Shown here: positions 1 through 53,799 of the stretch, piece after piece
How positions within the stretch are numbered: position 1 is the first letter of the stretch
How the letters are laid out: each line of letters opens with the position of its first letter
DNA from: a virus
IMG/VR virus record: IMGVR_UViG_3300047472_000142
Location: 1 to 53,799 of that record
Direction: 5' to 3' (one strand)
DNA length: 53,799 nucleotides
Translations under genes and position numbers: made by a program
The notes under the pieces: generated by a model
Seen by the model: the letters and a program-made list of their open reading frames with translations, nothing else
What the model was told of the DNA's origin: nothing
Database searches by the model: none

Positions 1-127
1 CTTAATTTCAGTGATATTTCCCTTGCCATATTTCACGGTAACGCAGCGCCGAGCGGTTCACTGCACTCACCTGCCGCACACCTACCCCACCATCTTTGCC
101 GTCTCGCTATGAGCCTGCCCGTGCAAC
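1..127. repeat. terminal direct repeat identical to 53673..53799 (circular-assembly overlap)
   Basis: The first 127 nt equal the last 127 nt exactly. ORF 53246..53701 starts inside the repeat, so the contig closes on itself. Confidence 0.95.
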
Positions 128-167
128 ACCGCGATGATCAAAAAACACGTGACAGGCCTTGCAACAT

Positions 168-701
168 CTACGCCGCCATAAGGGCTGAAAGCTTCTTGAT
201 GTAGGCAGCGTATTGGGCATGGATTGCATCACTTGTTTGCCCAGATAACACCTGAGATAGCTCCTCATTTTTCCAGAGCCCACCAGCTGTGACATTTGCC
301 GAGCCGACCATAGCAATGAACGAGTCGCCATTGCGGCCGTAGTAAAGCTTCGTGTGGAGGTAAGGAGTGCCCACGTTCATGTGAGTGAGGCCTGACCTTG
401 CTTGTAATGCCGCCACGCAAACTTCCTCGGCATGCGAAGTATTGGTATATACGGCAATCCTGGCCCCTCTAGAAACAGCCCCATCAATCATCGGGAGTAT
501 CTCGCCAAGGCCGCACATTTTCATCCAACCGGAGCAAATGACGATCTCGTCGTATTGCTCAAGAATATTCTTCAATACTGTTAGGTGGGATTTGCTTTTC
601 CGTACGTTGGTGACTATTTGCAAGACGCGCACTCCTTTCGTGTTCCATGATTCTATATCGCCACCACTGGGCACGACACAGTTTTCAGGGTTACGAAGCA
701 C
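168..701 (-). CDS. PLD-superfamily protein with a single HKD motif (Nuc-like nuclease or phospholipase)
   Basis: 177 aa with a GTG start 8 nt after the upstream stop. Motif LHTKLYY..(x)..GSANVT fits the HxK...GSxN pattern. The sequence is visibly AT-richer than its flanks. Confidence 0.6.
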   Translation of the reverse strand: MLRNPENCVVPSGGDIESWNTKGVRVLQIVTNVRKSKSHLTVLKNILEQYDEIVICSGWMKMCGLGEILPMIDGAVSRGARIAVYTNTSHAEEVCVAALQARSGLTHMNVGTPYLHTKLYYGRNGDSFIAMVGSANVTAGGLWKNEELSQVLSGQTSDAIHAQYAAYIKKLSALMAA

Positions 702-709
702 GTTGCGAC

Positions 710-904
710 CTACTTGCTCAGCTTCGGCTGAAGGATCACCCGAGCAATCATCACCAGGAAGCCCAACACGCCGTATGCCACCGGCGGCAGCACGGCCTGT
801 AGTTGAGGCATCAGCTGCTCAGCGATTCCCAGGGCAGCAATGGCGCCGCCGGCTTGAACGCTGGTCATGCTCAGCGCTTGTTTCCAGTTGTCGATCAGTT
901 GCAT
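710..904 (-). CDS. small two-segment membrane protein, possible holin or lysis accessory protein
   Basis: 64 aa with AGGAG 8 nt upstream of the ATG. Hydrophobic stretches AGGAIAALGIA and VAYGVLGFLVMIARVIL. Lies immediately downstream of the S-type holin. Confidence 0.5.
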   Translation of the reverse strand: MQLIDNWKQALSMTSVQAGGAIAALGIAEQLMPQLQAVLPPVAYGVLGFLVMIARVILQPKLSK

Positions 905-907
905 GGG

Positions 908-1239
908 TCACTCCTGCCGCTTGGGCAATTTGAAATCGGTGAAGCGGTCAGCCAGGGCGGCAACCTTCTTCACGCCGAGGGTGCCGATGCAGGCGCCGAC
1001 GGCAGCTGCGAGGCTCGATGGGAGGTTGAAGTATTCGAGCAGCGGGAATGCCCCGGCTGTGATCGCACCACACAGGCACGACTCAAGTACGGCCTGTCGC
1101 CGTCCCCCGCCGCCGTAGATGACACGCAGGAAGGCGATCCAGCACGAAAGCGCGCGGCATAGAGCATTGGCGCGTTCTGGCTGAGCCAGGCCATGACGAT
1201 GAGCCAGGTTTCTGGGTTCTTCTCTGGCATATGTGACAT
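908..1239 (-). pseudogene. lambda S-family class I holin, reading frame broken near 1150..1156
   Basis: ATG at 1239 is preceded by AAGGGAGGA and reads MSHMPEKNPETWLIVMAWLSQNAPMLYAA. The continuation ALSCWIAFLRVIYGGGGRRQAVLESCLCGAI...IGTLGVKKVAALADRF is in the -1 frame and aligns by eye with lambda S (AYLRGRYNGG..MCAI..IGYIGTDSIGSLIKRF). Confidence 0.6.
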
Positions 1240-1466
1240 CCAGCGTCCTCCCTTGCGGGGAGCGAGATTTGGTCTGGCGCTCCATGCCATCCTCATCCGC
1301 TCAGAGCAAAGACGGGGGGCATGGGTGCCAGATACGGGAAGACCTCCGCGGATGCAGAGGCCTGAATGAGGGCCTATCGGGGCGAGCCGATGAGGCTCAA
1401 CGAAGCGTGGGGAATCTGTACATCCGGGAAAGCATCCACTTGGGTAGCTGCTCTCCTCGGCGGCAC

Positions 1467-1499
1467 AAAAAAAGCCCGGGGATTTGCCTCGGGCTTTTT
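1467..1499. terminator. bidirectional intrinsic terminator
   Basis: An A-run, then stem GCCCGGGG/CCTCGGGC with a 5-nt loop, then a T-run. Lies just downstream of the stop of gene 1519..1815. Confidence 0.7.
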
Positions 1500-1518
1500 C
1501 CATTGCCACCAGGCGTGT

Positions 1519-1815
1519 TCAGCAGGGGGTTAGGCCGACACCATCAGGCGAGGCCTTGAACGTGGACATCACGAAGTGATTGCTGGATGCGCGCAGGTTA
1601 CTTTTCAGGGCCTGGCCTTCGGGTTCACTGCCCGTTCGCCACATAGCCATGGTCAGTTCCAGTCGCTGCATGGCTACTGCTTGCGGCTCGGCCATCACTG
1701 CCAGGTGGTAACCGACAGCTCGCAGCGGTTCGGCGAACGCAGTCGCCGAGAAACAGGACAAGCAGGCGGCGAACGCCAACCCTAGGCACATGGTGAGTCG
1801 CTTCAACATCGGCAT
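1519..1815 (-). CDS. small secreted protein (moron)
   Basis: N-terminal signal peptide MPMLKRLTMCLGLAFAACLSCFSATAFA followed by EP. Flanked by intrinsic terminators on both sides. Confidence 0.65.
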   Translation of the reverse strand: MPMLKRLTMCLGLAFAACLSCFSATAFAEPLRAVGYHLAVMAEPQAVAMQRLELTMAMWRTGSEPEGQALKSNLRASSNHFVMSTFKASPDGVGLTPC

Positions 1816-1843
1816 TTCCTTTCAGGTGGTTTTTTTCAGGACG

Positions 1844-1867
1844 AAAAAACCCCGCACGATGGCGGGG
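1844..1867 (-). terminator. intrinsic terminator
   Basis: Stem CCCCGC/GCGGGG with a U-tract on the minus strand. Lies 20 nt after the stop of gene 1887..2123. Confidence 0.7.
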
Positions 1868-1886
1868 CTTAATGGAAACTGAACTC

Positions 1887-2123
1887 TTAGCTGTAACTGT
1901 CTAACAAATCATGACCAGACCAAGTCAACTGAACCGTTCCGTGATCAAGTAGGAGATAGCCATCATTGATGAGGAGTTTGGAGTTGTAGAAATAATCGTC
2001 AGGATCCACGCCCAACTCTCGAGTTACGTGACCTTCCAAATGAAGCTGGTCGATACCTTCTGAACTCGCTTTGCTCTGTACAGCCAGGAGGATTTTCCTT
2101 GCTGCTTCAAAATTACGTTTCAT
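1887..2123 (-). CDS. DUF2513-like small protein (moron)
   Basis: 78 aa. MKR....RKILLA at the N-terminus and LTWSGHDLLD at the C-terminus match my recollection of the DUF2513 pattern. AT-rich and flanked by terminators. Confidence 0.55.
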   Translation of the reverse strand: MKRNFEAARKILLAVQSKASSEGIDQLHLEGHVTRELGVDPDDYFYNSKLLINDGYLLLDHGTVQLTWSGHDLLDSYS

Positions 2124-2212
2124 GAAACTTCCCTAGACCAATCAGTGCGCACAGTGCCGGGGCACCCCCGTCACTAAGCCACATAAAAACGTACATGCCG
2201 GACACCAATAAT

Positions 2213-2234
2213 AAAAAAGCCCCTTAGCGGGGCT
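2213..2234 (-). terminator. intrinsic terminator downstream of the Q-position gene (tR'-like)
   Basis: Stem AGCCCC/GGGGCT with a 6-nt U-tract on the minus strand, about 85 nt after the stop at 2320. Confidence 0.7.
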
Positions 2235-2319
2235 TTATTGGGTCGCTTGTCATAACGCGCAAGATCGACATGATGGATAAATATTCTCTCATTCTCTCAC
2301 TCATTGCAATGGCTATTTG

Positions 2320-2991
2320 CTACGCCGCACAACTTTCGATCAAGCCCTCTGAATCCAGCAGCTCCTGAGCAGCTGCGAGCGCCTCGTTAACCTGGTCGTC
2401 CAACGACTTGCGGATCGACGAACGCCACCGGTACCGGGTTGATTCTGGCTTGCCGTCATTGTCCCAGTTGGCCATGTCATACCAGGCGGCCGGGAGAACC
2501 GATGTTGATCGCTTCAGCGTCTGCTTGCGGTCCACGGTGTCATCCATACCGCGCAGACCCTTTTCATTGAACGAATCAACCAAGGCTTTGTTCTTGGCGA
2601 TGGCTTCAGCCTCACGACTTACCACTTCGATAGTGGTCGACTCATGCTTACCGCCCACCTGCGGGATTGCCCAGGTCAGAATCGCGCATTCGCGAAACCG
2701 CTTCGGTGCAGGCGACTTGACTGAGTTCAGAAGCTCCAAGATGGCGCCGTGCTTGCGTTCGTCGTGTGTTGAGTACTTCGCAACCAGTGCTCTCCAGTGC
2801 GCAGGCGACAGCGACTTGTGCAGGCGGCCGAACACCCAGCAGTCGGTGAGAAAAGCGGCCTCCTTGCCAACGATCTCCCCCTTCTGTTTGGCGCACTGCA
2901 CCTTCGGCTCAAAGTCGCACCCGCCAGCGGAGTTGATGGTTTCGGCGGCCAACGCCCGAACAACTGCGGATACCACGGTGCGATAAATCAT
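2320..2991 (-). CDS. hypothetical protein in the antiterminator Q position (late regulator candidate)
   Basis: Start MIYRTV has an ATGA overlap with the NinG stop. It follows ninG as Q does in lambda and is followed by an AT-rich spacer and a strong terminator. I recognised no motif. Confidence 0.35.
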   Translation of the reverse strand: MIYRTVVSAVVRALAAETINSAGGCDFEPKVQCAKQKGEIVGKEAAFLTDCWVFGRLHKSLSPAHWRALVAKYSTHDERKHGAILELLNSVKSPAPKRFRECAILTWAIPQVGGKHESTTIEVVSREAEAIAKNKALVDSFNEKGLRGMDDTVDRKQTLKRSTSVLPAAWYDMANWDNDGKPESTRYRWRSSIRKSLDDQVNEALAAAQELLDSEGLIESCAA

Positions 2992-3590
2992 GCTGCTGCT
3001 CCCTTCAATTCTCTGGTCAGTGCCCGGTAGTCGGCCTTGATGGTCTTGATCTCGTCGACGGTGTACTTGCGGGCCGAATGAGGCCCTTCCAGCCAATCCA
3101 CCTTCTCGGCGCCGATGCGCTTCACCAGCCGGATGCGATACTCGACCGCGTTACCGGACAGGTTTCGATTGCACTTCACGCACTGCCGGTGAATGTTCAG
3201 CGGCTCGAAGCGCAGTTCAGGGCAGGCCCCAACAGAGCGGTAATGCCCTGCGTCCCAGCGGCTGCCCGTGATCAGGTCGTGATCGCTGGGCATCGAGTCG
3301 CAGCTGATGCACGGCAGGTGCGCGTCACGCAGACGGACAAACTCGTTCACCGCAGCCTGGGCCTCGCGCAAGTGATCGGCCCGGCTCTTCAGCTTCTCCT
3401 TGCGAACCTTGATCTCCCGGCGCTCGATCTGGGCAAGCGACTTGCGCGCCTTCTCCTGATTCACGTCCTTGATGGCCAGGCCGCACTTGGGGCTGCACAC
3501 TGCCTGCCCCAGGCGCTGCGGTGGGAAGCTGATGCCGCACGCCGGGTTACCGCAGATTTTCTTCTTCCGTTCCTTGGGAGCTACAGGCAT
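2988..3590 (-). CDS. ninG: NinG-family recombination protein
   Basis: Internal start MPVAPKERKKKICGNPACG. Cys-rich N-terminus and C-terminal HYRSVGACPELRFEPLNIHRQCVKCN, typical of lambda NinG. The upstream extension in the ORF track is Arg/Gly-rich noise. Confidence 0.8.
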   Translation of the reverse strand: MPVAPKERKKKICGNPACGISFPPQRLGQAVCSPKCGLAIKDVNQEKARKSLAQIERREIKVRKEKLKSRADHLREAQAAVNEFVRLRDAHLPCISCDSMPSDHDLITGSRWDAGHYRSVGACPELRFEPLNIHRQCVKCNRNLSGNAVEYRIRLVKRIGAEKVDWLEGPHSARKYTVDEIKTIKADYRALTRELKGAAA

Positions 3591-3859
3591 GGCTCGGCCT
3601 CCTTGGCTTTTTGTTGCTCGGGCGCGAAGTCGCCGCGTAGCGGCATCAGCCACTTTTCCCAAACGATGGCCTTGTCCTCGCTTACCACCCATACAACCTC
3701 CCCTCCCTCCTGCTCGTAGACGCCAGGGTCCATCGGGTCCTTGCGATCCACTGGACTCACGCAGTGGCGGCTGATCAGCTCGACGCACGTACCGATTGCA
3801 GGCGGAAAGGTGTGATTGATCACTAAAGCCAGATCGCCCGGCTTGAATTGATTGCTCAT
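3581..3859 (-). CDS. hypothetical nin-region protein
   Basis: 92 aa, packed tightly with overlaps to both neighbours and co-oriented with them. Confidence 0.6.
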   Translation of the reverse strand: MSNQFKPGDLALVINHTFPPAIGTCVELISRHCVSPVDRKDPMDPGVYEQEGGEVVWVVSEDKAIVWEKWLMPLRGDFAPEQQKAKEAEPCL

Positions 3860-4305
3860 GCAGCCACCTCGCCCAGCAGATCCGTAAACACCACGCCGCG
3901 CGCCGTGAAGTCGGCAACGATGCGATCCGTGTAGGCGATGCCCTGGGCACGACTGAACAAGCGGGTAACCGGGAATCCGTCCGGACCGAACAGCGGGTTG
4001 CCGCCCATCAGGTCCAGCTTTTCCGCATAGGTCAGGTGGCGCATGGTCCGGTACCAGCCGTTGCGGAAATCGTCGTCCTCGTTCACCAAGATCTGCACGC
4101 CGAAGTGCAGCTTGCAGTAGCGGCGGGCGTCCTCCACGTCACCGATCTGCGTCATCGCGGCGATGCGCTGGTACAGCGAGAACCACAGCGCGTTTTGATC
4201 GAGGGTGCGATCCTTACCCGGGCGCAACGACACAACGACGAACTTCTTCTCGCGGAACATCGTGCTGAGCTTGGCCTGGCTGTTGACGCTGATCTTGTCA
4301 GTCAT
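3856..4305 (-). CDS. ninB: NinB/Orf-family recombination mediator
   Basis: RTLDQNALWFSLYQRIA matches lambda NinB RSLDQNRKLWACLGDVS. 149 aa. Confidence 0.75.
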   Translation of the reverse strand: MTDKISVNSQAKLSTMFREKKFVVVSLRPGKDRTLDQNALWFSLYQRIAAMTQIGDVEDARRYCKLHFGVQILVNEDDDFRNGWYRTMRHLTYAEKLDLMGGNPLFGPDGFPVTRLFSRAQGIAYTDRIVADFTARGVVFTDLLGEVAA

Positions 4306-4852
4306 GATTGGCCTCCTTGCTTATTTCGGCCTGCTCATCCGCCCAGGGAAACCGCGCGTACTCGCTGAAATCAATTTCCCAGTGCGCAGGCTCGGTCATT
4401 CCGACGTTGTCGTAGTGCGCTTCACAGTGACGGCACTCGAACACGTAAAAGCCCGGGCCTTGCTCGAAGTAGTCCTCAGCATTTTCGAGGACCTCGCCCT
4501 GTATCAGAGCGATTTGCTCGACGCAGATTGCGCCGTGCACCGCGCTGATGAATGGGGTGTCACCCTCGCCGAGAAACACCTGAACCCATACCGACTCATC
4601 CGGATTGCGCCATGCGTCGGCGTCGTATTGGACCCGCTCCAGATCATCGCGCAATACCTCGTTCTCGGCCTTGAGCTGATCACGCTCGGCGAGCAGGTTT
4701 ATCGCTGCTTGAACCGAGCCTCCATAGCGTTCCAGCAGGATCAACTGCTTGTTTTCTGCGTTCAGTCGCTCGTTGTCGGCGATCAGGGTCGACACTATCG
4801 GCGGCAGGCTGCCCTGCGCTACCAGGCGTTTCAGTTCGCAGTAATCGATCAT
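4298..4852 (-). CDS. ead/Ea22-like coiled-coil protein
   Basis: N-terminus MIDYCELKRLVAQG followed by a heptad-rich segment. The next gene shares the DY.ELKRL start. Confidence 0.5.
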   Translation of the reverse strand: MIDYCELKRLVAQGSLPPIVSTLIADNERLNAENKQLILLERYGGSVQAAINLLAERDQLKAENEVLRDDLERVQYDADAWRNPDESVWVQVFLGEGDTPFISAVHGAICVEQIALIQGEVLENAEDYFEQGPGFYVFECRHCEAHYDNVGMTEPAHWEIDFSEYARFPWADEQAEISKEANHD

Positions 4853-5211
4853 TGGCCGAACTCCTTGAGCAATTGGCGCGCCCCCATGACGGCGCCCTTA
4901 TCACCGGATGTTTTGCTGACATCGGAAAGGAAGCCGCGCAGGCGCTTGTTCTCAGCCTTGAGGTCTACGACCATCGAGAGCAGCTCCTCGCCATCGCTGT
5001 TCATGTCGGCGTCAAGTGCGCTGCCGATCGCGCCCATATCCATGCAGGCTGCGAGAAGCATTCGCTGGTGGCGCTCAAGATCCATGATCAGTTCGATAAC
5101 AACCTCTGGACTGGCCATTCTCTGGAATGCAACTTGGCAAGGGATATGGGGCGAGTTCGGATCATCCTTCGCAGCCTCGGCCAGCCGTTTGAGTTCGCTG
5201 TAATCGCTCAT
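4849..5211 (-). CDS. ead/Ea22-like protein (paralogous N-terminus)
   Basis: Internal start MSDYSELKRLAEAAKDDP. ATGA overlap with the micro-ORF upstream and with the gene downstream. Confidence 0.5.
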   Translation of the reverse strand: MSDYSELKRLAEAAKDDPNSPHIPCQVAFQRMASPEVVIELIMDLERHQRMLLAACMDMGAIGSALDADMNSDGEELLSMVVDLKAENKRLRGFLSDVSKTSGDKGAVMGARQLLKEFGQ

Positions 5212-5303
5212 GCCGTCACCGCCATTGTGAACAGGACGCAGAACACGCCGATGGAGAAACCAGCCGCGGTGCAGGCCAGCGTGATTTTTGATTGAGTAAT
5301 CAT
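5208..5303 (-). CDS. 31-aa hydrophobic micro-protein, absent from the ORF track
   Basis: Reads MITQSKITLACTAAGFSIGVFCVLFTMAVTA. Its start overlaps the upstream stop (ATGA) and its stop overlaps the downstream start (ATGA). Confidence 0.5.
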   Translation of the reverse strand: MITQSKITLACTAAGFSIGVFCVLFTMAVTA

Positions 5304-6085
5304 TGCGTCGTCCTCTTCGCTTCAAGTTCCTGTGCCTGCTGAATCAACAGCGCCCGGCGATCTGCCAGTTCGTTGGCCGCCTCAATCCGAATTTCATCCT
5401 TTCGCTCGGCGCTCGCCGCCCGCATTTCCAGCATCGAGGCTTTCACGAGGCTCAGCTTTTCGCGCAACTTCGGTGCAGGCCGGGTCACTTCGCCCGTAAG
5501 CAGCCCAGCGATTGCCCGACCGCCTTCGGTGATTGGCACTACACGCATGTCGGCTAGGTATTTCTGCCCGTGCTCTTGAGCAATGCGCTGCATCTGCACG
5601 GCCTTGGTGATCGCTTCCACGCGACGGTTGGCGTCGAACCCGACGGACACATGCCAGTGCACAGCCTTGCGATCTTCACGAGATTGGTTGACCAGTCGCT
5701 CGTAGGCGCTGTTGAACGCCATCCGAGCGCCGACCTTGTCACCGCCATCGAGCACCGGCTTGGCGGCACTCAAGGCGAGCTGGATTTCGTCGGTCAGCAC
5801 CACGGTTTCAAACTCATCGTTCGTGGTCATGGCGATCGCCCATGCTTCGTCTTTGCCTGGGCGGCCGTCTTCGGCGTCAATTCGCTGCAAGACAGCAGCC
5901 AAAGTCAGCTTCCCAGTGAGCTCGCGGCGGCACGACTGGAGCGCCCGGCGGATATCCATCGGCGGATACACTGCAAGGTCTTCAGCCATCAACTTGGCGG
6001 CGGATGCGCTGATTGTCTGGCCAAGGGTCTCAGCCGTGGCGCAGATCGCCCCAGCCAATTCCGCGATATCGTCAGAGGAAAGCAT
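5300..6085 (-). CDS. replication-module protein (P / helicase-loader position), function unassigned
   Basis: Start MLSSDDIAEL with GGGAGGG 8 nt upstream. It follows the O-like gene. I recognised no motif. Confidence 0.5.
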   Translation of the reverse strand: MLSSDDIAELAGAICATAETLGQTISASAAKLMAEDLAVYPPMDIRRALQSCRRELTGKLTLAAVLQRIDAEDGRPGKDEAWAIAMTTNDEFETVVLTDEIQLALSAAKPVLDGGDKVGARMAFNSAYERLVNQSREDRKAVHWHVSVGFDANRRVEAITKAVQMQRIAQEHGQKYLADMRVVPITEGGRAIAGLLTGEVTRPAPKLREKLSLVKASMLEMRAASAERKDEIRIEAANELADRRALLIQQAQELEAKRTTQ

Positions 6086-6989
6086 TCCGTGACCCTCCCT
6101 CTCGGATGTTGCGGCCAGCTTCCTGTGCGGCATTGATGTTGGCCTGGGTGTTTTCCATCTGGCGTGCGGTAACCGCGTTTACTTGGCGGCCTGTTAGCCA
6201 TTGCGTACGGATGCCTTCAGCGCGGGCGACCAGCAACCCGAGCTCATGACTAGCGCGGATGAAGAACGAGTCGTTAACCGTCACGTAGAACATCGCGACC
6301 TGGGGGGCCTCATCAGCACCCAGGCGCTGTACAAGCTGGGCGATCTGGGCATTGACCTTGGCGTTTCGCACAGGCTCCACACCATAGCGATCAAGGTAGG
6401 CGATGGTGTAGGCGTCCCAGGTGTTGGCGTTGGCAATCTGGACGTCAGTCTTCTGCCGTGCAGCTTTGGGCTTCAGGACCTTCACGTTCGACGCCGCCTG
6501 AGCGCCAGCGACTGGCAAGAGATTTTGATCTTCGATCGGAGAAGCGGGAATCAGAGAATCAGAAGAGAGGGAATCAAGAGAGAGGGAATCAGCCGGGAAA
6601 GAACCGTACTCGCATGGTGCTTGCCCGGTGCTTTCCTCGTACCAGTCCTGTACAGGCTCGAAAACCTCTGCGGGAATGGTGCTTTGCGCCTCTTTCACGT
6701 GCGGATTCTGGTGCTTTGACCAGTTCACGATCTGAATCGCGCGGCAGCCATTGGCGACATAGCGACGGATGAACCCGAAGTTCTGTAGGCCGTTGAGCAT
6801 GAGCTCGATGTCGACGTTGTCCGCTGGGAACAGTGCCATCTTGAGTCGGCGTGGCCGATCCTCCAGCCGCCCTTCCCGGTCAGCCTCGGTCCACATGCCA
6901 ATGAAGAGCAGGCGCGTAGCGAAGTCCAGCTCTGCCAGGTGTTCGTTCGAGAAGAACCCTGGCTTGATGTTTCGGGATCTGGCCATCAT
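6072..6989 (-). CDS. replication initiator / replisome organizer (O-like)
   Basis: N-terminus MARSRNIKPGFFSNEHLAELDFATRLLFIGMWTEADREGR is a pattern common in phage replication proteins. A central low-complexity linker DSLSLDSLSSDSL is encoded by the iteron-like repeats. Confidence 0.55.
   Translation of the reverse strand: MMARSRNIKPGFFSNEHLAELDFATRLLFIGMWTEADREGRLEDRPRRLKMALFPADNVDIELMLNGLQNFGFIRRYVANGCRAIQIVNWSKHQNPHVKEAQSTIPAEVFEPVQDWYEESTGQAPCEYGSFPADSLSLDSLSSDSLIPASPIEDQNLLPVAGAQAASNVKVLKPKAARQKTDVQIANANTWDAYTIAYLDRYGVEPVRNAKVNAQIAQLVQRLGADEAPQVAMFYVTVNDSFFIRASHELGLLVARAEGIRTQWLTGRQVNAVTARQMENTQANINAAQEAGRNIREGGSRNAFL
6545..6592. repeat. iteron-like direct repeats inside the O-like gene (candidate ori)
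   Basis: GAATCA occurs at 6548, 6556, 6571 and 6586. The last two copies sit in a 15-bp tandem unit AGAGAGGGAATCA. Confidence 0.45.
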
Positions 6990-7744
6990 TGGGCCTCCAG
7001 ATTGTACTGAGCCCACAAGCCAGCAACCCAAGTGACGCCCTTGGGGGTGAATTTGGACTGGTTGAAGGCATGCCCGCCGCCAGTGGTGCCGGCTCGGACC
7101 TCAAAGCGCCCTGCGTCGATGTGAGGCTGATAGGCCTGCCATTCGCCGCCCATGCGGTACATGATTTTTTTGTCGATGAGGAATTCACGAAACCGCGACT
7201 CGTTGGCCTTTAGCAGTTTGGCGGTCTGGCGGAAGCCTTTGAGCCCCGTCGAATCGACGTACTTCTCGACGAAGGCAATTTTCGGCGCTGCCTCAATCAG
7301 GGCTTGGCTGGCAGCCTGCTGCAGCTCGAACTGTTCCGCCCAGGCACGGGCGGCTGCGGCCGGATTGGAGAAGTCAGGGAGCGTGGCAATAACCCGTGGC
7401 CCCTCGAGCTCCTTCAGCTTTTGCAGTACGGATCGGCGAACGGCTTTCGATTCGCGCATGCCTACGAGCATGCATTGATCGAGGGTCAGCTCGTAGCTGG
7501 CCATATCCACGCGGCTTTGGGGGTGTGCAATTGTTTTGCACTCCCCCAGCTCATCACCAAGCTCGTCTTGCACGCGGATAATGAACTGGTCGTTCCTGAC
7601 TTTCGGCTCCCCTGCCTGGCCGCGTGCCTCGTTGACCATGTCGCGCAGCTCGATGCTCGAAATAGTCCGCGACACGTTTTGCGATTGCAGGAAATGTGTC
7701 GCGACATTGATGGGGGTATTGCTTGAAATGGTTTGGCTCTGCAT
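6986..7744 (-). CDS. Rha-like / KilAC-domain protein (antirepressor family)
   Basis: The C-terminus FRQTAKLLKANESRFREFLIDKKIMYRMGGEWQAYQPHIDAGRFEVR fits a KilAC domain. The start is chosen at MQSQT, with GAGG 6 nt upstream. Alternative starts lie at 7756 and 7759. Confidence 0.6.
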   Translation of the reverse strand: MQSQTISSNTPINVATHFLQSQNVSRTISSIELRDMVNEARGQAGEPKVRNDQFIIRVQDELGDELGECKTIAHPQSRVDMASYELTLDQCMLVGMRESKAVRRSVLQKLKELEGPRVIATLPDFSNPAAAARAWAEQFELQQAASQALIEAAPKIAFVEKYVDSTGLKGFRQTAKLLKANESRFREFLIDKKIMYRMGGEWQAYQPHIDAGRFEVRAGTTGGGHAFNQSKFTPKGVTWVAGLWAQYNLEAQ

Positions 7745-7772
7745 AATCGGCCTCATCAAGTTGTAATGAATT

Positions 7773-7798
7773 AGCCGGGCCGCAATCCCGGCTTTTTT
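7773..7798 (+). terminator. hairpin plus T-run oriented for the plus strand, in the tR1 position
   Basis: Stem AGCCGGG/CCCGGCT followed by TTTTTT on the plus strand only. Lies between the minus-strand genes 7829..8041 and 6986..7744. Confidence 0.4.
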
Positions 7799-7828
7799 GT
7801 GTCTGATATTTGGCAGAGGCCCTCTCGA

Positions 7829-8041
7829 TTACCCGGAAGAGTCCCTGCAAGAGGCCCTCATTGGGGTCACCAGATGAAGCACCTGTGCTTTCCTTCGTCC
7901 AATTACCGATAGCGCACCACTGGCAACCGCGGCCTCGAACATTTCGTTCATTGCCTGGTTGAAGCTCCATCCATTAGCGCGCATCAATTCCTCCACCCTC
8001 TTCCGCGTTTGCGGAGGCAGCCTCTCAAGCTCTACGGTCAT
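7829..8041 (-). CDS. small RHH-like regulator candidate
   Basis: Start MTVELERLPP with GGAGGG upstream. The strand-helix-helix pattern was judged by eye. Confidence 0.45.
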   Translation of the reverse strand: MTVELERLPPQTRKRVEELMRANGWSFNQAMNEMFEAAVASGALSVIGRRKAQVLHLVTPMRASCRDSSG

Positions 8042-8060
8042 TCGGCCCTCCAAAGGGGCT

Positions 8061-8261
8061 TCAGCCCGCGATATCTTCTTGTTTGTCCTGCATGAGTTCC
8101 TCGATCACGCCGTTCGCAACGGCCCACTCGATGATTTCGTAGAGATAAGTCGCATGCTGCATGCGGGTTTTCGTTGCGGCTCGACGCAGAATCCGATCAA
8201 GAACAGGTTCGAAACGAACCTTCACCGGAATGGCACGCTTTTGATTGGGGTCCATGTACAT
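8061..8261 (-). CDS. small RHH-like regulator in the cII position
   Basis: 66 aa. IPVKVRFEPVLDRILRRAA..HATYLYEIIEWAV. It is the second gene after cro. Confidence 0.4.
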   Translation of the reverse strand: MYMDPNQKRAIPVKVRFEPVLDRILRRAATKTRMQHATYLYEIIEWAVANGVIEELMQDKQEDIAG

Positions 8262-8293
8262 GCTGGTATTTCCTTTGTGGCTGGCGAGGTTGG

Positions 8294-8500
8294 TTAAGCG
8301 GCGGACTTCTTTTGAACTATCTGCGCAGGGAAGGACTTGAGTTCGTGAGCATCAAAGGTCCCGTCTTGATTGCAAATGACGGAGATGTTTCGCTCGGCCA
8401 AAATAGCCTTGCTGATTGCGGCAGGGCTGACCCCGAGAGCCCTGGCCGCAAAGGCCTGCCCTTTAGTAGCAACCAGCTCTGTAAGAGGGATCTGCTTCAT
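8294..8500 (-). CDS. cro: Cro-type HTH repressor
   Basis: 68 aa. QAFAARALGVSPAAISKAI forms an HTH. Divergent from cI across the operator region. Confidence 0.8.
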   Translation of the reverse strand: MKQIPLTELVATKGQAFAARALGVSPAAISKAILAERNISVICNQDGTFDAHELKSFPAQIVQKKSAA

Positions 8501-8535
8501 TCTGAGAATCTCGAATGGTGTCTTCAGGGCTGATA

Positions 8536-8599
8536 TTAACCGCCGGTTAGTTTTCTAGCAATACCGCCGGTTGCCGCAAATAAGTTAACCAACGGTTAA
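8536..8599. promoter_or_regulatory. OR-like region with three 15-bp palindromic operators and a PR candidate
   Basis: TTAACCGCCGGTTAG (8536..8550), AATACCGCCGGTTGC (8560..8574) and TTAACCAACGGTTAA (8585..8599), with centres 24-25 bp apart. On the minus strand, TTGCTA-17-TAATAT (8561..8533) faces cro. Confidence 0.75.
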
Positions 8600-8608
8600 A
8601 TTCCACGG

Positions 8609-9475
8609 ATGAGCAAAAAGAAAGAACTTTCCCCAGAGTTAAAGGCTGAGTGCGACGCGGCGAAGGCGCTTTTCGTGTCGAAAAAAAACGCCTTGGGCCT
8701 CACTCAAGCAAGCCTCGCGGAAGCAGCTGATATTTCTGCTGCGGCTGTTGCGATGTACCTGAACGGCACTAACCCGCTGAATATAAAGTTTGCATCCGTG
8801 CTATCGCGACTTCTTGACGTGCCTATTGAAAAATTCAGCACGCGGCTAGCGAATGAAATCAGCAGTCTTGCGAGCTCAACGGAGCAAATTAGTTCTTCGT
8901 CGCAGAGCTCCTCAGCCGCCGACATAGTTCGTCAAATGCTTGCGAAGCAGGGAAAAGGGCTGTCCGCGGAAGCTCGAAGCCGCCTCCTCGCTGCCGCCGA
9001 AGAGCCAAGCAACGTGATCGTTGCGGACTTCTCCCGTCCTGGACAGGTCGGTGATGAAGTGTGGATTGCGCATTACGACGTTCGCGCAGCCATGGGTGGC
9101 GGCCAAGTTCCGCATGACTACCCCGAGATGCTCCAGGATGTGCGGATAAGCCCTAAGCATCTTCGAGAGATGGGAGTCGAGTTTACCGAATACTTTCATC
9201 TGAAGATCGTTACCGGCTGGGGCCAGTCGATGGCTCCGACGATCAAGCACCGCGACCCGTTGCTGGTGGACGTCAGCATTAGGGAGTTCGTTGGGGATGG
9301 GATCTACCTCTTTTCATGGGGCGACCATCTCTACATCAAGCGCCTGCAGATGCAGGGCTCTGATCATTTCAAGATGATCTCTGACAACACCAATCATCCG
9401 CCCGAGCCGATTCCACGCAATGAGACCTACATCCAGGCGCGGGTGCTACTGGTTTGGAACGCGCACTTGGTCTGA
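8609..9475 (+). CDS. cI: CI-type repressor (HTH_XRE plus S24 LexA-like peptidase)
   Basis: N-terminal LTQASLAEAADISAAAVAMYLNG HTH. The C-terminal domain has GQSMAPT (Ser) and YIKRL (Lys). Confidence 0.9.
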   Translation: MSKKKELSPELKAECDAAKALFVSKKNALGLTQASLAEAADISAAAVAMYLNGTNPLNIKFASVLSRLLDVPIEKFSTRLANEISSLASSTEQISSSSQSSSAADIVRQMLAKQGKGLSAEARSRLLAAAEEPSNVIVADFSRPGQVGDEVWIAHYDVRAAMGGGQVPHDYPEMLQDVRISPKHLREMGVEFTEYFHLKIVTGWGQSMAPTIKHRDPLLVDVSIREFVGDGIYLFSWGDHLYIKRLQMQGSDHFKMISDNTNHPPEPIPRNETYIQARVLLVWNAHLV

Positions 9476-9522
9476 TCTGGCGCCGCGGGATCTGTAACCG
9501 ATCGGGAATTAGGAATGAAGGC

Positions 9523-9711
9523 ATGGCGCACTCACTTCAATACCAGATAAGAGACTCCATCAACGCCATTGAGGTAGAGGTAGAGAGGTTGCTCGATGTG
9601 GCGGACGCTCTCACTGAAGCAGGAAATGATGAATTGGCTGAAACTGTTTTGACTCAGGTCCAAAAGATTCTTGAGGCGTCGCTTGCGTTGAGAATCGCTG
9701 CGGAGCGCTGA
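9523..9711 (+). CDS. small helical protein in the cI operon
   Basis: 62 aa with AGGAATGAAGG upstream. Motif LLDVADALTEAGNDELAE resembles LVRIAERLSHAGNGPDAE in ORF 10119..10361. Confidence 0.5.
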   Translation: MAHSLQYQIRDSINAIEVEVERLLDVADALTEAGNDELAETVLTQVQKILEASLALRIAAER

Positions 9712-9828
9712 GCCCCACAGGGGCGGTTGCGGGGTATGCGGGGTTATCTGGCGTGGCGGGAAAATATAGACATGTATGGTTCAGGCCGCCAGATAGCGTG
9801 AGCCAAGAGCCAGCTGAGTGGACTCTGG

Positions 9829-10086
9829 ATGAAAAATGCAATCAAGGAAATCACCGAAGCTCTAGACCAGCAGATGGAGCTGAATTTTTTCATGGCTCGC
9901 AAACTGATAGAGCTGTCCCCGCCCGACGAACGAAAGCACCTGAAAAAAGAGCTGCATACCCGACTCAGCACGCTAAGGGAGCGGACCTTAAAAGCTACTT
10001 TCGCACTTGATAGCTTGGTGGGAGATCACAAGCAGCCCCGATCCTCGGTACTGCTGACGATCAAGAATTGGTTTTCCCGCAGCTGA
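9829..10086 (+). CDS. small helical protein in the cI operon
   Basis: 85 aa with a weak RBS, co-oriented between cI and the terminator at 10364. Confidence 0.4.
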   Translation: MKNAIKEITEALDQQMELNFFMARKLIELSPPDERKHLKKELHTRLSTLRERTLKATFALDSLVGDHKQPRSSVLLTIKNWFSRS

Positions 10087-10118
10087 TATCCGACACACCG
10101 AAGTTTTCAGGAGCCCCT

Positions 10119-10361
10119 ATGCCCCTCACAAAACCCAACCAAGACCTAAAGCGCGACCTCCAGGGTGTCGCCTCTGACCTGAAGTGGTCAGCCGTGGAGC
10201 TAGTTCGGATTGCAGAACGGCTAAGCCACGCAGGCAATGGACCAGACGCTGAGGCGCTTCGACGAATGATCTCAGTCTTCCAGCAAGATGAGAAACGGCT
10301 GAATGGCTGGATTGAAGAAGTCAACGCTGGCCAGATCGGATGGGCACAAGAATTCGCATGA
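10119..10361 (+). CDS. small helical protein, last gene of the cI operon
   Basis: 80 aa. CAGGAG upstream of the ATG. Followed directly by a strong terminator. Confidence 0.55.
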   Translation: MPLTKPNQDLKRDLQGVASDLKWSAVELVRIAERLSHAGNGPDAEALRRMISVFQQDEKRLNGWIEEVNAGQIGWAQEFA

Positions 10362-10363
10362 GG

Positions 10364-10388
10364 GCCCGGCCATTGCGCCGGGCTTTTT
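10364..10388 (+). terminator. intrinsic terminator ending the cI operon
   Basis: GCCCGGC-cattgc-GCCGGGC followed by TTTTT. Confidence 0.8.
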
Positions 10389-10527
10389 ACATCTATCCTT
10401 CGCTGATAACCGATAACCTGAGCGGCTCTGCACAATACAAGGTGAGCATACGAATGGTGTACTCCATCTGACCTGGTGCAATGCGCAAGTAAGATCGGAG
10501 CCGCCCCACCCACCTGAAATTAGTCAT

Positions 10528-10797
10528 TCAATCTCTGCGTCTTTCAAGGCATTCACGGCGCAGCGTAAGGCTATTGATATCCCGGCAGTCGACCGCGTGA
10601 TCATCATCATAGTCTTTGGCCTTGTCCTTAGCCTTGTCACAATTGCCATTTTCGTTGCAATTGCCTTTCCCTTTTTGATTGCCGTTGTTTTTGAAACAGT
10701 TTTTGTCTGACTTGTCGCAATTTGAACCGGCATAGGACAGGGATGGCAGAGCCAAGGAGAACAAGAAAGTGCACACAAGGGCCACTACGATTCGCAT
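10528..10797 (-). CDS. secreted Cys-rich, Asn/Lys/Asp-rich mini-protein (moron)
   Basis: Signal peptide MRIVVALVCTFLFSLALPSLSYA. The mature part has 6 Cys in NCDK/NCFK/NCNENGNCDK repeats. AT-rich. Confidence 0.6.
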   Translation of the reverse strand: MRIVVALVCTFLFSLALPSLSYAGSNCDKSDKNCFKNNGNQKGKGNCNENGNCDKAKDKAKDYDDDHAVDCRDINSLTLRRECLERRRD

Positions 10798-10993
10798 AGC
10801 TAATATCCTGAGTAGATTGTTTTACAGAAAAAGCTGCCTTCACTCGCGGTATCTGACTATAGCAGGCCAAAATCTCCCCTATCCTGCTTGGCCACGCCAC
10901 CTATCGGCCTGTCGAATCTGCGACCTGCTTTTCACGAAGCATTGACAAGATCGGGCGCAGACTACTCGCACTCCTTATGAAGTATCCCTGTTA

Positions 10994-11023
10994 GGCCCGC
11001 TACCCCATGCGGGCCATTTTTTT
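10994..11023 (+). terminator. plus-oriented intrinsic terminator in front of OL/PL (t-imm-like backstop)
   Basis: GGCCCGC-8 nt-GCGGGCC, then A and a 7-nt T-run. There is no plus-strand gene immediately upstream. Confidence 0.65.
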
Positions 11024-11028
11024 GGCTA

Positions 11029-11340
11029 TCAGAAAGGAGCGACCTCCTCCACCGGCTCTAGCACTTCAACCGGCCGATCTTCCTCGGCGCTCGCCTCCCA
11101 CTTCAGCGTCACTGACTCGTCGTCGTTGAACGTCATGTCTATGCCGTCGGTCTCGGATAGCAAGCACATAACCTCCTTCCACTCGCGATCGCCGTCCGTG
11201 TCTAGGCGATGAATCGTTACCCAGCGCTGAATCTGCGCCACCGGGTGATTGATCATTGATGAGACGCGCAGCCCAAGCCTCTCTATCCCGCTGACTTCCC
11301 GTCGCGCTACTGGTTTTTCCTGCTTATTTGGCTTCGCCAT
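11029..11340 (-). CDS. acidic hypothetical protein divergent from the PL-like promoter
   Basis: Start MAKPNKQEKP with GGAGG upstream. 103 aa with an acidic C-terminus. Confidence 0.6.
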   Translation of the reverse strand: MAKPNKQEKPVARREVSGIERLGLRVSSMINHPVAQIQRWVTIHRLDTDGDREWKEVMCLLSETDGIDMTFNDDESVTLKWEASAEEDRPVEVLEPVEEVAPF

Positions 11341-11355
11341 CACTGCCTCCAATCA

Positions 11356-11371
11356 CTGTATATGCATCCAG
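11356..11371. promoter_or_regulatory. weak SOS-box-like sequence
   Basis: CTGTATATGCATCCAG. The left half is consensus and the right half is CCAG rather than ACAG. Lies 16 nt upstream of the ATG at 11340. Confidence 0.3.
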
Positions 11372-11409
11372 CTATCGCCAAAGCATACGCCATCCCCGCG
11401 AGAAATAAA

Positions 11410-11451
11410 TTAACCGGCGGTGTTGACTATAAATATACCGCCGGTTAATTT
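11410..11451. promoter_or_regulatory. OL-like operator pair with a plus-strand promoter candidate
   Basis: TTAACCGGCGGTGTT (11410..11424) and TATACCGCCGGTTAA (11434..11448), the same motif and 24-bp spacing as at OR. TTGACT (11423..11428), 17 nt, TAATTT (11446..11451). Confidence 0.65.
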
Positions 11452-11673
11452 AATCCTATCGCAGCGACACTCATCCACTGCGAAGGGCCTGAAAGAGGCT
11501 CGCCACACGACTGGTGAAGCCGCCAGATAGCCCGGGATCAGCGAAGTGATCTCCCAGCCCCCACAGGGGATCGACTGGAACCAAGTTCTTTAAGCAGGAC
11601 GGAAAACAGATTTCACTGGCTGGCCTTGGCGACAGGGCCAGACGGGAAATCAACAGGCAATAAGGAATCGACA

Positions 11674-12348
11674 ATGACTGTGGACATCAGCAACTTCACC
11701 ATCGCCACCCCGCTTCCAATTTCCGACACGAACCCTATCTCCCTCGACCTGATCGGTTGGCGAGCGCTGATCGAATGCCCCAGCGTCATCTCGATGCTTC
11801 CCGACGGATCGCTGCAGATGACGGCGCCCACCCTTGGCGCCTCTAGTAAAAGCGTCCATCGAACTCGTTGTGAATGGAAAGAGCCTGGCTATTGGCTGTT
11901 TGCCAGTGCCGCAGACCATTGGTGCCGTCAAGAAATGCGGCTGACAAAGGTCAATTCGTTGCAGAAGGTCGTGATCGGCCAAATTCATGTGCAAGGTTCT
12001 GAACGCCCACCGGTAAAGGTGTTTTGGAACAAAGGCAAAATCACTATGGGGTTCCGGGCGAGCTACCTGCAAGACGATCCAGTCAACTCGACTGTATTGG
12101 AGAACGTGCCGCTCGGCGCACTCTTCAAGATCAACATTCACGCCAATTCGAGCGGCGCTGTATCGGTATCCGCTAGCTGCAACGGCGCCAAATCCGCATC
12201 CGCAATCATGCGCCTCGACAACACCTGGGATACGAAGACGCTCGCTTTCCACGGCGGCGTGTACAACCAGATCGACTACTCCGAATCAACCGATCCTGAG
12301 GACGCTTCGATTTGCGTGATCAGCGATCTATCCATCACTCACGGGTAA
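11674..12348 (+). CDS. polysaccharide lyase family 7 / alginate_lyase2-like protein
   Basis: Start MTVDISNF with AAGGAA upstream. Motifs IGQIHVQG and AFHGGVYNQ correspond to the PL7 QIH and YFKAGxYxQ motifs. No signal peptide. Confidence 0.55.
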   Translation: MTVDISNFTIATPLPISDTNPISLDLIGWRALIECPSVISMLPDGSLQMTAPTLGASSKSVHRTRCEWKEPGYWLFASAADHWCRQEMRLTKVNSLQKVVIGQIHVQGSERPPVKVFWNKGKITMGFRASYLQDDPVNSTVLENVPLGALFKINIHANSSGAVSVSASCNGAKSASAIMRLDNTWDTKTLAFHGGVYNQIDYSESTDPEDASICVISDLSITHG

Positions 12349-12413
12349 GACCAACCAGCGCCACGTCAGCCTGTCGATAACTGCCCGAGCACCTGGTACT
12401 CCCCAGCACCAGG

Positions 12414-12534
12414 CCGCATCGGAGTGTGATCTGAGGCTAAGTCTCGGGCGGCGGATGCGCCAACAGGCAGTCTTTAGGGCTGCCCCATCCGCTTAATGCC
12501 GGTTGAGCCCCGGCCAGATCACACCCCGATGCGG
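12414..12534 (+). repeat. 20-bp imperfect inverted repeat closing an 81-nt multi-hairpin segment (structured RNA candidate)
   Basis: CCGCATCGGAGTGTGATCTG (12414..12433) pairs with CAGATCACACCCCGATGCGG (12515..12534) at 19 of 20 positions. Nested helices are GCGGATG/CATCCGC, GGCAG/CTGCC and GCCGG/CCGGC. Confidence 0.6.
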
Positions 12535-12668
12535 ACGATTCTGCACCGCGCAACGCGGCCCCCTGCATCGCTTATCTGAAAAGTGGATCGCGCCAAATGG
12601 CCTGCGGTCCATATGTTTAAAACGGATGGGCGGCCCTCGCCTACTCCACCTCGCCCCTGGAGGCGATC

Positions 12669-13088
12669 ATGAACACCACGCATAGTTATCTGCCTCGACA
12701 CCACCGCAAGCCGCCTCCAGTAAGCCACAGCCCGCACGATGATGCTCGGGCCGACTGGTTGCACAACGCAGCCGAAGAACTCCTACGCGGCTGCAGCGTG
12801 TCATTCCAGCGCCGCATGCGCCCTCAGCAAGGCGTGACCGCCGAGGAATTCGCCCTGGCGGTGGATGAGTACGTGAACAATCGCCTGGCCGACAGCGAAG
12901 TGCATACCTCGGCGTTGGGCTGGCTGTTGATCACTGCGACGACCGGCAACGCTGATAAGACGGCTGTAGCCGAGTTGCTGGGCAATAGCGACCACCCGCT
13001 GGGCAAGCTTGGCGAGATCGCCGAAGTCCTGCTCGAACCGCTCGCAGACGATGCGCTGATCGCCCAAGCCGAGGACGCCGATCTGTGA
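12669..13088 (+). CDS. hypothetical early protein
   Basis: GGAGG upstream of the ATG. 139 aa. Confidence 0.6.
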   Translation: MNTTHSYLPRHHRKPPPVSHSPHDDARADWLHNAAEELLRGCSVSFQRRMRPQQGVTAEEFALAVDEYVNNRLADSEVHTSALGWLLITATTGNADKTAVAELLGNSDHPLGKLGEIAEVLLEPLADDALIAQAEDADL

Positions 13089-13276
13089 GCCCGCACATCA
13101 CCATCGATCAAGCGCTTGAAGCCCTGGAGCACCCCGGCAGCCGAGACATCGACGACAGCCTCGCCGACGGAGTGCTTGTGAGGCTCTTCACCGCCGGCGA
13201 GATCACCGCCGAAGAATTCCACCACTACAGCGCTCGTCTGCTGAAGATCAGCCGGAAGCGCAAGGAGTTGTCATGA
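13085..13276 (+). CDS. hypothetical early protein
   Basis: GTGA start/stop overlap with the upstream gene. 63 aa. Confidence 0.5.
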   Translation: MSPHITIDQALEALEHPGSRDIDDSLADGVLVRLFTAGEITAEEFHHYSARLLKISRKRKELS

Positions 13277-13509
13277 CCACAGCACCAGTAAAAACGCTGA
13301 TCGACGAGCAGCTCGAAGACATCGAGCGGCGTATCGCCATTCTCCGCTTCGGCCTGCCCTTCAATGAGGTGATCGGTCGCAAGCGCGAAGAACTGGTCGC
13401 CAACCTACCGCATCGCCTGGCTGCAACTATGAAGGGCGGACGGATCGCAGTGAGGGTTCGGCCGGGAGCTTCTACGAAGACAACGTGGCTGACGGAAGCC
13501 ACTGCATGA
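13273..13509 (+). CDS. hypothetical early protein
   Basis: ATGA overlap with the upstream gene. 78 aa. Confidence 0.55.
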   Translation: MTTAPVKTLIDEQLEDIERRIAILRFGLPFNEVIGRKREELVANLPHRLAATMKGGRIAVRVRPGASTKTTWLTEATA

Positions 13510-13994
13510 GTTGCTGCGGCTTCATCGGAGAGGAGGTTGGATACCCGCGTTGCTGCCGGAATTGCGGCGGCGAAGGAAGCGAGCCCAATCCTGAGGGCCA
13601 CAAAAAACGCATGAAAACTGAAGCAATGGCCCGCTTCGATACCTGGCTCACCAACACTGGCATCGCGCACAAAAAGCACAACAATGGCTTTCATGTCGTG
13701 CTGACCCTGCCTGATGGCCGAATGATTGACTGCTGGCCCAGCACGAAGAAGTGGCAACTGCGCGGAGAGCGCATCAGCAGGGACGGAAAGGCGCTCCATG
13801 AGCTGGTGCTTCAGCAGTTGAGGGACCTCATATCAAAAGGCCCGCCGACTCTACGTTTGGCGCGGTTCGGCAATCGTTCTTCTCGGCACAGCCTTCGTCA
13901 TGCTGGCCAGCTCTTACTGCGCCCAGCTCACCCAATAACCCACCTTTTCAAACGCTGCGAGCATCGCGGCAAGGATTCCCCATGTCCGCAGTAA
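13506..13994 (+). CDS. Cys-rich hypothetical protein
   Basis: Start MSCCGFIGEEVGYPRCCRNCGG with an ATGA overlap. The C-terminal third is Arg/Leu/His-rich and may not be a real extension. Confidence 0.45.
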   Translation: MSCCGFIGEEVGYPRCCRNCGGEGSEPNPEGHKKRMKTEAMARFDTWLTNTGIAHKKHNNGFHVVLTLPDGRMIDCWPSTKKWQLRGERISRDGKALHELVLQQLRDLISKGPPTLRLARFGNRSSRHSLRHAGQLLLRPAHPITHLFKRCEHRGKDSPCPQ

Positions 13995-14800
13995 TGAAAC
14001 AGGTCGACCACGCGCCGGCCATGTCTGAGGCAGCACTTGTCGAGGTCTTGAGTGGCAGCCTGTACCCGGGCGCCGCGCATAACTCGGTGGTAATGGTCTT
14101 GGCCTACTGCCAGGCCGCACACCTGGACCCAATGCTGAAGCCGGTCCACATCGTTCCGGTCTACCAGAAAGGCCGCGGGATGGTCGATGTGGTCATGCCC
14201 GGGATTGGCCTCTACCGCATTCAGGCGGCGCGCACCGGGCAATACGCCGGCATCAGCGACCCTGAGTTCGGGCCATCGATCACCACGAAGCTGGCAGGCG
14301 TTGAAGTCACCTATCCAGAGTGGTGCCGGGTGACGGTAAAGCGCCAGATGTCGAACGGGCTTGTCGCCGAGTTCACCGCCAGCGAGCGCTGGCTGGAGAA
14401 CTACGCAACCTCCGGCAAAGACACCATCTCACCGAACGCCATGTGGAAGCGCCGGGCCTTTGCCCAGCTCGCCAAGTGCGCCGAGGCCCAGGCCCTGCGC
14501 AAGGCGTTCCCCGAAGTCGGATCAGCCCCTACCGCCGACGAAATGGAAGGCAAGTCCTTCGAAGAGCCGGCGCGCGACGTCACCCCACAGCAGCAAAAGT
14601 CGGAACCGGATCCTGTAGCGCTGCCGGCCTACTCGGACGACCTGCTCGCCGAAAACCTGGTCAAGTGGCGGCCGCTGATTGACGCCAACCGCACCAGCCC
14701 CGAGCACCTGATCGCCACCATCAGCAGCAAATACACGCTGACCGATGCGCAGAAAGAAAAGATCACCAACCTTAAAGCCCTCGATGGAGACGCAGCATGA
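13982..14800 (+). CDS. recT: RecT-family single-strand annealing protein
   Basis: AHLDPMLKPVHIVPV..GIGLYRIQAARTGQYAG..MWKRRAFAQLAKCAEAQALRKAFPE are typical RecT motifs. Confidence 0.8.
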   Translation: MSAVMKQVDHAPAMSEAALVEVLSGSLYPGAAHNSVVMVLAYCQAAHLDPMLKPVHIVPVYQKGRGMVDVVMPGIGLYRIQAARTGQYAGISDPEFGPSITTKLAGVEVTYPEWCRVTVKRQMSNGLVAEFTASERWLENYATSGKDTISPNAMWKRRAFAQLAKCAEAQALRKAFPEVGSAPTADEMEGKSFEEPARDVTPQQQKSEPDPVALPAYSDDLLAENLVKWRPLIDANRTSPEHLIATISSKYTLTDAQKEKITNLKALDGDAA

Positions 14801-16434
14801 AAATTCACAACGTAGCTCAAGGCTCCGCCGAGTGGCATGCCCTGCGCAGCCAGCACTTCACCGCCTCCGAGGCCCCGGCAATGATGGGCGCCTCGAAGTA
14901 CCAGACCCGCACCGATCTGCTGACGCTGAAGAAGACCGGCATTGCTCCGGAAGTCACGCAGTCACAGCAGTACATCTTCGACAAAGGTCACGCCACCGAA
15001 GCGATGGCCAGGCCGTTGGTTGAGTTGATGATCGGCGAAGAGCTGTACCCGGTCGTGGGCACCGAGGGCAACCTGCTCGCCTCGATGGACGGCGCGACGA
15101 TGCTCGGCGAGACGCTGTTCGAGCACAAGCTCTGGAACGAATCATTGGCCGCCCAGGTGCGCGCTGAAGACCTGGGCCCGCACTACTACTGGCAGCTTGA
15201 GCAGCAGCTGTTGGTGAGCGGCGCCGAGCGCGTGATCTTCGTTTGCTCTGACGGCACCGCAGAAAACTTCGTCAGCATGGAATATTGCCCGGTCGCCGGT
15301 CGCGCGGCTCAATTGATCGAAGGGTGGAAACAGTTCGAGGCGGATCTTGCCGGGCACGAAGTGGCGGACGCCCCGTCAATCATCGTCGGCAAGGCCCCGG
15401 ACGAGCTGCCAGCGCTGCGCATTGAGCTAACCGGCATGGTTACCGCCAGCAACCTGAAAGTGTTTGAGGAATCGGCTCTGGCGGTCATCGACTCAGTGAA
15501 AACCACGCTGACCACCGACCAGGACTTCGCGGACGCGAAAAAGGCGGTGAAGTGGTGCGGAGACGTTGAGGATGCGGTCACGGCGGCGAAGAAGCAGGCG
15601 CTGTCACAAACCCAGACCATCGACGAACTCTTCTGCTCGCTGGACCGCATCAGCAGGCACGCCCGGGAAACACGCCTGAAGGTCGACAAGCTGGTGAAGG
15701 CTCAGGAGCTGCTGGTGAAGACCAACATCAAGCAGAAGGCCGAGCAGGCACTGACTGATCACGTCGCAGCCATCAACAAGACCCTGGGCAAAGTGACCCT
15801 GCCGACGGTGACCGCCGACTTCGCGGGAGCCATGAAGAACAAGCGCACCATCGCCAGCCTGCAGGATGCCGTTGATACCGAACTGGCCCGGGCGAAGATC
15901 GACGCAAGTCAGATGGCCGACGGCATTCGCCTGAATCTCGAAAGCCTGCGCACCCTGGCTGCCGACCATGCCTTCCTGTTCGTCGACGCCCAGCAGTTGG
16001 TCATGAAAGCCAACGACGATCTGGTCGCGTTGATCAAGGTTCGGATCGCCGAGCACAAGAAGGACGAGGAAGCGAAAGCCGAGGCACAGCGCGAGCGCAT
16101 CCGGAAGGAAGAACTGCAGCGAATCGAGGACGAAGCCAAGGTTAAGCAGGTGGTCGAGCCTGTCGCTGAGCCTGCGCCAGTTGTGACGCCTGCCCCGATC
16201 AAGTCCGCACCGGTGGCACAGGCGGCTCCCAAGTCGGTTACCGCGCCAGCGCACCAGGCGGTCAGCCTTCAGGCCGAAGTATTCGACTTGCTGGATCTGG
16301 TCAAAGCCGTGGCCTATGGGCAGGCGCCTATCTCCGTGCTGACCGTCAACTGGGAAGCGATCGATGCGATGGTCGCGGATCAGGGCCAAGCCTTCAGCAT
16401 GGCCGGCGTGAGGCTGGTCAAGGCGGCAGCATGA
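14797..16434 (+). CDS. YqaJ-type exonuclease fused to a long coiled-coil C-terminal extension
   Basis: The N-terminus GSAEWHALRSQHFTASEAPAMMG..FEHKLW fits YqaJ. About 340 further residues are helical and Ala/Pro-rich. ATGA overlap with recT. Confidence 0.7.
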   Translation: MKIHNVAQGSAEWHALRSQHFTASEAPAMMGASKYQTRTDLLTLKKTGIAPEVTQSQQYIFDKGHATEAMARPLVELMIGEELYPVVGTEGNLLASMDGATMLGETLFEHKLWNESLAAQVRAEDLGPHYYWQLEQQLLVSGAERVIFVCSDGTAENFVSMEYCPVAGRAAQLIEGWKQFEADLAGHEVADAPSIIVGKAPDELPALRIELTGMVTASNLKVFEESALAVIDSVKTTLTTDQDFADAKKAVKWCGDVEDAVTAAKKQALSQTQTIDELFCSLDRISRHARETRLKVDKLVKAQELLVKTNIKQKAEQALTDHVAAINKTLGKVTLPTVTADFAGAMKNKRTIASLQDAVDTELARAKIDASQMADGIRLNLESLRTLAADHAFLFVDAQQLVMKANDDLVALIKVRIAEHKKDEEAKAEAQRERIRKEELQRIEDEAKVKQVVEPVAEPAPVVTPAPIKSAPVAQAAPKSVTAPAHQAVSLQAEVFDLLDLVKAVAYGQAPISVLTVNWEAIDAMVADQGQAFSMAGVRLVKAAA

Positions 16435-16772
16435 GGTGGGATGCCCATAAGGCCACTGAGCCAGCCGTTGCACAGGCCCTGCATCAGTTCGCTGACGCGG
16501 GGGTCTTCGCCGCATCAAAGGCGCTGCACCGCTCAACCCGCACGCTGAACCGGATCGCCATTGAGCATGGCGTCGAGTTCTCGACCAGCACCGCCAGGAC
16601 GATGGAAGTGCGCCGCCAGAATAGGGCCTCAATGGTCACCCAGATCAAGGCCTTGGCCGGCACCCGCTCACAAGCGGAGATCTGCGCGGCCCTGGGCATC
16701 ACCCGGGCCGTTCTGCGGGAGCTCGCCGAAATCCACAACATCAACATTAACAGTCGCTCGAAAGGTGCCTGA
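16431..16772 (+). CDS. hypothetical protein with an HTH-like C-terminus
   Basis: RSQAEICAALGITRAVLRELA. ATGA overlap with the upstream gene. Confidence 0.5.
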   Translation: MRWDAHKATEPAVAQALHQFADAGVFAASKALHRSTRTLNRIAIEHGVEFSTSTARTMEVRRQNRASMVTQIKALAGTRSQAEICAALGITRAVLRELAEIHNININSRSKGA

Positions 16773-16773
16773 T

Positions 16774-17130
16774 ATGGACCAAGCAATCGATGAAGCCGCA
16801 AAGCGGCAAAGTGGACTGGAGGCGGCGAAAGCTGCCTTCTTTGCATCTGGGGGTCAGGCACAGCTGATTCCAACAGGCCTCGGCAAGGACAGCCCTGGCG
16901 TCGATCAAATCCCGAAGCCGGCCTACGGCTATCGGAATATCGAGGCGCCAAAGAGCAAGCGCGGAAGACTCATAAGCGCCGACGAAAAAGCCGCCCTGGC
17001 CGCCCAGTTGATGGAGTGCAAAGCGGCCGGCATGACCCGGTACAAGGCCAGCAAGCACCTCGGCATCAGCGAAACACTATGCCGCCGGCTGATCGCCGAT
17101 TACTCACTCGACTTCCCGGCATCAGCCTGA
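16774..17130 (+). CDS. hypothetical protein with an HTH-like C-terminus
   Basis: Internal start MDQAIDEAAK. MTRYKASKHLGISETLCRRLI. Confidence 0.5.
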   Translation: MDQAIDEAAKRQSGLEAAKAAFFASGGQAQLIPTGLGKDSPGVDQIPKPAYGYRNIEAPKSKRGRLISADEKAALAAQLMECKAAGMTRYKASKHLGISETLCRRLIADYSLDFPASA

Positions 17131-17211
17131 TGCGCAGGATGGCACGCGTGCAACAACGCAAACGACAAGCTTGGCTGGCATTGCCGGCCAGCGGCATTGA
17201 AGAGGTATCCC

Positions 17212-17640
17212 ATGGCAGCCGCGCAGAAAGAACGATCGGCAAAGACTGCGGCGAGGCGAAAGACTCGCGGCGAGGAAGAGTTGCGAATGCATGCCATGGC
17301 CGGCACCCGGCAAGCGCTGGCTGAATTGATGGCCTGGCACGGCATCGAGGAACAGGGCGAGGCCATGACGCTGATGATTCATCATCTTCATGCGTTAGGG
17401 CCTCAAAAGTCCGCCCCGCTGCTTGCCCCGCCGCGACACGAAATCATAATTAGCGAAAACGTGTCGCGGAAACTGGACCAGTATCGATTCGGGTGCGAAC
17501 TCCGAGCTGTAAATGCATCGTCCGACGAAGATGAGGAAAGCGTTCAAGACGAATGCTATGCACCTATCGAATCACGAACCTCCAAAACAACTCTTCTCGC
17601 TTCGCGCTCGGACACAGTAAGTAGTTTCAGCAAATCATAA
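17212..17640 (+). CDS. hypothetical protein whose 3' end reads into an AT-rich island
   Basis: GAAGAGG lies 6 nt upstream of the ATG. The last 85 nt overlap the convergent gene 17556..18275. Confidence 0.5.
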   Translation: MAAAQKERSAKTAARRKTRGEEELRMHAMAGTRQALAELMAWHGIEEQGEAMTLMIHHLHALGPQKSAPLLAPPRHEIIISENVSRKLDQYRFGCELRAVNASSDEDEESVQDECYAPIESRTSKTTLLASRSDTVSSFSKS

Positions 17641-18275
17641 TCAACACCTTCCAGCTCGAACTCAACCCAGTCGAATACTCTGGTCGGCGCAAAACCCGGA
17701 TTAAATTTTTTCTGAATCTCTTTTATGGATGTTGAGCGAGAGAATACGACTCTTTCTTTTGAAATCGGCTGCCCGTTCATAGTATTTCCCTCGAACACAA
17801 CACTTTCACAGTTCTTGAATGTAAAGCCGGGGCCAATAGTTATGGTGTTTTCAACTGATTGCTTTCTCTGCTGAGTTCCTAGCCTGTCGTGCTTTCGGAA
17901 GTTTGTTGCGTTGCAGAATTTTACAAGCCAGTCGTCTCCGCACACGTGGGGCTGGATGCTTTCCACAATGGACAAAAGCCCTGGAGACTGCTTCGAAAGA
18001 CCAGGGAGATTCCTATTTAAACTTTGCAAAAATTCCTTCTCGTCTCTACCGTAAGGAAAATACACCTTTGTCTGTTTTTTAGAATAGGCCTGGTAAATTT
18101 CAACAGCGACGTACTCTAACGAGCTCCGAATGTGTTCAAGGGCTGACTTTGCTTCAACCCGTGCAACTTTAAGCACATCTTCGTCCGAGCGCGCTTCATC
18201 ATATTTACTTCGGATTAATTCGATTATCGATTTTGCCGAATCTAATAGCTCAGTTGCATCGTCAATTCTTTTCAT
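17556..18275 (-). CDS. orphan 239-aa protein on the opposite strand (moron, defence candidate)
   Basis: An AT-rich uninterrupted ORF antisense to the early-left operon. I recognised no motif. Confidence 0.6.
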   Translation of the reverse strand: MKRIDDATELLDSAKSIIELIRSKYDEARSDEDVLKVARVEAKSALEHIRSSLEYVAVEIYQAYSKKQTKVYFPYGRDEKEFLQSLNRNLPGLSKQSPGLLSIVESIQPHVCGDDWLVKFCNATNFRKHDRLGTQQRKQSVENTITIGPGFTFKNCESVVFEGNTMNGQPISKERVVFSRSTSIKEIQKKFNPGFAPTRVFDWVEFELEGVDYDLLKLLTVSEREARRVVLEVRDSIGA

Positions 18276-18375
18276 TCGTTAGGCACCTGATCCGGCTCCA
18301 TGCCGGGACGAACACAAATACCCCACTTCAACGAATCACGCCAGCCGGCGAGGCAATCGGCTGTCTGGAGCAGTT

Positions 18376-19239
18376 ATGAATCCCTATCTGATCACGGGTC
18401 CAGCCCAGATCGGCATCAGCGGTGGTCGCACCAGCGGGCACATGGTCTACAAAATTCTCGAAGCGCATGGCGGCGCACTACCGGAAGACGTGCACCTGTT
18501 CTTCCAGAACACCGGCAAGGAGCGCGAAGAAACGCTGATCTTCATCGATCAGATTGCCAAGCGCTGGAACGTGAACATCGTCTGGATGGAGTGGTGCCGC
18601 GTGTACGGTCAGCCGGATGATGCGCCCTGGTACAGGCTGGTGGACTTCGAAACCGCCAGCCGCAACGGCGAACCATTCACCATGATGCTCGAATATTACG
18701 CCGCTTACCGGAAGGCAGAGAAGAACCTGTCACCGGTTCTGCCCAACTTCTCCAACAACATGTGCACCGCGTATCTGAAGATCAAGATTGGCGAAAAGCA
18801 CATGCGCTCGCTGGGTTACGAGGAGTGGGACTGCGTGATCGGCATCCGCAAGGACGAGCCCGGACGCTACCATCGGATGATGGCCGCCAACGCAAAGGGC
18901 GGCACTCGCTGGGACAACGTCTGCCCCTCCTATACCGCAGGCATCACGAAGGAAGACGTCGCCGCATTCTGGCATGCGCAGGACTTTGACCTCGGCATGG
19001 ACTCCGACCTGGGCAACTGCGACCTCTGCTGGAAAAAAGGTGAGGACAAGCTGTTCAAGGCAATTCAGGCCGAGCCGCAACGGGTGATTTTCTGGTCTGG
19101 CGCCGAGGAGAGGTTCAATCAGGTCTTTCGCATGGACCGCCCGAAGTACTCTCACTTGGCCTGGTACGCGGAAAACTACAAGGGCCAGATGGATGCGTTT
19201 GGCTATTCCGAAGACATCGACTGCTTCTGCGGCGATTGA
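18376..19239 (+). CDS. PAPS-reductase-family PP-loop protein with C-terminal Cys clusters
   Basis: GISGGRTSG is a PP-loop-like motif. Cys pairs CDLCWKKG and DCFCGD. GGAG lies 6 nt upstream of the ATG. Confidence 0.65.
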   Translation: MNPYLITGPAQIGISGGRTSGHMVYKILEAHGGALPEDVHLFFQNTGKEREETLIFIDQIAKRWNVNIVWMEWCRVYGQPDDAPWYRLVDFETASRNGEPFTMMLEYYAAYRKAEKNLSPVLPNFSNNMCTAYLKIKIGEKHMRSLGYEEWDCVIGIRKDEPGRYHRMMAANAKGGTRWDNVCPSYTAGITKEDVAAFWHAQDFDLGMDSDLGNCDLCWKKGEDKLFKAIQAEPQRVIFWSGAEERFNQVFRMDRPKYSHLAWYAENYKGQMDAFGYSEDIDCFCGD

Positions 19240-19285
19240 AACCCCTCCCTATCCAATAAAACACGCCAGCCGGCGAGGATCTTCT

Positions 19286-21091
19286 ATGTCCACTCAACAG
19301 AAATTGCCCCAGTTCATCAACCGTCAGCCAAGCATGGGCCTGCCATTCGAAAAGGAACTGGTGGTGGACCTGTTCGCCGGTGGCGGCGGTGCAAGCACCG
19401 GGATAGCCCGGGCGTACCGGGAGCCGGATGTCGCGGTAAACCACAACCCGATCGCCCTGGCGGTTCACCGCGCCAACCACCCGCAGACGGCGCACTATGT
19501 CGCGGACGTGTTCGAGGTGGATCCGGTCCATGCCACCGGCGGCCAGCCGGTCGGCATTCTCTGGGCCTCGCCGGATTGCCGGCATCACAGCAAGGCCAAG
19601 GGCGGTGCACCGCGTGACCGCGGGGTGCGCGGGCTCGCCTGGGTAGTGGTTCGCTGGGCGCACACAACCCGGCCGCGCTTGATGTTCCTGGAGAACGTTG
19701 AAGAGTTCTGCGACTGGGGCCCGATCGACGAAGACGGCCAACCGATCAAGGCCGAGCGTGGACGAACCTTCAAGGCATTTATCGCCGCGCTCAGCACCGG
19801 CCTCGCCGCCGATCACCCGGACATGCCAGAGATCCTGCAATCGATAGGCGAATACGTGCCGGCGGAAAGCCTGGTGCGAGGCCTGGGCTACAACGTCGAA
19901 TGGCGGGAGCGCATCGCGGCCAACGCAGGCACCCCGACCATCCGCAAGCGCCTGTACCTGGTGGCCCGAAGTGACGGCAAGCCGATCGTTTGGCCAGCGC
20001 CAAAGCGCTACAAAGTGCCGACGGCGAAGCAGCAACCTTGGCGAACCGCCGCTGAATGCATCGACTGGAGCAACTTGGGCCGCACGATCTTCCGTGACAA
20101 GCCTATGGCCGTGAACACAATGCGCCGCGTGGCCAAGGGCTGCTGGCGGCATGTGCTGACCAGCGCGAAGCCGTTTATTGTCCCGATGCGCGGCACATCG
20201 GAAGCGCACACCAGCACTCACGGCATCGACGAAGCGCTGTCGACCATCAGCGCCGGCGGCACGCATCACGCATTGGTGCAGCCGGTAGCGGCGCCGTTCC
20301 TCACCGAGTGCGCCAATGGATCGTCGCAGCGCAACTTCGACGTGCAGGAGCCGTTGCGAACTCAGGTGGCCCAGGTAAAGGGTGGGCACTTTGCGATGGC
20401 CGCAGCCAACATGGTGACACTGCGGAAAGGTTCAGTCGGCGCCGACGTCGCGGGCCCGCTTGGCGTGGTCGCCACCGGCACCGGGCATCACGCGGTTTCC
20501 GCCGCATTTTTCGAACAGGCGAATGGGGGGTATTACAAAGGTGACGGCCGTTCGGCCTACGATCCCATCTCGACCATCTGCCAATCAGGCGCCAACCAGC
20601 GACTGGTGAGCGCCTACCTGGTGAAGTATTACGGCAACGAGAAGGACGGCATATCGCTCACCGAGCCGATGCACACCCTGCCGACGAAAGATCGAGTCGC
20701 GCTGGTCGAAGTTGTGCAGGTGCCGGACACCCTGACGCCTGAACAGTTGGAAGGTGCACGCCGCTGCGCTGCCTTCATGCGCGAGCATCTGCCTGAGTAT
20801 TTTAACGACCCGGCTGATCTGGTAATGGTCGGCGGTTATGTGCTGGTCGACATCACCCTGCGCATGCTGCAGCCGCCTGAGTTGAAGGCTGCCCAAGGCT
20901 TCGACAAGGACTACATCATCGATCGCGGGCTGTTCGTCGACCCCGTCACCGGCACCGAAGAATGGCGCGACATCAATAAGACGGACCAGGTCCGACTGAT
21001 CGGCAACAGCGTATGTCCAGATGAGGCCGAGGCGCTGGTCGCAGCCAATGCGACCGACATTATCGAGCTTTACCAGCGGTTAGCGGCCTGA
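19286..21091 (+). CDS. DNA (cytosine-5) methyltransferase, long form (601 aa)
   Basis: Motif I DLFAGGGG, motif IV SPDCRHHS, motif VI FLENV and motif X GNSVCP. Confidence 0.85.
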   Translation: MSTQQKLPQFINRQPSMGLPFEKELVVDLFAGGGGASTGIARAYREPDVAVNHNPIALAVHRANHPQTAHYVADVFEVDPVHATGGQPVGILWASPDCRHHSKAKGGAPRDRGVRGLAWVVVRWAHTTRPRLMFLENVEEFCDWGPIDEDGQPIKAERGRTFKAFIAALSTGLAADHPDMPEILQSIGEYVPAESLVRGLGYNVEWRERIAANAGTPTIRKRLYLVARSDGKPIVWPAPKRYKVPTAKQQPWRTAAECIDWSNLGRTIFRDKPMAVNTMRRVAKGCWRHVLTSAKPFIVPMRGTSEAHTSTHGIDEALSTISAGGTHHALVQPVAAPFLTECANGSSQRNFDVQEPLRTQVAQVKGGHFAMAAANMVTLRKGSVGADVAGPLGVVATGTGHHAVSAAFFEQANGGYYKGDGRSAYDPISTICQSGANQRLVSAYLVKYYGNEKDGISLTEPMHTLPTKDRVALVEVVQVPDTLTPEQLEGARRCAAFMREHLPEYFNDPADLVMVGGYVLVDITLRMLQPPELKAAQGFDKDYIIDRGLFVDPVTGTEEWRDINKTDQVRLIGNSVCPDEAEALVAANATDIIELYQRLAA

Positions 21092-21164
21092 CATCACGTA
21101 CGTATCCCGCGACGCCAACACTCAAGCCCCCCGAGAAGGCAGGCTCTTGAAATCTATGCAGCGC

Positions 21165-21401
21165 TCAAACTAAGCCGAACAATTTAGTGAGGTAAGCCGC
21201 GATGACCATTGCCACAATAGTCATTACCCAGCCGATGACTTTGAGGGCTTTACGCTTTTCAGTTGGATTTGAATTTTGTGCAACCTCGCAGTCTTCGGCA
21301 TCAAGCCTGTGCAGCCCCTTACCTTTAACGAGAGTTTCGGTGTCCGTTTTGCATCGCGTTAACTTAACGTCTTCGGAATCATCGATTTCAAACATAGCCA
21401 T
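21165..21401 (-). CDS. tail-anchored small membrane protein
   Basis: 78 aa with C-terminal TM segment VIGWVMTIVAMVIAAYLTKLFGLV. GGAGAG 7 nt upstream. AT-rich. Confidence 0.55.
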   Translation of the reverse strand: MAMFEIDDSEDVKLTRCKTDTETLVKGKGLHRLDAEDCEVAQNSNPTEKRKALKVIGWVMTIVAMVIAAYLTKLFGLV

Positions 21402-21636
21402 AAATAGCTCTCCGAATTTCCAACGCGAGAGTGGTCGGGCTAGGTCTATAAGAATGCGTTATATCCGTCAGCAAAAGACGCTTGGCTCTCGATCCTTTCA
21501 CAGCCACACGACCATCAACGCTGACATGCGATATCCGAACGTCCGTCGTGTCAGTGACGTCAAACGCGGAATCAAATCCTTCAAATCTACCACCCGTAAC
21601 GCTACATCCATCTGACAACTCGAAGGCTGAGAACAC
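21388..21636 (-). CDS. small soluble protein, first gene of a two-gene minus-strand cassette
   Basis: GTG start with AAGGAG 7 nt upstream. Its end overlaps the next gene by 14 nt. Confidence 0.55.
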   Translation of the reverse strand: MFSAFELSDGCSVTGGRFEGFDSAFDVTDTTDVRISHVSVDGRVAVKGSRAKRLLLTDITHSYRPSPTTLALEIRRAIYGYV

Positions 21637-21753
21637 TCTAGAACTCCTTATTGAAAAAGTAGCAAAACGATAGCACTCCCTTCCAGCGCCCTGTTAGCGC
21701 TGTTTTCGTAACTCCCCCTTCAAAGTCAGCCGCTATAGCGGCAAGGAACCCCT

Positions 21754-22248
21754 ATGCTCGATGCAAAAATCCACCACTCACTGAACGCGCTCACTGCACG
21801 CCAGATGGCCAAGCTGCTGGTGATGCATCACGGAATCAATGCTTTCGGCTACAAGTACGACAGCCTGCGGGATGCACCAAATGGCCTCGTTACCCTTGAA
21901 GATTTGGCGTCCATGTCCGGCGAGGATCTGGATCGGCTTTACGATGAGAGCTCGCACGATGATGCGGTGAACGAGGTGCGTTACAGCGCAGTGGACGCCC
22001 CTGGAGTTCCGTCTTGGTGCCACTACAGCTGGGAGCGCAACTACGAGGTCGATGTGAAGGCCTTCATCCTGCCAGACGGCCGTGCTCTCGCCTTTTGTGA
22101 GATGAGCGGCGGCGGCAAGCACGGCGAGCCAGACGCCTACCCTTGGGTTGAAGAGGCAAAATTCATCAAGGTCTCCGGCGTCGAAGAGCGCGTCATCAAG
22201 ACTTACAAGTTCGAGGATATTCCAGAGGCATCAGAGGTGACGCCATGA
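21754..22248 (+). CDS. hypothetical protein
   Basis: 164 aa with AAGGAA upstream. Confidence 0.6.
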   Translation: MLDAKIHHSLNALTARQMAKLLVMHHGINAFGYKYDSLRDAPNGLVTLEDLASMSGEDLDRLYDESSHDDAVNEVRYSAVDAPGVPSWCHYSWERNYEVDVKAFILPDGRALAFCEMSGGGKHGEPDAYPWVEEAKFIKVSGVEERVIKTYKFEDIPEASEVTP

Positions 22249-22310
22249 TCGCCCTCGCCTGGTTCGCCTACGTGTACTGCTACAAGGGGCCGCGGTGAAG
22301 AGCAGAATCA

Positions 22311-22341
22311 GCGCCGCACCGAAGATAAACCGGTGCGGCGC
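22311..22341. terminator. perfect 11-bp-stem hairpin between convergent genes
   Basis: GCGCCGCACCG, 9 nt, CGGTGCGGCGC. No clean U-tract on either side. Confidence 0.45.
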
Positions 22342-22358
22342 CGCCTTCGGGATTGCTT

Positions 22359-22694
22359 TTAGGCTGCTGGCTGGTGATGAGACTGAGTAGATGCACCATT
22401 CGCAACATGAGATTGAGCCGACAAAACACAATTGCCAGCCGCGATATCTCGTGCACGATTCACACCCCACGCAAGCGCGGTGGTCATGGTGTCATTCGGC
22501 AAGGAATCGTGGGCTTCCTCAAACAGAGGAGCTCCATTTTTGTCGTAGACCCCGATAAACAATTGCGTTCTTCCCTTCCTCGAAATTCTGGCCTGCACGT
22601 CAATGATTGTGCCGTCGCTAACAACCTCATCGTAGGACCTACAGTGCAGCTCGCAGTCCGCCCAAAGCCAATACGTGGAACCTCTACGCATCAT
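22359..22694 (-). CDS. hypothetical protein opposite to xis/int
   Basis: Start MMRRGSTYW with GGAGG 9 nt upstream. 111 aa. Confidence 0.55.
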   Translation of the reverse strand: MMRRGSTYWLWADCELHCRSYDEVVSDGTIIDVQARISRKGRTQLFIGVYDKNGAPLFEEAHDSLPNDTMTTALAWGVNRARDIAAGNCVLSAQSHVANGASTQSHHQPAA

Positions 22695-22867
22695 CTTAGT
22701 GGCCTCCGGTCTTGTCCGAGTTTCTATGGATACAGCACGGTAGAAAATATTTAGTACGACGAACAAACCGCGTCAACCGTCCCATAGCTGCCATTTGTCG
22801 GGCGGCTTCTTCGCGTGTAAATCACACATTAACCAACTTCTGCCGCCACGCGCGGCATGGAGCATCT

Positions 22868-23287
22868 ATGTCTGCAGAACTGGCGCAGGCGCCCTCCCGG
22901 CCTCGGCGCGAAAGCATCCTTCCCCGTTTCATCCGTGCCGGTGCCGCTCCTATTTACTTGGGCATGTGCCGCGCCGAATTCGACAAAACCGTGCGCCCTT
23001 ATGTGAACGAGTTCCCCATCGGTGAGCGCGGTGTCGGCTTCGACCGTCAGGAGCTGGATGACTGGGCAACGGCGTATGTCGAGGCCAAAGCAATTGATAA
23101 AAAACGCGCCCCGGAGCAACAATTGCCCCGCAGCGAGCGCCTGAAAGGAGATAAATCATGGCGCGAAAATCGATCACAGGCCTCTCCGAGAGGAAAGGCA
23201 TCTGGCATATCGACAAGAAAATCAACGGAGAACGACTTTACGAAAGCACTGGAACTGGTGACCGGGAAGAAGCGGAACGCTACCTGA
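22868..23287 (+). CDS. xis: excisionase / AlpA-type HTH protein
   Basis: APIYLGMCRAEFDKTVRPYVNEFPIGERGVGFDRQELDDWA fits an excisionase-type winged helix. The frame stays open 130 nt into int. Confidence 0.6.
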   Translation: MSAELAQAPSRPRRESILPRFIRAGAAPIYLGMCRAEFDKTVRPYVNEFPIGERGVGFDRQELDDWATAYVEAKAIDKKRAPEQQLPRSERLKGDKSWRENRSQASPRGKASGISTRKSTENDFTKALELVTGKKRNAT

Positions 23288-24336
23288 TCTTCAGGCTGGA
23301 GCAGATCCGCCAGCAGAAGGTGTATGGCGTAAAGAAGGTCAGGATCTGGCGGGAGGCGGCGACTCGCTTCCTGCTGGAGTTCAAGGACCAGCCTTCAATC
23401 AAGTTATCGGCACACCACCTTTCTCAGCTGGACCCGTTCATTGGCGATATACCGCTCACCCACATTGATGACGAAGCCCTGGTGCCTTTCATCAAGGACA
23501 GGTTGGCGACTAAGAAGCTCGAGGATGGCAAGGTAAAAAAGGGTGTCAGCAACAGAACGGTGAACATCTCGATCGAGCGTGTGGTTCGGGTTTTGTCGTT
23601 GTGTGCCAGGAAGTGGCGAGACGATGAGCGCAGGCCGTGGCTGGATAGCGTGCCAATGCTCACGAAATTGGAAGAGAAGAAGTCGAGCCGCAAGCCGTAT
23701 CCGATGTCATGGCAGGAACAGTCGATTCTGTTTGCGGAATTGCCGGCTCACCTGCAAACGATGGCGCTGTTCAAGGTGAACACCGGCACCCGGGAGCAGG
23801 AGGTCTGCAAGTTGCGATGGGATTGGGAGATCTCGGTACCGGAGCTCGGCACCAGTGTTTTTCTGATACCTGCCGATTTTGGCGGGAGACATGAAAGGTC
23901 TGGGGTCAAGAACGGTGACGAGCGACTGGTCGTGCTCAACAGCGTGGCCAAGTCGATCATCGAGCAACAGCGAGGCCTGAGCAAGGAGTGGGTTTTCCCC
24001 TATAACGGCAGCGCGATGCACCGGATGAACGACTCAGCCTGGAAGAAGGCGCGGGTGAGAGCGGCGAAACTCTGGCAGGAGGAAAACCTTCGCCCCGCTC
24101 ACCCAGGTTATGCATCCATAAGGATCCACGACCTCAAACACACATTTGGCCGTCGGCTACGCGCAGCAGGCGTCACCGAGGAAGACCGAAAGGCACTTCT
24201 GGGCCACAAGAACGGCAGCATCACCAGTCACTACTCGGGCGCAGAGCTCGGGCATCTGATTGAAGCTGCAAACATGGTATCAGCAACCGATTCGCGTGGA
24301 CCGGTCCTGACAATCTTGAAGAGGAAGCAGGCGTGA
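23158..24336 (+). CDS. int: tyrosine integrase
   Basis: AAAGGAG upstream of the ATG. C-terminal HDLKHTFGRRLRAAGV and LLGHKNGSITSHYS supply the catalytic H/R/Y. Confidence 0.9.
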   Translation: MARKSITGLSERKGIWHIDKKINGERLYESTGTGDREEAERYLIFRLEQIRQQKVYGVKKVRIWREAATRFLLEFKDQPSIKLSAHHLSQLDPFIGDIPLTHIDDEALVPFIKDRLATKKLEDGKVKKGVSNRTVNISIERVVRVLSLCARKWRDDERRPWLDSVPMLTKLEEKKSSRKPYPMSWQEQSILFAELPAHLQTMALFKVNTGTREQEVCKLRWDWEISVPELGTSVFLIPADFGGRHERSGVKNGDERLVVLNSVAKSIIEQQRGLSKEWVFPYNGSAMHRMNDSAWKKARVRAAKLWQEENLRPAHPGYASIRIHDLKHTFGRRLRAAGVTEEDRKALLGHKNGSITSHYSGAELGHLIEAANMVSATDSRGPVLTILKRKQA

Positions 24337-24345
24337 AAAATCGAG

Positions 24346-24367
24346 AAGTCACGCAAAAGTCACGCAC
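24346..24367 (+). repeat. arm-type repeat, copy 1 (tandem AAGTCACGCA)
   Basis: AAGTCACGCAAAAGTCACGCAC, identical to 24553..24574. Confidence 0.8.
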
Positions 24368-24370
24368 ATG

Positions 24371-24397
24371 AAAAAGCCCAACTCGCGAAAGTTGGGC
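24371..24397 (-). terminator. intrinsic terminator just downstream of the tRNA 3' fragment
   Basis: Stem GCCCAACT/AGTTGGGC with a U-tract on the minus strand only. It would terminate the tRNA rebuilt on integration. Confidence 0.65.
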
Positions 24398-24414
24398 TAA
24401 GTCATTGAAAAATA

Positions 24415-24451
24415 TGGTCGGGACGGAGTGATTCGAACACTCGACCCCTAG
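24415..24451 (-). other. attP core candidate: a tRNA 3'-end fragment (T-arm, acceptor 3' strand and CCA)
   Basis: The minus strand reads GGGGTCGAGTGTTCGAATCACTCCGTCCCGACCA. The T-stem is GAGTG/CACTC and the T-loop TTCGAAT. No matching 5' half follows. Confidence 0.7.
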
Positions 24452-24552
24452 CACCCCATGCACGCAGGACCCATGCAAGCCCCTTTGTAATGGCCGTTTT
24501 TACTGGCGCTCGCTGCAATCGACTGCCTACAAGAGCTTACAAGTGCGTGAGA

Positions 24553-24574
24553 AAGTCACGCAAAAGTCACGCAC
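24553..24574 (+). repeat. arm-type repeat, copy 2
   Basis: AAGTCACGCAAAAGTCACGCAC on the other side of the core. Confidence 0.8.
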
Positions 24575-24814
24575 GCCTTTTTTGACACCCTCCCCGGCGT
24601 CCTGCCGAACGAACACAATCCGCCTATCGCAGTAGTGAGTCACCGATTCAACGCTGGTATTCTCGCCGCCACGTTCGCCAGGCATTAAGGGATGCGGGCG
24701 AAAATAGAAGCCTCGAAGCCGCGAACCTTCGGGGCTTTGCTTTTTCTGAACCCTCCGACCCAGCATCCCCCGCCGCCCCCAGTGCTACGCTGAAATCTCC
24801 ACGGAGGATTCGCG

Positions 24815-25024
24815 ATGCCAAACTCAGACCTGCTCCCTTCCCTGCTGTTCAAGATCAATGAAAACCAGCTCGCCTTGGAAGCTGCCATCCTGGAGCTCTC
24901 GAATTGGGTCGAGCAGCGAGGAGCGGCCGACGTCGCGGACAACGTGCGCGGAGCCCTGGACACCATCGACAAGAATGAAGATTTCATCAAGCTGACGCTC
25001 GCGGTAATGATGGCGCCGGAATGA
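24815..25024 (+). CDS. small hypothetical protein (att-proximal cargo)
   Basis: 69 aa with GGAGGA 7 nt upstream of the ATG. Confidence 0.6.
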   Translation: MPNSDLLPSLLFKINENQLALEAAILELSNWVEQRGAADVADNVRGALDTIDKNEDFIKLTLAVMMAPE

Positions 25025-25073
25025 CAAGGTTTGCATTCCGTCGCCGGCATTCGCTCTCAAGCCTCGCCTCGTT

Positions 25074-25093
25074 TACTGTATATCCAAACAGTA
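25074..25093. promoter_or_regulatory. LexA (SOS) box
   Basis: TACTGTATATCCAAACAGTA matches TACTGTATATATATACAGTA at 17 of 20 positions, with both CTGT/ACAG half-sites intact. Lies 17 nt upstream of the GTG at 25110. Confidence 0.7.
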
Positions 25094-25109
25094 TATGTAA
25101 GGCGCGGCT

Positions 25110-25430
25110 GTGGACCCCTACGAAATCGAAGACACCAGCGACTGGCTCGGCAGTCCGACCAGGCTAGAAACCGTCAAGCATTACGCAAGCATGCTCGAGG
25201 AAGACATCCAGGATCTGAAACGTCAGCTGCAGGCGGCAAAGGAAAATATTTCAAGCTTGGTGGAAATGAACGACCAGCTTTCGGCCGAACTCCAAAAGAA
25301 GCGGACGTGGATGGCAAACCTGGAAGCAGAGACCACCGACCAGCTTGCCCAGATCCGGAGCCTGACAATGGTCCTCGATCAAAAGGAAAGGATCATTCGT
25401 GAGTTGCGGGCGGGTAAGCAAGCCGAGTAA
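25110..25430 (+). CDS. coiled-coil protein behind the SOS box
   Basis: GTG start with AAGG 7 nt upstream. 106 aa, heptad-rich (LEEDIQDLKRQLQAAKENISSLVEMNDQL). Confidence 0.6.
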   Translation: MDPYEIEDTSDWLGSPTRLETVKHYASMLEEDIQDLKRQLQAAKENISSLVEMNDQLSAELQKKRTWMANLEAETTDQLAQIRSLTMVLDQKERIIRELRAGKQAE

Positions 25431-25440
25431 GCGGACTGCG

Positions 25441-25671
25441 CTACGTTGAGGCCAGCGTCCTCAGCCGCTCTTCAGTCGCGGAATCGAAGATGATATAGAG
25501 CCGTTCAATGGTCGCTTCACTCAACGCACGGGCCGATTCCAAGCCGAGAAAAAACCCTTCAGCGCGCGCTCCGGCTTTCACCGCAACAATCATCGAATCC
25601 GCTTGGGCGATCTGAGCAAGAAGCTTGTCGGCTTCGCGCTCAATCTTTGGGCTCAGCTCTACGCCTTCCAT
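25441..25671 (-). CDS. hypothetical protein downstream of the endolysin
   Basis: Start MEGVELSPK with AAGGTGGTGGA upstream. No TM segment or lipobox. Confidence 0.55.
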   Translation of the reverse strand: MEGVELSPKIEREADKLLAQIAQADSMIVAVKAGARAEGFFLGLESARALSEATIERLYIIFDSATEERLRTLAST

Positions 25672-25697
25672 TCCACCACCTTTATTAAAACGATCGG

Positions 25698-26336
25698 CTA
25701 CAGGATAGCGGCATGCGTCCCGGCCGACAGCACTGCCGACGCTTTCGCCCACAACTTCAATCGTTCTGGCTGCCCATTGAGCCCGCCATTGATGCGTCGA
25801 GTGATTGCCTCGAACTGGCCAGCGTCTGCCAATTCATTCAGGCCGTTGCTCGACCAGAACCAGGCGGCAGAGAGTGCAGCATATGCCGGCTGCTCCAGCA
25901 GTTCCGGCTTTGTCAGCAGGTCCAGGCCCAAGGCTGAGCTGCATGCCTGATAGTTGACCCAGCCGGTGACCTGGATCAGTCCCCTGCCCCGGTACCGCCA
26001 ACCGTCACCCGTCACGGCCGGCCCGTTGCCCAGGCGTGAAGCGTAGACGATGTTCGCGATCTGCTCGGGCTTACGGGCAGCGGCGGTAGCTGTCAGCAGG
26101 TTGAACCGCTTCGGCCAGGTCCTCATCAAACCATCGGCGCTGTAATTCAGGTTTTCCACAAGCGTGCGCAGCTGTCCAGACTCATGACCGACTTGTGCCA
26201 GGAACGCGGCGACACGCTGCTGGCCTTCAATCTTGAAACGCGCCATTGCGTCATTCAGGGCGGACACAAAAACGCCGGCAACTGGGCCGGAGTTCGGGAA
26301 CATCTGCAGCAGTTGCTGCTGGGTGATACTGGCCAT
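25698..26336 (-). CDS. glycoside hydrolase family 19 endolysin
   Basis: Start MASITQQQLL. AAFLAQVGHESG, RGRGLIQVTG and RINGGLNG are typical of GH19 lysins. Confidence 0.85.
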   Translation of the reverse strand: MASITQQQLLQMFPNSGPVAGVFVSALNDAMARFKIEGQQRVAAFLAQVGHESGQLRTLVENLNYSADGLMRTWPKRFNLLTATAAARKPEQIANIVYASRLGNGPAVTGDGWRYRGRGLIQVTGWVNYQACSSALGLDLLTKPELLEQPAYAALSAAWFWSSNGLNELADAGQFEAITRRINGGLNGQPERLKLWAKASAVLSAGTHAAIL

Positions 26337-26352
26337 GGTTTCTCCAAGGCGT

Positions 26353-26377
26353 AAAAAGGCCCGCGCTATAGCGGGCC
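26353..26377 (-). terminator. intrinsic terminator upstream of the endolysin (second of two)
   Basis: GGCCCGC-6 nt-GCGGGCC with a U-tract on the minus strand. Confidence 0.65.
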
Positions 26378-26393
26378 GACAAGTTACAGGCAC

Positions 26394-26414
26394 AAAAAAA
26401 CCGCCATTTGGCGG
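26394..26414 (-). terminator. intrinsic terminator upstream of the endolysin (first of two)
   Basis: CCGCC-attt-GGCGG with a 7-nt U-tract on the minus strand. Confidence 0.6.
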
Positions 26415-26439
26415 CATATCTGGTTCTGAGTGTTCCCGG

Positions 26440-27189
26440 TCAGACGACGATGCCAAAGCGCGCCATACGCTTGCGCACTACAGCGATCTGTAAAGCCAGC
26501 TCAGAATCCGTCAGTTGTGCGGAATGGATTGCAACGAAGCTGATGTTGCTCTCGCTCGGGAAGCCAGCGGTTGCCGAACCGATCCGATATTTGTTAGTGG
26601 TCAGCACCCGCTGGTTGGTGTTTGACCCTGTGACCACCACACCAGCGGTATGGTCAGTCAGTACCGTAAGCGCACCCGACTTGGCACGAAGAGAGCGGAG
26701 TGCCCAAACATTCGTTGGGGTGCCAGTGCCGGATACAGAGCCGGTAGTAGTGGCTGATCCGGTCCCATCGTTGCGGGTGGCAGTACCCTTGAACAATGTA
26801 GGGTGGTCAAGGAAGACGTTACCTCCGGATGCCACCCCCGTGTAGCCTGGCGTGAGGATCGGGCCTGAGTGAGCACCGACCAGCATGACCGCGTCTGTGC
26901 CCGCAACCAGCGGGGCGTTAGAGCGAGCCACCACGATGAGCGTCAACTCATCACTATCAGCGATCTGGGTTTGCAGGTAGTTAACGTTCCCTTTGAACGT
27001 ACCGTAGCCGGCAAAAGCAGAGGGGGCACCGACAATGGTTGCATCTGGCTTGCCCGGGGCGCGATTGAAGCCGAAGCGCTGCACGTCTGTATCAAGGGTG
27101 AACCACCCTTCAAGGCCGCGAGTAACTGGTGGTGCAACCTTGGTGTACCAAGGACCGGAAACACCGCGCGCTGTAATTTGAGTACCCAT
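26440..27189 (-). CDS. tail-associated protein, LamG/concanavalin-like by pattern
   Basis: Internal start MGTQITARG. Beta-rich and Gly/Thr-rich, lying next to the tailspike. Confidence 0.45.
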   Translation of the reverse strand: MGTQITARGVSGPWYTKVAPPVTRGLEGWFTLDTDVQRFGFNRAPGKPDATIVGAPSAFAGYGTFKGNVNYLQTQIADSDELTLIVVARSNAPLVAGTDAVMLVGAHSGPILTPGYTGVASGGNVFLDHPTLFKGTATRNDGTGSATTTGSVSGTGTPTNVWALRSLRAKSGALTVLTDHTAGVVVTGSNTNQRVLTTNKYRIGSATAGFPSESNISFVAIHSAQLTDSELALQIAVVRKRMARFGIVV

Positions 27190-27208
27190 AGTATTTTTTT
27201 CCGTTCTG

Positions 27209-28990
27209 TTAGTTGAGAGAGAGCGCAGCAGCGGCCACGTAGGTGGCAAGCACTTCGTATAGGCCGTGCCGCCCAGCGCCTTCGGGGTGGATGGTGTTGA
27301 GGAAATTCCCAGGAATAAATCCATCGATATCTGGGCTCGCCGTGGGGAGCGGATAGCCAGATTCCGAGCTGACCAAGGCCCAGGTCGGGGCCAGATAAAT
27401 CTTGTTGCTATTGGCGGTCGCGATCGCACTTTTCATGGCGCGGATCATGGGCGTGTAACTGGTGGTCCATAACGTATTGCGCGCCGCCGTGAACGCCGTC
27501 CCTGGCAGCGAGCGAACAATGCGTGCATTCGGCCAAGCGGCGCGCATCTGCTTGTACATCAACAGGTCGTTGTCATAGACGATCCCGGCGACGGTTTCGG
27601 CCGTACGGTCCCGAACGTCGTTGGTGCCCAGGGCGTTGATGACAATATCCGGGGTCGCCAAGCCAAACCGCGACTGGTAGAACGCCGGATCAAAAACGTA
27701 GCCATTGCGCACGATATCGGCAGAGTCGCCCCCCGTGGCAACACGCAAGAACGGGTTCCTCTCTTTGGCAGTGCTCTTGGGCATGGCCAGGTATGCCGCC
27801 TCACTGCCTGCGGCCACCGGAGATGATCGATCAGTGACGGCGTTGGTGTAGTCCCCGGTTTCCCAACCTTCACGCGCCTCACCGAGTTCGCCAGTGAAGT
27901 CATCGCTATCAGCGGGGTTCGACGAGCCGCGTAGCGTCCCGATCATGGTGGCCGCGAAGCCCAACACTTGCAGGTAGGCTTTGAGCAGTTGCGCGCCTTG
28001 GCGGTTGGCAATGCTGTCACCAATCAACAGCACATTGATCGGCACCAGCGGCGACTGGACGGGCACCTTAAGAATCTTCAGGGCCATTGACAGGCGCGAG
28101 TCCGGGTTATCCGCCGGGCGCAAATGCAGCGCCGCACTTGCCCCAAAACGCGAGGCCTGCAGCCGTAGCACCCGCCCCTCGGAGGCTCCCGCGAAAAAAG
28201 TGTCCAGCGACATGCTGCCCAGGGCGGCGACCACGGACGCCGCACGCTCCCGATGCGACAGTATGTTGTTCACGTAGATCGACACCTCGCCCTGTTCGGG
28301 CACGGCAATCACCGGGTGGAAGAGCACTCCCCCCTCAAACGGGACCACCTGCCCGACAGCTGAAGCGGCCACCGGGGTGGGACTGGAAAGGTCCTGCAGG
28401 ATCTCCCCCTCTTCGGAGACAACGTAGATGCCGGGCAGGTCGGTGTATTTAAGCTCCAGAGGTCCCAGGCGCACACCGTTATCATCGGCAAACAGAAGCG
28501 CGCCTCCTTCTTCGTCGCCAATCACGGTGGGGCCTCCATCGGCGGCGATATCAAAAGCCAGGGTCGTGAAGCGCGATTGCGTCAGCGATGCAACCTTTTC
28601 AGCCTCCTCGGTCACGATGGACAGGTATTCAGTTTCGCTGGTCGTGCCCGAAAGGAGCTCAGCCAGTGCGCTGACTGTCGACGCCGAAGGGTATCGCTTG
28701 ACCTCCACCGCCAACCCTGCATCGTTTCGATACAGGATTAGGTAACCATCCGCTGCTGAGTCGACAATGCTGAAGTAGCCGCCCGATACTGTGCCGGCCA
28801 GGCCAAGGGCGACGGTCGTATAGAGCATTGCCCCACTCATTTGAGTCGACAAATCGGCAAGTACCTTGGCATTCGTTGGGCGCATAACCCCGCTGCCAAC
28901 ATCCATCATTTTGATTTGATCGCTCAGCAACAGTTCGTTGGCCGTGTCGATCGTTGTCGTTAGTCGGGCAAGATCAGTCGCTCCGCTCAT
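27209..28990 (-). CDS. tail spike/fibre with a C-terminal SGNH (GDSL) esterase domain
   Basis: Internal start MSGATDL with GGAG upstream. VLLIGDSIANRQG (block I) and NALGTNDV (block III). Confidence 0.65.
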   Translation of the reverse strand: MSGATDLARLTTTIDTANELLLSDQIKMMDVGSGVMRPTNAKVLADLSTQMSGAMLYTTVALGLAGTVSGGYFSIVDSAADGYLILYRNDAGLAVEVKRYPSASTVSALAELLSGTTSETEYLSIVTEEAEKVASLTQSRFTTLAFDIAADGGPTVIGDEEGGALLFADDNGVRLGPLELKYTDLPGIYVVSEEGEILQDLSSPTPVAASAVGQVVPFEGGVLFHPVIAVPEQGEVSIYVNNILSHRERAASVVAALGSMSLDTFFAGASEGRVLRLQASRFGASAALHLRPADNPDSRLSMALKILKVPVQSPLVPINVLLIGDSIANRQGAQLLKAYLQVLGFAATMIGTLRGSSNPADSDDFTGELGEAREGWETGDYTNAVTDRSSPVAAGSEAAYLAMPKSTAKERNPFLRVATGGDSADIVRNGYVFDPAFYQSRFGLATPDIVINALGTNDVRDRTAETVAGIVYDNDLLMYKQMRAAWPNARIVRSLPGTAFTAARNTLWTTSYTPMIRAMKSAIATANSNKIYLAPTWALVSSESGYPLPTASPDIDGFIPGNFLNTIHPEGAGRHGLYEVLATYVAAAALSLN

Positions 28991-29061
28991 ATTTACTCCA
29001 GGCGAAAAAAGCCCACTCAGCGGCGGGCTATAGAATTGAAAAATTGTTTTCGGATAGGCAT

Positions 29062-29538
29062 CTATGTCGCACCCGGCCAAGACCGGGTGTACCAACTCTG
29101 CAATTCGCTGCGCAGCCGGGAGTTCATGACAGTGATATCCATCCCAGCCAGCAGGCTCACGAATTCCGCCTCGTTAACGACCGGGATCTCGAAGAGCTCA
29201 GCCGGAACCGTGAAGCGCCAGTGGTTGACACCGACCAGTTCCGGCCCGTCGTAGATATCAGTGAAGCGAGCCTTGGTAGGGGTCAGCCCCATTGGGCTTT
29301 TTATCGGGCACATAAACCAATCGACGTACCCAATTCCCCACTTGAACCAGCCCATGAATAGGCGGGCCTGCTCAGCATTCAAGAGCCAGGACAGAGTTAC
29401 TGCCGTTGGAAAGCTGCGACTTTTAAGGCGCTGGATTGCCCTGCCACTTATAAATGGTGCTCGAGAAATCGGGCTGCTCGTCTTGAACCCGTACCCCTCT
29501 CGTAATGGCAAAGGCAAATTATCCGGAAATGAAAGCAT
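29062..29538 (-). CDS. tail tip-associated hypothetical protein
   Basis: 158 aa, lying between the J-like gene and the spike gene. Confidence 0.55.
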   Translation of the reverse strand: MLSFPDNLPLPLREGYGFKTSSPISRAPFISGRAIQRLKSRSFPTAVTLSWLLNAEQARLFMGWFKWGIGYVDWFMCPIKSPMGLTPTKARFTDIYDGPELVGVNHWRFTVPAELFEIPVVNEAEFVSLLAGMDITVMNSRLRSELQSWYTRSWPGAT

Positions 29539-29555
29539 GTGCCGATGATCCTTGG

Positions 29556-32500
29556 TTAGGCAGGCGCCGCAGCGCTGTCGTAGGTGTAAACACGGGCGTC
29601 ATAGGGCATGCCCTTGAGCGATACGTTTCCGTTTGATGGGTTCGAACTGGTGATCAGAACCGGAAAAGCCCATTTGCTTGCCGGGCCGATCAAGAGCTGA
29701 GGCAGCAGCAAGGCCATACTGGTGTCGGGCATGAAGTCCAGATCGGCGATCTGCAAGTGATACTCATCGATTGCGGTCGCTTGGTAGGGACCAGAGAGAG
29801 AGCCATCTGCACGACTGATACCGACTTTGTAGATCTCGGCCGCTGACCAGTCGATGGGCTCCGACGACTCCAACAGGAAGCCGCCACTGGACGACTGCAG
29901 GCTGAGCAGTACAGCGCTTTGGCAGAGGCCCGGGGTGTCGCTGGCAACGGCACAGAAGCTCAGGTAGCCCGAGTTCATGCCTGCCAGCTCGGTTTCCCAG
30001 CTGTAGGTGTCTTGGCGGAACAGTTGGTGACCGCGGCGGCGCATGCCGAACTGGTAAGCGCGGTTTCGGTCGCCAACACCTGGCAGCTTGACCTTCTCGA
30101 CCTTCAGCCCCGCATCACCCGGCCAGCGGCAGGGCACGGTTTCCCAGGCCCACGTCAGGTTCGAGTAATACTCGACGTCGACCCCGTCGAAGTCGTTGAT
30201 GGATGGCAGCGGCCCGTCGATCTTGAGGCCCTTGGTCATGTTCTGCGGCGAGTAGGTCTGCGTTTTCGGCCCATAGGTGATATCGAATGCCGCCCGAGGC
30301 TCGTCGCGCACCAGGCTGACTAAACCGTTCTTGATGGTCAGTTCGGCAAAGCCACAAGCCAGAGCGTTGTTCAGCCGATCCTTTGCCGTGCTGGCGTCGT
30401 CGATCACTTCGTCGTAATACTGGCCGGCGGCCTCGAATACCGTGTGCAGGCGATCCCACTCGGGCAGGTCGATATCGGCGTCGGTGTATCCGAGCGACTT
30501 CAGGACATGCAGGCACCAGGGCACGATGCCGCGCGTGGGTTGTGGTGCGGTCCAAGCGCCGCCGGTGTAGATCGGCAGAATTCGAGTGCCGATCAGGTTG
30601 ACCTGGCTTTCTGATTGGGCCGACAGGCGATCACCGCCGCGGATCTTCAGCGCTATCACAGTCATGCCCGGGTAAGTGGTCGGTCGGACCTGGCGCAGGC
30701 TGCGGAGGCTGTACCAGCTGATATCGTCCTGCTTTTCCGAGTCGATGCGGCCTGGCTGGCTGACGAAGCGCTTCTTGATTCGCGCCTCTGGTCGCATCGG
30801 GTAAGGCAGGGTCGCGCGATACGTGAATCCCTGCGCATCGCGCGTGCCGCCGTAGTGCTCTTTCTCGATAACCGTCACGGGCCCGGCCGTATCCGCATCG
30901 CGAAACTCGAAGGTATGGAACGACCTGACCGGGTAGATCTGCCCTTCTCGCCCGATGCCGCATAGGCCATTGGGGTGAAACACAGTCCACTCCAGCTCGG
31001 TGACCAGCTCGCCTTTCGGTGCGCAGCTGAACCAGCCACGATATCCGCCCTGCAGGTTCGACGGGTCAAGGGTGATCAGGCCGTTGACCGTTTCGGTCAA
31101 GTCAAAGCCTGGCCAGCCAGCATCGACCGATCCGGACGAGGTCAGGCGCTCGACAACCATTAGCGTTGAGCTGAAGGCCGTGATCCGATAGCGAAGGCCG
31201 GCCGGGCCGATGGTGGCCAGGGCCGAACCGAGTGCGAGGCCGACTACCGGCTGCCCACCGACGTAGTCCAGGGTCATTTCTGCCGGCTGCTCAGGCGTGC
31301 CCGAAGTAGCTGCAGTGCCGGTGGTATTGATCGGACTGGAGCCGAGCACGTCAGCGCCGCCGGACGAGACCAGGGCCAGACCGTTGTTGGTGCCAGTTTG
31401 CGTCAGCAGAACCTTGCCTGCCGAGGCGCTGGCCACGAACGGCGCGCCACCCTTGGCGGTATTGATGGCAGAGACCAGGCCCGTCAGGTCCGTCGTTGCC
31501 GTATTCAGTGCGACAGAATAAGGGGTCGCGCCGAGCGAAACGGTGAAGGTCAGCGGCGTCACGTTGTAGTCGTAGCGGGTTGGAATGCTCGAGCCGAGAA
31601 TCATCGACGGCGTGCCCGAAGTTGGCGGCACGGCCGGCGCATACGGGGTGTAGGAGTGGACGACGTAATAACCGGCGTTCGCGCCCTGGACCTCGATCGA
31701 CATCCCTACCGATGGATTCAGCATGGCCAGCGGGCCGCGCACAATGTCTCGACCGGCGCCGCCGTCGATGACGGTGTACACGTACGGCGAGAGGACGCGA
31801 ATGATCAGGCCGCTTGCCCAGTCAGTCGGGAAGGCGCCAGCGCCGGAAGGAATACCGATACTGGTCCCGCTGAACTGGTAGGCCGAGGCTGTCGCGGTCT
31901 GCGTCAGCGCAGTGGCCACGGTCATTTCCAAGCCGGCAGAACTGTTGGAGCTGGCCCCGACCTCGTCGACGTTGTACCAGAGCATCGATGCGGTATTGCC
32001 TGATACATCAGCGCCAGGCTGGTAGATATTGCAGATAGCATCAGCGCCCATCGATATGATCGAGGTCTCGCCGACATTGACGTCGCTGTTTGTCGCCTGC
32101 ACGCTTCCTGCCGAGATGTAGAGCAGCATCTCAGTCCACTGCTCGCGCGGCGATACAAACCATGTGCGCGGCTCTGCCAGATAAGCCGGGAACAGCTTCT
32201 GCCGGCCGGCCAGGTTGCGCACCGGGTCACCGATCTTGACCTTGTTGCCCTTGGCGCTGGCCTCGTCGATCGGGTCACCCTGGGCGGTACCGGCCATCGA
32301 TGGCATGCCGGGCATTTTGGGCATGAGCATTTTGCCGATGGCCTTCACGCCCTTGAACAGCAAGGCGGTGATGGTGAACGGGTCGGAGCCCTTCGGCTCG
32401 CGCCAGATCTGTACGTGATCGGCTGGTTTGAACTTGACCTTGTGCCAGAGCGTCGGACAGATCAGTTCGCCGTTCAGTTCGACGCTGATCGGCTGCACCG

Positions 32501-32621
32501 GGGCGCGACGGTACTGCTCCGTCATGCCCTTGAGCCAAGCATCGATCGTCATGCACTCGCGCGTGGTGTAGGTGGCCAGCGGCTGGCAACCTGCCAATTT
32601 GTTCGGGAAAAATTCAATCAC
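29556..32621 (-). CDS. host-specificity / tip attachment protein J-like with a gpI-like N-terminus
   Basis: 1021 aa, located after the L-like and K-like genes. Assigned from size and synteny. Confidence 0.75.
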   Translation of the reverse strand: MIEFFPNKLAGCQPLATYTTRECMTIDAWLKGMTEQYRRAPVQPISVELNGELICPTLWHKVKFKPADHVQIWREPKGSDPFTITALLFKGVKAIGKMLMPKMPGMPSMAGTAQGDPIDEASAKGNKVKIGDPVRNLAGRQKLFPAYLAEPRTWFVSPREQWTEMLLYISAGSVQATNSDVNVGETSIISMGADAICNIYQPGADVSGNTASMLWYNVDEVGASSNSSAGLEMTVATALTQTATASAYQFSGTSIGIPSGAGAFPTDWASGLIIRVLSPYVYTVIDGGAGRDIVRGPLAMLNPSVGMSIEVQGANAGYYVVHSYTPYAPAVPPTSGTPSMILGSSIPTRYDYNVTPLTFTVSLGATPYSVALNTATTDLTGLVSAINTAKGGAPFVASASAGKVLLTQTGTNNGLALVSSGGADVLGSSPINTTGTAATSGTPEQPAEMTLDYVGGQPVVGLALGSALATIGPAGLRYRITAFSSTLMVVERLTSSGSVDAGWPGFDLTETVNGLITLDPSNLQGGYRGWFSCAPKGELVTELEWTVFHPNGLCGIGREGQIYPVRSFHTFEFRDADTAGPVTVIEKEHYGGTRDAQGFTYRATLPYPMRPEARIKKRFVSQPGRIDSEKQDDISWYSLRSLRQVRPTTYPGMTVIALKIRGGDRLSAQSESQVNLIGTRILPIYTGGAWTAPQPTRGIVPWCLHVLKSLGYTDADIDLPEWDRLHTVFEAAGQYYDEVIDDASTAKDRLNNALACGFAELTIKNGLVSLVRDEPRAAFDITYGPKTQTYSPQNMTKGLKIDGPLPSINDFDGVDVEYYSNLTWAWETVPCRWPGDAGLKVEKVKLPGVGDRNRAYQFGMRRRGHQLFRQDTYSWETELAGMNSGYLSFCAVASDTPGLCQSAVLLSLQSSSGGFLLESSEPIDWSAAEIYKVGISRADGSLSGPYQATAIDEYHLQIADLDFMPDTSMALLLPQLLIGPASKWAFPVLITSSNPSNGNVSLKGMPYDARVYTYDSAAAPA

Positions 32622-33000
32622 GGTAGTACACCACTCGTTGATAGCACGACTCGAAGTCGCGCACAGGGCGAATGCGGGGGCCGCCTTGGTTGGTGTCGAG
32701 CACCTTCAGTTGGCCGTCCAGATGCACGACCACGCCGACGTGCTCTAGGTAATCACCCTTGAAGGCGGCCGCGATGGCGCCTGGCTCAGGCTGGCACTCG
32801 TCCATGCCGGTCTTTAGGTCGTGATACGCGAGGGTGTTCGCGCGCAGCTTTGCCCTCCCCACACCGCCCAGCGATGGCAGCAGAGGCAGGCCGAACACTT
32901 CATGTCGAACAGCAATGACCAGGCCGTAACAGTCGAAGGCCAGCGGCCCGCGTGCGCCGTCCTTGTAGGGGGCAGACAGGTACTTTCCGATATCACTCAT
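32614..33000 (-). CDS. NlpC/P60-type minor tail protein (K-like)
   Basis: Start MSDIGKYLSAPYKDGARGPLAFDCYGLV, containing the catalytic Cys context. Confidence 0.65.
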   Translation of the reverse strand: MSDIGKYLSAPYKDGARGPLAFDCYGLVIAVRHEVFGLPLLPSLGGVGRAKLRANTLAYHDLKTGMDECQPEPGAIAAAFKGDYLEHVGVVVHLDGQLKVLDTNQGGPRIRPVRDFESCYQRVVYYRD

Positions 33001-33476
33001 ATGTAGAGCAGCCCAGGCGCGACGCTCGGGGTCAGTTGCTCTCGCGGGAACGCTGTGCCGAGCAGATCGAACAGGCCGCACGTCAGCGTGGCCACGGTCG
33101 TTTCGTACTGGCGATTGAGCAACGACATGCGGTAACGCTCGGCCGGGTAGGTCAAATCGCCTTCGAGATAGCGCCGGCAGGTCAGAGTCACCCTGGCGTT
33201 GGCGGCCTTGGCCTGCTCGATCTTGATTTGAACCGTCCCGGACAAATTGTCGAGGGCAAGAATGATGTTCTGAAAACCGGAGTTGTCTTGGTTGGGCAGG
33301 CCCTGCTCCAGGGCCATAGCGGTGAAGGAGAGCACCCGAGAATCTTCAGTGCCGCAGACGCGATCCTCGTAGCCATCGCAGAGCAAGATCGGCGTTGGCC
33401 AGATCGAGCACGTCACCTCGATGGTGTTGATCGGTAGCGGCCCGCCCGAGGCGTAGCAGATGGCAATGGGATTCAT
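32997..33476 (-). CDS. minor tail protein (L-like / DUF1833-like)
   Basis: Start MNPIAICYASG. Assigned from its position after the tape measure region. Confidence 0.55.
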   Translation of the reverse strand: MNPIAICYASGGPLPINTIEVTCSIWPTPILLCDGYEDRVCGTEDSRVLSFTAMALEQGLPNQDNSGFQNIILALDNLSGTVQIKIEQAKAANARVTLTCRRYLEGDLTYPAERYRMSLLNRQYETTVATLTCGLFDLLGTAFPREQLTPSVAPGLLYI

Positions 33477-33492
33477 GTTTTGGCCGCCCAAT

Positions 33493-33514
33493 AAAAAGGG
33501 CCGCTATGCGGCCC
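33493..33514 (-). terminator. intrinsic terminator after the moron 33533..33976
   Basis: GGGCCGC-tat-GCGGCCC with a U-tract on the minus strand. Confidence 0.6.
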
Positions 33515-33532
33515 TAGTCAGAATGTTTTGAG

Positions 33533-33976
33533 CTACTCCGATACAGAGAGTGCTCCAAGATTGAATCCGGTGATCTGGCTAATGCGCCCTCTCCAGAGCA
33601 CGCCTTGGCCTGTGGGGATTACGCCATTTGGAAGGAAAAGTTTTGCTCCCCGGAGATGGATAAATGCTGTGTTGCTACCCTTTGGTGGCTCGTCAGAAAA
33701 ATAGCCTCCAAACAACCAGTCCAACATTTTTGCGGGAAATTCAGCGGACTCAGGAGGAAATCGCTCAAGGAATGCTCCTGAGTACAATTCCGCGTAAGAT
33801 TTTGCTGAGATCATCTCTCCGCTTATGATCCCTGCATTCGTCCATAGCGTGATCGGTTGAGTGAAGTTGTCTTCGTGATTCACCACGGTTACCAGGTGCT
33901 GCAGAACCCAATCGCGATCAACGTTGTCGCTCAACTCCCCAATAACATTTTTTTCTGTTTCGCTCATATCACGCAC
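33533..33976 (-). CDS. AT-rich moron protein, tentatively GvpU-like
   Basis: ITLWTNAGIISGEMISAKSY, AFIHLRGAKLFL and LWRGRISQITGFNLGALS recall the GvpU family from memory only. Confidence 0.4.
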   Translation of the reverse strand: MRDMSETEKNVIGELSDNVDRDWVLQHLVTVVNHEDNFTQPITLWTNAGIISGEMISAKSYAELYSGAFLERFPPESAEFPAKMLDWLFGGYFSDEPPKGSNTAFIHLRGAKLFLPNGVIPTGQGVLWRGRISQITGFNLGALSVSE

Positions 33977-34068
33977 TCCCTATTGGTTGAACAGCCACAC
34001 AAGACTACATCAATAGCGGCAATCAGCTAGCGTCACGCCAACTCCGCAACCAATCAAAGCGCGTGAAG

Positions 34069-37000
34069 TTAGGTTGCGTGCGAACTCAGCCCATACTTGG
34101 CTCGGTTTGCGTCGTGCAGCTCCCCTTCCTGGAAGATGTTCGCCACACAAATACGGATGACGTCGCCTTCAGTGAGTTGAGTTCGAGTGACCTGTCCGGC
34201 CTTGCTGGCATCTTCGACCAGCTGCACCGTCATCGGCCTTTCCGAGGCGGTGACGTTGCCGCCGCCTCCCAATGCAACCGAACTGCCGCCAGATAAAGAG
34301 CGAGCTGCTGACACGTTGCCATTGCGCAGCGCTTCAACCGTGGCCACACCGCCAAACTTGCGAATGTCGGATTGCGACCAGACGATCTCGCCCTTGTGGA
34401 CAGTGCCCGCCGGATCGTTCACTCCGCCTGCGCCGGTATAGCCACCACTCGAGAAGCCGATACCAGCCGCAGCCGAGGTCGCCACTGCGCCAGCCAGGGG
34501 ACCAGTGATAGACAAGGCTGTTGCCATTGCGCCGGGCGCAAGTAAAGGGCCAACGATAGGGATTGCTGCGGTAGACGCAAACGCCGCCAAGCCTGCCTGT
34601 AGAGAGGTGGCCGTGGCGTTGGCCGCCATCTGGCCTGCAGCGCTAGTTTGAGTGGTTTTTCCAACCAGCATCTGGACGCCTTTGTACACCAGCCACTGCG
34701 CCGCCATTTCCGTCAGCGCCCCGACAACCGCTTGGAGCATTCCCGCGGCCAGGTTTCCGAACGCATCGCCGACAGACTCGGCCCCGGTGATCATGTCGTA
34801 TAGCGCATCAGACGTGCTTGCCGTGATGCCGCCCAGAGCAGACGTTACCGCGCCCTCAGCCATGCCGGCCGAGTTCTGCGCCTGCTCGGCGAACTGATTC
34901 CATCCCGCGCTGACGCCGTTCATCCAGTTGGATTGGTATTCGTCAATCTGGGCATAGTAGTTCTGCTGCATGGCGAGGCGATTGTTCAGGCCGTTCTGAA
35001 TTACCGCGTTTTCCTTGTCGTACAGATCCTGGGTAATTCTTCCGGTGTTTCGCTGCTCCAGCAGATCGGCCGACTGCCTGGCGTAATCGCGCTGGATGGC
35101 CAGATCCTGCTTGAGCCGGTCTCGCGCCTCGCTGCCAAGCCCCAAGCCGGCAACTTGCGAGTCGATTCCATCCTGGGCGGTACCGAGCCGGGCATCTTGA
35201 TTGGCCTGGAAGGCGGCCAGCTTCTCGGCCTCCTCCTTGGATACCTTGCGTAGCTCGACCTCCTTCTCAAGCGCCGAGTTCTTCTTGAGCTGGGCGGTGA
35301 TCAGATCCTGGCTGGCCAGTAGCGCCTTTTGATCGGCGGTGAGCGTGCCTTTCGACTTGAGGTCGGCCAGCTGCTGCTCCCAGCGAATCAGGGCTTGAGC
35401 CTGGGCGCCGAGCTTTTCGTTCTTGGTGCCCTGGTCGCTGATCGCTGCGTTCTGCTGGACGAGCACGGCGTAAGCCTGGCGCGACGAGTCGAGCATTTTC
35501 ATGCCGGCGTCTTCGTTATAGACCTTCGGCTTAGCCTGAGACTTGTCGTACTTGGCCTGGATGTCGGCGACTACCCTGTCGATATCCGCTTGGGACTTTC
35601 CCGCCTCGACACCAAGCTTTCTGGCGTCGGCGATATCCTTCACGAGCCTGGCTTGGTCGGACAGTTCCTTTTTGGATAGCTCACTCCATTTCGAATCCGC
35701 CTGGATACGACCCTGATTACTTTTCGTCGCATCGCCCTCCACCTTGGCGTTTTGCTGGTTCACCCAAAGCCCGAGCTTCAGCATCGAAACGCGCTTCTCC
35801 AGTGCCGCCGTCGAGTCGTCATTATTTCCCTCGCCAAGGCCGAGAGCGGTATTCAGGCTACTTAAGCCATTAGAAACCGCGCCAGCAATTCCGCCCTCTT
35901 TGCGAGTCTTGAGGATTCGCTCGATGATCTCGATCTGCTTGTCGTCATCAGGAAATAGCTCGCCGCGCACCCTGCTATAAGAATTGCTGATCGCCGTACC
36001 AATATCTCTCCAATCGCGCTCAATATCGGACAAGGATTCGCGGTAGCGCTTGAATCTGGCCTGCGCGTTTTGGTTAAGACTTTCGCTCAGGACGTCCAAT
36101 GCTTCCTGCCTTTTGCCTTGCTCGTCGAGGCCTCGGATAACCTCGTATTGGGCGCTGGTGAGTAGACCGTATTGGGCGCTGATCTTCTCTGCCGACTTGG
36201 TTGCGTTGTCTCCCATGCTGCCGAGGGCAGTTGCCACTTCAGCAGTGCTCTTACCTGTGAACTGGCCGATTGCTGATGCCGCTTCAGCCAGGTTCTTGAA
36301 TTGGATCTGGCTCAGGCCTACGCTCGCAGCCAGGGCCGTCACCGCCGCCTTAGAATCCGCCAGACTGCCGGTCAGGGCTGCTGCATTCTTGGATATCGAG
36401 CCCAGTGAGTCGGCCGTCTGACCGGAACTCGCCGAACCAGAGAACAGCGCCTTATTGAAAGCGCTAACTTCCTTTTCAGCATCGACATAAACGGCGGCCA
36501 ATGTGCCAAGTCCTGCCGCTGCGACGGTAAAAGGGTTGACCAAGCCAAGAATGTACCCACCCAGGGCCTTTGCCGCCGGACCTGCGCCGCCGAACATATC
36601 TTTCAACTGCCCGCCTTGCTGCAGGAATACCGTCAGCGGGGCCTGGCCTCCCTGGAGCGAAACAGCGATGTCAGTGAATTGCGCCGGAACGCCGCGCAGG
36701 GCCGCCGCCGTCTGTTTCGCGGTGTTGCCGGTTCGGGTCAGCGAGTCATCGAAGCTGGTAAGACCCTTGCGAGCCGTATCGATCTTCGACTTGTATTCGT
36801 CATACGTGGCAGTATCGAGCTTTCCAGCCTTGCGATGCTTAACCAGGTCCTGCTCTTGCTTGTCAAGTTCGCCCAGGCGGCGCACCACCGGGTCAATCTG
36901 CCCCAGCAGCCGCTCAAGCTCGTCGGCCTCATCCTCGATGGACTTGGTAGCCTTTTCGGCGCCCTTGCCCATCTTTTCCATGCCGGCGCCGGCCTTGTTC

Positions 37001-37122
37001 AGTGCCGGCTGAATGCTCAGGCCCGCATCTTCCAGCGCCTCAAGCGCCTTGCGCGTGTCCGCCGCCTTTGCTTCGGCATCTCGGCTGTCCAGCTCAATGA
37101 CGAGGCGGGATGTTTGGGCCAT
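34069..37122 (-). CDS. tape measure protein
   Basis: 1017 aa, Ala/Gln-rich and helical, with Gly-rich hydrophobic C-terminal segments. Confidence 0.9.
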   Translation of the reverse strand: MAQTSRLVIELDSRDAEAKAADTRKALEALEDAGLSIQPALNKAGAGMEKMGKGAEKATKSIEDEADELERLLGQIDPVVRRLGELDKQEQDLVKHRKAGKLDTATYDEYKSKIDTARKGLTSFDDSLTRTGNTAKQTAAALRGVPAQFTDIAVSLQGGQAPLTVFLQQGGQLKDMFGGAGPAAKALGGYILGLVNPFTVAAAGLGTLAAVYVDAEKEVSAFNKALFSGSASSGQTADSLGSISKNAAALTGSLADSKAAVTALAASVGLSQIQFKNLAEAASAIGQFTGKSTAEVATALGSMGDNATKSAEKISAQYGLLTSAQYEVIRGLDEQGKRQEALDVLSESLNQNAQARFKRYRESLSDIERDWRDIGTAISNSYSRVRGELFPDDDKQIEIIERILKTRKEGGIAGAVSNGLSSLNTALGLGEGNNDDSTAALEKRVSMLKLGLWVNQQNAKVEGDATKSNQGRIQADSKWSELSKKELSDQARLVKDIADARKLGVEAGKSQADIDRVVADIQAKYDKSQAKPKVYNEDAGMKMLDSSRQAYAVLVQQNAAISDQGTKNEKLGAQAQALIRWEQQLADLKSKGTLTADQKALLASQDLITAQLKKNSALEKEVELRKVSKEEAEKLAAFQANQDARLGTAQDGIDSQVAGLGLGSEARDRLKQDLAIQRDYARQSADLLEQRNTGRITQDLYDKENAVIQNGLNNRLAMQQNYYAQIDEYQSNWMNGVSAGWNQFAEQAQNSAGMAEGAVTSALGGITASTSDALYDMITGAESVGDAFGNLAAGMLQAVVGALTEMAAQWLVYKGVQMLVGKTTQTSAAGQMAANATATSLQAGLAAFASTAAIPIVGPLLAPGAMATALSITGPLAGAVATSAAAGIGFSSGGYTGAGGVNDPAGTVHKGEIVWSQSDIRKFGGVATVEALRNGNVSAARSLSGGSSVALGGGGNVTASERPMTVQLVEDASKAGQVTRTQLTEGDVIRICVANIFQEGELHDANRAKYGLSSHAT

Positions 37123-37140
37123 TGCTTTTCTCCGGGTAAT

Positions 37141-37161
37141 AAAAAACCCGCCGAAGCGGGT
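37141..37161 (-). terminator. intrinsic terminator immediately upstream of the tape measure gene
   Basis: ACCCGC-cgaa-GCGGGT with a U-tract on the minus strand, after the stop at 37178. Confidence 0.7.
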
Positions 37162-37177
37162 CTGTTTGAGTTGGCAT

Positions 37178-37510
37178 TCAGCCTAGGAGCTTAGCCTTCT
37201 CGCTCTCGAATTCATGATCACTGATGGCGCCCTTTTCTTTTAGGGTGACCAATCGTTCCAGCTGGTCATATTTATCATCGGTCCGTTTTGACACGGTAGG
37301 TATTGAGGCGGTCTTATGGATGGCAGATGCGGACCAAATCAGTGCGGCCAACCATCCAATAAACGTCCAGCCCAAGAAAATATTGAGTAACCCGATACTG
37401 TTTCCGTTTGGATGATTGCGCTTTGAAGCAATAAACGTCGGCAAGAAATATGCAACGAACGCCACAACCAGCAACACAAAGCTCGCGATTGGACTGCTAC
37501 CGTCTGACAT
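37178..37510 (-). CDS. superinfection-immunity-family membrane protein with a SHOCT tail
   Basis: YFLPTFIASKRNHPNGNSIGLLNIFLGWTFIGWLAALIW followed by LERLVTLKEKGAISDHEFESEKAKLL. Confidence 0.7.
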   Translation of the reverse strand: MSDGSSPIASFVLLVVAFVAYFLPTFIASKRNHPNGNSIGLLNIFLGWTFIGWLAALIWSASAIHKTASIPTVSKRTDDKYDQLERLVTLKEKGAISDHEFESEKAKLLG

Positions 37511-37601
37511 TTGGAATCTCCCTGAAGTAATGGCAGCAATCTACCACCATCCACAGGAAGCGCCAAAACCCCGCCAGTGTGGGGTTGTGGATTAATGATT
37601 G

Positions 37602-38483
37602 CTATGCGGTGCAGCTTCCAACCTTGGATTGCGATCGCAGTCGCAGGTTATTCATCGCAGCGATAGCGAATTCGAACAAACCGTCAGTGGTGATCGGAAT
37701 GTCACCGGGGATATGCGCGATCCCCTTCAGGAAATCGTTCTGCGAAAGCACATAGGCATCATCTGGAACCTGAATGATCTGCTGCTCACCTTTTTGGTTG
37801 AAGCTCAGCAGGTATCGGCCATCTTTGCTCACATCGAAGTATGTGTCAGCTTGCTTCGGTAAATACTGCCCTTCAAGCGAGTAAGCGGCGACGAAGTTCC
37901 GAGCTGCGTCGAGCTGCTCCGCCGGTATATCCTGTGCCGATACGACACTGAATGCTTTGTGCACTTGTGACCAGATGTGCATTCGAGCGCTTCGTTTGGT
38001 GCGTTTATCCAGACGGCTGATCTTCCCGTCGATTACAGCTGATAGGCAGTGGAAACCGTCAGATCCGATAGTGGTGCCGATCAGAGTGTAACTCTTTGGA
38101 GCCAACAGCTCAGTCGGTGCATGTGCCTTGTTCCAGTGAGCCCAAAGGACGTCGTCGCATTCGTTCTGATAAGCAATGACGCCTTCACGAAGCTCTTCGC
38201 GAACCTTGCTGGCATGAATGGACATTAGCCAGCCAGGTAGCTTGCGCAGTGGTAGGCACGACATCTCATAGCTTTTTCCATCCGCGCCAGTTGTGGTCAT
38301 CATGACCATGACTGAATGGAATCGACCTGCCTGCAATTTACGGAACTGGGTCTTCCAATCCAGCCCCATGCCTTCAACGACAGGTTTCATCGGAACGAAT
38401 GGCTCTTCACCCTTTTCGACCAGCAAAAGTTTGGCTGACCGGAACGGGATGACATTGGATGTTGCTGTGCTATTATTCGCCAT
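37602..38483 (-). CDS. ant: antirepressor with a P22_AR_N-type N-terminal domain
   Basis: Internal start MANNSTAT. KPVVEGMGLDWKTQFRKL, CLPLRKLPGWLMSI and YQNECDDVLWAHW. Confidence 0.75.
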   Translation of the reverse strand: MANNSTATSNVIPFRSAKLLLVEKGEEPFVPMKPVVEGMGLDWKTQFRKLQAGRFHSVMVMMTTTGADGKSYEMSCLPLRKLPGWLMSIHASKVREELREGVIAYQNECDDVLWAHWNKAHAPTELLAPKSYTLIGTTIGSDGFHCLSAVIDGKISRLDKRTKRSARMHIWSQVHKAFSVVSAQDIPAEQLDAARNFVAAYSLEGQYLPKQADTYFDVSKDGRYLLSFNQKGEQQIIQVPDDAYVLSQNDFLKGIAHIPGDIPITTDGLFEFAIAAMNNLRLRSQSKVGSCTA

Positions 38484-38552
38484 GACGATTTCTTCCTGGT
38501 AGTTGATCTCGTTACCCGAAACCCCTTGCGCTCGAACGCTCGGGGTTTTTTT
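38484..38552 (+). ncRNA. candidate sar-like antisense RNA across the arc-ant junction
   Basis: Plus-strand ATGACA (38449..38454), 16 nt, TATTAT (38471..38476). A plus-only terminator has CCCC..GCG/CGC..GGGG (38522..38545) followed by 7 T residues. Confidence 0.35.
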
Positions 38553-38709
38553 ATGCCTGCTTGATTTGCTGTTCATCCTTCTGTTTTGCCTCCTCAATCA
38601 ACCCTAGAACAACTGCCTGCATACTGTGAAAGCTAGCTTTTGCCTTTCTATCGACCCAGTCTTTGTGCTCGTCGGGCAAACGAAGCTTGAATTGCGCTTT
38701 TGGTCTCAA
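38551..38709 (-). CDS. Arc-type RHH repressor
   Basis: TTG start with GGAGGA 7 nt upstream, giving (M)RPKAQFKLRLPDEHKDWVDRKAKASFHSMQAVV. The ORF-track start at 38745 would run through the operators. Confidence 0.65.
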   Translation of the reverse strand: MRPKAQFKLRLPDEHKDWVDRKAKASFHSMQAVVLGLIEEAKQKDEQQIKQA

Positions 38710-38725
38710 TGCTAAATCCTCCAAT

Positions 38726-38790
38726 GGACCCAATGGGTGCATCACAAGTAGAACCCATTGGGTCCGTTTACGTCAAGACCCATTTGGTCC
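38726..38790. promoter_or_regulatory. three palindromic operators between the divergent RHH genes
   Basis: GGACCCAATGGGT (38726..38738), ACCCATTGGGTCC (38753..38765) and GACCCATTTGGTCC (38777..38790). TTTACG-17-CATTAT places a start site at about the ATG at 38802. Confidence 0.65.
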
Positions 38791-38801
38791 ATTATTTCCA
38801 A

Positions 38802-39329
38802 ATGAATAGAACAGACCCCCAATTCAAGCTACGCATCCCTGCCGAACTCAAAGCTCAGCTTGAGCTAGGGTCGGAACAGAACATGCGTTCGCTTTCAAAT
38901 GAGATACTCAAGCGACTCGAAGTGACCCTAATGCTCGATGAGCTTAAGCCGCCGTTGCGAGGTGGTTTTGCGGGGGCTCCAGAGGTTTTGTCGGTTCTCT
39001 TGACTGAGAACGAAAACCTGAGGCGAGAGAGAGACCATTTCGAGAAGATAATTTCCGAGTCGTTTTCGGAGATCATTGAGGACCGGCTGGGAAAGGTCGC
39101 TACGGAAGCCAGGGCTGCTCAGTATCAAACCGAAACCATTCAGTATCTGTGCGCCGTTTTGGCTTTGCAGAGTGCACACCCTGATGTTATTTCTGACCTT
39201 CAGCGTCGGGAGATTTTAAAAGTCGTTCAACACATTACTGGAAGTGACAGCCAAGACCCAGGTGAAATTATGGGTCTGCTCACCAATCGCCTGATCGGCC
39301 GAACGTTTGGAGAGGTATTAGGGATTTAA
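38802..39329 (+). CDS. Mnt-like RHH repressor with a long C-terminal extension
   Basis: Start MNRTDPQFKLRIPAELKAQLELGSEQNMRSLSNEILKRLE, an Arc/Mnt fold pattern. No SD, so possibly leaderless. Confidence 0.6.
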   Translation: MNRTDPQFKLRIPAELKAQLELGSEQNMRSLSNEILKRLEVTLMLDELKPPLRGGFAGAPEVLSVLLTENENLRRERDHFEKIISESFSEIIEDRLGKVATEARAAQYQTETIQYLCAVLALQSAHPDVISDLQRREILKVVQHITGSDSQDPGEIMGLLTNRLIGRTFGEVLGI

Positions 39330-39433
39330 CCATCTATAGCCCACTTCATGCCTAGACAAATCGTGACCTGAGTTTCGAGCCCAGCCCAACTGGCCAAGGC
39401 TTTTTACTTTTCCAAACATAAGTAGGAGCACCA

Positions 39434-39763
39434 ATGCACAAGGTTTTGTTGGCGGTTAGAGTCACTCAAAAAGGTGACTGGCTCGGTTATTACAGCTATC
39501 ACCTCACCCTTCCATTCGCTCCTTTCCCTGGCCTTCGCTTCGAACAAGGTGTCAGCTGTAAGCTCTGGGAAACGATGACCGGTTCGGAGCTAGACCCAGT
39601 CGTGGAGCGAGTCATCTACGATCTAGACGAAGAACGGTTTGTCTGCCTTTTCAATGTGGACATCCCACTGCGAGCCTCGCTTTGGACTGATGATGTAGAC
39701 CTTTCACCGGGATCAGTCAGTGCCATCGGCCAGTACTTCCGCCACATGCCTATCCACAAGTAA
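39434..39763 (+). CDS. hypothetical protein (mnt-operon cargo)
   Basis: 109 aa with AGGAG upstream of the ATG. Confidence 0.6.
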   Translation: MHKVLLAVRVTQKGDWLGYYSYHLTLPFAPFPGLRFEQGVSCKLWETMTGSELDPVVERVIYDLDEERFVCLFNVDIPLRASLWTDDVDLSPGSVSAIGQYFRHMPIHK

Positions 39764-39809
39764 CTACAAAGCCCTCCCGGGCTTTAACTTGCTCTAGAAG
39801 GTCTGCCAA

Positions 39810-40088
39810 ATGCCGCATGACTTCACAAAGTTAAGGCAGGCACTCCAAGATCCAGCCGACGGGCCCTACGCGCTCATCAAGATGCGGGAGCTACTCATTG
39901 AAGCTTTACGGGGCTGGCCAGGAGAAAACTACCAGACCGCCGATTACCTTCTTCCTTGGGGTCAGCTCATTACCATACGCGCTCGCAGCGCTATCGAAGG
40001 ACTTCTGGATACTATCAGTGGCGGCCATGTGAGCGCCGAAACCAATATCCTGAAACTTGCCAAGATGTGCGAACTGCTTAAGGGCTGA
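39810..40088 (+). CDS. hypothetical protein (mnt-operon cargo)
   Basis: 92 aa, co-oriented, with the end of the operon at the hairpin 40101..40124. Confidence 0.55.
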   Translation: MPHDFTKLRQALQDPADGPYALIKMRELLIEALRGWPGENYQTADYLLPWGQLITIRARSAIEGLLDTISGGHVSAETNILKLAKMCELLKG

Positions 40089-40100
40089 TGCTCCAGATGC

Positions 40101-40124
40101 AAAAAGCCCAGCGGGTGGCCGGGC
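40101..40124 (-). terminator. intrinsic terminator after the zeta-like operon
   Basis: GCCCAGC-5 nt-GCCGGGC with a U-tract on the minus strand. Confidence 0.55.
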
Positions 40125-40145
40125 TCTGAGCGAACGGAAAGGGCG

Positions 40146-40340
40146 TTATTTGCATTTCGAAATGCTGTATTCGCCGGATTTTACTGAGCGTATGACATCT
40201 TTCTGCTCATTGATGGCCACGCTAGCGGCCATGTGATAGACCGCTCGCCTTTCCTCCACGGACCCGTGGCGGAAAAACTCAGACATCGTCGACGACCCGT
40301 AAACTTTCGTCGAAGCGTCTGCTACCTTTTCGCCTTTCAT
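40146..40340 (-). CDS. small protein coupled to the zeta-like kinase
   Basis: 64 aa. Its start overlaps the kinase stop (ATGA). Confidence 0.55.
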   Translation of the reverse strand: MKGEKVADASTKVYGSSTMSEFFRHGSVEERRAVYHMAASVAINEQKDVIRSVKSGEYSISKCK

Positions 40341-41068
40341 TGGGATACTCCGTTCAAAATTCCTTCAAGCTCAACCTGATCATAGGGGTGGTTGACGAAC
40401 CCGTCAATTTCTGTAGCTGAAAGGTCAATACCGATATCCTCGTTTCCGCCATCATTGTCCTTGATGATCACATCTACCTGCAATGCAGCTTCAAACTCTC
40501 GCTTGAGCGCGCAAACAGACGCCTTTGCAGCATAGAACTGTCTGACAAATTCTGCGCAGGGAATGTTCCTGCCATCCTTTTTTTCCCTCGCCAACACAAA
40601 TTCCCATGCGAGCTCAGGCCTCTGGTAGACGTAGATAATTTGGGCCGACCGGTTGTCTTTATCAAGGGCGCGCGAGATGTTTCGTCGCGCCACATCTAGA
40701 TTCGCAAGTGTCCCATCCAGCAGAAACGACTGACGCTGCTGGTAGACTAGGTCAAGGGTGCGCTCAACAAAAGTGGTCACCCCGCGCTGGAAAAGGCTGG
40801 AATTTCGACCCGTGTATTCGGGGAAATAGTCTCGGAAGTCGTCCGGATCGATTCTCAACGCATTCGATCCACCAGCTTGCATCATATGAATAAATGCCCT
40901 AGAAACCTCGGTCTTCCCTGCACCTGGGGAACCCGCCATGAACACGGAAACGGGGTATTCATCACTTGGATACGTTTCGAGGCACGCCAATTCTCGGGCA
41001 ATGCGAGTGCGGTTTTGCTTTGCAAACGCTACGGCGCGATCGGAAACGTCCTGCTCTTCCTGGGTCAT
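40337..41068 (-). CDS. zeta-toxin-family P-loop kinase
   Basis: Start MTQEEQDV with AAGGATGAG upstream. Walker A MAGSPGAGKT. Length and layout fit the zeta/AAA_33 type. Confidence 0.65.
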   Translation of the reverse strand: MTQEEQDVSDRAVAFAKQNRTRIARELACLETYPSDEYPVSVFMAGSPGAGKTEVSRAFIHMMQAGGSNALRIDPDDFRDYFPEYTGRNSSLFQRGVTTFVERTLDLVYQQRQSFLLDGTLANLDVARRNISRALDKDNRSAQIIYVYQRPELAWEFVLAREKKDGRNIPCAEFVRQFYAAKASVCALKREFEAALQVDVIIKDNDGGNEDIGIDLSATEIDGFVNHPYDQVELEGILNGVSQ

Positions 41069-41288
41069 AGGCTCATCCTTCACAAGAGCCAAAACTCTAG
41101 CACCTAACGCCCTTGCCAAGCATCGGTCTAGGAGGGCCATTTGTTACAGTCAGCCAAGTCGCGCCTGTACGAATCCCCAGTAACTCGCATCGCGCCCAAC
41201 GTAGTAGCGTTATGCAGGCACCGATGATCCGATCGAAATGTACTGCATGGTTACGATGCAGATGATCATCAAATGAATTTTCAGGGAG

Positions 41289-41771
41289 ATGTTTGTGAGC
41301 GCTTATACCATACCCGATGGAGCTAAATTCGTTCAAATCAGGTTTTTACGAAAAGACGGCGAGGTTTACGATCTGCCGCCTGGAAGGCCAGTTGTCATCG
41401 CGGCTCTTAGATACGACCCCGAGCATGGAACGGGGCCAAGAAATATTACCGGACTTAAGTCGACATACGCTCTGATCGACACAGGGGCTGACCATAATTA
41501 TGCAACACCAGAATTGATTGCTGAGGCTGGATGTCCTCAAATCGGCACTGCAAGGTTGCGAAACGCCAGTGGTTGGACGGAGTCAACTCAACACTTGGCA
41601 CACATATTTCTACCGGAAACAGGAAATCAGTACGAGACCGATGTATTTTCGTCCAGCCTCGTAGATGACGACGGCCACGGCGAGAGCCTTATCATTGGCG
41701 TTCTGGTTATGAAAACTGGAAGGCTAGTCATGGATTTCCAGAGCAATATCTACCGTCTTTACGTCGCATAA
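41289..41771 (+). CDS. retropepsin-like aspartic protease
   Basis: ALIDTGADHN contains the D-T-G-A motif, and LIIGVLVM resembles the second conserved block. The GTG at 41295 has better RBS spacing. Confidence 0.55.
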   Translation: MFVSAYTIPDGAKFVQIRFLRKDGEVYDLPPGRPVVIAALRYDPEHGTGPRNITGLKSTYALIDTGADHNYATPELIAEAGCPQIGTARLRNASGWTESTQHLAHIFLPETGNQYETDVFSSSLVDDDGHGESLIIGVLVMKTGRLVMDFQSNIYRLYVA

Positions 41772-41779
41772 CTCAGCCC

Positions 41780-41962
41780 TTACTGAGCTTTCATTTGTGA
41801 CAAATACGGTTTAGCACACGCGGGTACAGCTTTATTCAGGCCTCCCAGCGAGTTCATGCTCTCTTGGGAGGTCACGCTCTTGAGAGAGTCAATTCGAATT
41901 CCCTTATCGATATCCATAGTCGCACCTCGGCTAAGTTCTACATTATGTTGGCTTTCATTCAT
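41780..41962 (-). CDS. small hypothetical protein coupled to the end of T
   Basis: 60 aa. ATGAATGA overlap with the stop of the T frame. Confidence 0.5.
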   Translation of the reverse strand: MNESQHNVELSRGATMDIDKGIRIDSLKSVTSQESMNSLGGLNKAVPACAKPYLSQMKAQ

Positions 41963-42685
41963 CGTATTCCCCCGCCAAACTCACCGCATCCAACGCGAAC
42001 ATCACCTCGTCGACCTCATCCCGCGTAAACGGCGACGGATGCGACTCAAGCCAATCCGATATTTCCCTAGCTGACAGCGGCAGCGGGAAAACACCGGCCA
42101 TCGTTGCGATGAACCGGCGCCCGCGGGTGATGTTGCGGAAAGTGCTCAGCAGGTAAGCTGTGATCGAGTCCGTTTCCGGCTCATCAGGAATTGCCATGCC
42201 AAGCCGCTGGTAAATCAGCCGGCGCTTTTCTGTTTCGCCGCTCCACTCTTTTTCCCACTCGAAGCGGGCAACGACTTTCCCACGGTCTCAGCCAGGGCCT
42301 TTTGCGCCTCGATGGCGGCATTGCCCGATTCGCGCAGTACGAACAGGAAGAATTCGATGTTGGCATCGAGCATCTGCTCGGCAGATCCGGCGCTGTACGC
42401 CAGCGGGTTACCGTCCGCATCCTGCACGCCGGCCCAGTCCTTGACGATGAACTGACCCAGCAGCCTGCACTGGGTCTGATGCTCGGTCGTCTCGCCGTCG
42501 ATCACGCCGACGACACCGACACCGAACTGGGCGTCAGCATTGCGCAGCTTGCGGCGCTCTCGCTCAAGGGCGACCGCGTATTCCGGGTTATCAATTCGTG
42601 CCAGCAACACTTTGGTGTCGGTGTCATAGTCGACCCACTTGGTTTCCGAGGTGTTCTGGTCTTTTTTGGTCAGTCGCAAAGCCAT
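41955..42685 (-). CDS. tail assembly chaperone GT fusion, produced by -1 frameshifting
   Basis: The T frame (41955..42197 and upstream) is the -1 frame of G. It stays open from the slippery site, predicting a product of about 243 aa. Confidence 0.7.
42215..42685 (-). CDS. tail assembly chaperone G
   Basis: 156 aa, lying between the major tail gene and the T frame. Confidence 0.75.
   Translation of the reverse strand: MALRLTKKDQNTSETKWVDYDTDTKVLLARIDNPEYAVALERERRKLRNADAQFGVGVVGVIDGETTEHQTQCRLLGQFIVKDWAGVQDADGNPLAYSAGSAEQMLDANIEFFLFVLRESGNAAIEAQKALAETVGKSLPASSGKKSGAAKQKSAG
42275..42281 (-). other. -1 programmed frameshift slippery heptamer G GGA AAG
   Basis: The zero-frame codons GTG GGA AAG place the lambda G/GT heptamer in the correct X XXY YYZ register. 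Confidence 0.7.
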
Positions 42686-42763
42686 GGTTGTTCCTCACGC
42701 CACGCCGAAAAGGACCGCCCCGGATGGCGTTGGTGCCGGGGCAGTCAAAGGGGTGATTCGGTG

Positions 42764-43924
42764 TTACGAAACGGTGATGGTCGACGTGCTGAGCTTCGTG
42801 CCGTCGTACTTGCTGGTCGCGGTGATGGTCGCCGAGCCGGATGCCACGCCAGTAACCAGGCCGGTCGAGCTGACCGTCGCCTTGCTTGGGGCGCTGCTGG
42901 TCCAGTTGACACCTTGCGGAGCGCCGGCCGGGGCCACGGTCGCGGTCAGCTGCTGAGTTCCAGCGACAGCAATAGTCGCGGTACCAGGTGCCACGGTGAC
43001 GCTGGTCGGGGCCACGTATGGCGCGCGGGTGATAGTCGGCGACTGTTTGGCCACGGTGTAATTCAGCGTCACCTCGATCAGGTCGCGCTTACCGCCGCTC
43101 GGCAGCTCGCCGTCGACTTCCACCGCAGGGAAACTGAAGGTGTACTTGTTGCCCACGCTGTCGGTGATCGGGAACTCGACCGCAACCGTTTTCCGGGTGA
43201 AGGTGTTTTTCCAGATGCCCCAGGCCGTAGCCGACCAGGCCAGCGTGATGGTGCCGGTAATGGCCGCCTCGGTGGCGATCTGCGCCCCCGGGCCCATCTT
43301 GTCGGTGCCGATGCAGCGCTGAGCCAGCAGGCCGTTATCCAAGCTGACTGTCATGGCCGAGACGCAGGCCTGGCCTTCCAGCGACACGCCGTCGACCAGG
43401 AGGGTGCCGACGTTGCCGTTGCTCATGAACGGGGTGGAAGTCGGGGCCGCCGGCGCGAGTACGATCGGCGCGTTGCTGTCGGTGTAGTCCAGACAGGCGG
43501 TGCCGAAGGTCACAGTGACCTTGCCGTCACTCGGGATGTCCAGGGCGAACGTCGGGATGTGCACACCCTTGAACAGGGAGTAAACACCAACGTCCATGTA
43601 GTTCTTGGCGATGCTGAAGGTGTGGCGCACGTCGCCCACGGTCAGCACGTTGCTGGTCCAGTTGCCGTAGAAAGCGGCCTCCAGCAGCTTGTCGAAGCTG
43701 CCATAGGACAGTTCGGCGGTCAGGTCGCCGCCGATGTCGGTACTGGTCACGACCGAGCCCTGGCTGATGCGCGAGTCGGTGATCTCGTCGCTGGTCGCCG
43801 TGTTGACGGTCGGAGTCATGGCATTGCCGGTCAGCCGTAGCGTGTCCCAGGTGCCGGAGCCGGGAGTAACGCCGGGCGTCACCTCGGGGATGATGTAACT
43901 TGTGACTTTGGCGCCGCTCGACAT
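42764..43924 (-). CDS. major tail tube protein with a C-terminal Ig-like (Big_2-type) domain
   Basis: Start MSSGAKV with GGAGA upstream. C-terminus VTVAPGTATIAVAGTQQLTATVAPAGAPQGVNWTSS..ATITATS. Confidence 0.8.
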   Translation of the reverse strand: MSSGAKVTSYIIPEVTPGVTPGSGTWDTLRLTGNAMTPTVNTATSDEITDSRISQGSVVTSTDIGGDLTAELSYGSFDKLLEAAFYGNWTSNVLTVGDVRHTFSIAKNYMDVGVYSLFKGVHIPTFALDIPSDGKVTVTFGTACLDYTDSNAPIVLAPAAPTSTPFMSNGNVGTLLVDGVSLEGQACVSAMTVSLDNGLLAQRCIGTDKMGPGAQIATEAAITGTITLAWSATAWGIWKNTFTRKTVAVEFPITDSVGNKYTFSFPAVEVDGELPSGGKRDLIEVTLNYTVAKQSPTITRAPYVAPTSVTVAPGTATIAVAGTQQLTATVAPAGAPQGVNWTSSAPSKATVSSTGLVTGVASGSATITATSKYDGTKLSTSTITVS

Positions 43925-43949
43925 AGTGAGTCTCCAGATTGCGGACATG

Positions 43950-43971
43950 AAAAAGCCCGCGCGCGGCGGGC
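43950..43971 (-). terminator. intrinsic terminator upstream of the major tail gene
   Basis: GCCCGC-5 nt-GCGGGC with a U-tract on the minus strand. Confidence 0.55.
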
Positions 43972-43994
43972 CGTAGTTGGTGCGTTGCGCTGAA

Positions 43995-44387
43995 TCAGCC
44001 GGCGCGGAAGCGGATATTCACGTTGACCTGATAGAAGCCCTCGAACTCGCCGGCCGGGATCTGGCTGGCCTCCAGGCACTCGAGGTCGCCCGATTGCCAG
44101 TAGGCAAATTGCGCTTCGAGCTGATCCGACAAGACGTTGAGCGCCTTCATTCCGGTGCCGACCCGGGCGAAGCATTGGATGCTTATCTGCCCGGGCTTGC
44201 GGGTGTGCGGCTTGTCAGCCATGCCAGCCATGAAGGCCGTTGCGTGCTGGATGTTCAGGCGGCACCAGAGGCCGTCGGCCGGCGGCGTGAAGGTCTGCGT
44301 GTTCGGGTAGTCGATGCTCGACTGCGGCAGGCCGGCAAAGGCGACCATGCGCGCCGTGATCAGCTTGCGGATGTCTTCATAGGTCAT
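43995..44387 (-). CDS. tail terminator (DUF4128 / gpU-like)
   Basis: IDYPNTQTFTPPADGLWCRL pattern, plus its position. Confidence 0.6.
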   Translation of the reverse strand: MTYEDIRKLITARMVAFAGLPQSSIDYPNTQTFTPPADGLWCRLNIQHATAFMAGMADKPHTRKPGQISIQCFARVGTGMKALNVLSDQLEAQFAYWQSGDLECLEASQIPAGEFEGFYQVNVNIRFRAG

Positions 44388-44959
44388 CGGTAGGCCTCTG
44401 ATACACCGATCCAGGCCAGGTCATAAATGCCGCCCGGGGCCTGGGTTGAATGGCCGAGCTCGAGCATTTCGCCGTAGGGGCTGTTCGTCTGGATGTAGAT
44501 CACGGGGTAATTCCCTGCCGCCTTTATCATCATCGCGCCTTTGTTGATGGTTTCGCTGCCGGACGGATCTACGTTTTCAATGACTGTAAAGTCAGGCGAG
44601 CCCACCGATACGATGTGGCTGCCGCGGAATGTCCCGCCGATGTAGTCCTTGCCGGCGGCCTTGGCATCAACAAAGAAGTTCTCTTTCCGCTCACGCTGGG
44701 TCAGCTTCTTGAATTGCTTCTTGCCGGTGTTGGTCGCGTTGCGGGCGTCGACGTTGGCGTCGTAGGCGTCGGCCAGGGCCGTGTTCTGCGCTCGAAGCTC
44801 GGTGTTCGCCTTCCACAAGTCCGGGTTACCCACGGGCGAGCGGTTGACGACTTCGGTCAGCATGGCCATCGCGATCACGCGCACATGCTGCGTCACGTCC
44901 TCGTCGATCTGGTCGGCGAAGTCGCGCAGGCTATGGCTCCATCCGGCTTTGGCATTCAT
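44384..44959 (-). CDS. tail completion / HK97 gp10-like protein
   Basis: Assigned from position and size. ATGA overlap with the downstream gene. Confidence 0.5.
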   Translation of the reverse strand: MNAKAGWSHSLRDFADQIDEDVTQHVRVIAMAMLTEVVNRSPVGNPDLWKANTELRAQNTALADAYDANVDARNATNTGKKQFKKLTQRERKENFFVDAKAAGKDYIGGTFRGSHIVSVGSPDFTVIENVDPSGSETINKGAMMIKAAGNYPVIYIQTNSPYGEMLELGHSTQAPGGIYDLAWIGVSEAYR

Positions 44960-45316
44960 TTACGTCTTCCTCAGCTGTATCTCGTAGTGAGCGCCAGCCG
45001 GGTCTTTCTGGACGTTGATCACGCTGAAAGCGTTGATCGTGTGGCCTACGGCAGGCGTGCCGGTCGTTTCGTTGGTGAGCGCGATCAGCAACTGGTCAGT
45101 CGCCAGGATGTTGATTCCGTCCACGACCTGATCTTTGAAGGCGTCCATCACGCCGCGCCCGGTGTAGGCGATGACAACAGGGTCGGCGCTGACTTCTTCG
45201 ACCGGGTCCCATGTGCCTGGCAGCGTAATGCCGCCACTGAACGGCACAACCGCATCAGCCAGATCAGTGTCGAATGCCTCGGCCAGGTCGGCTTGGATCT
45301 CTTCGCGCATTCCCAT
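44960..45316 (-). CDS. head-tail adaptor candidate
   Basis: 118 aa. Assigned from synteny only. Confidence 0.45.
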   Translation of the reverse strand: MGMREEIQADLAEAFDTDLADAVVPFSGGITLPGTWDPVEEVSADPVVIAYTGRGVMDAFKDQVVDGINILATDQLLIALTNETTGTPAVGHTINAFSVINVQKDPAGAHYEIQLRKT

Positions 45317-45319
45317 ATG

Positions 45320-45709
45320 TCACCTGTACACGTCGAAGCCGAAGGACGACCGAAGCCAGGGGTTCAGCAGCGCCAGGGCGAACTGGATGCCCTCGGCCTG
45401 GGCCTTGGTGGAACTGGAGTCGATCGCGCCGAACGTCTTCGAGGTCGTTACCGATCCCGCCTTGACGGTCTTGGCCTCCAGCGACCCAGACGACTGCTGC
45501 TGATACAGAACGCCATCGGCGGCACACTTGGCCAGCTCGGCGCCTGCCTGCTTGACCTCATCAGGGATCGCGTCCATGTCGACGCCGGACAGATTGAGCG
45601 AGGTCATATAGGCATTGGCCTGCATGACGGCGCGGTCTTTCTTATCTGGAGTCGTCCAGTCGGTGCCGAGGATGGTGTCCACGTCGGCCACGGTGATGTA
45701 GGTAGCCAT
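45320..45709 (-). CDS. head-tail connector candidate
   Basis: 129 aa. Assigned from synteny only. Confidence 0.45.
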   Translation of the reverse strand: MATYITVADVDTILGTDWTTPDKKDRAVMQANAYMTSLNLSGVDMDAIPDEVKQAGAELAKCAADGVLYQQQSSGSLEAKTVKAGSVTTSKTFGAIDSSSTKAQAEGIQFALALLNPWLRSSFGFDVYR

Positions 45710-45748
45710 CCGGCCTCCAGTTGAATGAGTGGGGCCGTAGCCCCGGTG

Positions 45749-46249
45749 TTACGCTTTGGCTTCAGGCTTGGACTTGTCCTTGGCTGGCTGCTCGGCGGCC
45801 TTCTTCAGCGCCTCGACCTCTACCTGCAGGGCGTTGCGCTCCTGGGTGATCTGATCGCGACTTTCTACCAGCTCGGTAACGCCGGCGTGGATCTTGGTCA
45901 GTACGTCGAACAGGCGGATCGGCAGTTCGCCAGCACCTGGATGCTCAAGCGGGCTCCCGCCTTCGAGGGATTCGATCAGGCCGCGCAGGCCGTCACGCTC
46001 TGCATTCAGGTTGCCGATGGCCTCTTGCAGCTCTACCTCGGACTGCGACAGCGAAACCCCGATCACCAGATCAGCCGGTACCGGCAGTTCCTTGATCGTC
46101 ACCTGAGGCACTTCTTTTGCTGCACTGTCCCGGCTTTCAGTAACGCTTGCGTCGACGATGCGCAGGCCGGCCGTCTTGGCCAGCGCCTTCACGTCTTCCT
46201 GGTACTGGTGGAACGGGCCGGGCAGATACCAGATGTTCTTGTTGCTCAT
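45749..46249 (-). CDS. coiled-coil protein after the capsid gene
   Basis: Start MSNKNIWYLPG, with GAGGA 7 nt upstream. Confidence 0.5.
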   Translation of the reverse strand: MSNKNIWYLPGPFHQYQEDVKALAKTAGLRIVDASVTESRDSAAKEVPQVTIKELPVPADLVIGVSLSQSEVELQEAIGNLNAERDGLRGLIESLEGGSPLEHPGAGELPIRLFDVLTKIHAGVTELVESRDQITQERNALQVEVEALKKAAEQPAKDKSKPEAKA

Positions 46250-46298
46250 GATCATGTCCTCGCCAAACCGGACACTGGGCCCGGCTCGGCTGTCAGGG

Positions 46299-47267
46299 TT
46301 ACTTGGAGGCATCACCGATCAGAGCGACACCGGCGGTGTGCTTGATGCTGGTGGCGGTCTTGTCCCAGTTGGTCCCGGTCGCCAGCTCTGCGTCGGTTGG
46401 CGACTTGCCGCCGGTGGTGGTGTCCCAGGTGTAGCCCTTCAGGCCCAGACCGAAGGTGTAGTCGGTCTGGAGCGTGGTTTCGATACGCTCTTTACCGTTG
46501 GTGGTCTGGACGTTGCTGATGATGTCGCGGCCGTCGTGGACCAGGGCAGCGCCCTGCACCAGGGACAGGATGATTTCCTTGTTTGGGGTGCCGGCCTGCA
46601 TCAGCGCCGGGGCATCCGTCACAACGGAGATCTTGCCGAGGATGTCCACCACGCGAACGTTGCCCGCCTGGAACAGCTGCTGCTGGTTCGCCAGGTTCTG
46701 GCCGACCAACTTGTGGTAGCTGGTGCCCTGCATCACCTGGGTTACCAGATTCTGGCTTGCGTCGCCGAACTTCGCGTGAGCGTTGTTCAGGCCAGCGTAG
46801 GTGATCCCGGCGGTAGCCGACACATCGTTTACCGCGGCAGCCTGGGCGGTGATTGCAGCAACCAGGGCAGCGATCGCAGTGTTCAGCTGATCCTTCAGCA
46901 GGATTTCAGCGAACGCGCGGCTGGCTACTTCGATGCCTTGCGCGGTAGGGCGCTCCAGCCAGGTCATTTGCGACGGCTCGTAACGGATCGGACCGAAGCC
47001 GCCGGCGACTTTCACCGAGGTGTTTTTCAGTTCGGTCAGGTCGGTGGCGGCCACAGTGGCGTTTGCGCTGTAGCGATCCACGCGGCGCTGGGCAGCCGCC
47101 AGGGTCTGGAAGAACGATTCCTGGAGGAAGTCACCGGTGAAGCCGTCCGGAGACAGCACGATCGCGCCGCGGCTGGCAGCGTTGAAAGCGGCAAGATACT
47201 GGTCCAGCGTCTCAAGAGTCGCCGGCATGATGTATTCGTTGAAAACCTGCATTTGCGACAGGGACAT
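46299..47267 (-). CDS. major capsid protein
   Basis: 322 aa immediately after the scaffold gene. Composition and position are typical. Confidence 0.8.
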   Translation of the reverse strand: MSLSQMQVFNEYIMPATLETLDQYLAAFNAASRGAIVLSPDGFTGDFLQESFFQTLAAAQRRVDRYSANATVAATDLTELKNTSVKVAGGFGPIRYEPSQMTWLERPTAQGIEVASRAFAEILLKDQLNTAIAALVAAITAQAAAVNDVSATAGITYAGLNNAHAKFGDASQNLVTQVMQGTSYHKLVGQNLANQQQLFQAGNVRVVDILGKISVVTDAPALMQAGTPNKEIILSLVQGAALVHDGRDIISNVQTTNGKERIETTLQTDYTFGLGLKGYTWDTTTGGKSPTDAELATGTNWDKTATSIKHTAGVALIGDASK

Positions 47268-47278
47268 GGGTTATTTCC

Positions 47279-47989
47279 TTACGATTGAGGGAGATCGGGG
47301 AACCGGCTCGCGATTGCGGCCTGTCGTTCCTCTTTGGTGCCGCCGATTTTTCCTTTTGCGGCCCCGCCGCCTTTACCTGCACCGCCGGCCCCGCCGCCAG
47401 ATGCTTTGCTGCCAGCGATTAGCGGACCAAAGGCCGGATCATTGGTGAATTCTGCTTTCAGCTCGTCCAGCGTTGCCGCCGAGAGCTTGCCGGAGGCGTC
47501 CAGCACGACAACGGTGGGTTTGCCGTCGCGTTGCTCGACGCTCAGTCGGCGTTCGATGTGGGGGAGCAATGCCTTGGCGCTGCCAGGGACGGCCAACGTG
47601 GTTGCGATGTCAGTAGCGGTACGGCCGACAGTCAGATCCCGGATCTGCCCGCCCAGGCTGCCACGCTCCTGCTCCAGCAAGCCGTTCAACTCAGCTTCAC
47701 GGCGGGCGTACTTCTCGGACCATGAACGCTCGAGTTCTTCGACGTTGCCGGATTTGCGAGCCACCTCTTCACGCTCCAAGCGCGCTGCCTCTTCAGCTTC
47801 GCGAGCCTTCTTCTCGGCGGCCTTCTTCTCGCCGAGCAGTTCGTCGACCTTGGCCTTGAGACCGGTCACGTCTTCCTGCTGCGGCATGCCTTCGATGTTC
47901 AGGACGTATTTGCCGCCCTTCTCGACGTACATGGCTTGAGTGGCTTCATCGACGCCTTCGAGGGTGTCCAGTTGGAATTTCAAGGTCAT
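47279..47989 (-). CDS. scaffolding protein
   Basis: Start MTLKFQLDT with GGGAGA upstream. Charged coiled coil and a Gly-rich tail. Confidence 0.7.
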   Translation of the reverse strand: MTLKFQLDTLEGVDEATQAMYVEKGGKYVLNIEGMPQQEDVTGLKAKVDELLGEKKAAEKKAREAEEAARLEREEVARKSGNVEELERSWSEKYARREAELNGLLEQERGSLGGQIRDLTVGRTATDIATTLAVPGSAKALLPHIERRLSVEQRDGKPTVVVLDASGKLSAATLDELKAEFTNDPAFGPLIAGSKASGGGAGGAGKGGGAAKGKIGGTKEERQAAIASRFPDLPQS

Positions 47990-48033
47990 TGCTATCTCCC
48001 AGAGACTTGGTGCAGGCCCTGCCCGCAGATGTG

Positions 48034-48055
48034 AAAAACCCCGCACTTGGCGGGG
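48034..48055 (-). terminator. intrinsic terminator between the small gene and the scaffold gene
   Basis: CCCCGC-5 nt-GCGGGG with a U-tract on the minus strand. Confidence 0.65.
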
Positions 48056-48106
48056 CTTGGTGATTTATGGCGACACGTTTTGTGTGTTGGTGTTTTGTGT
48101 CGCGGG

Positions 48107-48337
48107 TCAGGCGAACGGGTTGTGGGATCGGGCAACGCCCTTGGTCAGCCACATGCAGGCCTGTTGCAAATTGGTCACGGCCAACGCCATGGATCGATGA
48201 TCCGCGTCGGGCAAGTCCTTCAGCTGCTTGACCAGGTCGGCTGCATCAGCCTCCAGCGCCTTGATGGAGTTGATTCCGTCGATCTCGGACTGACTGAGGT
48301 CGCGGTAACCGATGATCTTCTTGTGTTGGTTGTCCAT
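48107..48337 (-). CDS. small helical protein in the MuF-scaffold slot
   Basis: Start MDNQHKKIIGYRDLSQSEIDGIN...RSMALAVTNLQQACMWLTKGV. 76 aa. Confidence 0.6.
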   Translation of the reverse strand: MDNQHKKIIGYRDLSQSEIDGINSIKALEADAADLVKQLKDLPDADHRSMALAVTNLQQACMWLTKGVARSHNPFA

Positions 48338-48353
48338 GTTTTGCCTCGTAGGG

Positions 48354-49397
48354 TTATAGGCCTGCACGCTCGAATGCCGCCGGCTCAAGGTCTTTCAGCT
48401 GCTGCAAAGTGAGGGTCCTGCCGTTGTCGTCCACGAACTTATCCAGGGTTAACTCGCCCTTCGTGAAAAGCTCGTAACGATTCGGCCCCAGCACATCGCG
48501 CTGAAACGATGCTGGCTGTCGGTGTAGCCATTCCTGATAGGTGGTCTTGCTCGATACCAGCTCGACCCCATCCGGCCCAACAGCGGGGCGCGTGGAGCCT
48601 TTGATCTCTCGGGCGTATTCCGCCTTGAGCACTGGCGCGGTGGCTGTCCTGCAATTCCAGTGGAAAGGAGGCTTTGGCGCGTCGAACGGGAACACTTTCT
48701 GATCCACCTGGCGGCAGAACGGTGAGGTTTTCCCGTCCAGAGTGGCAATCGCTCGCCACCCGTCAAGGATGTCGTCGTTGGCCTTCAGCACTTCCATGCG
48801 TGCCGTCGACGCGACGTGGTTGGTCATGGTTCGAACCAGTGCCGACGCCTGATCCTGCTGCATCTGGTGCACGCTCGCGAGGCGCCCGCCTATCTGCTGG
48901 CTGGTCTCGCCCAGTGCAGAGCCGATCTGGATCTCGCCGATAATCTCGGCCGCCTTCTTGGTCCCGAACTGGTCGAGCGCGCCGCTGATGCTGATCCGTT
49001 GCAGCCCCTTGCGCGCTTCCAGCTCCAGGGGATCGGCCAGCGCAGCCGCGGCGACCACATCAGGCGCTGGGACATTGAACTGAACAACCGCCTTGACCGC
49101 CTTTCCGAGCATGGTCACGTTGAATTCAGCCTCGTAGGCGCTGAAGTCGGTCAGGTCCATGATGACCTGGCCCTTCATGTCGCCGTAGATGGCCGCCAGA
49201 TCGCCGGACAGCGCGTTAATCTGCGAGGCATACCGCTTGGTGCCGTAGGCGCTTAATCCAGCCGCTACGCGCTCCTTGGCGGTGTCGATGGCCTTGCTGA
49301 TGAACTTCGCTGCCCGCTTCAGGTTGCCGCTGGCATAGCGCTGGACGTAGATCTGGTGACGGGTTGCTGCATCGACCAGAAAGCCCTGGGCACTCAT
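48354..49397 (-). CDS. head morphogenesis protein (Mu F / SPP1 gp7 family)
   Basis: PFHWNCRT motif. ATGA overlap with the portal gene. Confidence 0.75.
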   Translation of the reverse strand: MSAQGFLVDAATRHQIYVQRYASGNLKRAAKFISKAIDTAKERVAAGLSAYGTKRYASQINALSGDLAAIYGDMKGQVIMDLTDFSAYEAEFNVTMLGKAVKAVVQFNVPAPDVVAAAALADPLELEARKGLQRISISGALDQFGTKKAAEIIGEIQIGSALGETSQQIGGRLASVHQMQQDQASALVRTMTNHVASTARMEVLKANDDILDGWRAIATLDGKTSPFCRQVDQKVFPFDAPKPPFHWNCRTATAPVLKAEYAREIKGSTRPAVGPDGVELVSSKTTYQEWLHRQPASFQRDVLGPNRYELFTKGELTLDKFVDDNGRTLTLQQLKDLEPAAFERAGL

Positions 49398-50809
49398 ATA
49401 ACGCTACCGACCACCGGAGCAGCCGCCTCGATGTCGTCGTCGATGTCTTCGTCGGAGCGATCAGCCTCGATCGTGCCGGACTGGCGCAGGTTAGTGCGAA
49501 GGTCTTTCTTGGCAATGACGCCCTGCTGCCACAACTGGACTTGCGCCAGGATGTCCTGAGCTGTCATCACCTCGTCGAAGAATGCCTGATTGAGCCAGAA
49601 CACGGTGTCCTTCTCGTTCGGCTCGCCAATCATGAAGCGCTCAGCGTCCAGGATGGCCCGGTGCAGCGCCTCGGAGACGTTGCCGGCCACGGTGCCCAAG
49701 ATCGAATTGTCCGAGCTGTACCGGATGCGCGCCGCCTCGGCCGTCTCGTTGCCACCGCCCTGCTGGACGATGCGAGCGCCGATCATGACCATCTGGTCTT
49801 GCTTGTCGCGCATCAGCTCAAGGGACAGCTGCGTCTCCTTGGCCTGTACCAGCGATGCGCTGCCGGTCTTGCCGAGGTTATAACCGCGGCGACTGCCGAT
49901 GCGCATTCCATTAGGGTTGAGCTTTACGAACTCATCTGGGGAAATATCCGTGGTCAGGAATAGCGTCGGCTGGCTGCTGATGAAACCCGACTCTTCCACC
50001 GTGGCCGAGTTGCCATAATGCAGGATGTTCACGTCGGCCAGGTCTTCGAGCGGCGACTTGTCGATCTCGGCGTCGTTGTTCTCGGAGCCGAAGAAGCTGA
50101 ATGGGATGTGGTCGAATGGCTTCCCGTCCTTGTCAGTCGGCATGTTGTCGGCTGGCGTAGGGTCGCCTTCCTTGTACAGGCGCTGAATGTATTGCCCGTC
50201 GATCAGCAGCAGAACGCGATTCTGCTTTTCTACCTCGCGGGACAGCTGAGCAGCGTCGAACTTCGACACGCATTCCTGCAGGTTGACGTAGACCAGGCGC
50301 TTCACGCCGTCGATAACCTGCTCGTCCCAGTCGATGATCGACTCGGCGCCGTAGAAGTGGATCAGGGCCTTCTGCTTGGCCGCATCCGCCACGGATGAGA
50401 CGCCGCTGGCTGCCACAACCTTCGGGTAATCGACCAGGAAGCCGCCGCGTCCGGTGTCCAGGCACTCACCGACCGCCTTCTTCGACAGTTGCTCAAGGCT
50501 GGTACCGTCGCCGCTGGCGTTCTCTTGTAGATATTCAACTTCGGTCGGCAGCTTCAGTTCGGCAGTCTTGCGGAAGACGGCGCCCAGTAGGCCGGCCCGG
50601 GTGCGCCCGGTGACGTTGAGGAACATCGCCCGCTTCTTGAGCTGCTTGTACCGAGCTTGGTTCTCCGGGGAATTGTCCGTCGGATCTGGCATCGGCAGGT
50701 ATTCGTCGTGCTTGCGCACCTCGCGCGCGCCCTTGACGCATCGCTTCACCAGAAGCCAGCCAGGCAAGGCGTCGGAATATTCCTTCCGGGTGTCGCTGTA
50801 ATTCGCCAT
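49394..50809 (-). CDS. portal protein
   Basis: 471 aa, lying between the terminase and the MuF-like gene. Confidence 0.8.
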   Translation of the reverse strand: MANYSDTRKEYSDALPGWLLVKRCVKGAREVRKHDEYLPMPDPTDNSPENQARYKQLKKRAMFLNVTGRTRAGLLGAVFRKTAELKLPTEVEYLQENASGDGTSLEQLSKKAVGECLDTGRGGFLVDYPKVVAASGVSSVADAAKQKALIHFYGAESIIDWDEQVIDGVKRLVYVNLQECVSKFDAAQLSREVEKQNRVLLLIDGQYIQRLYKEGDPTPADNMPTDKDGKPFDHIPFSFFGSENNDAEIDKSPLEDLADVNILHYGNSATVEESGFISSQPTLFLTTDISPDEFVKLNPNGMRIGSRRGYNLGKTGSASLVQAKETQLSLELMRDKQDQMVMIGARIVQQGGGNETAEAARIRYSSDNSILGTVAGNVSEALHRAILDAERFMIGEPNEKDTVFWLNQAFFDEVMTAQDILAQVQLWQQGVIAKKDLRTNLRQSGTIEADRSDEDIDDDIEAAAPVVGSVI

Positions 50810-50817
50810 GGATGGCC

Positions 50818-52119
50818 TCAGAAGGTGAATGTGACGGGGATATGAGTGATCGGCCTGTTGATCGGGTAGTCGTGATGGATGAAATAACCGCCGGCGTCGT
50901 TCGCGTGGTCCACGCCGGACTTTTTGTCAGGCTCGCCGTTAGCTGCCCATACCTGTTGCTCGATGCCGTCCGCATATGTCGGGCAGCGCAGGGGATTGAT
51001 CAGATACCGGCGCTCGCCATTGGCATTGCAGAACATGGCGTTCATGGCGTTGATGCGATCCTTCACCGGCGGGTTGGAGTCCGGCGCGATCACGCTGAAT
51101 CCAGCCTGGCGAAGGATGGCGATATCGGTCTCGCTGGCATTCACTGACTTGCGTGATCCGCCCGAGGCGTCCGGATAGATCCGGATTTCGCAGGTTTTCT
51201 CGTAGTCGTTGCCGTTGTGCCGCCAGTAGCGTTCCTTGATGCGCCGGATCATGTCCGGAGTGTCAAAGCCGTCGATCAGCTCATCCACTGCCCGGGGCTT
51301 GTCATCGGCGCGCTTGACGTGCGTGATCGCCGCCATCTTGCCGACGTTGAAGTCCATGCCGATATACAGCGGCTCGCCCGGCTCTACGGTGTCGAAACAG
51401 GCGTTCAGCTTCCTGTCGTAGGCGTGATAGATCGACCCGGCATTCAGGTTGACGAACTGGCCGTTCAGATAAGCCAGGATCAGCTGCGGCGGGTACGACT
51501 CCATCAGTGATGGGATGTAGTCGGCAGGCAGGTTCAGTTCGTTGTCGAACGTGCTGGCCTGAACCAGCCCATACATGCCCTTCAGTGCCGGCTTCTCGCG
51601 TAGCTGCTTCACGAACTGCTGATACACGAACTTGAACCCCTCGGGGGTCGTCGTTACGTCCACGCCGTTCTTCAGGCCCTGCTCGTTGTAACGCATCCGG
51701 GCAATGATCTTGCGCCAGGCGTGCTCGGCCTTGAGTTTCGGAAGAACATCGAGCTCATCGACCAAGGCATGCCCAATCTTGAAGCCGACAATGGTCTGCG
51801 GCTTCTCCATGGAGCGGCAAATAGTCGTGCTGCGGTACTGGCCGCCGCTGTAGAACTCGACTTCCTTGTCGCTCTCCTTCGTCTTGACCTTCAGGCCCCA
51901 GTCGAAGGCGACTTCCTCGATGGTCGGAAAGAAGATGTCGCGGATCTGCGGATAAGTCGGGGCGAAGTAGCCGGAGTTGATCCGGGGCCACTCCCATACG
52001 TGCTTGCACAGTGCCGCGCAGCCTACCCACGTCTTGCCCGAGCCGAAGCCAGCCACAAATCCGCGAAACTTGGTATCCATTCGCAGGAAGCTGGCCTGGG
52101 GAACGTTAAGGCTCGGCAT
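50818..52119 (-). CDS. terL: terminase large subunit
   Basis: Walker A GFGSGKT near the N-terminus. 433 aa. Confidence 0.85.
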   Translation of the reverse strand: MPSLNVPQASFLRMDTKFRGFVAGFGSGKTWVGCAALCKHVWEWPRINSGYFAPTYPQIRDIFFPTIEEVAFDWGLKVKTKESDKEVEFYSGGQYRSTTICRSMEKPQTIVGFKIGHALVDELDVLPKLKAEHAWRKIIARMRYNEQGLKNGVDVTTTPEGFKFVYQQFVKQLREKPALKGMYGLVQASTFDNELNLPADYIPSLMESYPPQLILAYLNGQFVNLNAGSIYHAYDRKLNACFDTVEPGEPLYIGMDFNVGKMAAITHVKRADDKPRAVDELIDGFDTPDMIRRIKERYWRHNGNDYEKTCEIRIYPDASGGSRKSVNASETDIAILRQAGFSVIAPDSNPPVKDRINAMNAMFCNANGERRYLINPLRCPTYADGIEQQVWAANGEPDKKSGVDHANDAGGYFIHHDYPINRPITHIPVTFTF

Positions 52120-52567
52120 CAGGCTTCCTCGCGTCCACTACGTCGACCTGCACCCGAGTAGGCGCCAGATTGTCATGTGGGTTTTCGCTCTTGGTCTGGC
52201 GATTCACGTAGACATCGCCGACCTCTTTGGCTGCCTGCTCGAGCAATTGAGCAGTCAGCGCCATGTTCTTCATGCTCTCGGCTTTCTCAGCCATGCGGCC
52301 CAGCGCCCGAAGTCGATACGCACGGTTGGCGATCGGGATCTCGGCGGTTTCTTCACGGAAGCGCTTGCGTGTGTCGTGGAACAGGGTCGCCCACTTTGCA
52401 GCAAGCCCCTTCCCGGCTTTCTTGGTTGGGTCGTGCGTCTCTACCTGCTGACGGCTCACAACCAGCCCATATTCAGTCTTGACGGACTCCACGACCTGGG
52501 ACGGTGTGTCGAAGCACGCCAGGGCCTGAACGATGAAGCTCTTCACCTCATTTTTCAGGACTGCCAT
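52106..52567 (-). CDS. terS: terminase small subunit candidate (DUF2280-like)
   Basis: 153 aa. Its end overlaps terL by 14 nt. Confidence 0.6.
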   Translation of the reverse strand: MAVLKNEVKSFIVQALACFDTPSQVVESVKTEYGLVVSRQQVETHDPTKKAGKGLAAKWATLFHDTRKRFREETAEIPIANRAYRLRALGRMAEKAESMKNMALTAQLLEQAAKEVGDVYVNRQTKSENPHDNLAPTRVQVDVVDARKPDAEP

Positions 52568-52598
52568 AAATTCTCATCCGTCTAGTGCCTGTCAATAA

Positions 52599-53222
52599 TC
52601 AGGCCGACTTGAGCAGACAGGTTCCGCAGGCCCTCGATATGTTCAATTTCCCCACCTCGGCAGGCTTGTTCGCAGCGTCAACTAACTCCTGCACATCAGG
52701 GCTCGCACCGTACCGGCGAACCACACCGACGAACTCTTCGACGTCATGGCCGCGCAACTCCAGCTTCGGCAATCCTTCCTGCGTGAACTTGGGGGCACCG
52801 TACTGATCCTTCGCCTGGGCGATGTGGTACAGCTCATGTTCGACCAGCGCGCAGAAGTCAGCGTAGGAGCACTGGGCGCAGTAATCGGCAGCCAGGGTGA
52901 TGATGTAGGTCGGCACATCGCCGAACCAATCCATCATTTGCTGTTCCATCCGGGCCTTCTGCCAGCCACCCGCACGGAAAGCCACTTGCTCGGCCTGGCC
53001 AACCACCGTGCGCCCCTTCTTGCTGAATGCAGCAGACGCCCACATCACACGAATGTCAGCTTCGATCAGATGAGCGTGGTCTTCGTTGTGGATGCTGCCG
53101 GTGTCGGAAAGGATCTCGGTCTGGAGCCAATCCCATACCTCCGGGGCCGGAGTCAGGCGGATACTAAAGTCGGATAGCTCGGACAGTTCAAGTAGTGATG
53201 ATGGAGGGTATGGCCTTTCCAT
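52599..53222 (-). CDS. putative phage metallopeptidase (HExxH)
   Basis: Start MERPYPP with GAGAGAGGG upstream. VEHELYHI motif. Confidence 0.55.
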   Translation of the reverse strand: MERPYPPSSLLELSELSDFSIRLTPAPEVWDWLQTEILSDTGSIHNEDHAHLIEADIRVMWASAAFSKKGRTVVGQAEQVAFRAGGWQKARMEQQMMDWFGDVPTYIITLAADYCAQCSYADFCALVEHELYHIAQAKDQYGAPKFTQEGLPKLELRGHDVEEFVGVVRRYGASPDVQELVDAANKPAEVGKLNISRACGTCLLKSA

Positions 53223-53245
53223 AAACCCTCTCTCGACTAGTTTTT

Positions 53246-53701
53246 TTACACGTACGTACAAAGAACCTTTGCAGCAATGTAGCCAGTGAAGCCGAGCAGC
53301 AAAGTCATATTTCTCAACTGGTAGTAGATCTCTGTTAGGCGAGCCACATGCCTTAATTCAGGAATAACTATTACAGCCTTTGCGTGATCGCTTGTTTCTT
53401 GGGCATGGAGAAAATCACTATTGGCCCTCCTTGCCCTCAACACAGCCTCAATACGCTTGAAACCCAAATACGCGCTCAGCCCTAGGATCAAAAGTGAGCA
53501 TAGAAACATCGTTGAAATGTTCCAGCCCAAATGCCCGAAGGGGATGGTCTGACCCAGGTAAGCGCAGCCGGCCAATGTCGCACCCAACACAAAACGATCA
53601 AACTGCCCCATCTCTTCGTTGTGGCTTTGATGCAACAAAACACTTCGTTGATCCGCTCCCATACCCACATTCCTTAATTTCAGTGATATTTCCCTTGCCA
53701 T
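53246..53701 (-). CDS. three-TM membrane protein (partner of the PLD gene across the junction)
   Basis: 151 aa. TM segments FVLGATLAGCAYLGQTI, ISTMFLCSLLILGLSAYLGF and MTLLLGFTGYIAAKVLCTYV. AT-rich. Confidence 0.6.
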   Translation of the reverse strand: MAREISLKLRNVGMGADQRSVLLHQSHNEEMGQFDRFVLGATLAGCAYLGQTIPFGHLGWNISTMFLCSLLILGLSAYLGFKRIEAVLRARRANSDFLHAQETSDHAKAVIVIPELRHVARLTEIYYQLRNMTLLLGFTGYIAAKVLCTYV

Positions 53702-53799
53702 ATTTCACGGTAACGCAGCGCCGAGCGGTTCACTGCACTCACCTGCCGCACACCTACCCCACCATCTTTGCCGTCTCGCTATGAGCCTGCCCGTGCAAC
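53673..53799. repeat. terminal direct repeat identical to 1..127
   Basis: Exact 127-nt identity with the window start. Confidence 0.95.

Follow-up and report, generated by a model that had tools for sequence, protein, structure and literature searches.

The window analysed here, the whole stretch of 53,799 nucleotides, is the complete genome of a temperate Pseudomonas-type phage: the 53.8-kb record has direct terminal repeats, and its relatives are Pseudomonas phages and prophages. The region considered in this study (positions 18337-21091) is flanked by genes for RecT, RecE and integrase, as judged from profile matches, and appears to be part of a hypervariable array of accessory genes in the early-left operon, with the RecET recombination genes on one side and the integrase gene on the other. 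Two genes lie there on the same strand, one for a NinC-like PP-loop enzyme and the other for a C5 DNA methyltransferase, and each is preceded by the same 17-mer (Table 1). Further upstream, the AT-rich gene of the opposite strand matched no Pfam or PADLOC model, and its homologue was present in only one of the 80 related loci.

Table 1. Positions of the genes and sequence elements around the two leader copies
Feature	Position	Strand	Basis
Small basic helical protein, candidate regulator	17212-17640	+	conserved upstream of leader in relatives
Opposite-strand AT-rich moron, between conserved small gene and leader	17556-18275	-	phrog_13652 at 2.3e-14
Hairpin CCGGC-TCCAT-GCCGG	18292-18306	+	read from sequence
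Leader copy 1: G-poor tract AAATACCCCACTTCAACGAAT, then 17-mer CACGCCAGCCGGCGAGG (18337-18353)	18316-18353	+	nhmmer E 6e-16
NinC cassette, 925 bp: own 5' UTR with Shine-Dalgarno GGAG, CDS, 3' flank, second 17-mer	18354-19278	+	indel versus close relatives
NinC-family PP-loop, probable Fe-S enzyme, PAPS-reductase superfamily, 287 aa	18376-19239	+	phrog_424 at 1.4e-37
Leader copy 2 (17-mer)	19262-19278	+	exact match, megablast boundary
C5 DNA methyltransferase, 601 aa	19286-21091	+	PF00145 at 1.8e-15, phrog_116 at 6.7e-87

The methyltransferase has the Dcm-type motifs reported in the initial annotation, namely I (DLFAGGGG, about residue 30), IV (SPDC, C98), VI (ENV, 136) and X (GNSV, 573); SPDC is a variant of motif IV with Asp between Pro and Cys. 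The PF00145 match covers only the N-terminal part, and the match to phrog_116 extends over residues 8-596. The ATG at 19286 is the start used by 74 relatives, and a longer open reading frame from 19193 overlaps the upstream gene. The protein had been described as unusually long, but 601 aa is not an exceptional size in its family: the central region alone matched 5831 proteins at E<=0.001 among 8000 candidates scored, and the best 120 of these matches are mostly 601 aa, those with a named source being from Pseudomonas.

The extra length appears to be made up of some six ~36-aa modules arranged in tandem, at about residues 268-490, in the region between motifs VIII and IX. The six units, recognised by eye, are anchored by P-[LIM]-x-[TV], and module-to-module hhalign gave modest scores (four pairs, one of which was offset, reached 69% with E 4e-5, 42%, 24% and 12%, and the others stayed below 3%). 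Lengths of relatives change in steps of one 36-aa unit or of 69 aa; in the one 637-aa variant examined, 36 aa are inserted behind residue 373, and there is also a form of 670 aa. The multispecific C5 methyltransferases of the Bacillus phages SPR, phi3T and rho11s have one core and several target-recognising modules of ~40 aa between motifs VIII and IX, and the number of modules differs among related enzymes. The putative modules of the present enzyme, deduced from weak internal repeats, are at the same place. They resemble target-recognition modules; the enzyme probably methylates several sequence contexts, and the phage DNA may thus be protected from several restriction systems. Avoidance of NaeI/CCGG sites was not observed in the genome, in which GCCGGC occurs 61 times versus 31.5 expected.

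The 17-mer as the core of a conserved leader

As first described, the 17-mer is exact at both positions and on the plus strand, and it occurs nowhere else in the genome. Exact matches were found in none of 100 dinucleotide shuffles; when three mismatches were allowed, 10 of 100 shuffles had two or more matches, and thus the exactness of the 17-mer is what counts. The looser similarity on the 5' side, also pointed out previously, is real: the nhmmer leader profile matches 18298-18354 (E 6e-16) and 19225-19280 (E 9e-8), with nothing further below E=1 across the genome, leaving just two copies. The consensus of 162 instances is aataccccacttc.acgaaTCACGCCAGCCGGCGAGG. The 17-mer is the core of a leader of ~38 nt; 17 bases is short for RecT-type recombination, yet the full leader measures about 38-60 nt.

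The exact 17-mer was found in at least 119 IMG/VR contigs, in 157 distinct contexts, and an open reading frame was called downstream in 127 of them. In the 80 related methyltransferase loci, the coding strand carries it. The genes behind the 17-mer are variable and accessory; upon clustering, 65 were C5 methyltransferases and at least 26 were PAPS-reductase-like (several divergent subfamilies), together with N6_N4 and D12 methyltransferases, HNH, DUF2786/DUF7168, NA37, DUF551 and small unknown proteins. A locus has one to three leader copies, confined to a single array in this lineage of temperate Pseudomonas phages. Every plus-strand cassette of this array appears to be headed by the conserved leader, in which the G-poor tract is followed by the invariant 17-mer.

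The 17-mer has a mean column identity of 0.98; in the adjacent gene, the value for third codon positions is 0.82. In leader copy 2, the 3' GAGG runs on as GAGGA to 19279 and provides the methyltransferase gene with its Shine-Dalgarno sequence, at a distance of 7 nt from the ATG; in about 40 of the 80 related loci, the 17-mer is located 24 nt before the methyltransferase ATG. The 3' end of the 17-mer can double as a ribosome-binding site. The 3' sequence types of the leader part ways directly after GAGG. An alternative leader, which a minus-strand gene abuts in one locus (L019), has only GGCGAGGATCCCCT in common. The hairpin upstream of leader copy 1 has no T-run and, in minimal relatives, comes directly after the stop codon of the preceding gene. 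Most first-position leaders have it, a few of them as a compensatory variant (for instance, CCGAC/GTCGG or CCAGC/GCTGG).

Probable gain and loss of cassettes at the leader

When the 925-bp NinC cassette was removed in silico, the resulting junction was identical at 262 of 266 positions to the continuous leader-methyltransferase junction of a relative (L013); thus, the cassette is an insertion flanked by 17-nt direct repeats. Homology to phage Medea1 detected by megablast starts exactly at 19262. The shared leader had been proposed to be either a recombination scar or a common regulatory site, and the precise indel bounded by both 17-mers directly supports the former. Comparison with the relatives indicates that an ancestral leader-methyltransferase junction received the NinC cassette and that this event duplicated the 17-mer. 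Judging from the positions of the junctions, cassettes may be gained, lost and swapped through recombination at the short conserved leader, and the phage's own RecT/RecE could catalyse the exchange. We consider, with a probability of about 0.7, that the two genes are independent add-on cassettes, that the leader is the site at which related phages gain, lose or swap genes, and that the two enzymes act separately.

In T4-type phages, short conserved non-coding stem-loop motifs named PeSLs (promoter-early stem-loops) flank non-essential genes in hyperplastic regions, and recombination between PeSL copies explains why genes have been inserted, deleted or replaced in one close relative as compared with another (Arbiol et al. 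2010, PMC2839356; Comeau et al. 2014, PMC4122927). In both systems a conserved motif flanks variable genes and the indels are bounded by copies of the motif. However, each genome has many PeSLs, and these combine a strong sigma-70 promoter with a working terminator, whereas the leader described here has no recognisable promoter or terminator, includes a ribosome-binding site, and has one to three copies at a locus.

The second proposal, a common regulatory site, has merit. One may suppose that the 17-mer, with its near-palindrome (CGCCAG/CCGGCG), is mainly an operator or a 5'-UTR RNA motif bound by a dedicated phage regulator that controls all of the cassettes, and that the shuffling is a by-product; we regard this as rather unlikely. 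The conservation of the 17-mer equals that of second codon positions even where it is not a ribosome-binding site, as upstream of the NinC-like gene; from its near-perfect conservation there, one would expect it to have a further, sequence-specific function. Inspection of the sequence shows an imperfect palindrome of 12 bp inside the 17-mer, repeated before cassettes, and there is a published precedent for repeated regulator motifs before several anti-defence genes including PAPS reductases (PMC13551039). In Aca-type operons, the repeated inverted-repeat operator overlaps a promoter and is accompanied by a cognate HTH or RHH regulator. No promoter was found at the leader: a scan of 18276-18375 and 19240-19285 for sigma-70 and terminator consensus sequences gave no promoter-like or terminator-like site. 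Sigma-54, ECF/PvdS, leaderless-mRNA and reverse-strand promoters were also considered at the leader, and none fitted by eye. As for RNA, Rfam gave only two sub-threshold chance hits in 17000-22000 at E<=1, neither of them within a leader. From 42 first-position leaders, RNAalifold retained just one 4-bp stem, which is invariant and shows no covarying pairs; this is evidence neither for nor against a structure. Single-sequence folds gave different pairings for the three 3' leader types, the downstream pairing partners varying among them, and the complement of the 17-mer, as an antisense partner, had no match of 11 nt or longer in the genome.

The candidate for such a regulator would be the small basic protein encoded just upstream, in an arrangement resembling the Aca control of several anti-defence operons. 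Homologues of this protein are located upstream of a same-strand 17-mer in 93 of 106 tblastn hits. The product in this phage, in which the C-terminus has been replaced, is 61% identical over 88 aa to that of L073:3606-3932. AF2 modelled the protein as all-helical (pLDDT 82, pTM 0.43). Its appearance recalls a ribbon-helix-helix protein, but this is an impression only and the idea is unproven, because Pfam had no match, Foldseek nothing at E<=0.001, and the PDB profile search only ribosomal S20 at E 0.06; the ESM Atlas gave a weak lead to RepB-RCR_reg. That the leader is the DNA or 5' UTR RNA site of a dedicated regulator, with this protein of more than 90 related loci as the candidate, and that captured cassettes automatically join an Aca-like circuit, seems to us unlikely.

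In the initial annotation, the two genes were regarded as a pair that may form a module taking DNA modification beyond simple methylation. In its strongest form, the NinC-like enzyme and the methyltransferase would be an obligate two-enzyme pathway for DNA hypermodification that goes further than 5mC and might, for instance, start from the methylated base, with the 17-mer co-regulating the two. The genes are neighbors on one strand in this phage and in L005, natural fusions of a NinC-like domain to a Dam methylase exist, and one database protein (P0011) combines a C5-methylase domain with a NinC-like C-terminal stretch. The co-occurrence survey, however, did not bear out the pair. A PAPS-like gene was present in only 6 of the 80 methyltransferase loci; 65 of the 80 had neither a PAPS-like gene nor either of two N6-methyltransferase types tested. 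Conversely, 16 leader-seeded loci had the PAPS-like gene with none of three methyltransferase types tested within the stretch fetched. Even where the two co-occur, another gene lies between them in several cases, and this can be an unrelated gene of the opposite strand. Furthermore, N6 methyltransferases, HNH and further genes are likewise found behind the leader, and lambda NinC has no adjoining methyltransferase. Nothing in the sequence points to a modification beyond 5mC, and no match to the partner genes for DndE (PF08870) or cysteine desulfurase (PF00266) was found in the complete phage genome. We therefore regard an obligate pathway as improbable and favor independent cassettes.

The NinC-like enzyme and its relatives

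The PP-loop and the cysteine pairs noted previously are present in the 287-aa protein as GISGGRTSG (residues 13-21), NCDLCW (C215 and C218) and the C-terminal DCFCGD (C283 and C285). Across 34 homologues, S15, G16, G17, R18, S20, C218, C283 and C285 never vary, and conservation reaches at least 90% at C130 and C215. The five conserved cysteines and the intact PP-loop are compatible with an Fe-S cluster and an ATP pyrophosphatase, and the cysteines probably hold such a cluster. In tblastn, the protein matched phage lambda at E 1e-16 with 27.9% identity, 94% of the query being covered, and hhalign of the 34-sequence profile with lambda NinC gave 99.85% probability (E 1.4e-30, 32% identity over 199 columns). 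The motifs SGGRTS, GIR(A/K)DEP and LGNCxxC are common to both proteins and are invariant or nearly so in the 34 homologues. By these comparisons, the protein is a homologue of lambda NinC with a predicted PP-loop ATP-pyrophosphatase fold. The AF2 model has a mean pLDDT of 91.6, and with this model CysH, TtuA, LarE and NcsA ranked highest in Foldseek, CysH being the best; phmmer against the PDB sequences gave no meaningful match.

To our knowledge, lambda NinC has no assigned function, and 'NinC' as a literature search term returned almost only unrelated papers of chemistry and neuroscience. Lambda NinC (nin region ORF-290; phrog_424) is of nearly the same length, 290 aa, and is likewise an accessory gene of a temperate lambdoid-type phage. 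However, the lambda gene is in the nin region between the replication genes and Q, adjoining recombination genes, whereas the gene of the present phage is in the early-left operon before the integrase gene, as a leader-bounded cassette beside a methyltransferase.

The initial annotation likened the enzyme to DndC, and its place in the NinC/DndC/SspD branch agrees with the alignment to lambda NinC and with a match to the PADLOC SspD model (2.6e-8). The enzyme appears related to the sulfur-inserting enzymes DndC, SspD and BrxP, with which it shares the PAPS-reductase superfamily, the PP-loop and conserved cysteines. However, the SspD match is confined to positions 4-153 of the 277 in the profile, the PADLOC models for DndC and BrxP did not match, and the two partner genes mentioned above are absent.

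A functional precedent is the PAPS::Dam fusion of a Vibrio crassostreae phage, which together with one adjacent gene confers an anti-Dnd phenotype (Piel et al. 2022; bioRxiv 10.1101/2021.05.05.442762). In hhalign, the NinC-like protein matched it with 99.65% probability and 29% identity over 203 columns. The PP-loop domains are homologous, both are associated with a phage DNA methyltransferase, and both lie in a region that varies among near-identical phages. In contrast, the Vibrio domain is joined in one protein with a Dam (N6-adenine) methylase and was moved together with a second gene, whereas the present enzyme is free-standing beside a C5 methylase, and no Dnd system is known from a host of this phage. 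The precedent is only 28-29% identical to the NinC-like protein and is a fusion that was tested jointly with its neighbor. PAPS reductases of phages also occur in anti-defence operons (PMC13551039). By homology to the Vibrio-phage domain, the NinC-like enzyme would most likely serve in counter-defence against phosphorothioate-based or similar DNA-modification-dependent immunity, and such a role is plausible. The anti-restriction function first suggested is plausible as an accessory role for both genes.

In CysH, the C-terminal catalytic Cys is in an ECGLH-type motif. The NinC-like gene could be read as auxiliary and metabolic, coding for a true PAPS reductase by which the infecting phage would enhance sulfate assimilation in its host, as the family name 'phosphoadenosine phosphosulfate reductase' in PHROG and in many database annotations and the best Foldseek matches would have it; but we rejected this very improbable reading, since the Pfam PAPS_reduct score (PF01507, 20.9 bits) is below the curated 22.5, the Foldseek similarity is modest (TM 0.38-0.47, 11-16% identity), the protein ends in ...SEDIDCFCGD with no ECG anywhere and thus lacks the CysH-type motif, the intact PP-loop and the five cysteines are as in ATP-dependent Fe-S sulfurtransferases, and the surrounding array consists of DNA-modification genes.

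Implications for temperate phages

The locus provides a sequence-defined case of modular exchange in temperate phages, in which accessory DNA-modification genes are apparently swapped at a short invariant leader that is easily searched. A gene behind this leader in Pseudomonas phages and prophages is a candidate anti-restriction or counter-defence gene, including the unannotated families of small proteins; and if the leader is indeed read by a regulator, it would also mark reliably which of the small, uncharacterised open reading frames that follow it are new counter-defence genes. Our results also place NinC among DNA-modification cassettes, with clear homology to a domain implicated in anti-Dnd counter-defence, and caution against labelling such PAPS-reductase-like genes as auxiliary genes of sulfur metabolism. 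Because Pseudomonas phage Medea1 possesses this methyltransferase and a diverged version of the leader, the question of NinC can be tested in a tractable system.

The repeated leader and its genomic setting

The record is a complete 53.8-kb virus genome with direct terminal repeats, and its early-left type operon extends on the + strand from about position 11.6 kb to the integrase gene. The nearest isolated relatives are the Pseudomonas phages Medea1 and phiAH14a, and many Pseudomonas species encode close homologues of its proteins. We found the 17-mer CACGCCAGCCGGCGAGG exactly twice in the window, in front of the NinC-type gene and of the methyltransferase gene, and an exact match was seen in 0/100 dinucleotide shuffles. 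A profile of the wider leader detected the same two places and no more; thus, both the shared 17-nt sequence and the looser upstream similarity described in the initial annotation hold.

Features of the early-left type operon and of the leader region
Feature	Position	Strand	Remark
RecT	13982-14800	+
RecE	14797-16434	+
Weak HTH protein			listed after RecE
Small basic protein	17212-17640	+	conserved
AT-rich moron	17556-18275	opposite
17-mer, first copy	18337-18353	+
NinC-type gene	18376-19239	+	287 aa
17-mer, second copy	19262-19278	+
C5-methyltransferase	19286-21091	+	601 aa
Gene of phrog_25120	21754-22248		function unknown
Integrase	23158-24336	+	end of the + strand region
Three operon ORFs besides those from RecT to the methyltransferase			two match PHROG families of unknown function, one has no match

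In a set of 80 IMG/VR loci with this methyltransferase gene (75-97% identity), the 17-mer lies 24 nt before the methyltransferase ATG in about half, mostly as an exact copy; many have a second copy farther upstream, and all copies are on the coding strand. When IMG/VR was scanned for exact matches, at least 119 contigs were found, with the 17-mer in 157 distinct sequence contexts. The conserved leader unit is aataccccacttcaacgaaT-CACGCCAGCCGGCGAGG, and a hairpin, CCGGC-TCCAT-GCCGG, is located 5' of it in the first-position copies; in the simplest relatives, nothing separates this hairpin from the stop codon of the small gene that precedes it. After the 17-mer there are three main types of continuation: ATCCCCT-ATG, with GAGGA as the Shine-Dalgarno sequence; CAGGCG-NNN-GCCTGGAG...ATG; and CAATCGGCTGTCTGGAG...ATG, which is specific to the NinC type of the window. 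On the minus strand of 18276-18306, the hairpin loop holds an ATG that opens a 9-codon ORF (MEPDQVPNE), the TGA of which overlaps the moron ATG at 18275; this may be chance. GCTATAGCGGCAAGGAACCCCTATG (21727-21756) precedes the phrog_25120 gene and is similar to ...CTATACCGGCGAGGATCCCCTATG, the alternative methyltransferase leader in related phages. Judging from its sequence, the initiation region of this gene appears to be a third member of the same leader family in the window.

Probable exchange of accessory genes at the leader

The 17-mer forms the invariant core of a leader, and it is probably at this leader that temperate Pseudomonas phages of one lineage swap cassettes of DNA-modification and other accessory genes. 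When 18354-19278 (925 bp) was removed in silico and the junction was aligned to relatives with leader and methyltransferase directly joined, identity to one related locus (L013) was 262/266 with one gap block, and the alignments to several others were ungapped. The NinC gene thereby appears as a clean insertion with a 17-mer at either end. The megablast match of Medea1 begins exactly at 19262, and the methyltransferase of this phage has a diverged leader copy, tCACGCCAccCCGGCGAGGAtgaactATG. Another frequent methyltransferase leader has only GGCGAGGATCCCCT in common with that of the window. In the related locus L019, the start of a divergent gene on the minus strand lies 47 nt before the methyltransferase ATG and thus abuts this second, alternative leader, which is common to L019 and about 12 loci. 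The gene (L019:3444-3953) encodes 169 aa, hydrophobic near the N-terminus, and its start region makes up the upstream, conserved portion of that leader; thus, a second insertion class lands inside the 17-mer region. Together, the deletion alignment and the Medea1 and L019 junctions indicate that mosaic junctions are concentrated at the 17-mer and close to it. RecT and RecE of the phage would be plausible catalysts of such exchange. Among described systems, the PeSLs of T4-type phages come nearest: these conserved stem-loop motifs lie on either side of non-essential genes and bring about the shuffling of modules (PMC2839356).

The genes behind the leader are C5-methyltransferases (65 among the matches listed), PAPS-reductase-like proteins (at least 26, in three or four divergent subfamilies), N6_N4 and D12 adenine methyltransferases, HNH endonuclease, DUF2786/DUF7168, NA37 nucleoid protein, DUF551 and several small-protein families of unknown function. 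Because of this diversity, the leader marks an accessory-gene array, mostly of DNA-modification and DNA-directed genes, rather than the pair of NinC and methyltransferase genes. In fact, a survey of co-occurrence found the two together in few loci: the PAPS-like gene was present in only 6 of the 80 methyltransferase loci, an N6 methyltransferase was added in 9, and 65 had neither a PAPS-like gene nor either N6-methyltransferase type tested. In the stretches fetched around the leader, both genes occurred in 9 loci, and 16 had a PAPS-like gene with none of the three methyltransferase types. Lambda NinC likewise has no methyltransferase neighbour. The two genes are therefore not an obligate pair, and the proposed joint modification module is not supported.

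The NinC-family enzyme and the methyltransferase

Translation of the NinC-type gene confirmed the SGGxxS-type PP-loop (GISGGRTSG, near the N-terminus) and the C-terminal cysteine pairs (NCDLCW / DCFCGD). The hhalign probability against lambda NinC was 99.85%, with SGGRTS, GIRxDEP and LGNCxxC in common, and the enzyme is a NinC-family protein. It is just as clearly homologous (99.65%) to the PAPS::Dam protein (479 aa) of Vibrio crassostreae phages, in the N-terminal domain of the latter. Transfer of the PAPS::Dam gene with one adjacent gene allowed a phage to infect a Dnd-carrying host (bioRxiv 10.1101/2021.05.05.442762). The PADLOC SspD model matched partially (2.6e-8). The AF2 model is confident (pLDDT 91.6) and is closest to CysH, followed by the Fe-S sulfurtransferases TtuA, LarE and NcsA, with TM-scores of only 0.3-0.5. 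Identity as CysH is not convincing, with a score below the Pfam threshold and no ECGLH-type C-terminus. In 34 homologues, the PP-loop and residues C218, C283 and C285 do not vary, and C130 and C215 hardly vary; this pattern fits an ATP-dependent Fe-S enzyme. A search of the phage genome found neither DndE nor a cysteine desulfurase; thus, phosphorothioation would require host partners or other chemistry. A counter-defence role tied to sulfur-based or other DNA modification is our best estimate for the enzyme, with chances somewhat short of even. Among database proteins resembling the enzyme, P0005, P0008, P0009 and P0010 (589-655 aa) have a LAGLIDADG / Hom_end homing-endonuclease domain C-terminal to the PAPS-reductase domain and look like intein-like or homing-endonuclease fusions, and P0007 has the NinC-like domain fused to a radical-SAM domain.

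The Dcm-type methyltransferase has motifs I, IV (SPDC), VI (ENV) and X (GNSV). The initial annotation regarded it as unusually long; however, members of the family are found very often in Pseudomonas prophages, and 601 aa is thus not exceptional. The stretch from motif VIII (about residue 222) to motif IX/X holds six apparent units of some 36 aa, all with a P-[LIM]-x-[TV] anchor (for example, EALSTISAGGTHHALV, EPLRTQVAQVKGGHFAMA, GPLGVVATGTGHHAVS and DPISTICQSGANQRLVS), with a unit-versus-unit profile probability of up to 69% (E 4e-5). The enzymes of relatives (L012, L079 and others) have 600/601, 604, 629, 634, 637 or 670 aa, and in the 637-aa form examined an extra 36-aa unit follows residue 373, inside the tandem region. 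This suggests that the length classes may arise by gain or loss of whole recognition-like modules. Tandem recognition modules are the architecture of the multispecific Bacillus-phage methyltransferases, and by this analogy the enzyme is likely a multi-target protective methylase.

Possible regulatory function and use of the leader

Alternatively, or in addition to exchange, the leader could be the binding site of a regulator. Regulator motifs recurring before several anti-defence genes, including PAPS reductases, have been published (PMC13551039). We retain this explanation, although we consider it unlikely. In 33 distinct leader-methyltransferase junctions, column identity was 98% in the 17-mer (a figure somewhat inflated by selection for at most 3 mismatches in it), 96% at second codon positions and 82% at third codon positions. 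Upstream of NinC, the ribosome-binding site is GGAG, 5 nt before the ATG, and not the 17-mer; thus, translation initiation does not explain the conservation there. The 17-mer also contains an imperfect 12-bp palindrome (CGCCAG/CCGGCG), and in 93 of 106 matches the gene of the small basic protein lies upstream of the leader. However, scans of the leaders found no sigma-70-like promoter or terminator and no Rfam family, RNAalifold retained only an invariant 4-bp stem with no covariation, and the predicted pairings differ among the three 3' types. Both explanations first proposed for the repeat have some merit, and the recombination scar is supported directly by the clean indel between the 17-mers.

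The small basic protein of the window had no Pfam match, and its model had no significant match among solved folds. A basic helical protein of about 108 aa (MAK..ERSAK.A.KR...E.ELR...) is conserved directly upstream of the leader in more than 90 loci (e.g., L073:3606-3932). Homology of the window copy extends to about residue 93, the point at which the opposite-strand moron starts; thus, its C-terminus has been replaced.

The elements are of known kinds: PAPS-reductase-like counter-defence genes of the NinC type, orphan methylases of phages and shuffling motifs like the PeSLs. The initial annotation understated the interest of the 17-mer. Medea1 (L003) has diverged copies of the leader (3600-3692 and 4990-5030) before both its adenine and cytosine methyltransferases; with two such leaders, this isolated phage is a possible experimental system. 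The leader could serve to find new counter-defence genes.

Follow-up and report, generated by a model that had tools for sequence, protein, structure and literature searches.

Accessory genes at the point where tail chaperone and tape measure genes meet have a precedent in phage HK97: its gene 15, the founding "moron", lies there and codes for a protein that excludes superinfecting phages (Juhala et al. 2000; Cumby et al. 2012; reviewed in PMC3594210). In phage P22, the late operon contains the "ant moron" (mnt, arc, sar, ant and sieA), which varies strongly from one relative to another and affects read-through into the tailspike gene (PMC2629481). Both the slot position and the immI-type architecture that we report here have thus already been described.

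We analyzed a viral contig of 53,799 nucleotides (IMG/VR record IMGVR_UViG_3300047472_000142, positions 1 to 53,799; hereafter the window). The region between its G/T tail chaperone and tape measure protein (TMP) genes is very probably a moron/cargo hotspot of a lineage of temperate Pseudomonas siphophages, filled in this phage with a 4.8-kb mosaic of five or more modules that were acquired, and would be transcribed, separately.

The slot and its contents among relatives

The upstream border of the slot is formed by tail assembly chaperone G (42215..42685, minus strand; phrog_313, 1.4e-30), which is 77-93% identical across 32 related loci, and by the T frame of the G/GT chaperone (41955..42197, minus strand; phrog_1189, 3.7e-26), whose stop codon is the upstream slot edge. 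The T frame is -1 relative to G and lies 3' of a slippery-like run, GGGAAAAAG; the G-to-T junction is open, with no stop codon between the frames. The downstream border is the TMP gene (34069..37122, minus strand; phrog_24, 1.7e-178). DNA homology of the core with relatives ends at 37160-37165 and at 41949-42037, that is, at the slot borders. The GC content of positions 37141-41962 is 0.506, against 0.596 in TMP, 0.625 in the stretch from G to the major tail gene and 0.60-0.62 in the flanks. Across the contig, the minimum in 4.8-kb sliding windows (0.5058, at 37137) coincides with the island, and sliding windows clear of it never fall below 0.537. The first-pass annotation had described an AT-richer accessory island of eleven genes on both strands between GT and TMP; the composition, the flanking tail genes and the use of both strands are borne out, but we count ten protein ORFs. 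Its Imm/SHOCT, Ant, zeta-like, Mnt-like and Arc-like assignments were confirmed by Pfam and PHROGs (the small Arc just under the Pfam cut-off), while the retropepsin-like call lacked Pfam support and is backed by a conserved motif and an AF2 model. The island does carry candidates of the exclusion and toxin types, as had been proposed; PADLOC found no known defence system. A consensus promoter scan gave three promoter-like sites, against 3.9 expected by chance, and none for arc-ant, mnt, zeta or the retropepsin gene.

We compared the T-to-TMP junction in 35 related loci. The slot is empty in six of them (65-75 nt from T to TMP), and in these six the flanking tail proteins are 84-98% identical; about 29 others carry varied cargo, from one to four unrelated genes. 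The cargo may be a single lipoprotein or secreted-protein gene (four unrelated families among the relatives), Imm-SHOCT alone, or a multi-gene set of 2-3.3 kb, and the cultured P. syringae phages Cruim01 and Aurca01 have four hypothetical genes at this place. With G/T and TMP essentially contiguous in 6 of 35 loci and diverse cargo in about 29, the comparison upholds the earlier suspicion of an insertion hotspot, and the empty slots indicate that the island genes are accessory rather than core tail genes. Since the genes lie inside the tail operon, several of them co-directional with it, they could be imagined to have conserved functions in tail assembly or structure, or the arrangement could be an assembly chimera. 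However, relatives with empty slots retain nearly the same flanking tail proteins, no island protein matched a structural family in Pfam or PHROGs, and an identical copy came out of an independent assembly of another sample (L058). The empty slots and the independent assembly refute these explanations, to which we attach a negligible probability.

The ORF next to T, orf60 (41780..41962, minus strand; JGI call of 45 aa, 41780-41917), is a doubtful gene: its ATG overlaps the T stop codon, its GC3 is 0.46, it matches no family, and it has no homologs in any fetched locus except the near-identical L057 and L058.

The terminal cassette and the anti-repressor module

At the TMP end of the island we found a cassette consisting of a leader, an exchangeable ORF and a terminator. 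The leader (37518..37548, minus strand) has a TGnTAnATT extended -10-like element inside a palindrome, and an AGGGAG Shine-Dalgarno (SD) sequence after it. Apart from the window, 23 related loci have this leader, each of them once and exclusively in the slot; it precedes five unrelated cargo families, with a sixth in the cultured phage Cruim01. In the window the exchangeable ORF encodes an Imm-SHOCT superinfection immunity membrane protein of 110 aa (37178..37510, minus strand; Imm_superinfect 1.5e-17, 63.7 bits; SHOCT 9e-6), which also matches phrog_1039, "immunity to superinfection", and is the sole cargo in six relatives (L012, L013, L021-23 and L027). The exchange is seen directly in L057, which is 98.6% identical to the window as far as 7 nt before the Imm ATG; there the Imm ORF is replaced by an unrelated 116-aa secreted-protein ORF, and homology returns in the terminator.

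This Rho-independent terminator (37137..37163, minus strand) has an 8-pair stem followed by a T-run, 19 nt upstream of the TMP start. The first-pass annotation had assigned it (as 37141..37161) to the island. A terminator at 37144-37163 is real; however, a hairpin is present here in every related locus with a recovered region upstream of the TMP start (28 of 31), empty slots included, with stems that differ in sequence and keep their complementarity. This conservation makes it part of the slot rather than of the island. The accompanying claim that late tail transcription must pass a terminator just before TMP is supported.

The likeness to HK97 gene 15 is close: the same tail-operon junction between chaperone and tape measure genes, a GC content deviating from the flanks, absence from related phages, and as cargo a small inner-membrane protein, with an established role in excluding superinfecting phages at the DNA-entry step in HK97 and a predicted one here. 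In HK97, though, there is one gene, for a YebO-like single-pass protein, whereas the window has an unrelated protein that combines Imm_superinfect and SHOCT domains and has two hydrophobic segments, nine further ORFs upstream, and a cassette that exchanges its ORF but retains its leader and terminator throughout the lineage. With T4 Imm (Pfam PF14373) the protein shares a domain scored well above the cut-off and a small, membrane-embedded character; it differs in its C-terminal SHOCT fusion, its prophage-borne tail-operon setting and the predicted status of its role in superinfection.

Upstream of the cassette lies an anti-repressor module like that of P22 immI, with ant, arc and a sar-like RNA on one side and the divergent mnt-like gene, orf109 and orf92 on the other. 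We judged several starts to be shorter than the maximal ORFs (38483 for ant, 38706, a TTG, for arc, 38802 for the mnt-like gene and 41068 for the zeta gene described below). The anti-repressor Ant (37602..38483, minus strand; 293 aa from the ATG at 38483) has a P22_AR_N domain (4.3e-44) and matches phrog_524, "anti-repressor Ant" (2.5e-59). The first gene of the arc-ant operon encodes an Arc-like ribbon-helix-helix repressor of 51 aa (38551..38706, minus strand), with a GGAGGA SD 7 nt before its TTG start and a Pfam Arc score of 18.3 bits, just under the 20.4 cut-off. The divergent Mnt-like ribbon-helix-helix repressor (38802..39329, plus strand; 175 aa in the JGI call) scores above it (Pfam Arc 1.2e-7, 31.9 bits). 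The nearest cultured homolog of the module is in Pseudomonas phage UFJF_PfDIW6, with 42% identity to its annotated Arc, 44% between the Mnt-like N-terminus and an "Arc family" protein, and 80% nucleotide identity over 360 nt in the 5' part of ant. The divergent arc/mnt intergenic region holds an operator-like array (38728..38793) of three copies of a 16-nt near-palindrome (ACCCATTGGGTCC type) at an exact 25-bp spacing; the earlier statement that the island has operators of its own agrees with these repeats.

We also predicted a sar-like antisense RNA (38449..38553, plus strand), with a promoter at 38449-38476 (ATGACA-16-TATTAT with an upstream TG; 10/12 matches), a transcript of about 70 nt (~38483-38553) and, at 38531-38544, a plus-strand terminator that runs into T7. 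The RNA is complementary to the SD and the start codon of ant, and its predicted fold has two hairpins (z = -2.8). Five other ant modules keep the -35, the extended -10 and the terminator stem, showing three compensatory pairs; no Rfam match was found.

On the mnt side, orf109 (39434..39763, plus strand) is a conserved companion of the mnt/ant module: in 8 of 9 viral contigs it is a neighbour of ant, with the relative orientation unchanged, and all named members among its 25 homologs are from Pseudomonas. Its AF2 model has a pLDDT of 84, yet gave no fold matches in PDB or BFVD. The last gene of this operon, orf92 (39810..40088, plus strand), has no family matches and a single homolog (48% identity), found downstream of orf109 in L046. 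In L051 the order Imm-x-x-ant-arc|mnt-orf109 is found in a K-I slot, between tail genes K and I.

The module shares with P22 immI an Ant with the P22_AR_N domain, an Arc-type repressor of about 51 aa encoded directly ahead of Ant in one operon with it, a divergent Mnt-type ribbon-helix-helix repressor, a repeated operator array between arc and mnt, an antisense RNA of about 70 nt (predicted here) over the ant ribosome-binding site, an adjacent superinfection-exclusion gene (likewise predicted here), and high variability among relatives. Both modules sit in a late operon upstream of a tail gene, so that late transcription must read through. In contrast to P22, the module here is carried by a siphophage and lies at the G/T-TMP junction instead of ahead of a tailspike gene; the Mnt-like protein has 175 aa against 83 in P22 Mnt, its C-terminal part being unrelated; mnt is followed by orf109 and orf92; the exclusion protein is of the Imm type instead of SieA; and the antisense RNA matches no Rfam family.

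The zeta kinase, its partner and the antisense retropepsin-fold gene

The next unit encodes a zeta-toxin-family kinase (40337..41140, minus strand; Pfam Zeta_toxin 5.5e-53; probable start 41068, giving 243 aa). It falls in a 90%-identity cluster of 51, whose named members are "zeta toxin family protein" entries from several Pseudomonas species. A small gene, orf64 (40146..40340, minus strand), overlaps the zeta stop codon with its start (ATGA), and a conserved SD and a TTGACG-17-TATGAT site lie upstream of it, inside zeta. It matches no family and has seven matches among 1.8 billion representatives, four of them small proteins. The unit ends in a terminator-like hairpin between convergent genes (40101..40127, minus strand; -20 kcal/mol), whose 10-bp stem includes the start of a five-U run. 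The first-pass annotation had placed a minus-strand terminator at 40101..40124; the fold supports it, and DNA homology of the zeta-orf64 module starts at 40093-40101 in seven other loci, making the hairpin the edge of the module. Outside the G/T-TMP slot, zeta-orf64 is found in seven viral contigs (81-97% amino-acid identity), for example in the early/immunity region of L040, beside annotated repressor and replication genes, and in the K-I tail slot of L038, as also in that of L059. In all seven, and in L057-L060, orf64 is directly downstream of zeta; it is an obligate zeta partner and a candidate antitoxin.

As in the epsilon/zeta and PezA/PezT type II toxin-antitoxin systems, a Zeta_toxin kinase carried by a mobile element has a small, translationally coupled partner gene, and in alignment with PezT the Walker A GAGKT, the catalytic Asp of IDPDDFR and the substrate-binding Thr of the DGT motif are all kept. 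Unlike epsilon and PezA, which are upstream of the kinase, orf64 is downstream, lacks an HTH antitoxin domain or any other antitoxin fold that could be recognised, and resembles neither epsilon nor PezA nor any family. AvrRxo1/Arc1 is a toxin-first relative.

Antisense to the tail operon we found a gene for a retropepsin-fold protein of 160 aa (41289..41771, plus strand). Its AF2 model (pLDDT 84.7) gave FIV protease and Rickettsia APRc as best Foldseek matches (prob 1.0, TM ~0.65). None of its 23 homologs has a Pfam domain, and the named ones are all from Pseudomonas or Azotobacter. Throughout these homologs the D-T/S-G-A motif keeps its Asp, Gly and Ala, a single sequence having Ser for Thr, and there is further conservation in a C-terminal G-x-L-x-M-D motif. 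The predicted fold and the invariant active-site residues are those of bacterial retropepsin-like proteases such as APRc (PDB 5c9f). The phage protein, of predicted protease activity, differs in about 55 extra N-terminal residues, in matching no Pfam or NCBIfam model, in its soluble-looking character, and in being encoded antisense within phage tail operons. Homologs occur alone, and antisense, in three other tail-operon slots (L033, L034, L037), and the gene is a mobile single-gene moron.

The retropepsin gene adjoins zeta-orf64 in 4 of 9 distinct zeta lineages (the window lineage, L038/L059, L044 and L060), in two different tail-operon slots. This co-occurrence argues for a possible functional link in that subset, and orf64 accompanies zeta at every locus, while the retropepsin and orf64 families both appear restricted to Pseudomonadaceae. 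The three genes could then form one defence or abortive-infection system, in which the protease might, for example, control release or activation of the kinase toxin, with the rest of the island as unrelated cargo. We consider this unlikely: zeta-orf64 occurs without the retropepsin in five loci (L039-L043), and the retropepsin without zeta in five lineages (L019, L024, L033, L034, L037); the two genes are divergently transcribed, PADLOC found no match, and in L038 the zeta is 97% identical to the window copy but the adjacent retropepsin only 54%, which points to different histories of the two genes.

Mosaic organization and predicted roles of the modules

The island is a patchwork of independently mobile, mostly recognisable modules: the Imm-SHOCT cassette, ant/arc/mnt, zeta-orf64, the retropepsin gene and the doubtful orf60. 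Each recurs elsewhere without the others, often in another slot. This contradicts the first-pass proposal of a single novel multi-gene system, the parts having different histories. Such a co-adapted system, with cooperating exclusion, toxin and regulator parts, could draw on the complete gene set being present in two more assemblies (L058, 100% identity, and L057, 98.6%), and on ant modules and zeta-orf64 being neighbours again in L039 and L040-42. L057 and L058, however, are essentially the same phage, and L057 already has an ORF swap; all other relatives among the 35 loci lack the combination, the modules are separated by terminators and are oriented convergently or divergently, and the main parts have well-understood stand-alone precedents. 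We regard a single system as very improbable.

The comparisons establish how the region is laid out, its homologies, the varying content of the slot and the independence of the modules; the expression patterns and all protein functions that we propose are predictions. By analogy with P22, the ant module may act as a secondary immunity switch. In the lysogen, the divergent operon would express the Mnt-like repressor along with orf109 and orf92, and the repressor would bind the three-operator array, keeping the arc-ant promoter off. Upon infection or induction, Ant would be made and would inactivate a CI-type repressor; the window encodes a repressor of the HTH_3 plus S24 type at 8609-9475. Arc would then shut the operon down, with the antisense RNA across the ant ribosome-binding site limiting translation. 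Zeta and its translationally coupled partner, with their own terminator, most likely constitute a toxin-antitoxin or abortive-infection cassette, and the Imm-SHOCT inner-membrane protein of the terminal cassette most likely blocks DNA entry of superinfecting phages. Late tail transcription would read through the whole island and the conserved pre-TMP terminator.

A variable slot between tail chaperone and tape measure genes

In the tail operon, on the minus strand, are the genes of a Big_2-containing major tail protein (42764-43948), of tail assembly chaperone G (42215-42685; phrog_313) and of the tape measure protein (TMP, 34069-37122; phrog_24), as well as the T frame (41955-42197; phrog_1189). 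Relative to G, T is read in the -1 frame, and a GGGAAAAAG run stands before the G stop codon. Because the -1 frame is open from the GGGAAAAAG run into T, it is plausible that a G/GT frameshift product is made. Between T and TMP lies the island (37141-41962), which the first-pass annotation described as AT-richer than its surroundings. The composition agrees: GC is 0.506 in the T-to-TMP stretch vs 0.596 in TMP and 0.625 in the stretch from G to the major tail protein, and when the whole contig is scanned in windows of island length, GC is lowest at the island (minimum at 37137). Third-position GC (GC3) is 0.46-0.62 in the island ORFs vs 0.68-0.81 in the tail genes. Eleven genes had been claimed for the island; we count ten ORFs, of which orf60 is doubtful. 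The JGI call of orf60 is only 45 aa long, and its only homologs among the fetched loci are in L057 and L058, two near-identical assemblies. L058 was assembled independently and is 100% identical to the window over 6.5 kb, so the arrangement is not an assembly chimera.

The contig encodes a CI-type repressor (8609-9475, plus strand; HTH_3 and Peptidase_S24 domains) and an integrase-like ORF (23158-24336, plus strand; assigned from its N-terminal sequence only), and therefore looks like a complete temperate phage. Two further ORFs of low GC lie outside the island. A 147-aa ORF (33533-33976, minus strand; phrog_14356, GC3 0.51) separates TMP from the minor tail gene that comes next, two genes only about 40-90 nt apart in most relatives, and is probably another moron. 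A 239-aa ORF (17556-18275, minus strand), in a marked GC trough (0.46-0.49; GC3 0.45) and antisense to the plus-strand early genes around it, is probably further accessory cargo.

We fetched 32 loci with a chaperone 58-93% identical to that of the window, and measured the distance from T to TMP in each. Among the related loci, the slot is empty in six (L003, L014-16, L018 and L028), where T and TMP are 65-75 nt apart, vs about 29 in which it is filled. The cargo is varied: a 161-aa lipoprotein (five loci), a 190-aa lipoprotein (eight loci), a 121-aa secreted protein (two loci), a 164-aa lipoprotein (one locus), or Imm-SHOCT alone (six loci and one truncated contig); lipobox and signal-peptide assignments were read directly off the translations. 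Larger loads were found in the related loci L019 and L024 (2.0-2.3 kb: a small ORF, an antisense retropepsin gene, further ORFs and Imm) and in L002 (3.3 kb: mnt/arc/ant, a KilA-N protein and a lipoprotein). Among the loci seen, the slot of the window is the most heavily loaded. Two cultured P. syringae phages, Cruim01 and Aurca01, whose chaperone is about 46% identical, have four hypothetical genes in the same slot. From this varied content, we conclude that the T-TMP junction is an old, heavily used hotspot. The first-pass annotation had proposed an insertion hotspot filled with accessory genes, and the related phages bear out both points, since G/T and TMP are contiguous in six of them, without the cargo, and the slot is otherwise variably filled. 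The island thus shows two properties of a moron according to Juhala and Hendrix: presence or absence at the same junction among close relatives, and deviating base composition. For a promoter and terminator of its own, which would let a moron be expressed from the repressed prophage, the candidates are a conserved leader resembling an extended -10 before the terminal cassette and terminator-like hairpins at 37144-37163 and 40101-40127; promoters for the remaining units were not found.

Close relatives among cultured phages were not found: a megablast search of positions 36000-43000 against 50,697 phage records returned only a 360-nt match in ant, and no cultured phage has a tail chaperone more than 47% identical to this one. 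In other Pseudomonas prophages we also observed a second hotspot, between the tail genes K (NlpC/JAB) and I (L034 6473-8689, L051 1367-5372 and L059 5149-8186). The cargo families that this K-I slot shares with the island are retropepsin, zeta-orf64 and imm-ant-arc-mnt-orf109.

Terminator and leader at the slot borders

Every locus where the region was recovered, empty slots included, has a hairpin and then a T-run some 20 nt ahead of the TMP start. Its stems vary yet remain complementary (CCCGC/GCGGG, CCGGGC/GCCCGG, CCGGC/GCCGG). In the window, this terminator-like hairpin spans 37144-37163 (minus strand). It had been taken as the island's own final terminator; since it is kept even in empty-slot loci, it belongs to the slot and not to the island. 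The accompanying remark that late tail transcription must read through a terminator before TMP was right.

The upstream border of the last cargo ORF is marked by a 31-nt leader of the form [G/A]TGATGCTAWATTG-N5-CATCAC-N2-5-AGGGAG, with the ATG 6-9 nt further on. It lies at 37518-37548 (minus strand) in the window, in front of Imm, and occurs in 23 related loci besides the window (other slots among the fetched loci L004-L032), with a single copy in each locus, always in the slot. Five unrelated gene families are preceded by this leader, and a sixth in Cruim01 (L055 6594-6622). The leader contains a conserved TGnTAnATT, resembling an extended -10 element, inside a palindrome (around TGnTAnATTG) that is followed by AGGGAG. 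These elements suggest that the leader could be a moron promoter with an operator. Alternatively, the palindrome may act as an RNA hairpin rather than as a DNA operator; its variation, consisting of G-U-compatible transitions and one symmetric change from C-G to G-C, fits both readings alike. A second type of leader, CAnATGATGCGGCAGGGCCGCrGGAGA, was observed directly after the T stop codon in L019 (5800-5840), L024 (10725-10765) and Cruim01 (L055 5738-5768), where it leads into a small co-directional ORF.

The terminal gene of the island, Imm, belongs to Pfam family PF14373 (63.7 bits, above the gathering cut-off of 27.9) and matches phrog_1039, "immunity to superinfection" (8e-24). From the major tail gene as far as 7 nt short of the Imm ATG, the near-identical assembly L057, which comes from another sample, matches the window at 98.6% identity. 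At that point an unrelated ORF for a 116-aa secreted protein takes the place of Imm, and the two sequences become homologous again within the terminator (L057 12824-13215 vs window 37148-37517). The two assemblies thus differ by a cassette swap of near-codon precision, seen directly. Leader and terminator may form a fixed "expression socket" for unrelated ORFs swapped with such precision, and they provide practical markers for finding more slot cassettes.

Gene modules within the island

Next to the terminal Imm cassette lies an immI-like module. Its anti-repressor gene ant (37602-38483, minus strand) carries the P22_AR_N domain (Pfam, 4.3e-44; phrog_524, 2.5e-59), as expected for P22 immI. 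Directly upstream on the same strand is a gene for a 51-aa Arc-like ribbon-helix-helix (RHH) protein (38551-38706), with a TTG start behind a GGAGGA Shine-Dalgarno (SD) sequence. A divergent gene (38802-39329, plus strand) encodes a Mnt-like protein of 175 aa with an N-terminal Arc-type RHH domain. The Mnt-like protein, whose length of 175 aa is a caveat to the comparison with P22, scores above the Pfam Arc cut-off (31.9 bits) and the 51-aa protein just below it (18.3 bits). The latter has 42% identity to the annotated Arc of UFJF_PfDIW6, a P22-like Pseudomonas phage in which an "Arc family" pair flanks ant; to this pair, the RHH domains of both proteins are 42-44% identical. This layout matches that of the P22 mnt, arc, sar, ant region, the "ant moron", which lies inside the late operon, varies greatly and includes sieA as well (PMC2629481).

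The 95-bp arc/mnt control region contains three predicted operator-like near-palindromes of 16 nt, spaced exactly 25 bp apart. A consensus scan found no convincing promoter for arc-ant or mnt; the sole candidate, 7 nt before the mnt ATG, is weak. On the strand opposite to ant, we predict a sar-like antisense RNA across the SD sequence and ATG of ant (38449-38553, plus strand). Its putative promoter (ATGACA-16-TATTAT with an upstream TG, 10/12 matches) is at 38449-38476, and its putative terminator is at 38531-38544, followed by T7; the resulting RNA of ~70 nt would fold into two hairpins (z = -2.8). Promoter and terminator are conserved in L039, L040, L048, L051 and L052, five other ant modules (Ant identity down to 30%) that retain the -35, the extended -10, the complement of the ant start and the terminator stem. 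Three pairs in the stems have changed on both sides and still pair. An Rfam search of the island (E <= 5) gave only sub-threshold matches driven by the terminator hairpin and no sar match, so the RNA stays a prediction.

In eight of nine viral contigs, orf109 adjoins ant in the same orientation, and it belongs to the immI-like module. Its confident AF2 model had no fold match in PDB or BFVD. For orf92, a pattern scan found no relative in the viral contigs, and tblastn found one homolog, in the fetched contig L046. The module also occurs outside the T-TMP slot: L051 carries Imm-x-x-ant-arc, then divergently mnt-orf109, between K and I. The CI-type repressor of the contig is a plausible target of Ant. 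In the early/immunity region of the contig L040 (4636-6920), the arc-sar-like leader is conserved, but the gene behind it is a different one, of 103 aa, and after it come an Ant/Rha-like gene and zeta-orf64.

The zeta gene of the island encodes a kinase with a zeta domain (Pfam Zeta_toxin, 5.5e-53), whose alignment with PezT keeps the Walker A motif GAGKT, the catalytic Asp of DPDDFR and the substrate-binding DGT. Its start is at 41068 in relatives and in the JGI call, giving 243 aa; an exact-sequence look-up of a 267-aa ORF found no match, since the called gene is the 243-aa form. The start of orf64 overlaps the zeta stop codon (ATGA), and the same order, zeta then orf64, is seen in each of the seven viral contigs and in four more assemblies. 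The protein represents a very narrow family: HMMER against 1.8 billion representatives returned a handful of small homologs and some low-complexity matches, and orf64 matches no known family. In epsilon/zeta systems the antitoxin is upstream, whereas here the kinase comes first and its obligate partner orf64 is downstream. No ORF directly upstream of zeta that could be an epsilon/PezA-type antitoxin is conserved across the zeta loci; one candidate (41097-41336) was rejected because it is not conserved in other zeta loci. Given the toxin-first order and a partner unlike anything known, we file the pair as a cassette that would work like a zeta-type toxin-antitoxin or Abi cassette, and not as a PezAT member. 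A search of the literature for zeta toxins in phage defence found nothing specific.

In all seven loci, DNA homology of the zeta-orf64 module begins at 40093-40101, the site of a hairpin (40101-40127) that folds with -20 kcal/mol; the pair thus probably brings a terminator of its own along. Within the 3' end of zeta, a promoter-like TTGACG-17-TATGAT site (40379-40407, minus strand) is invariant in eight zeta loci and could drive orf64 alone, with the caveat that the site is also coding sequence, which makes its conservation weak evidence. The pair is also found after the Ant/Rha-like gene in L040 and in the K-I tail slot of L059.

The retropepsin-fold gene had no match in Pfam, NCBIfam or PHROG at E <= 0.01 and no PDB sequence match, and database support for the assignment comes from fold comparison. 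Its AF2 model (pLDDT 84.7) matches FIV protease and Rickettsia APRc. The catalytic D-T/S-G-A motif is present: Asp, Gly and Ala are invariant in 16 sequences, of which 15 have Thr and one has Ser at the second position. Elsewhere, homologs stand as lone antisense genes in different slots of tail operons: in P. monteilii with the genes for tail completion and tail tube on either side, in another Pseudomonas genome between K and I, and in Azotobacter.

One system or several modules

The first-pass annotation saw in the island a candidate for a single novel multi-gene system. This was not borne out, since the modules recur apart: zeta-orf64 in L040 and L059, retropepsin genes on their own, and Imm alone in six loci. 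A narrower version would be that the retropepsin-fold protein, the zeta kinase and orf64 form an undescribed three-component prophage defence or Abi unit travelling between the T-TMP and K-I slots of Pseudomonas siphophage tail operons, in which the protease might control the toxin-antitoxin balance. Of nine distinct zeta lineages, four have the retropepsin gene beside zeta-orf64. In L038, a carrier of both genes, zeta is 97% identical to that of the window and the retropepsin only 54%, which points to separate histories of the two genes. We regard a three-component unit as improbable. A search of all ten island proteins against PADLOC-DB v2 gave nothing significant, with only two marginal P-loop matches for zeta (E 0.002 and 0.007).

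The island is instead an unusually large example of a known moron type. HK97 gene 15, the first element to be called a moron, sits at this junction of tail chaperone and tape measure genes, and its product excludes superinfecting phages (PMC3594210); the island repeats both its position and its membrane-protein cargo. The least-understood parts are, in our judgement, zeta-orf64, the retropepsin family, orf109 and the cassette leader, and these merit experiments.

These results leave current concepts unchanged, and their value lies in annotation and in the choice of candidates for defence screens. They provide a catalogue of prophage cargo for tests of phage exclusion and lysogenic conversion: several lipoproteins, Imm-SHOCT, zeta-orf64, the retropepsin-fold family and orf109. 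The founding moron position, between chaperone and TMP, also serves temperate siphophages of Pseudomonas as a deep, heavily used hotspot for cargo, and a P22-style anti-repressor immunity module, with a likely sar-type antisense RNA, can reside in a siphophage tail operon.
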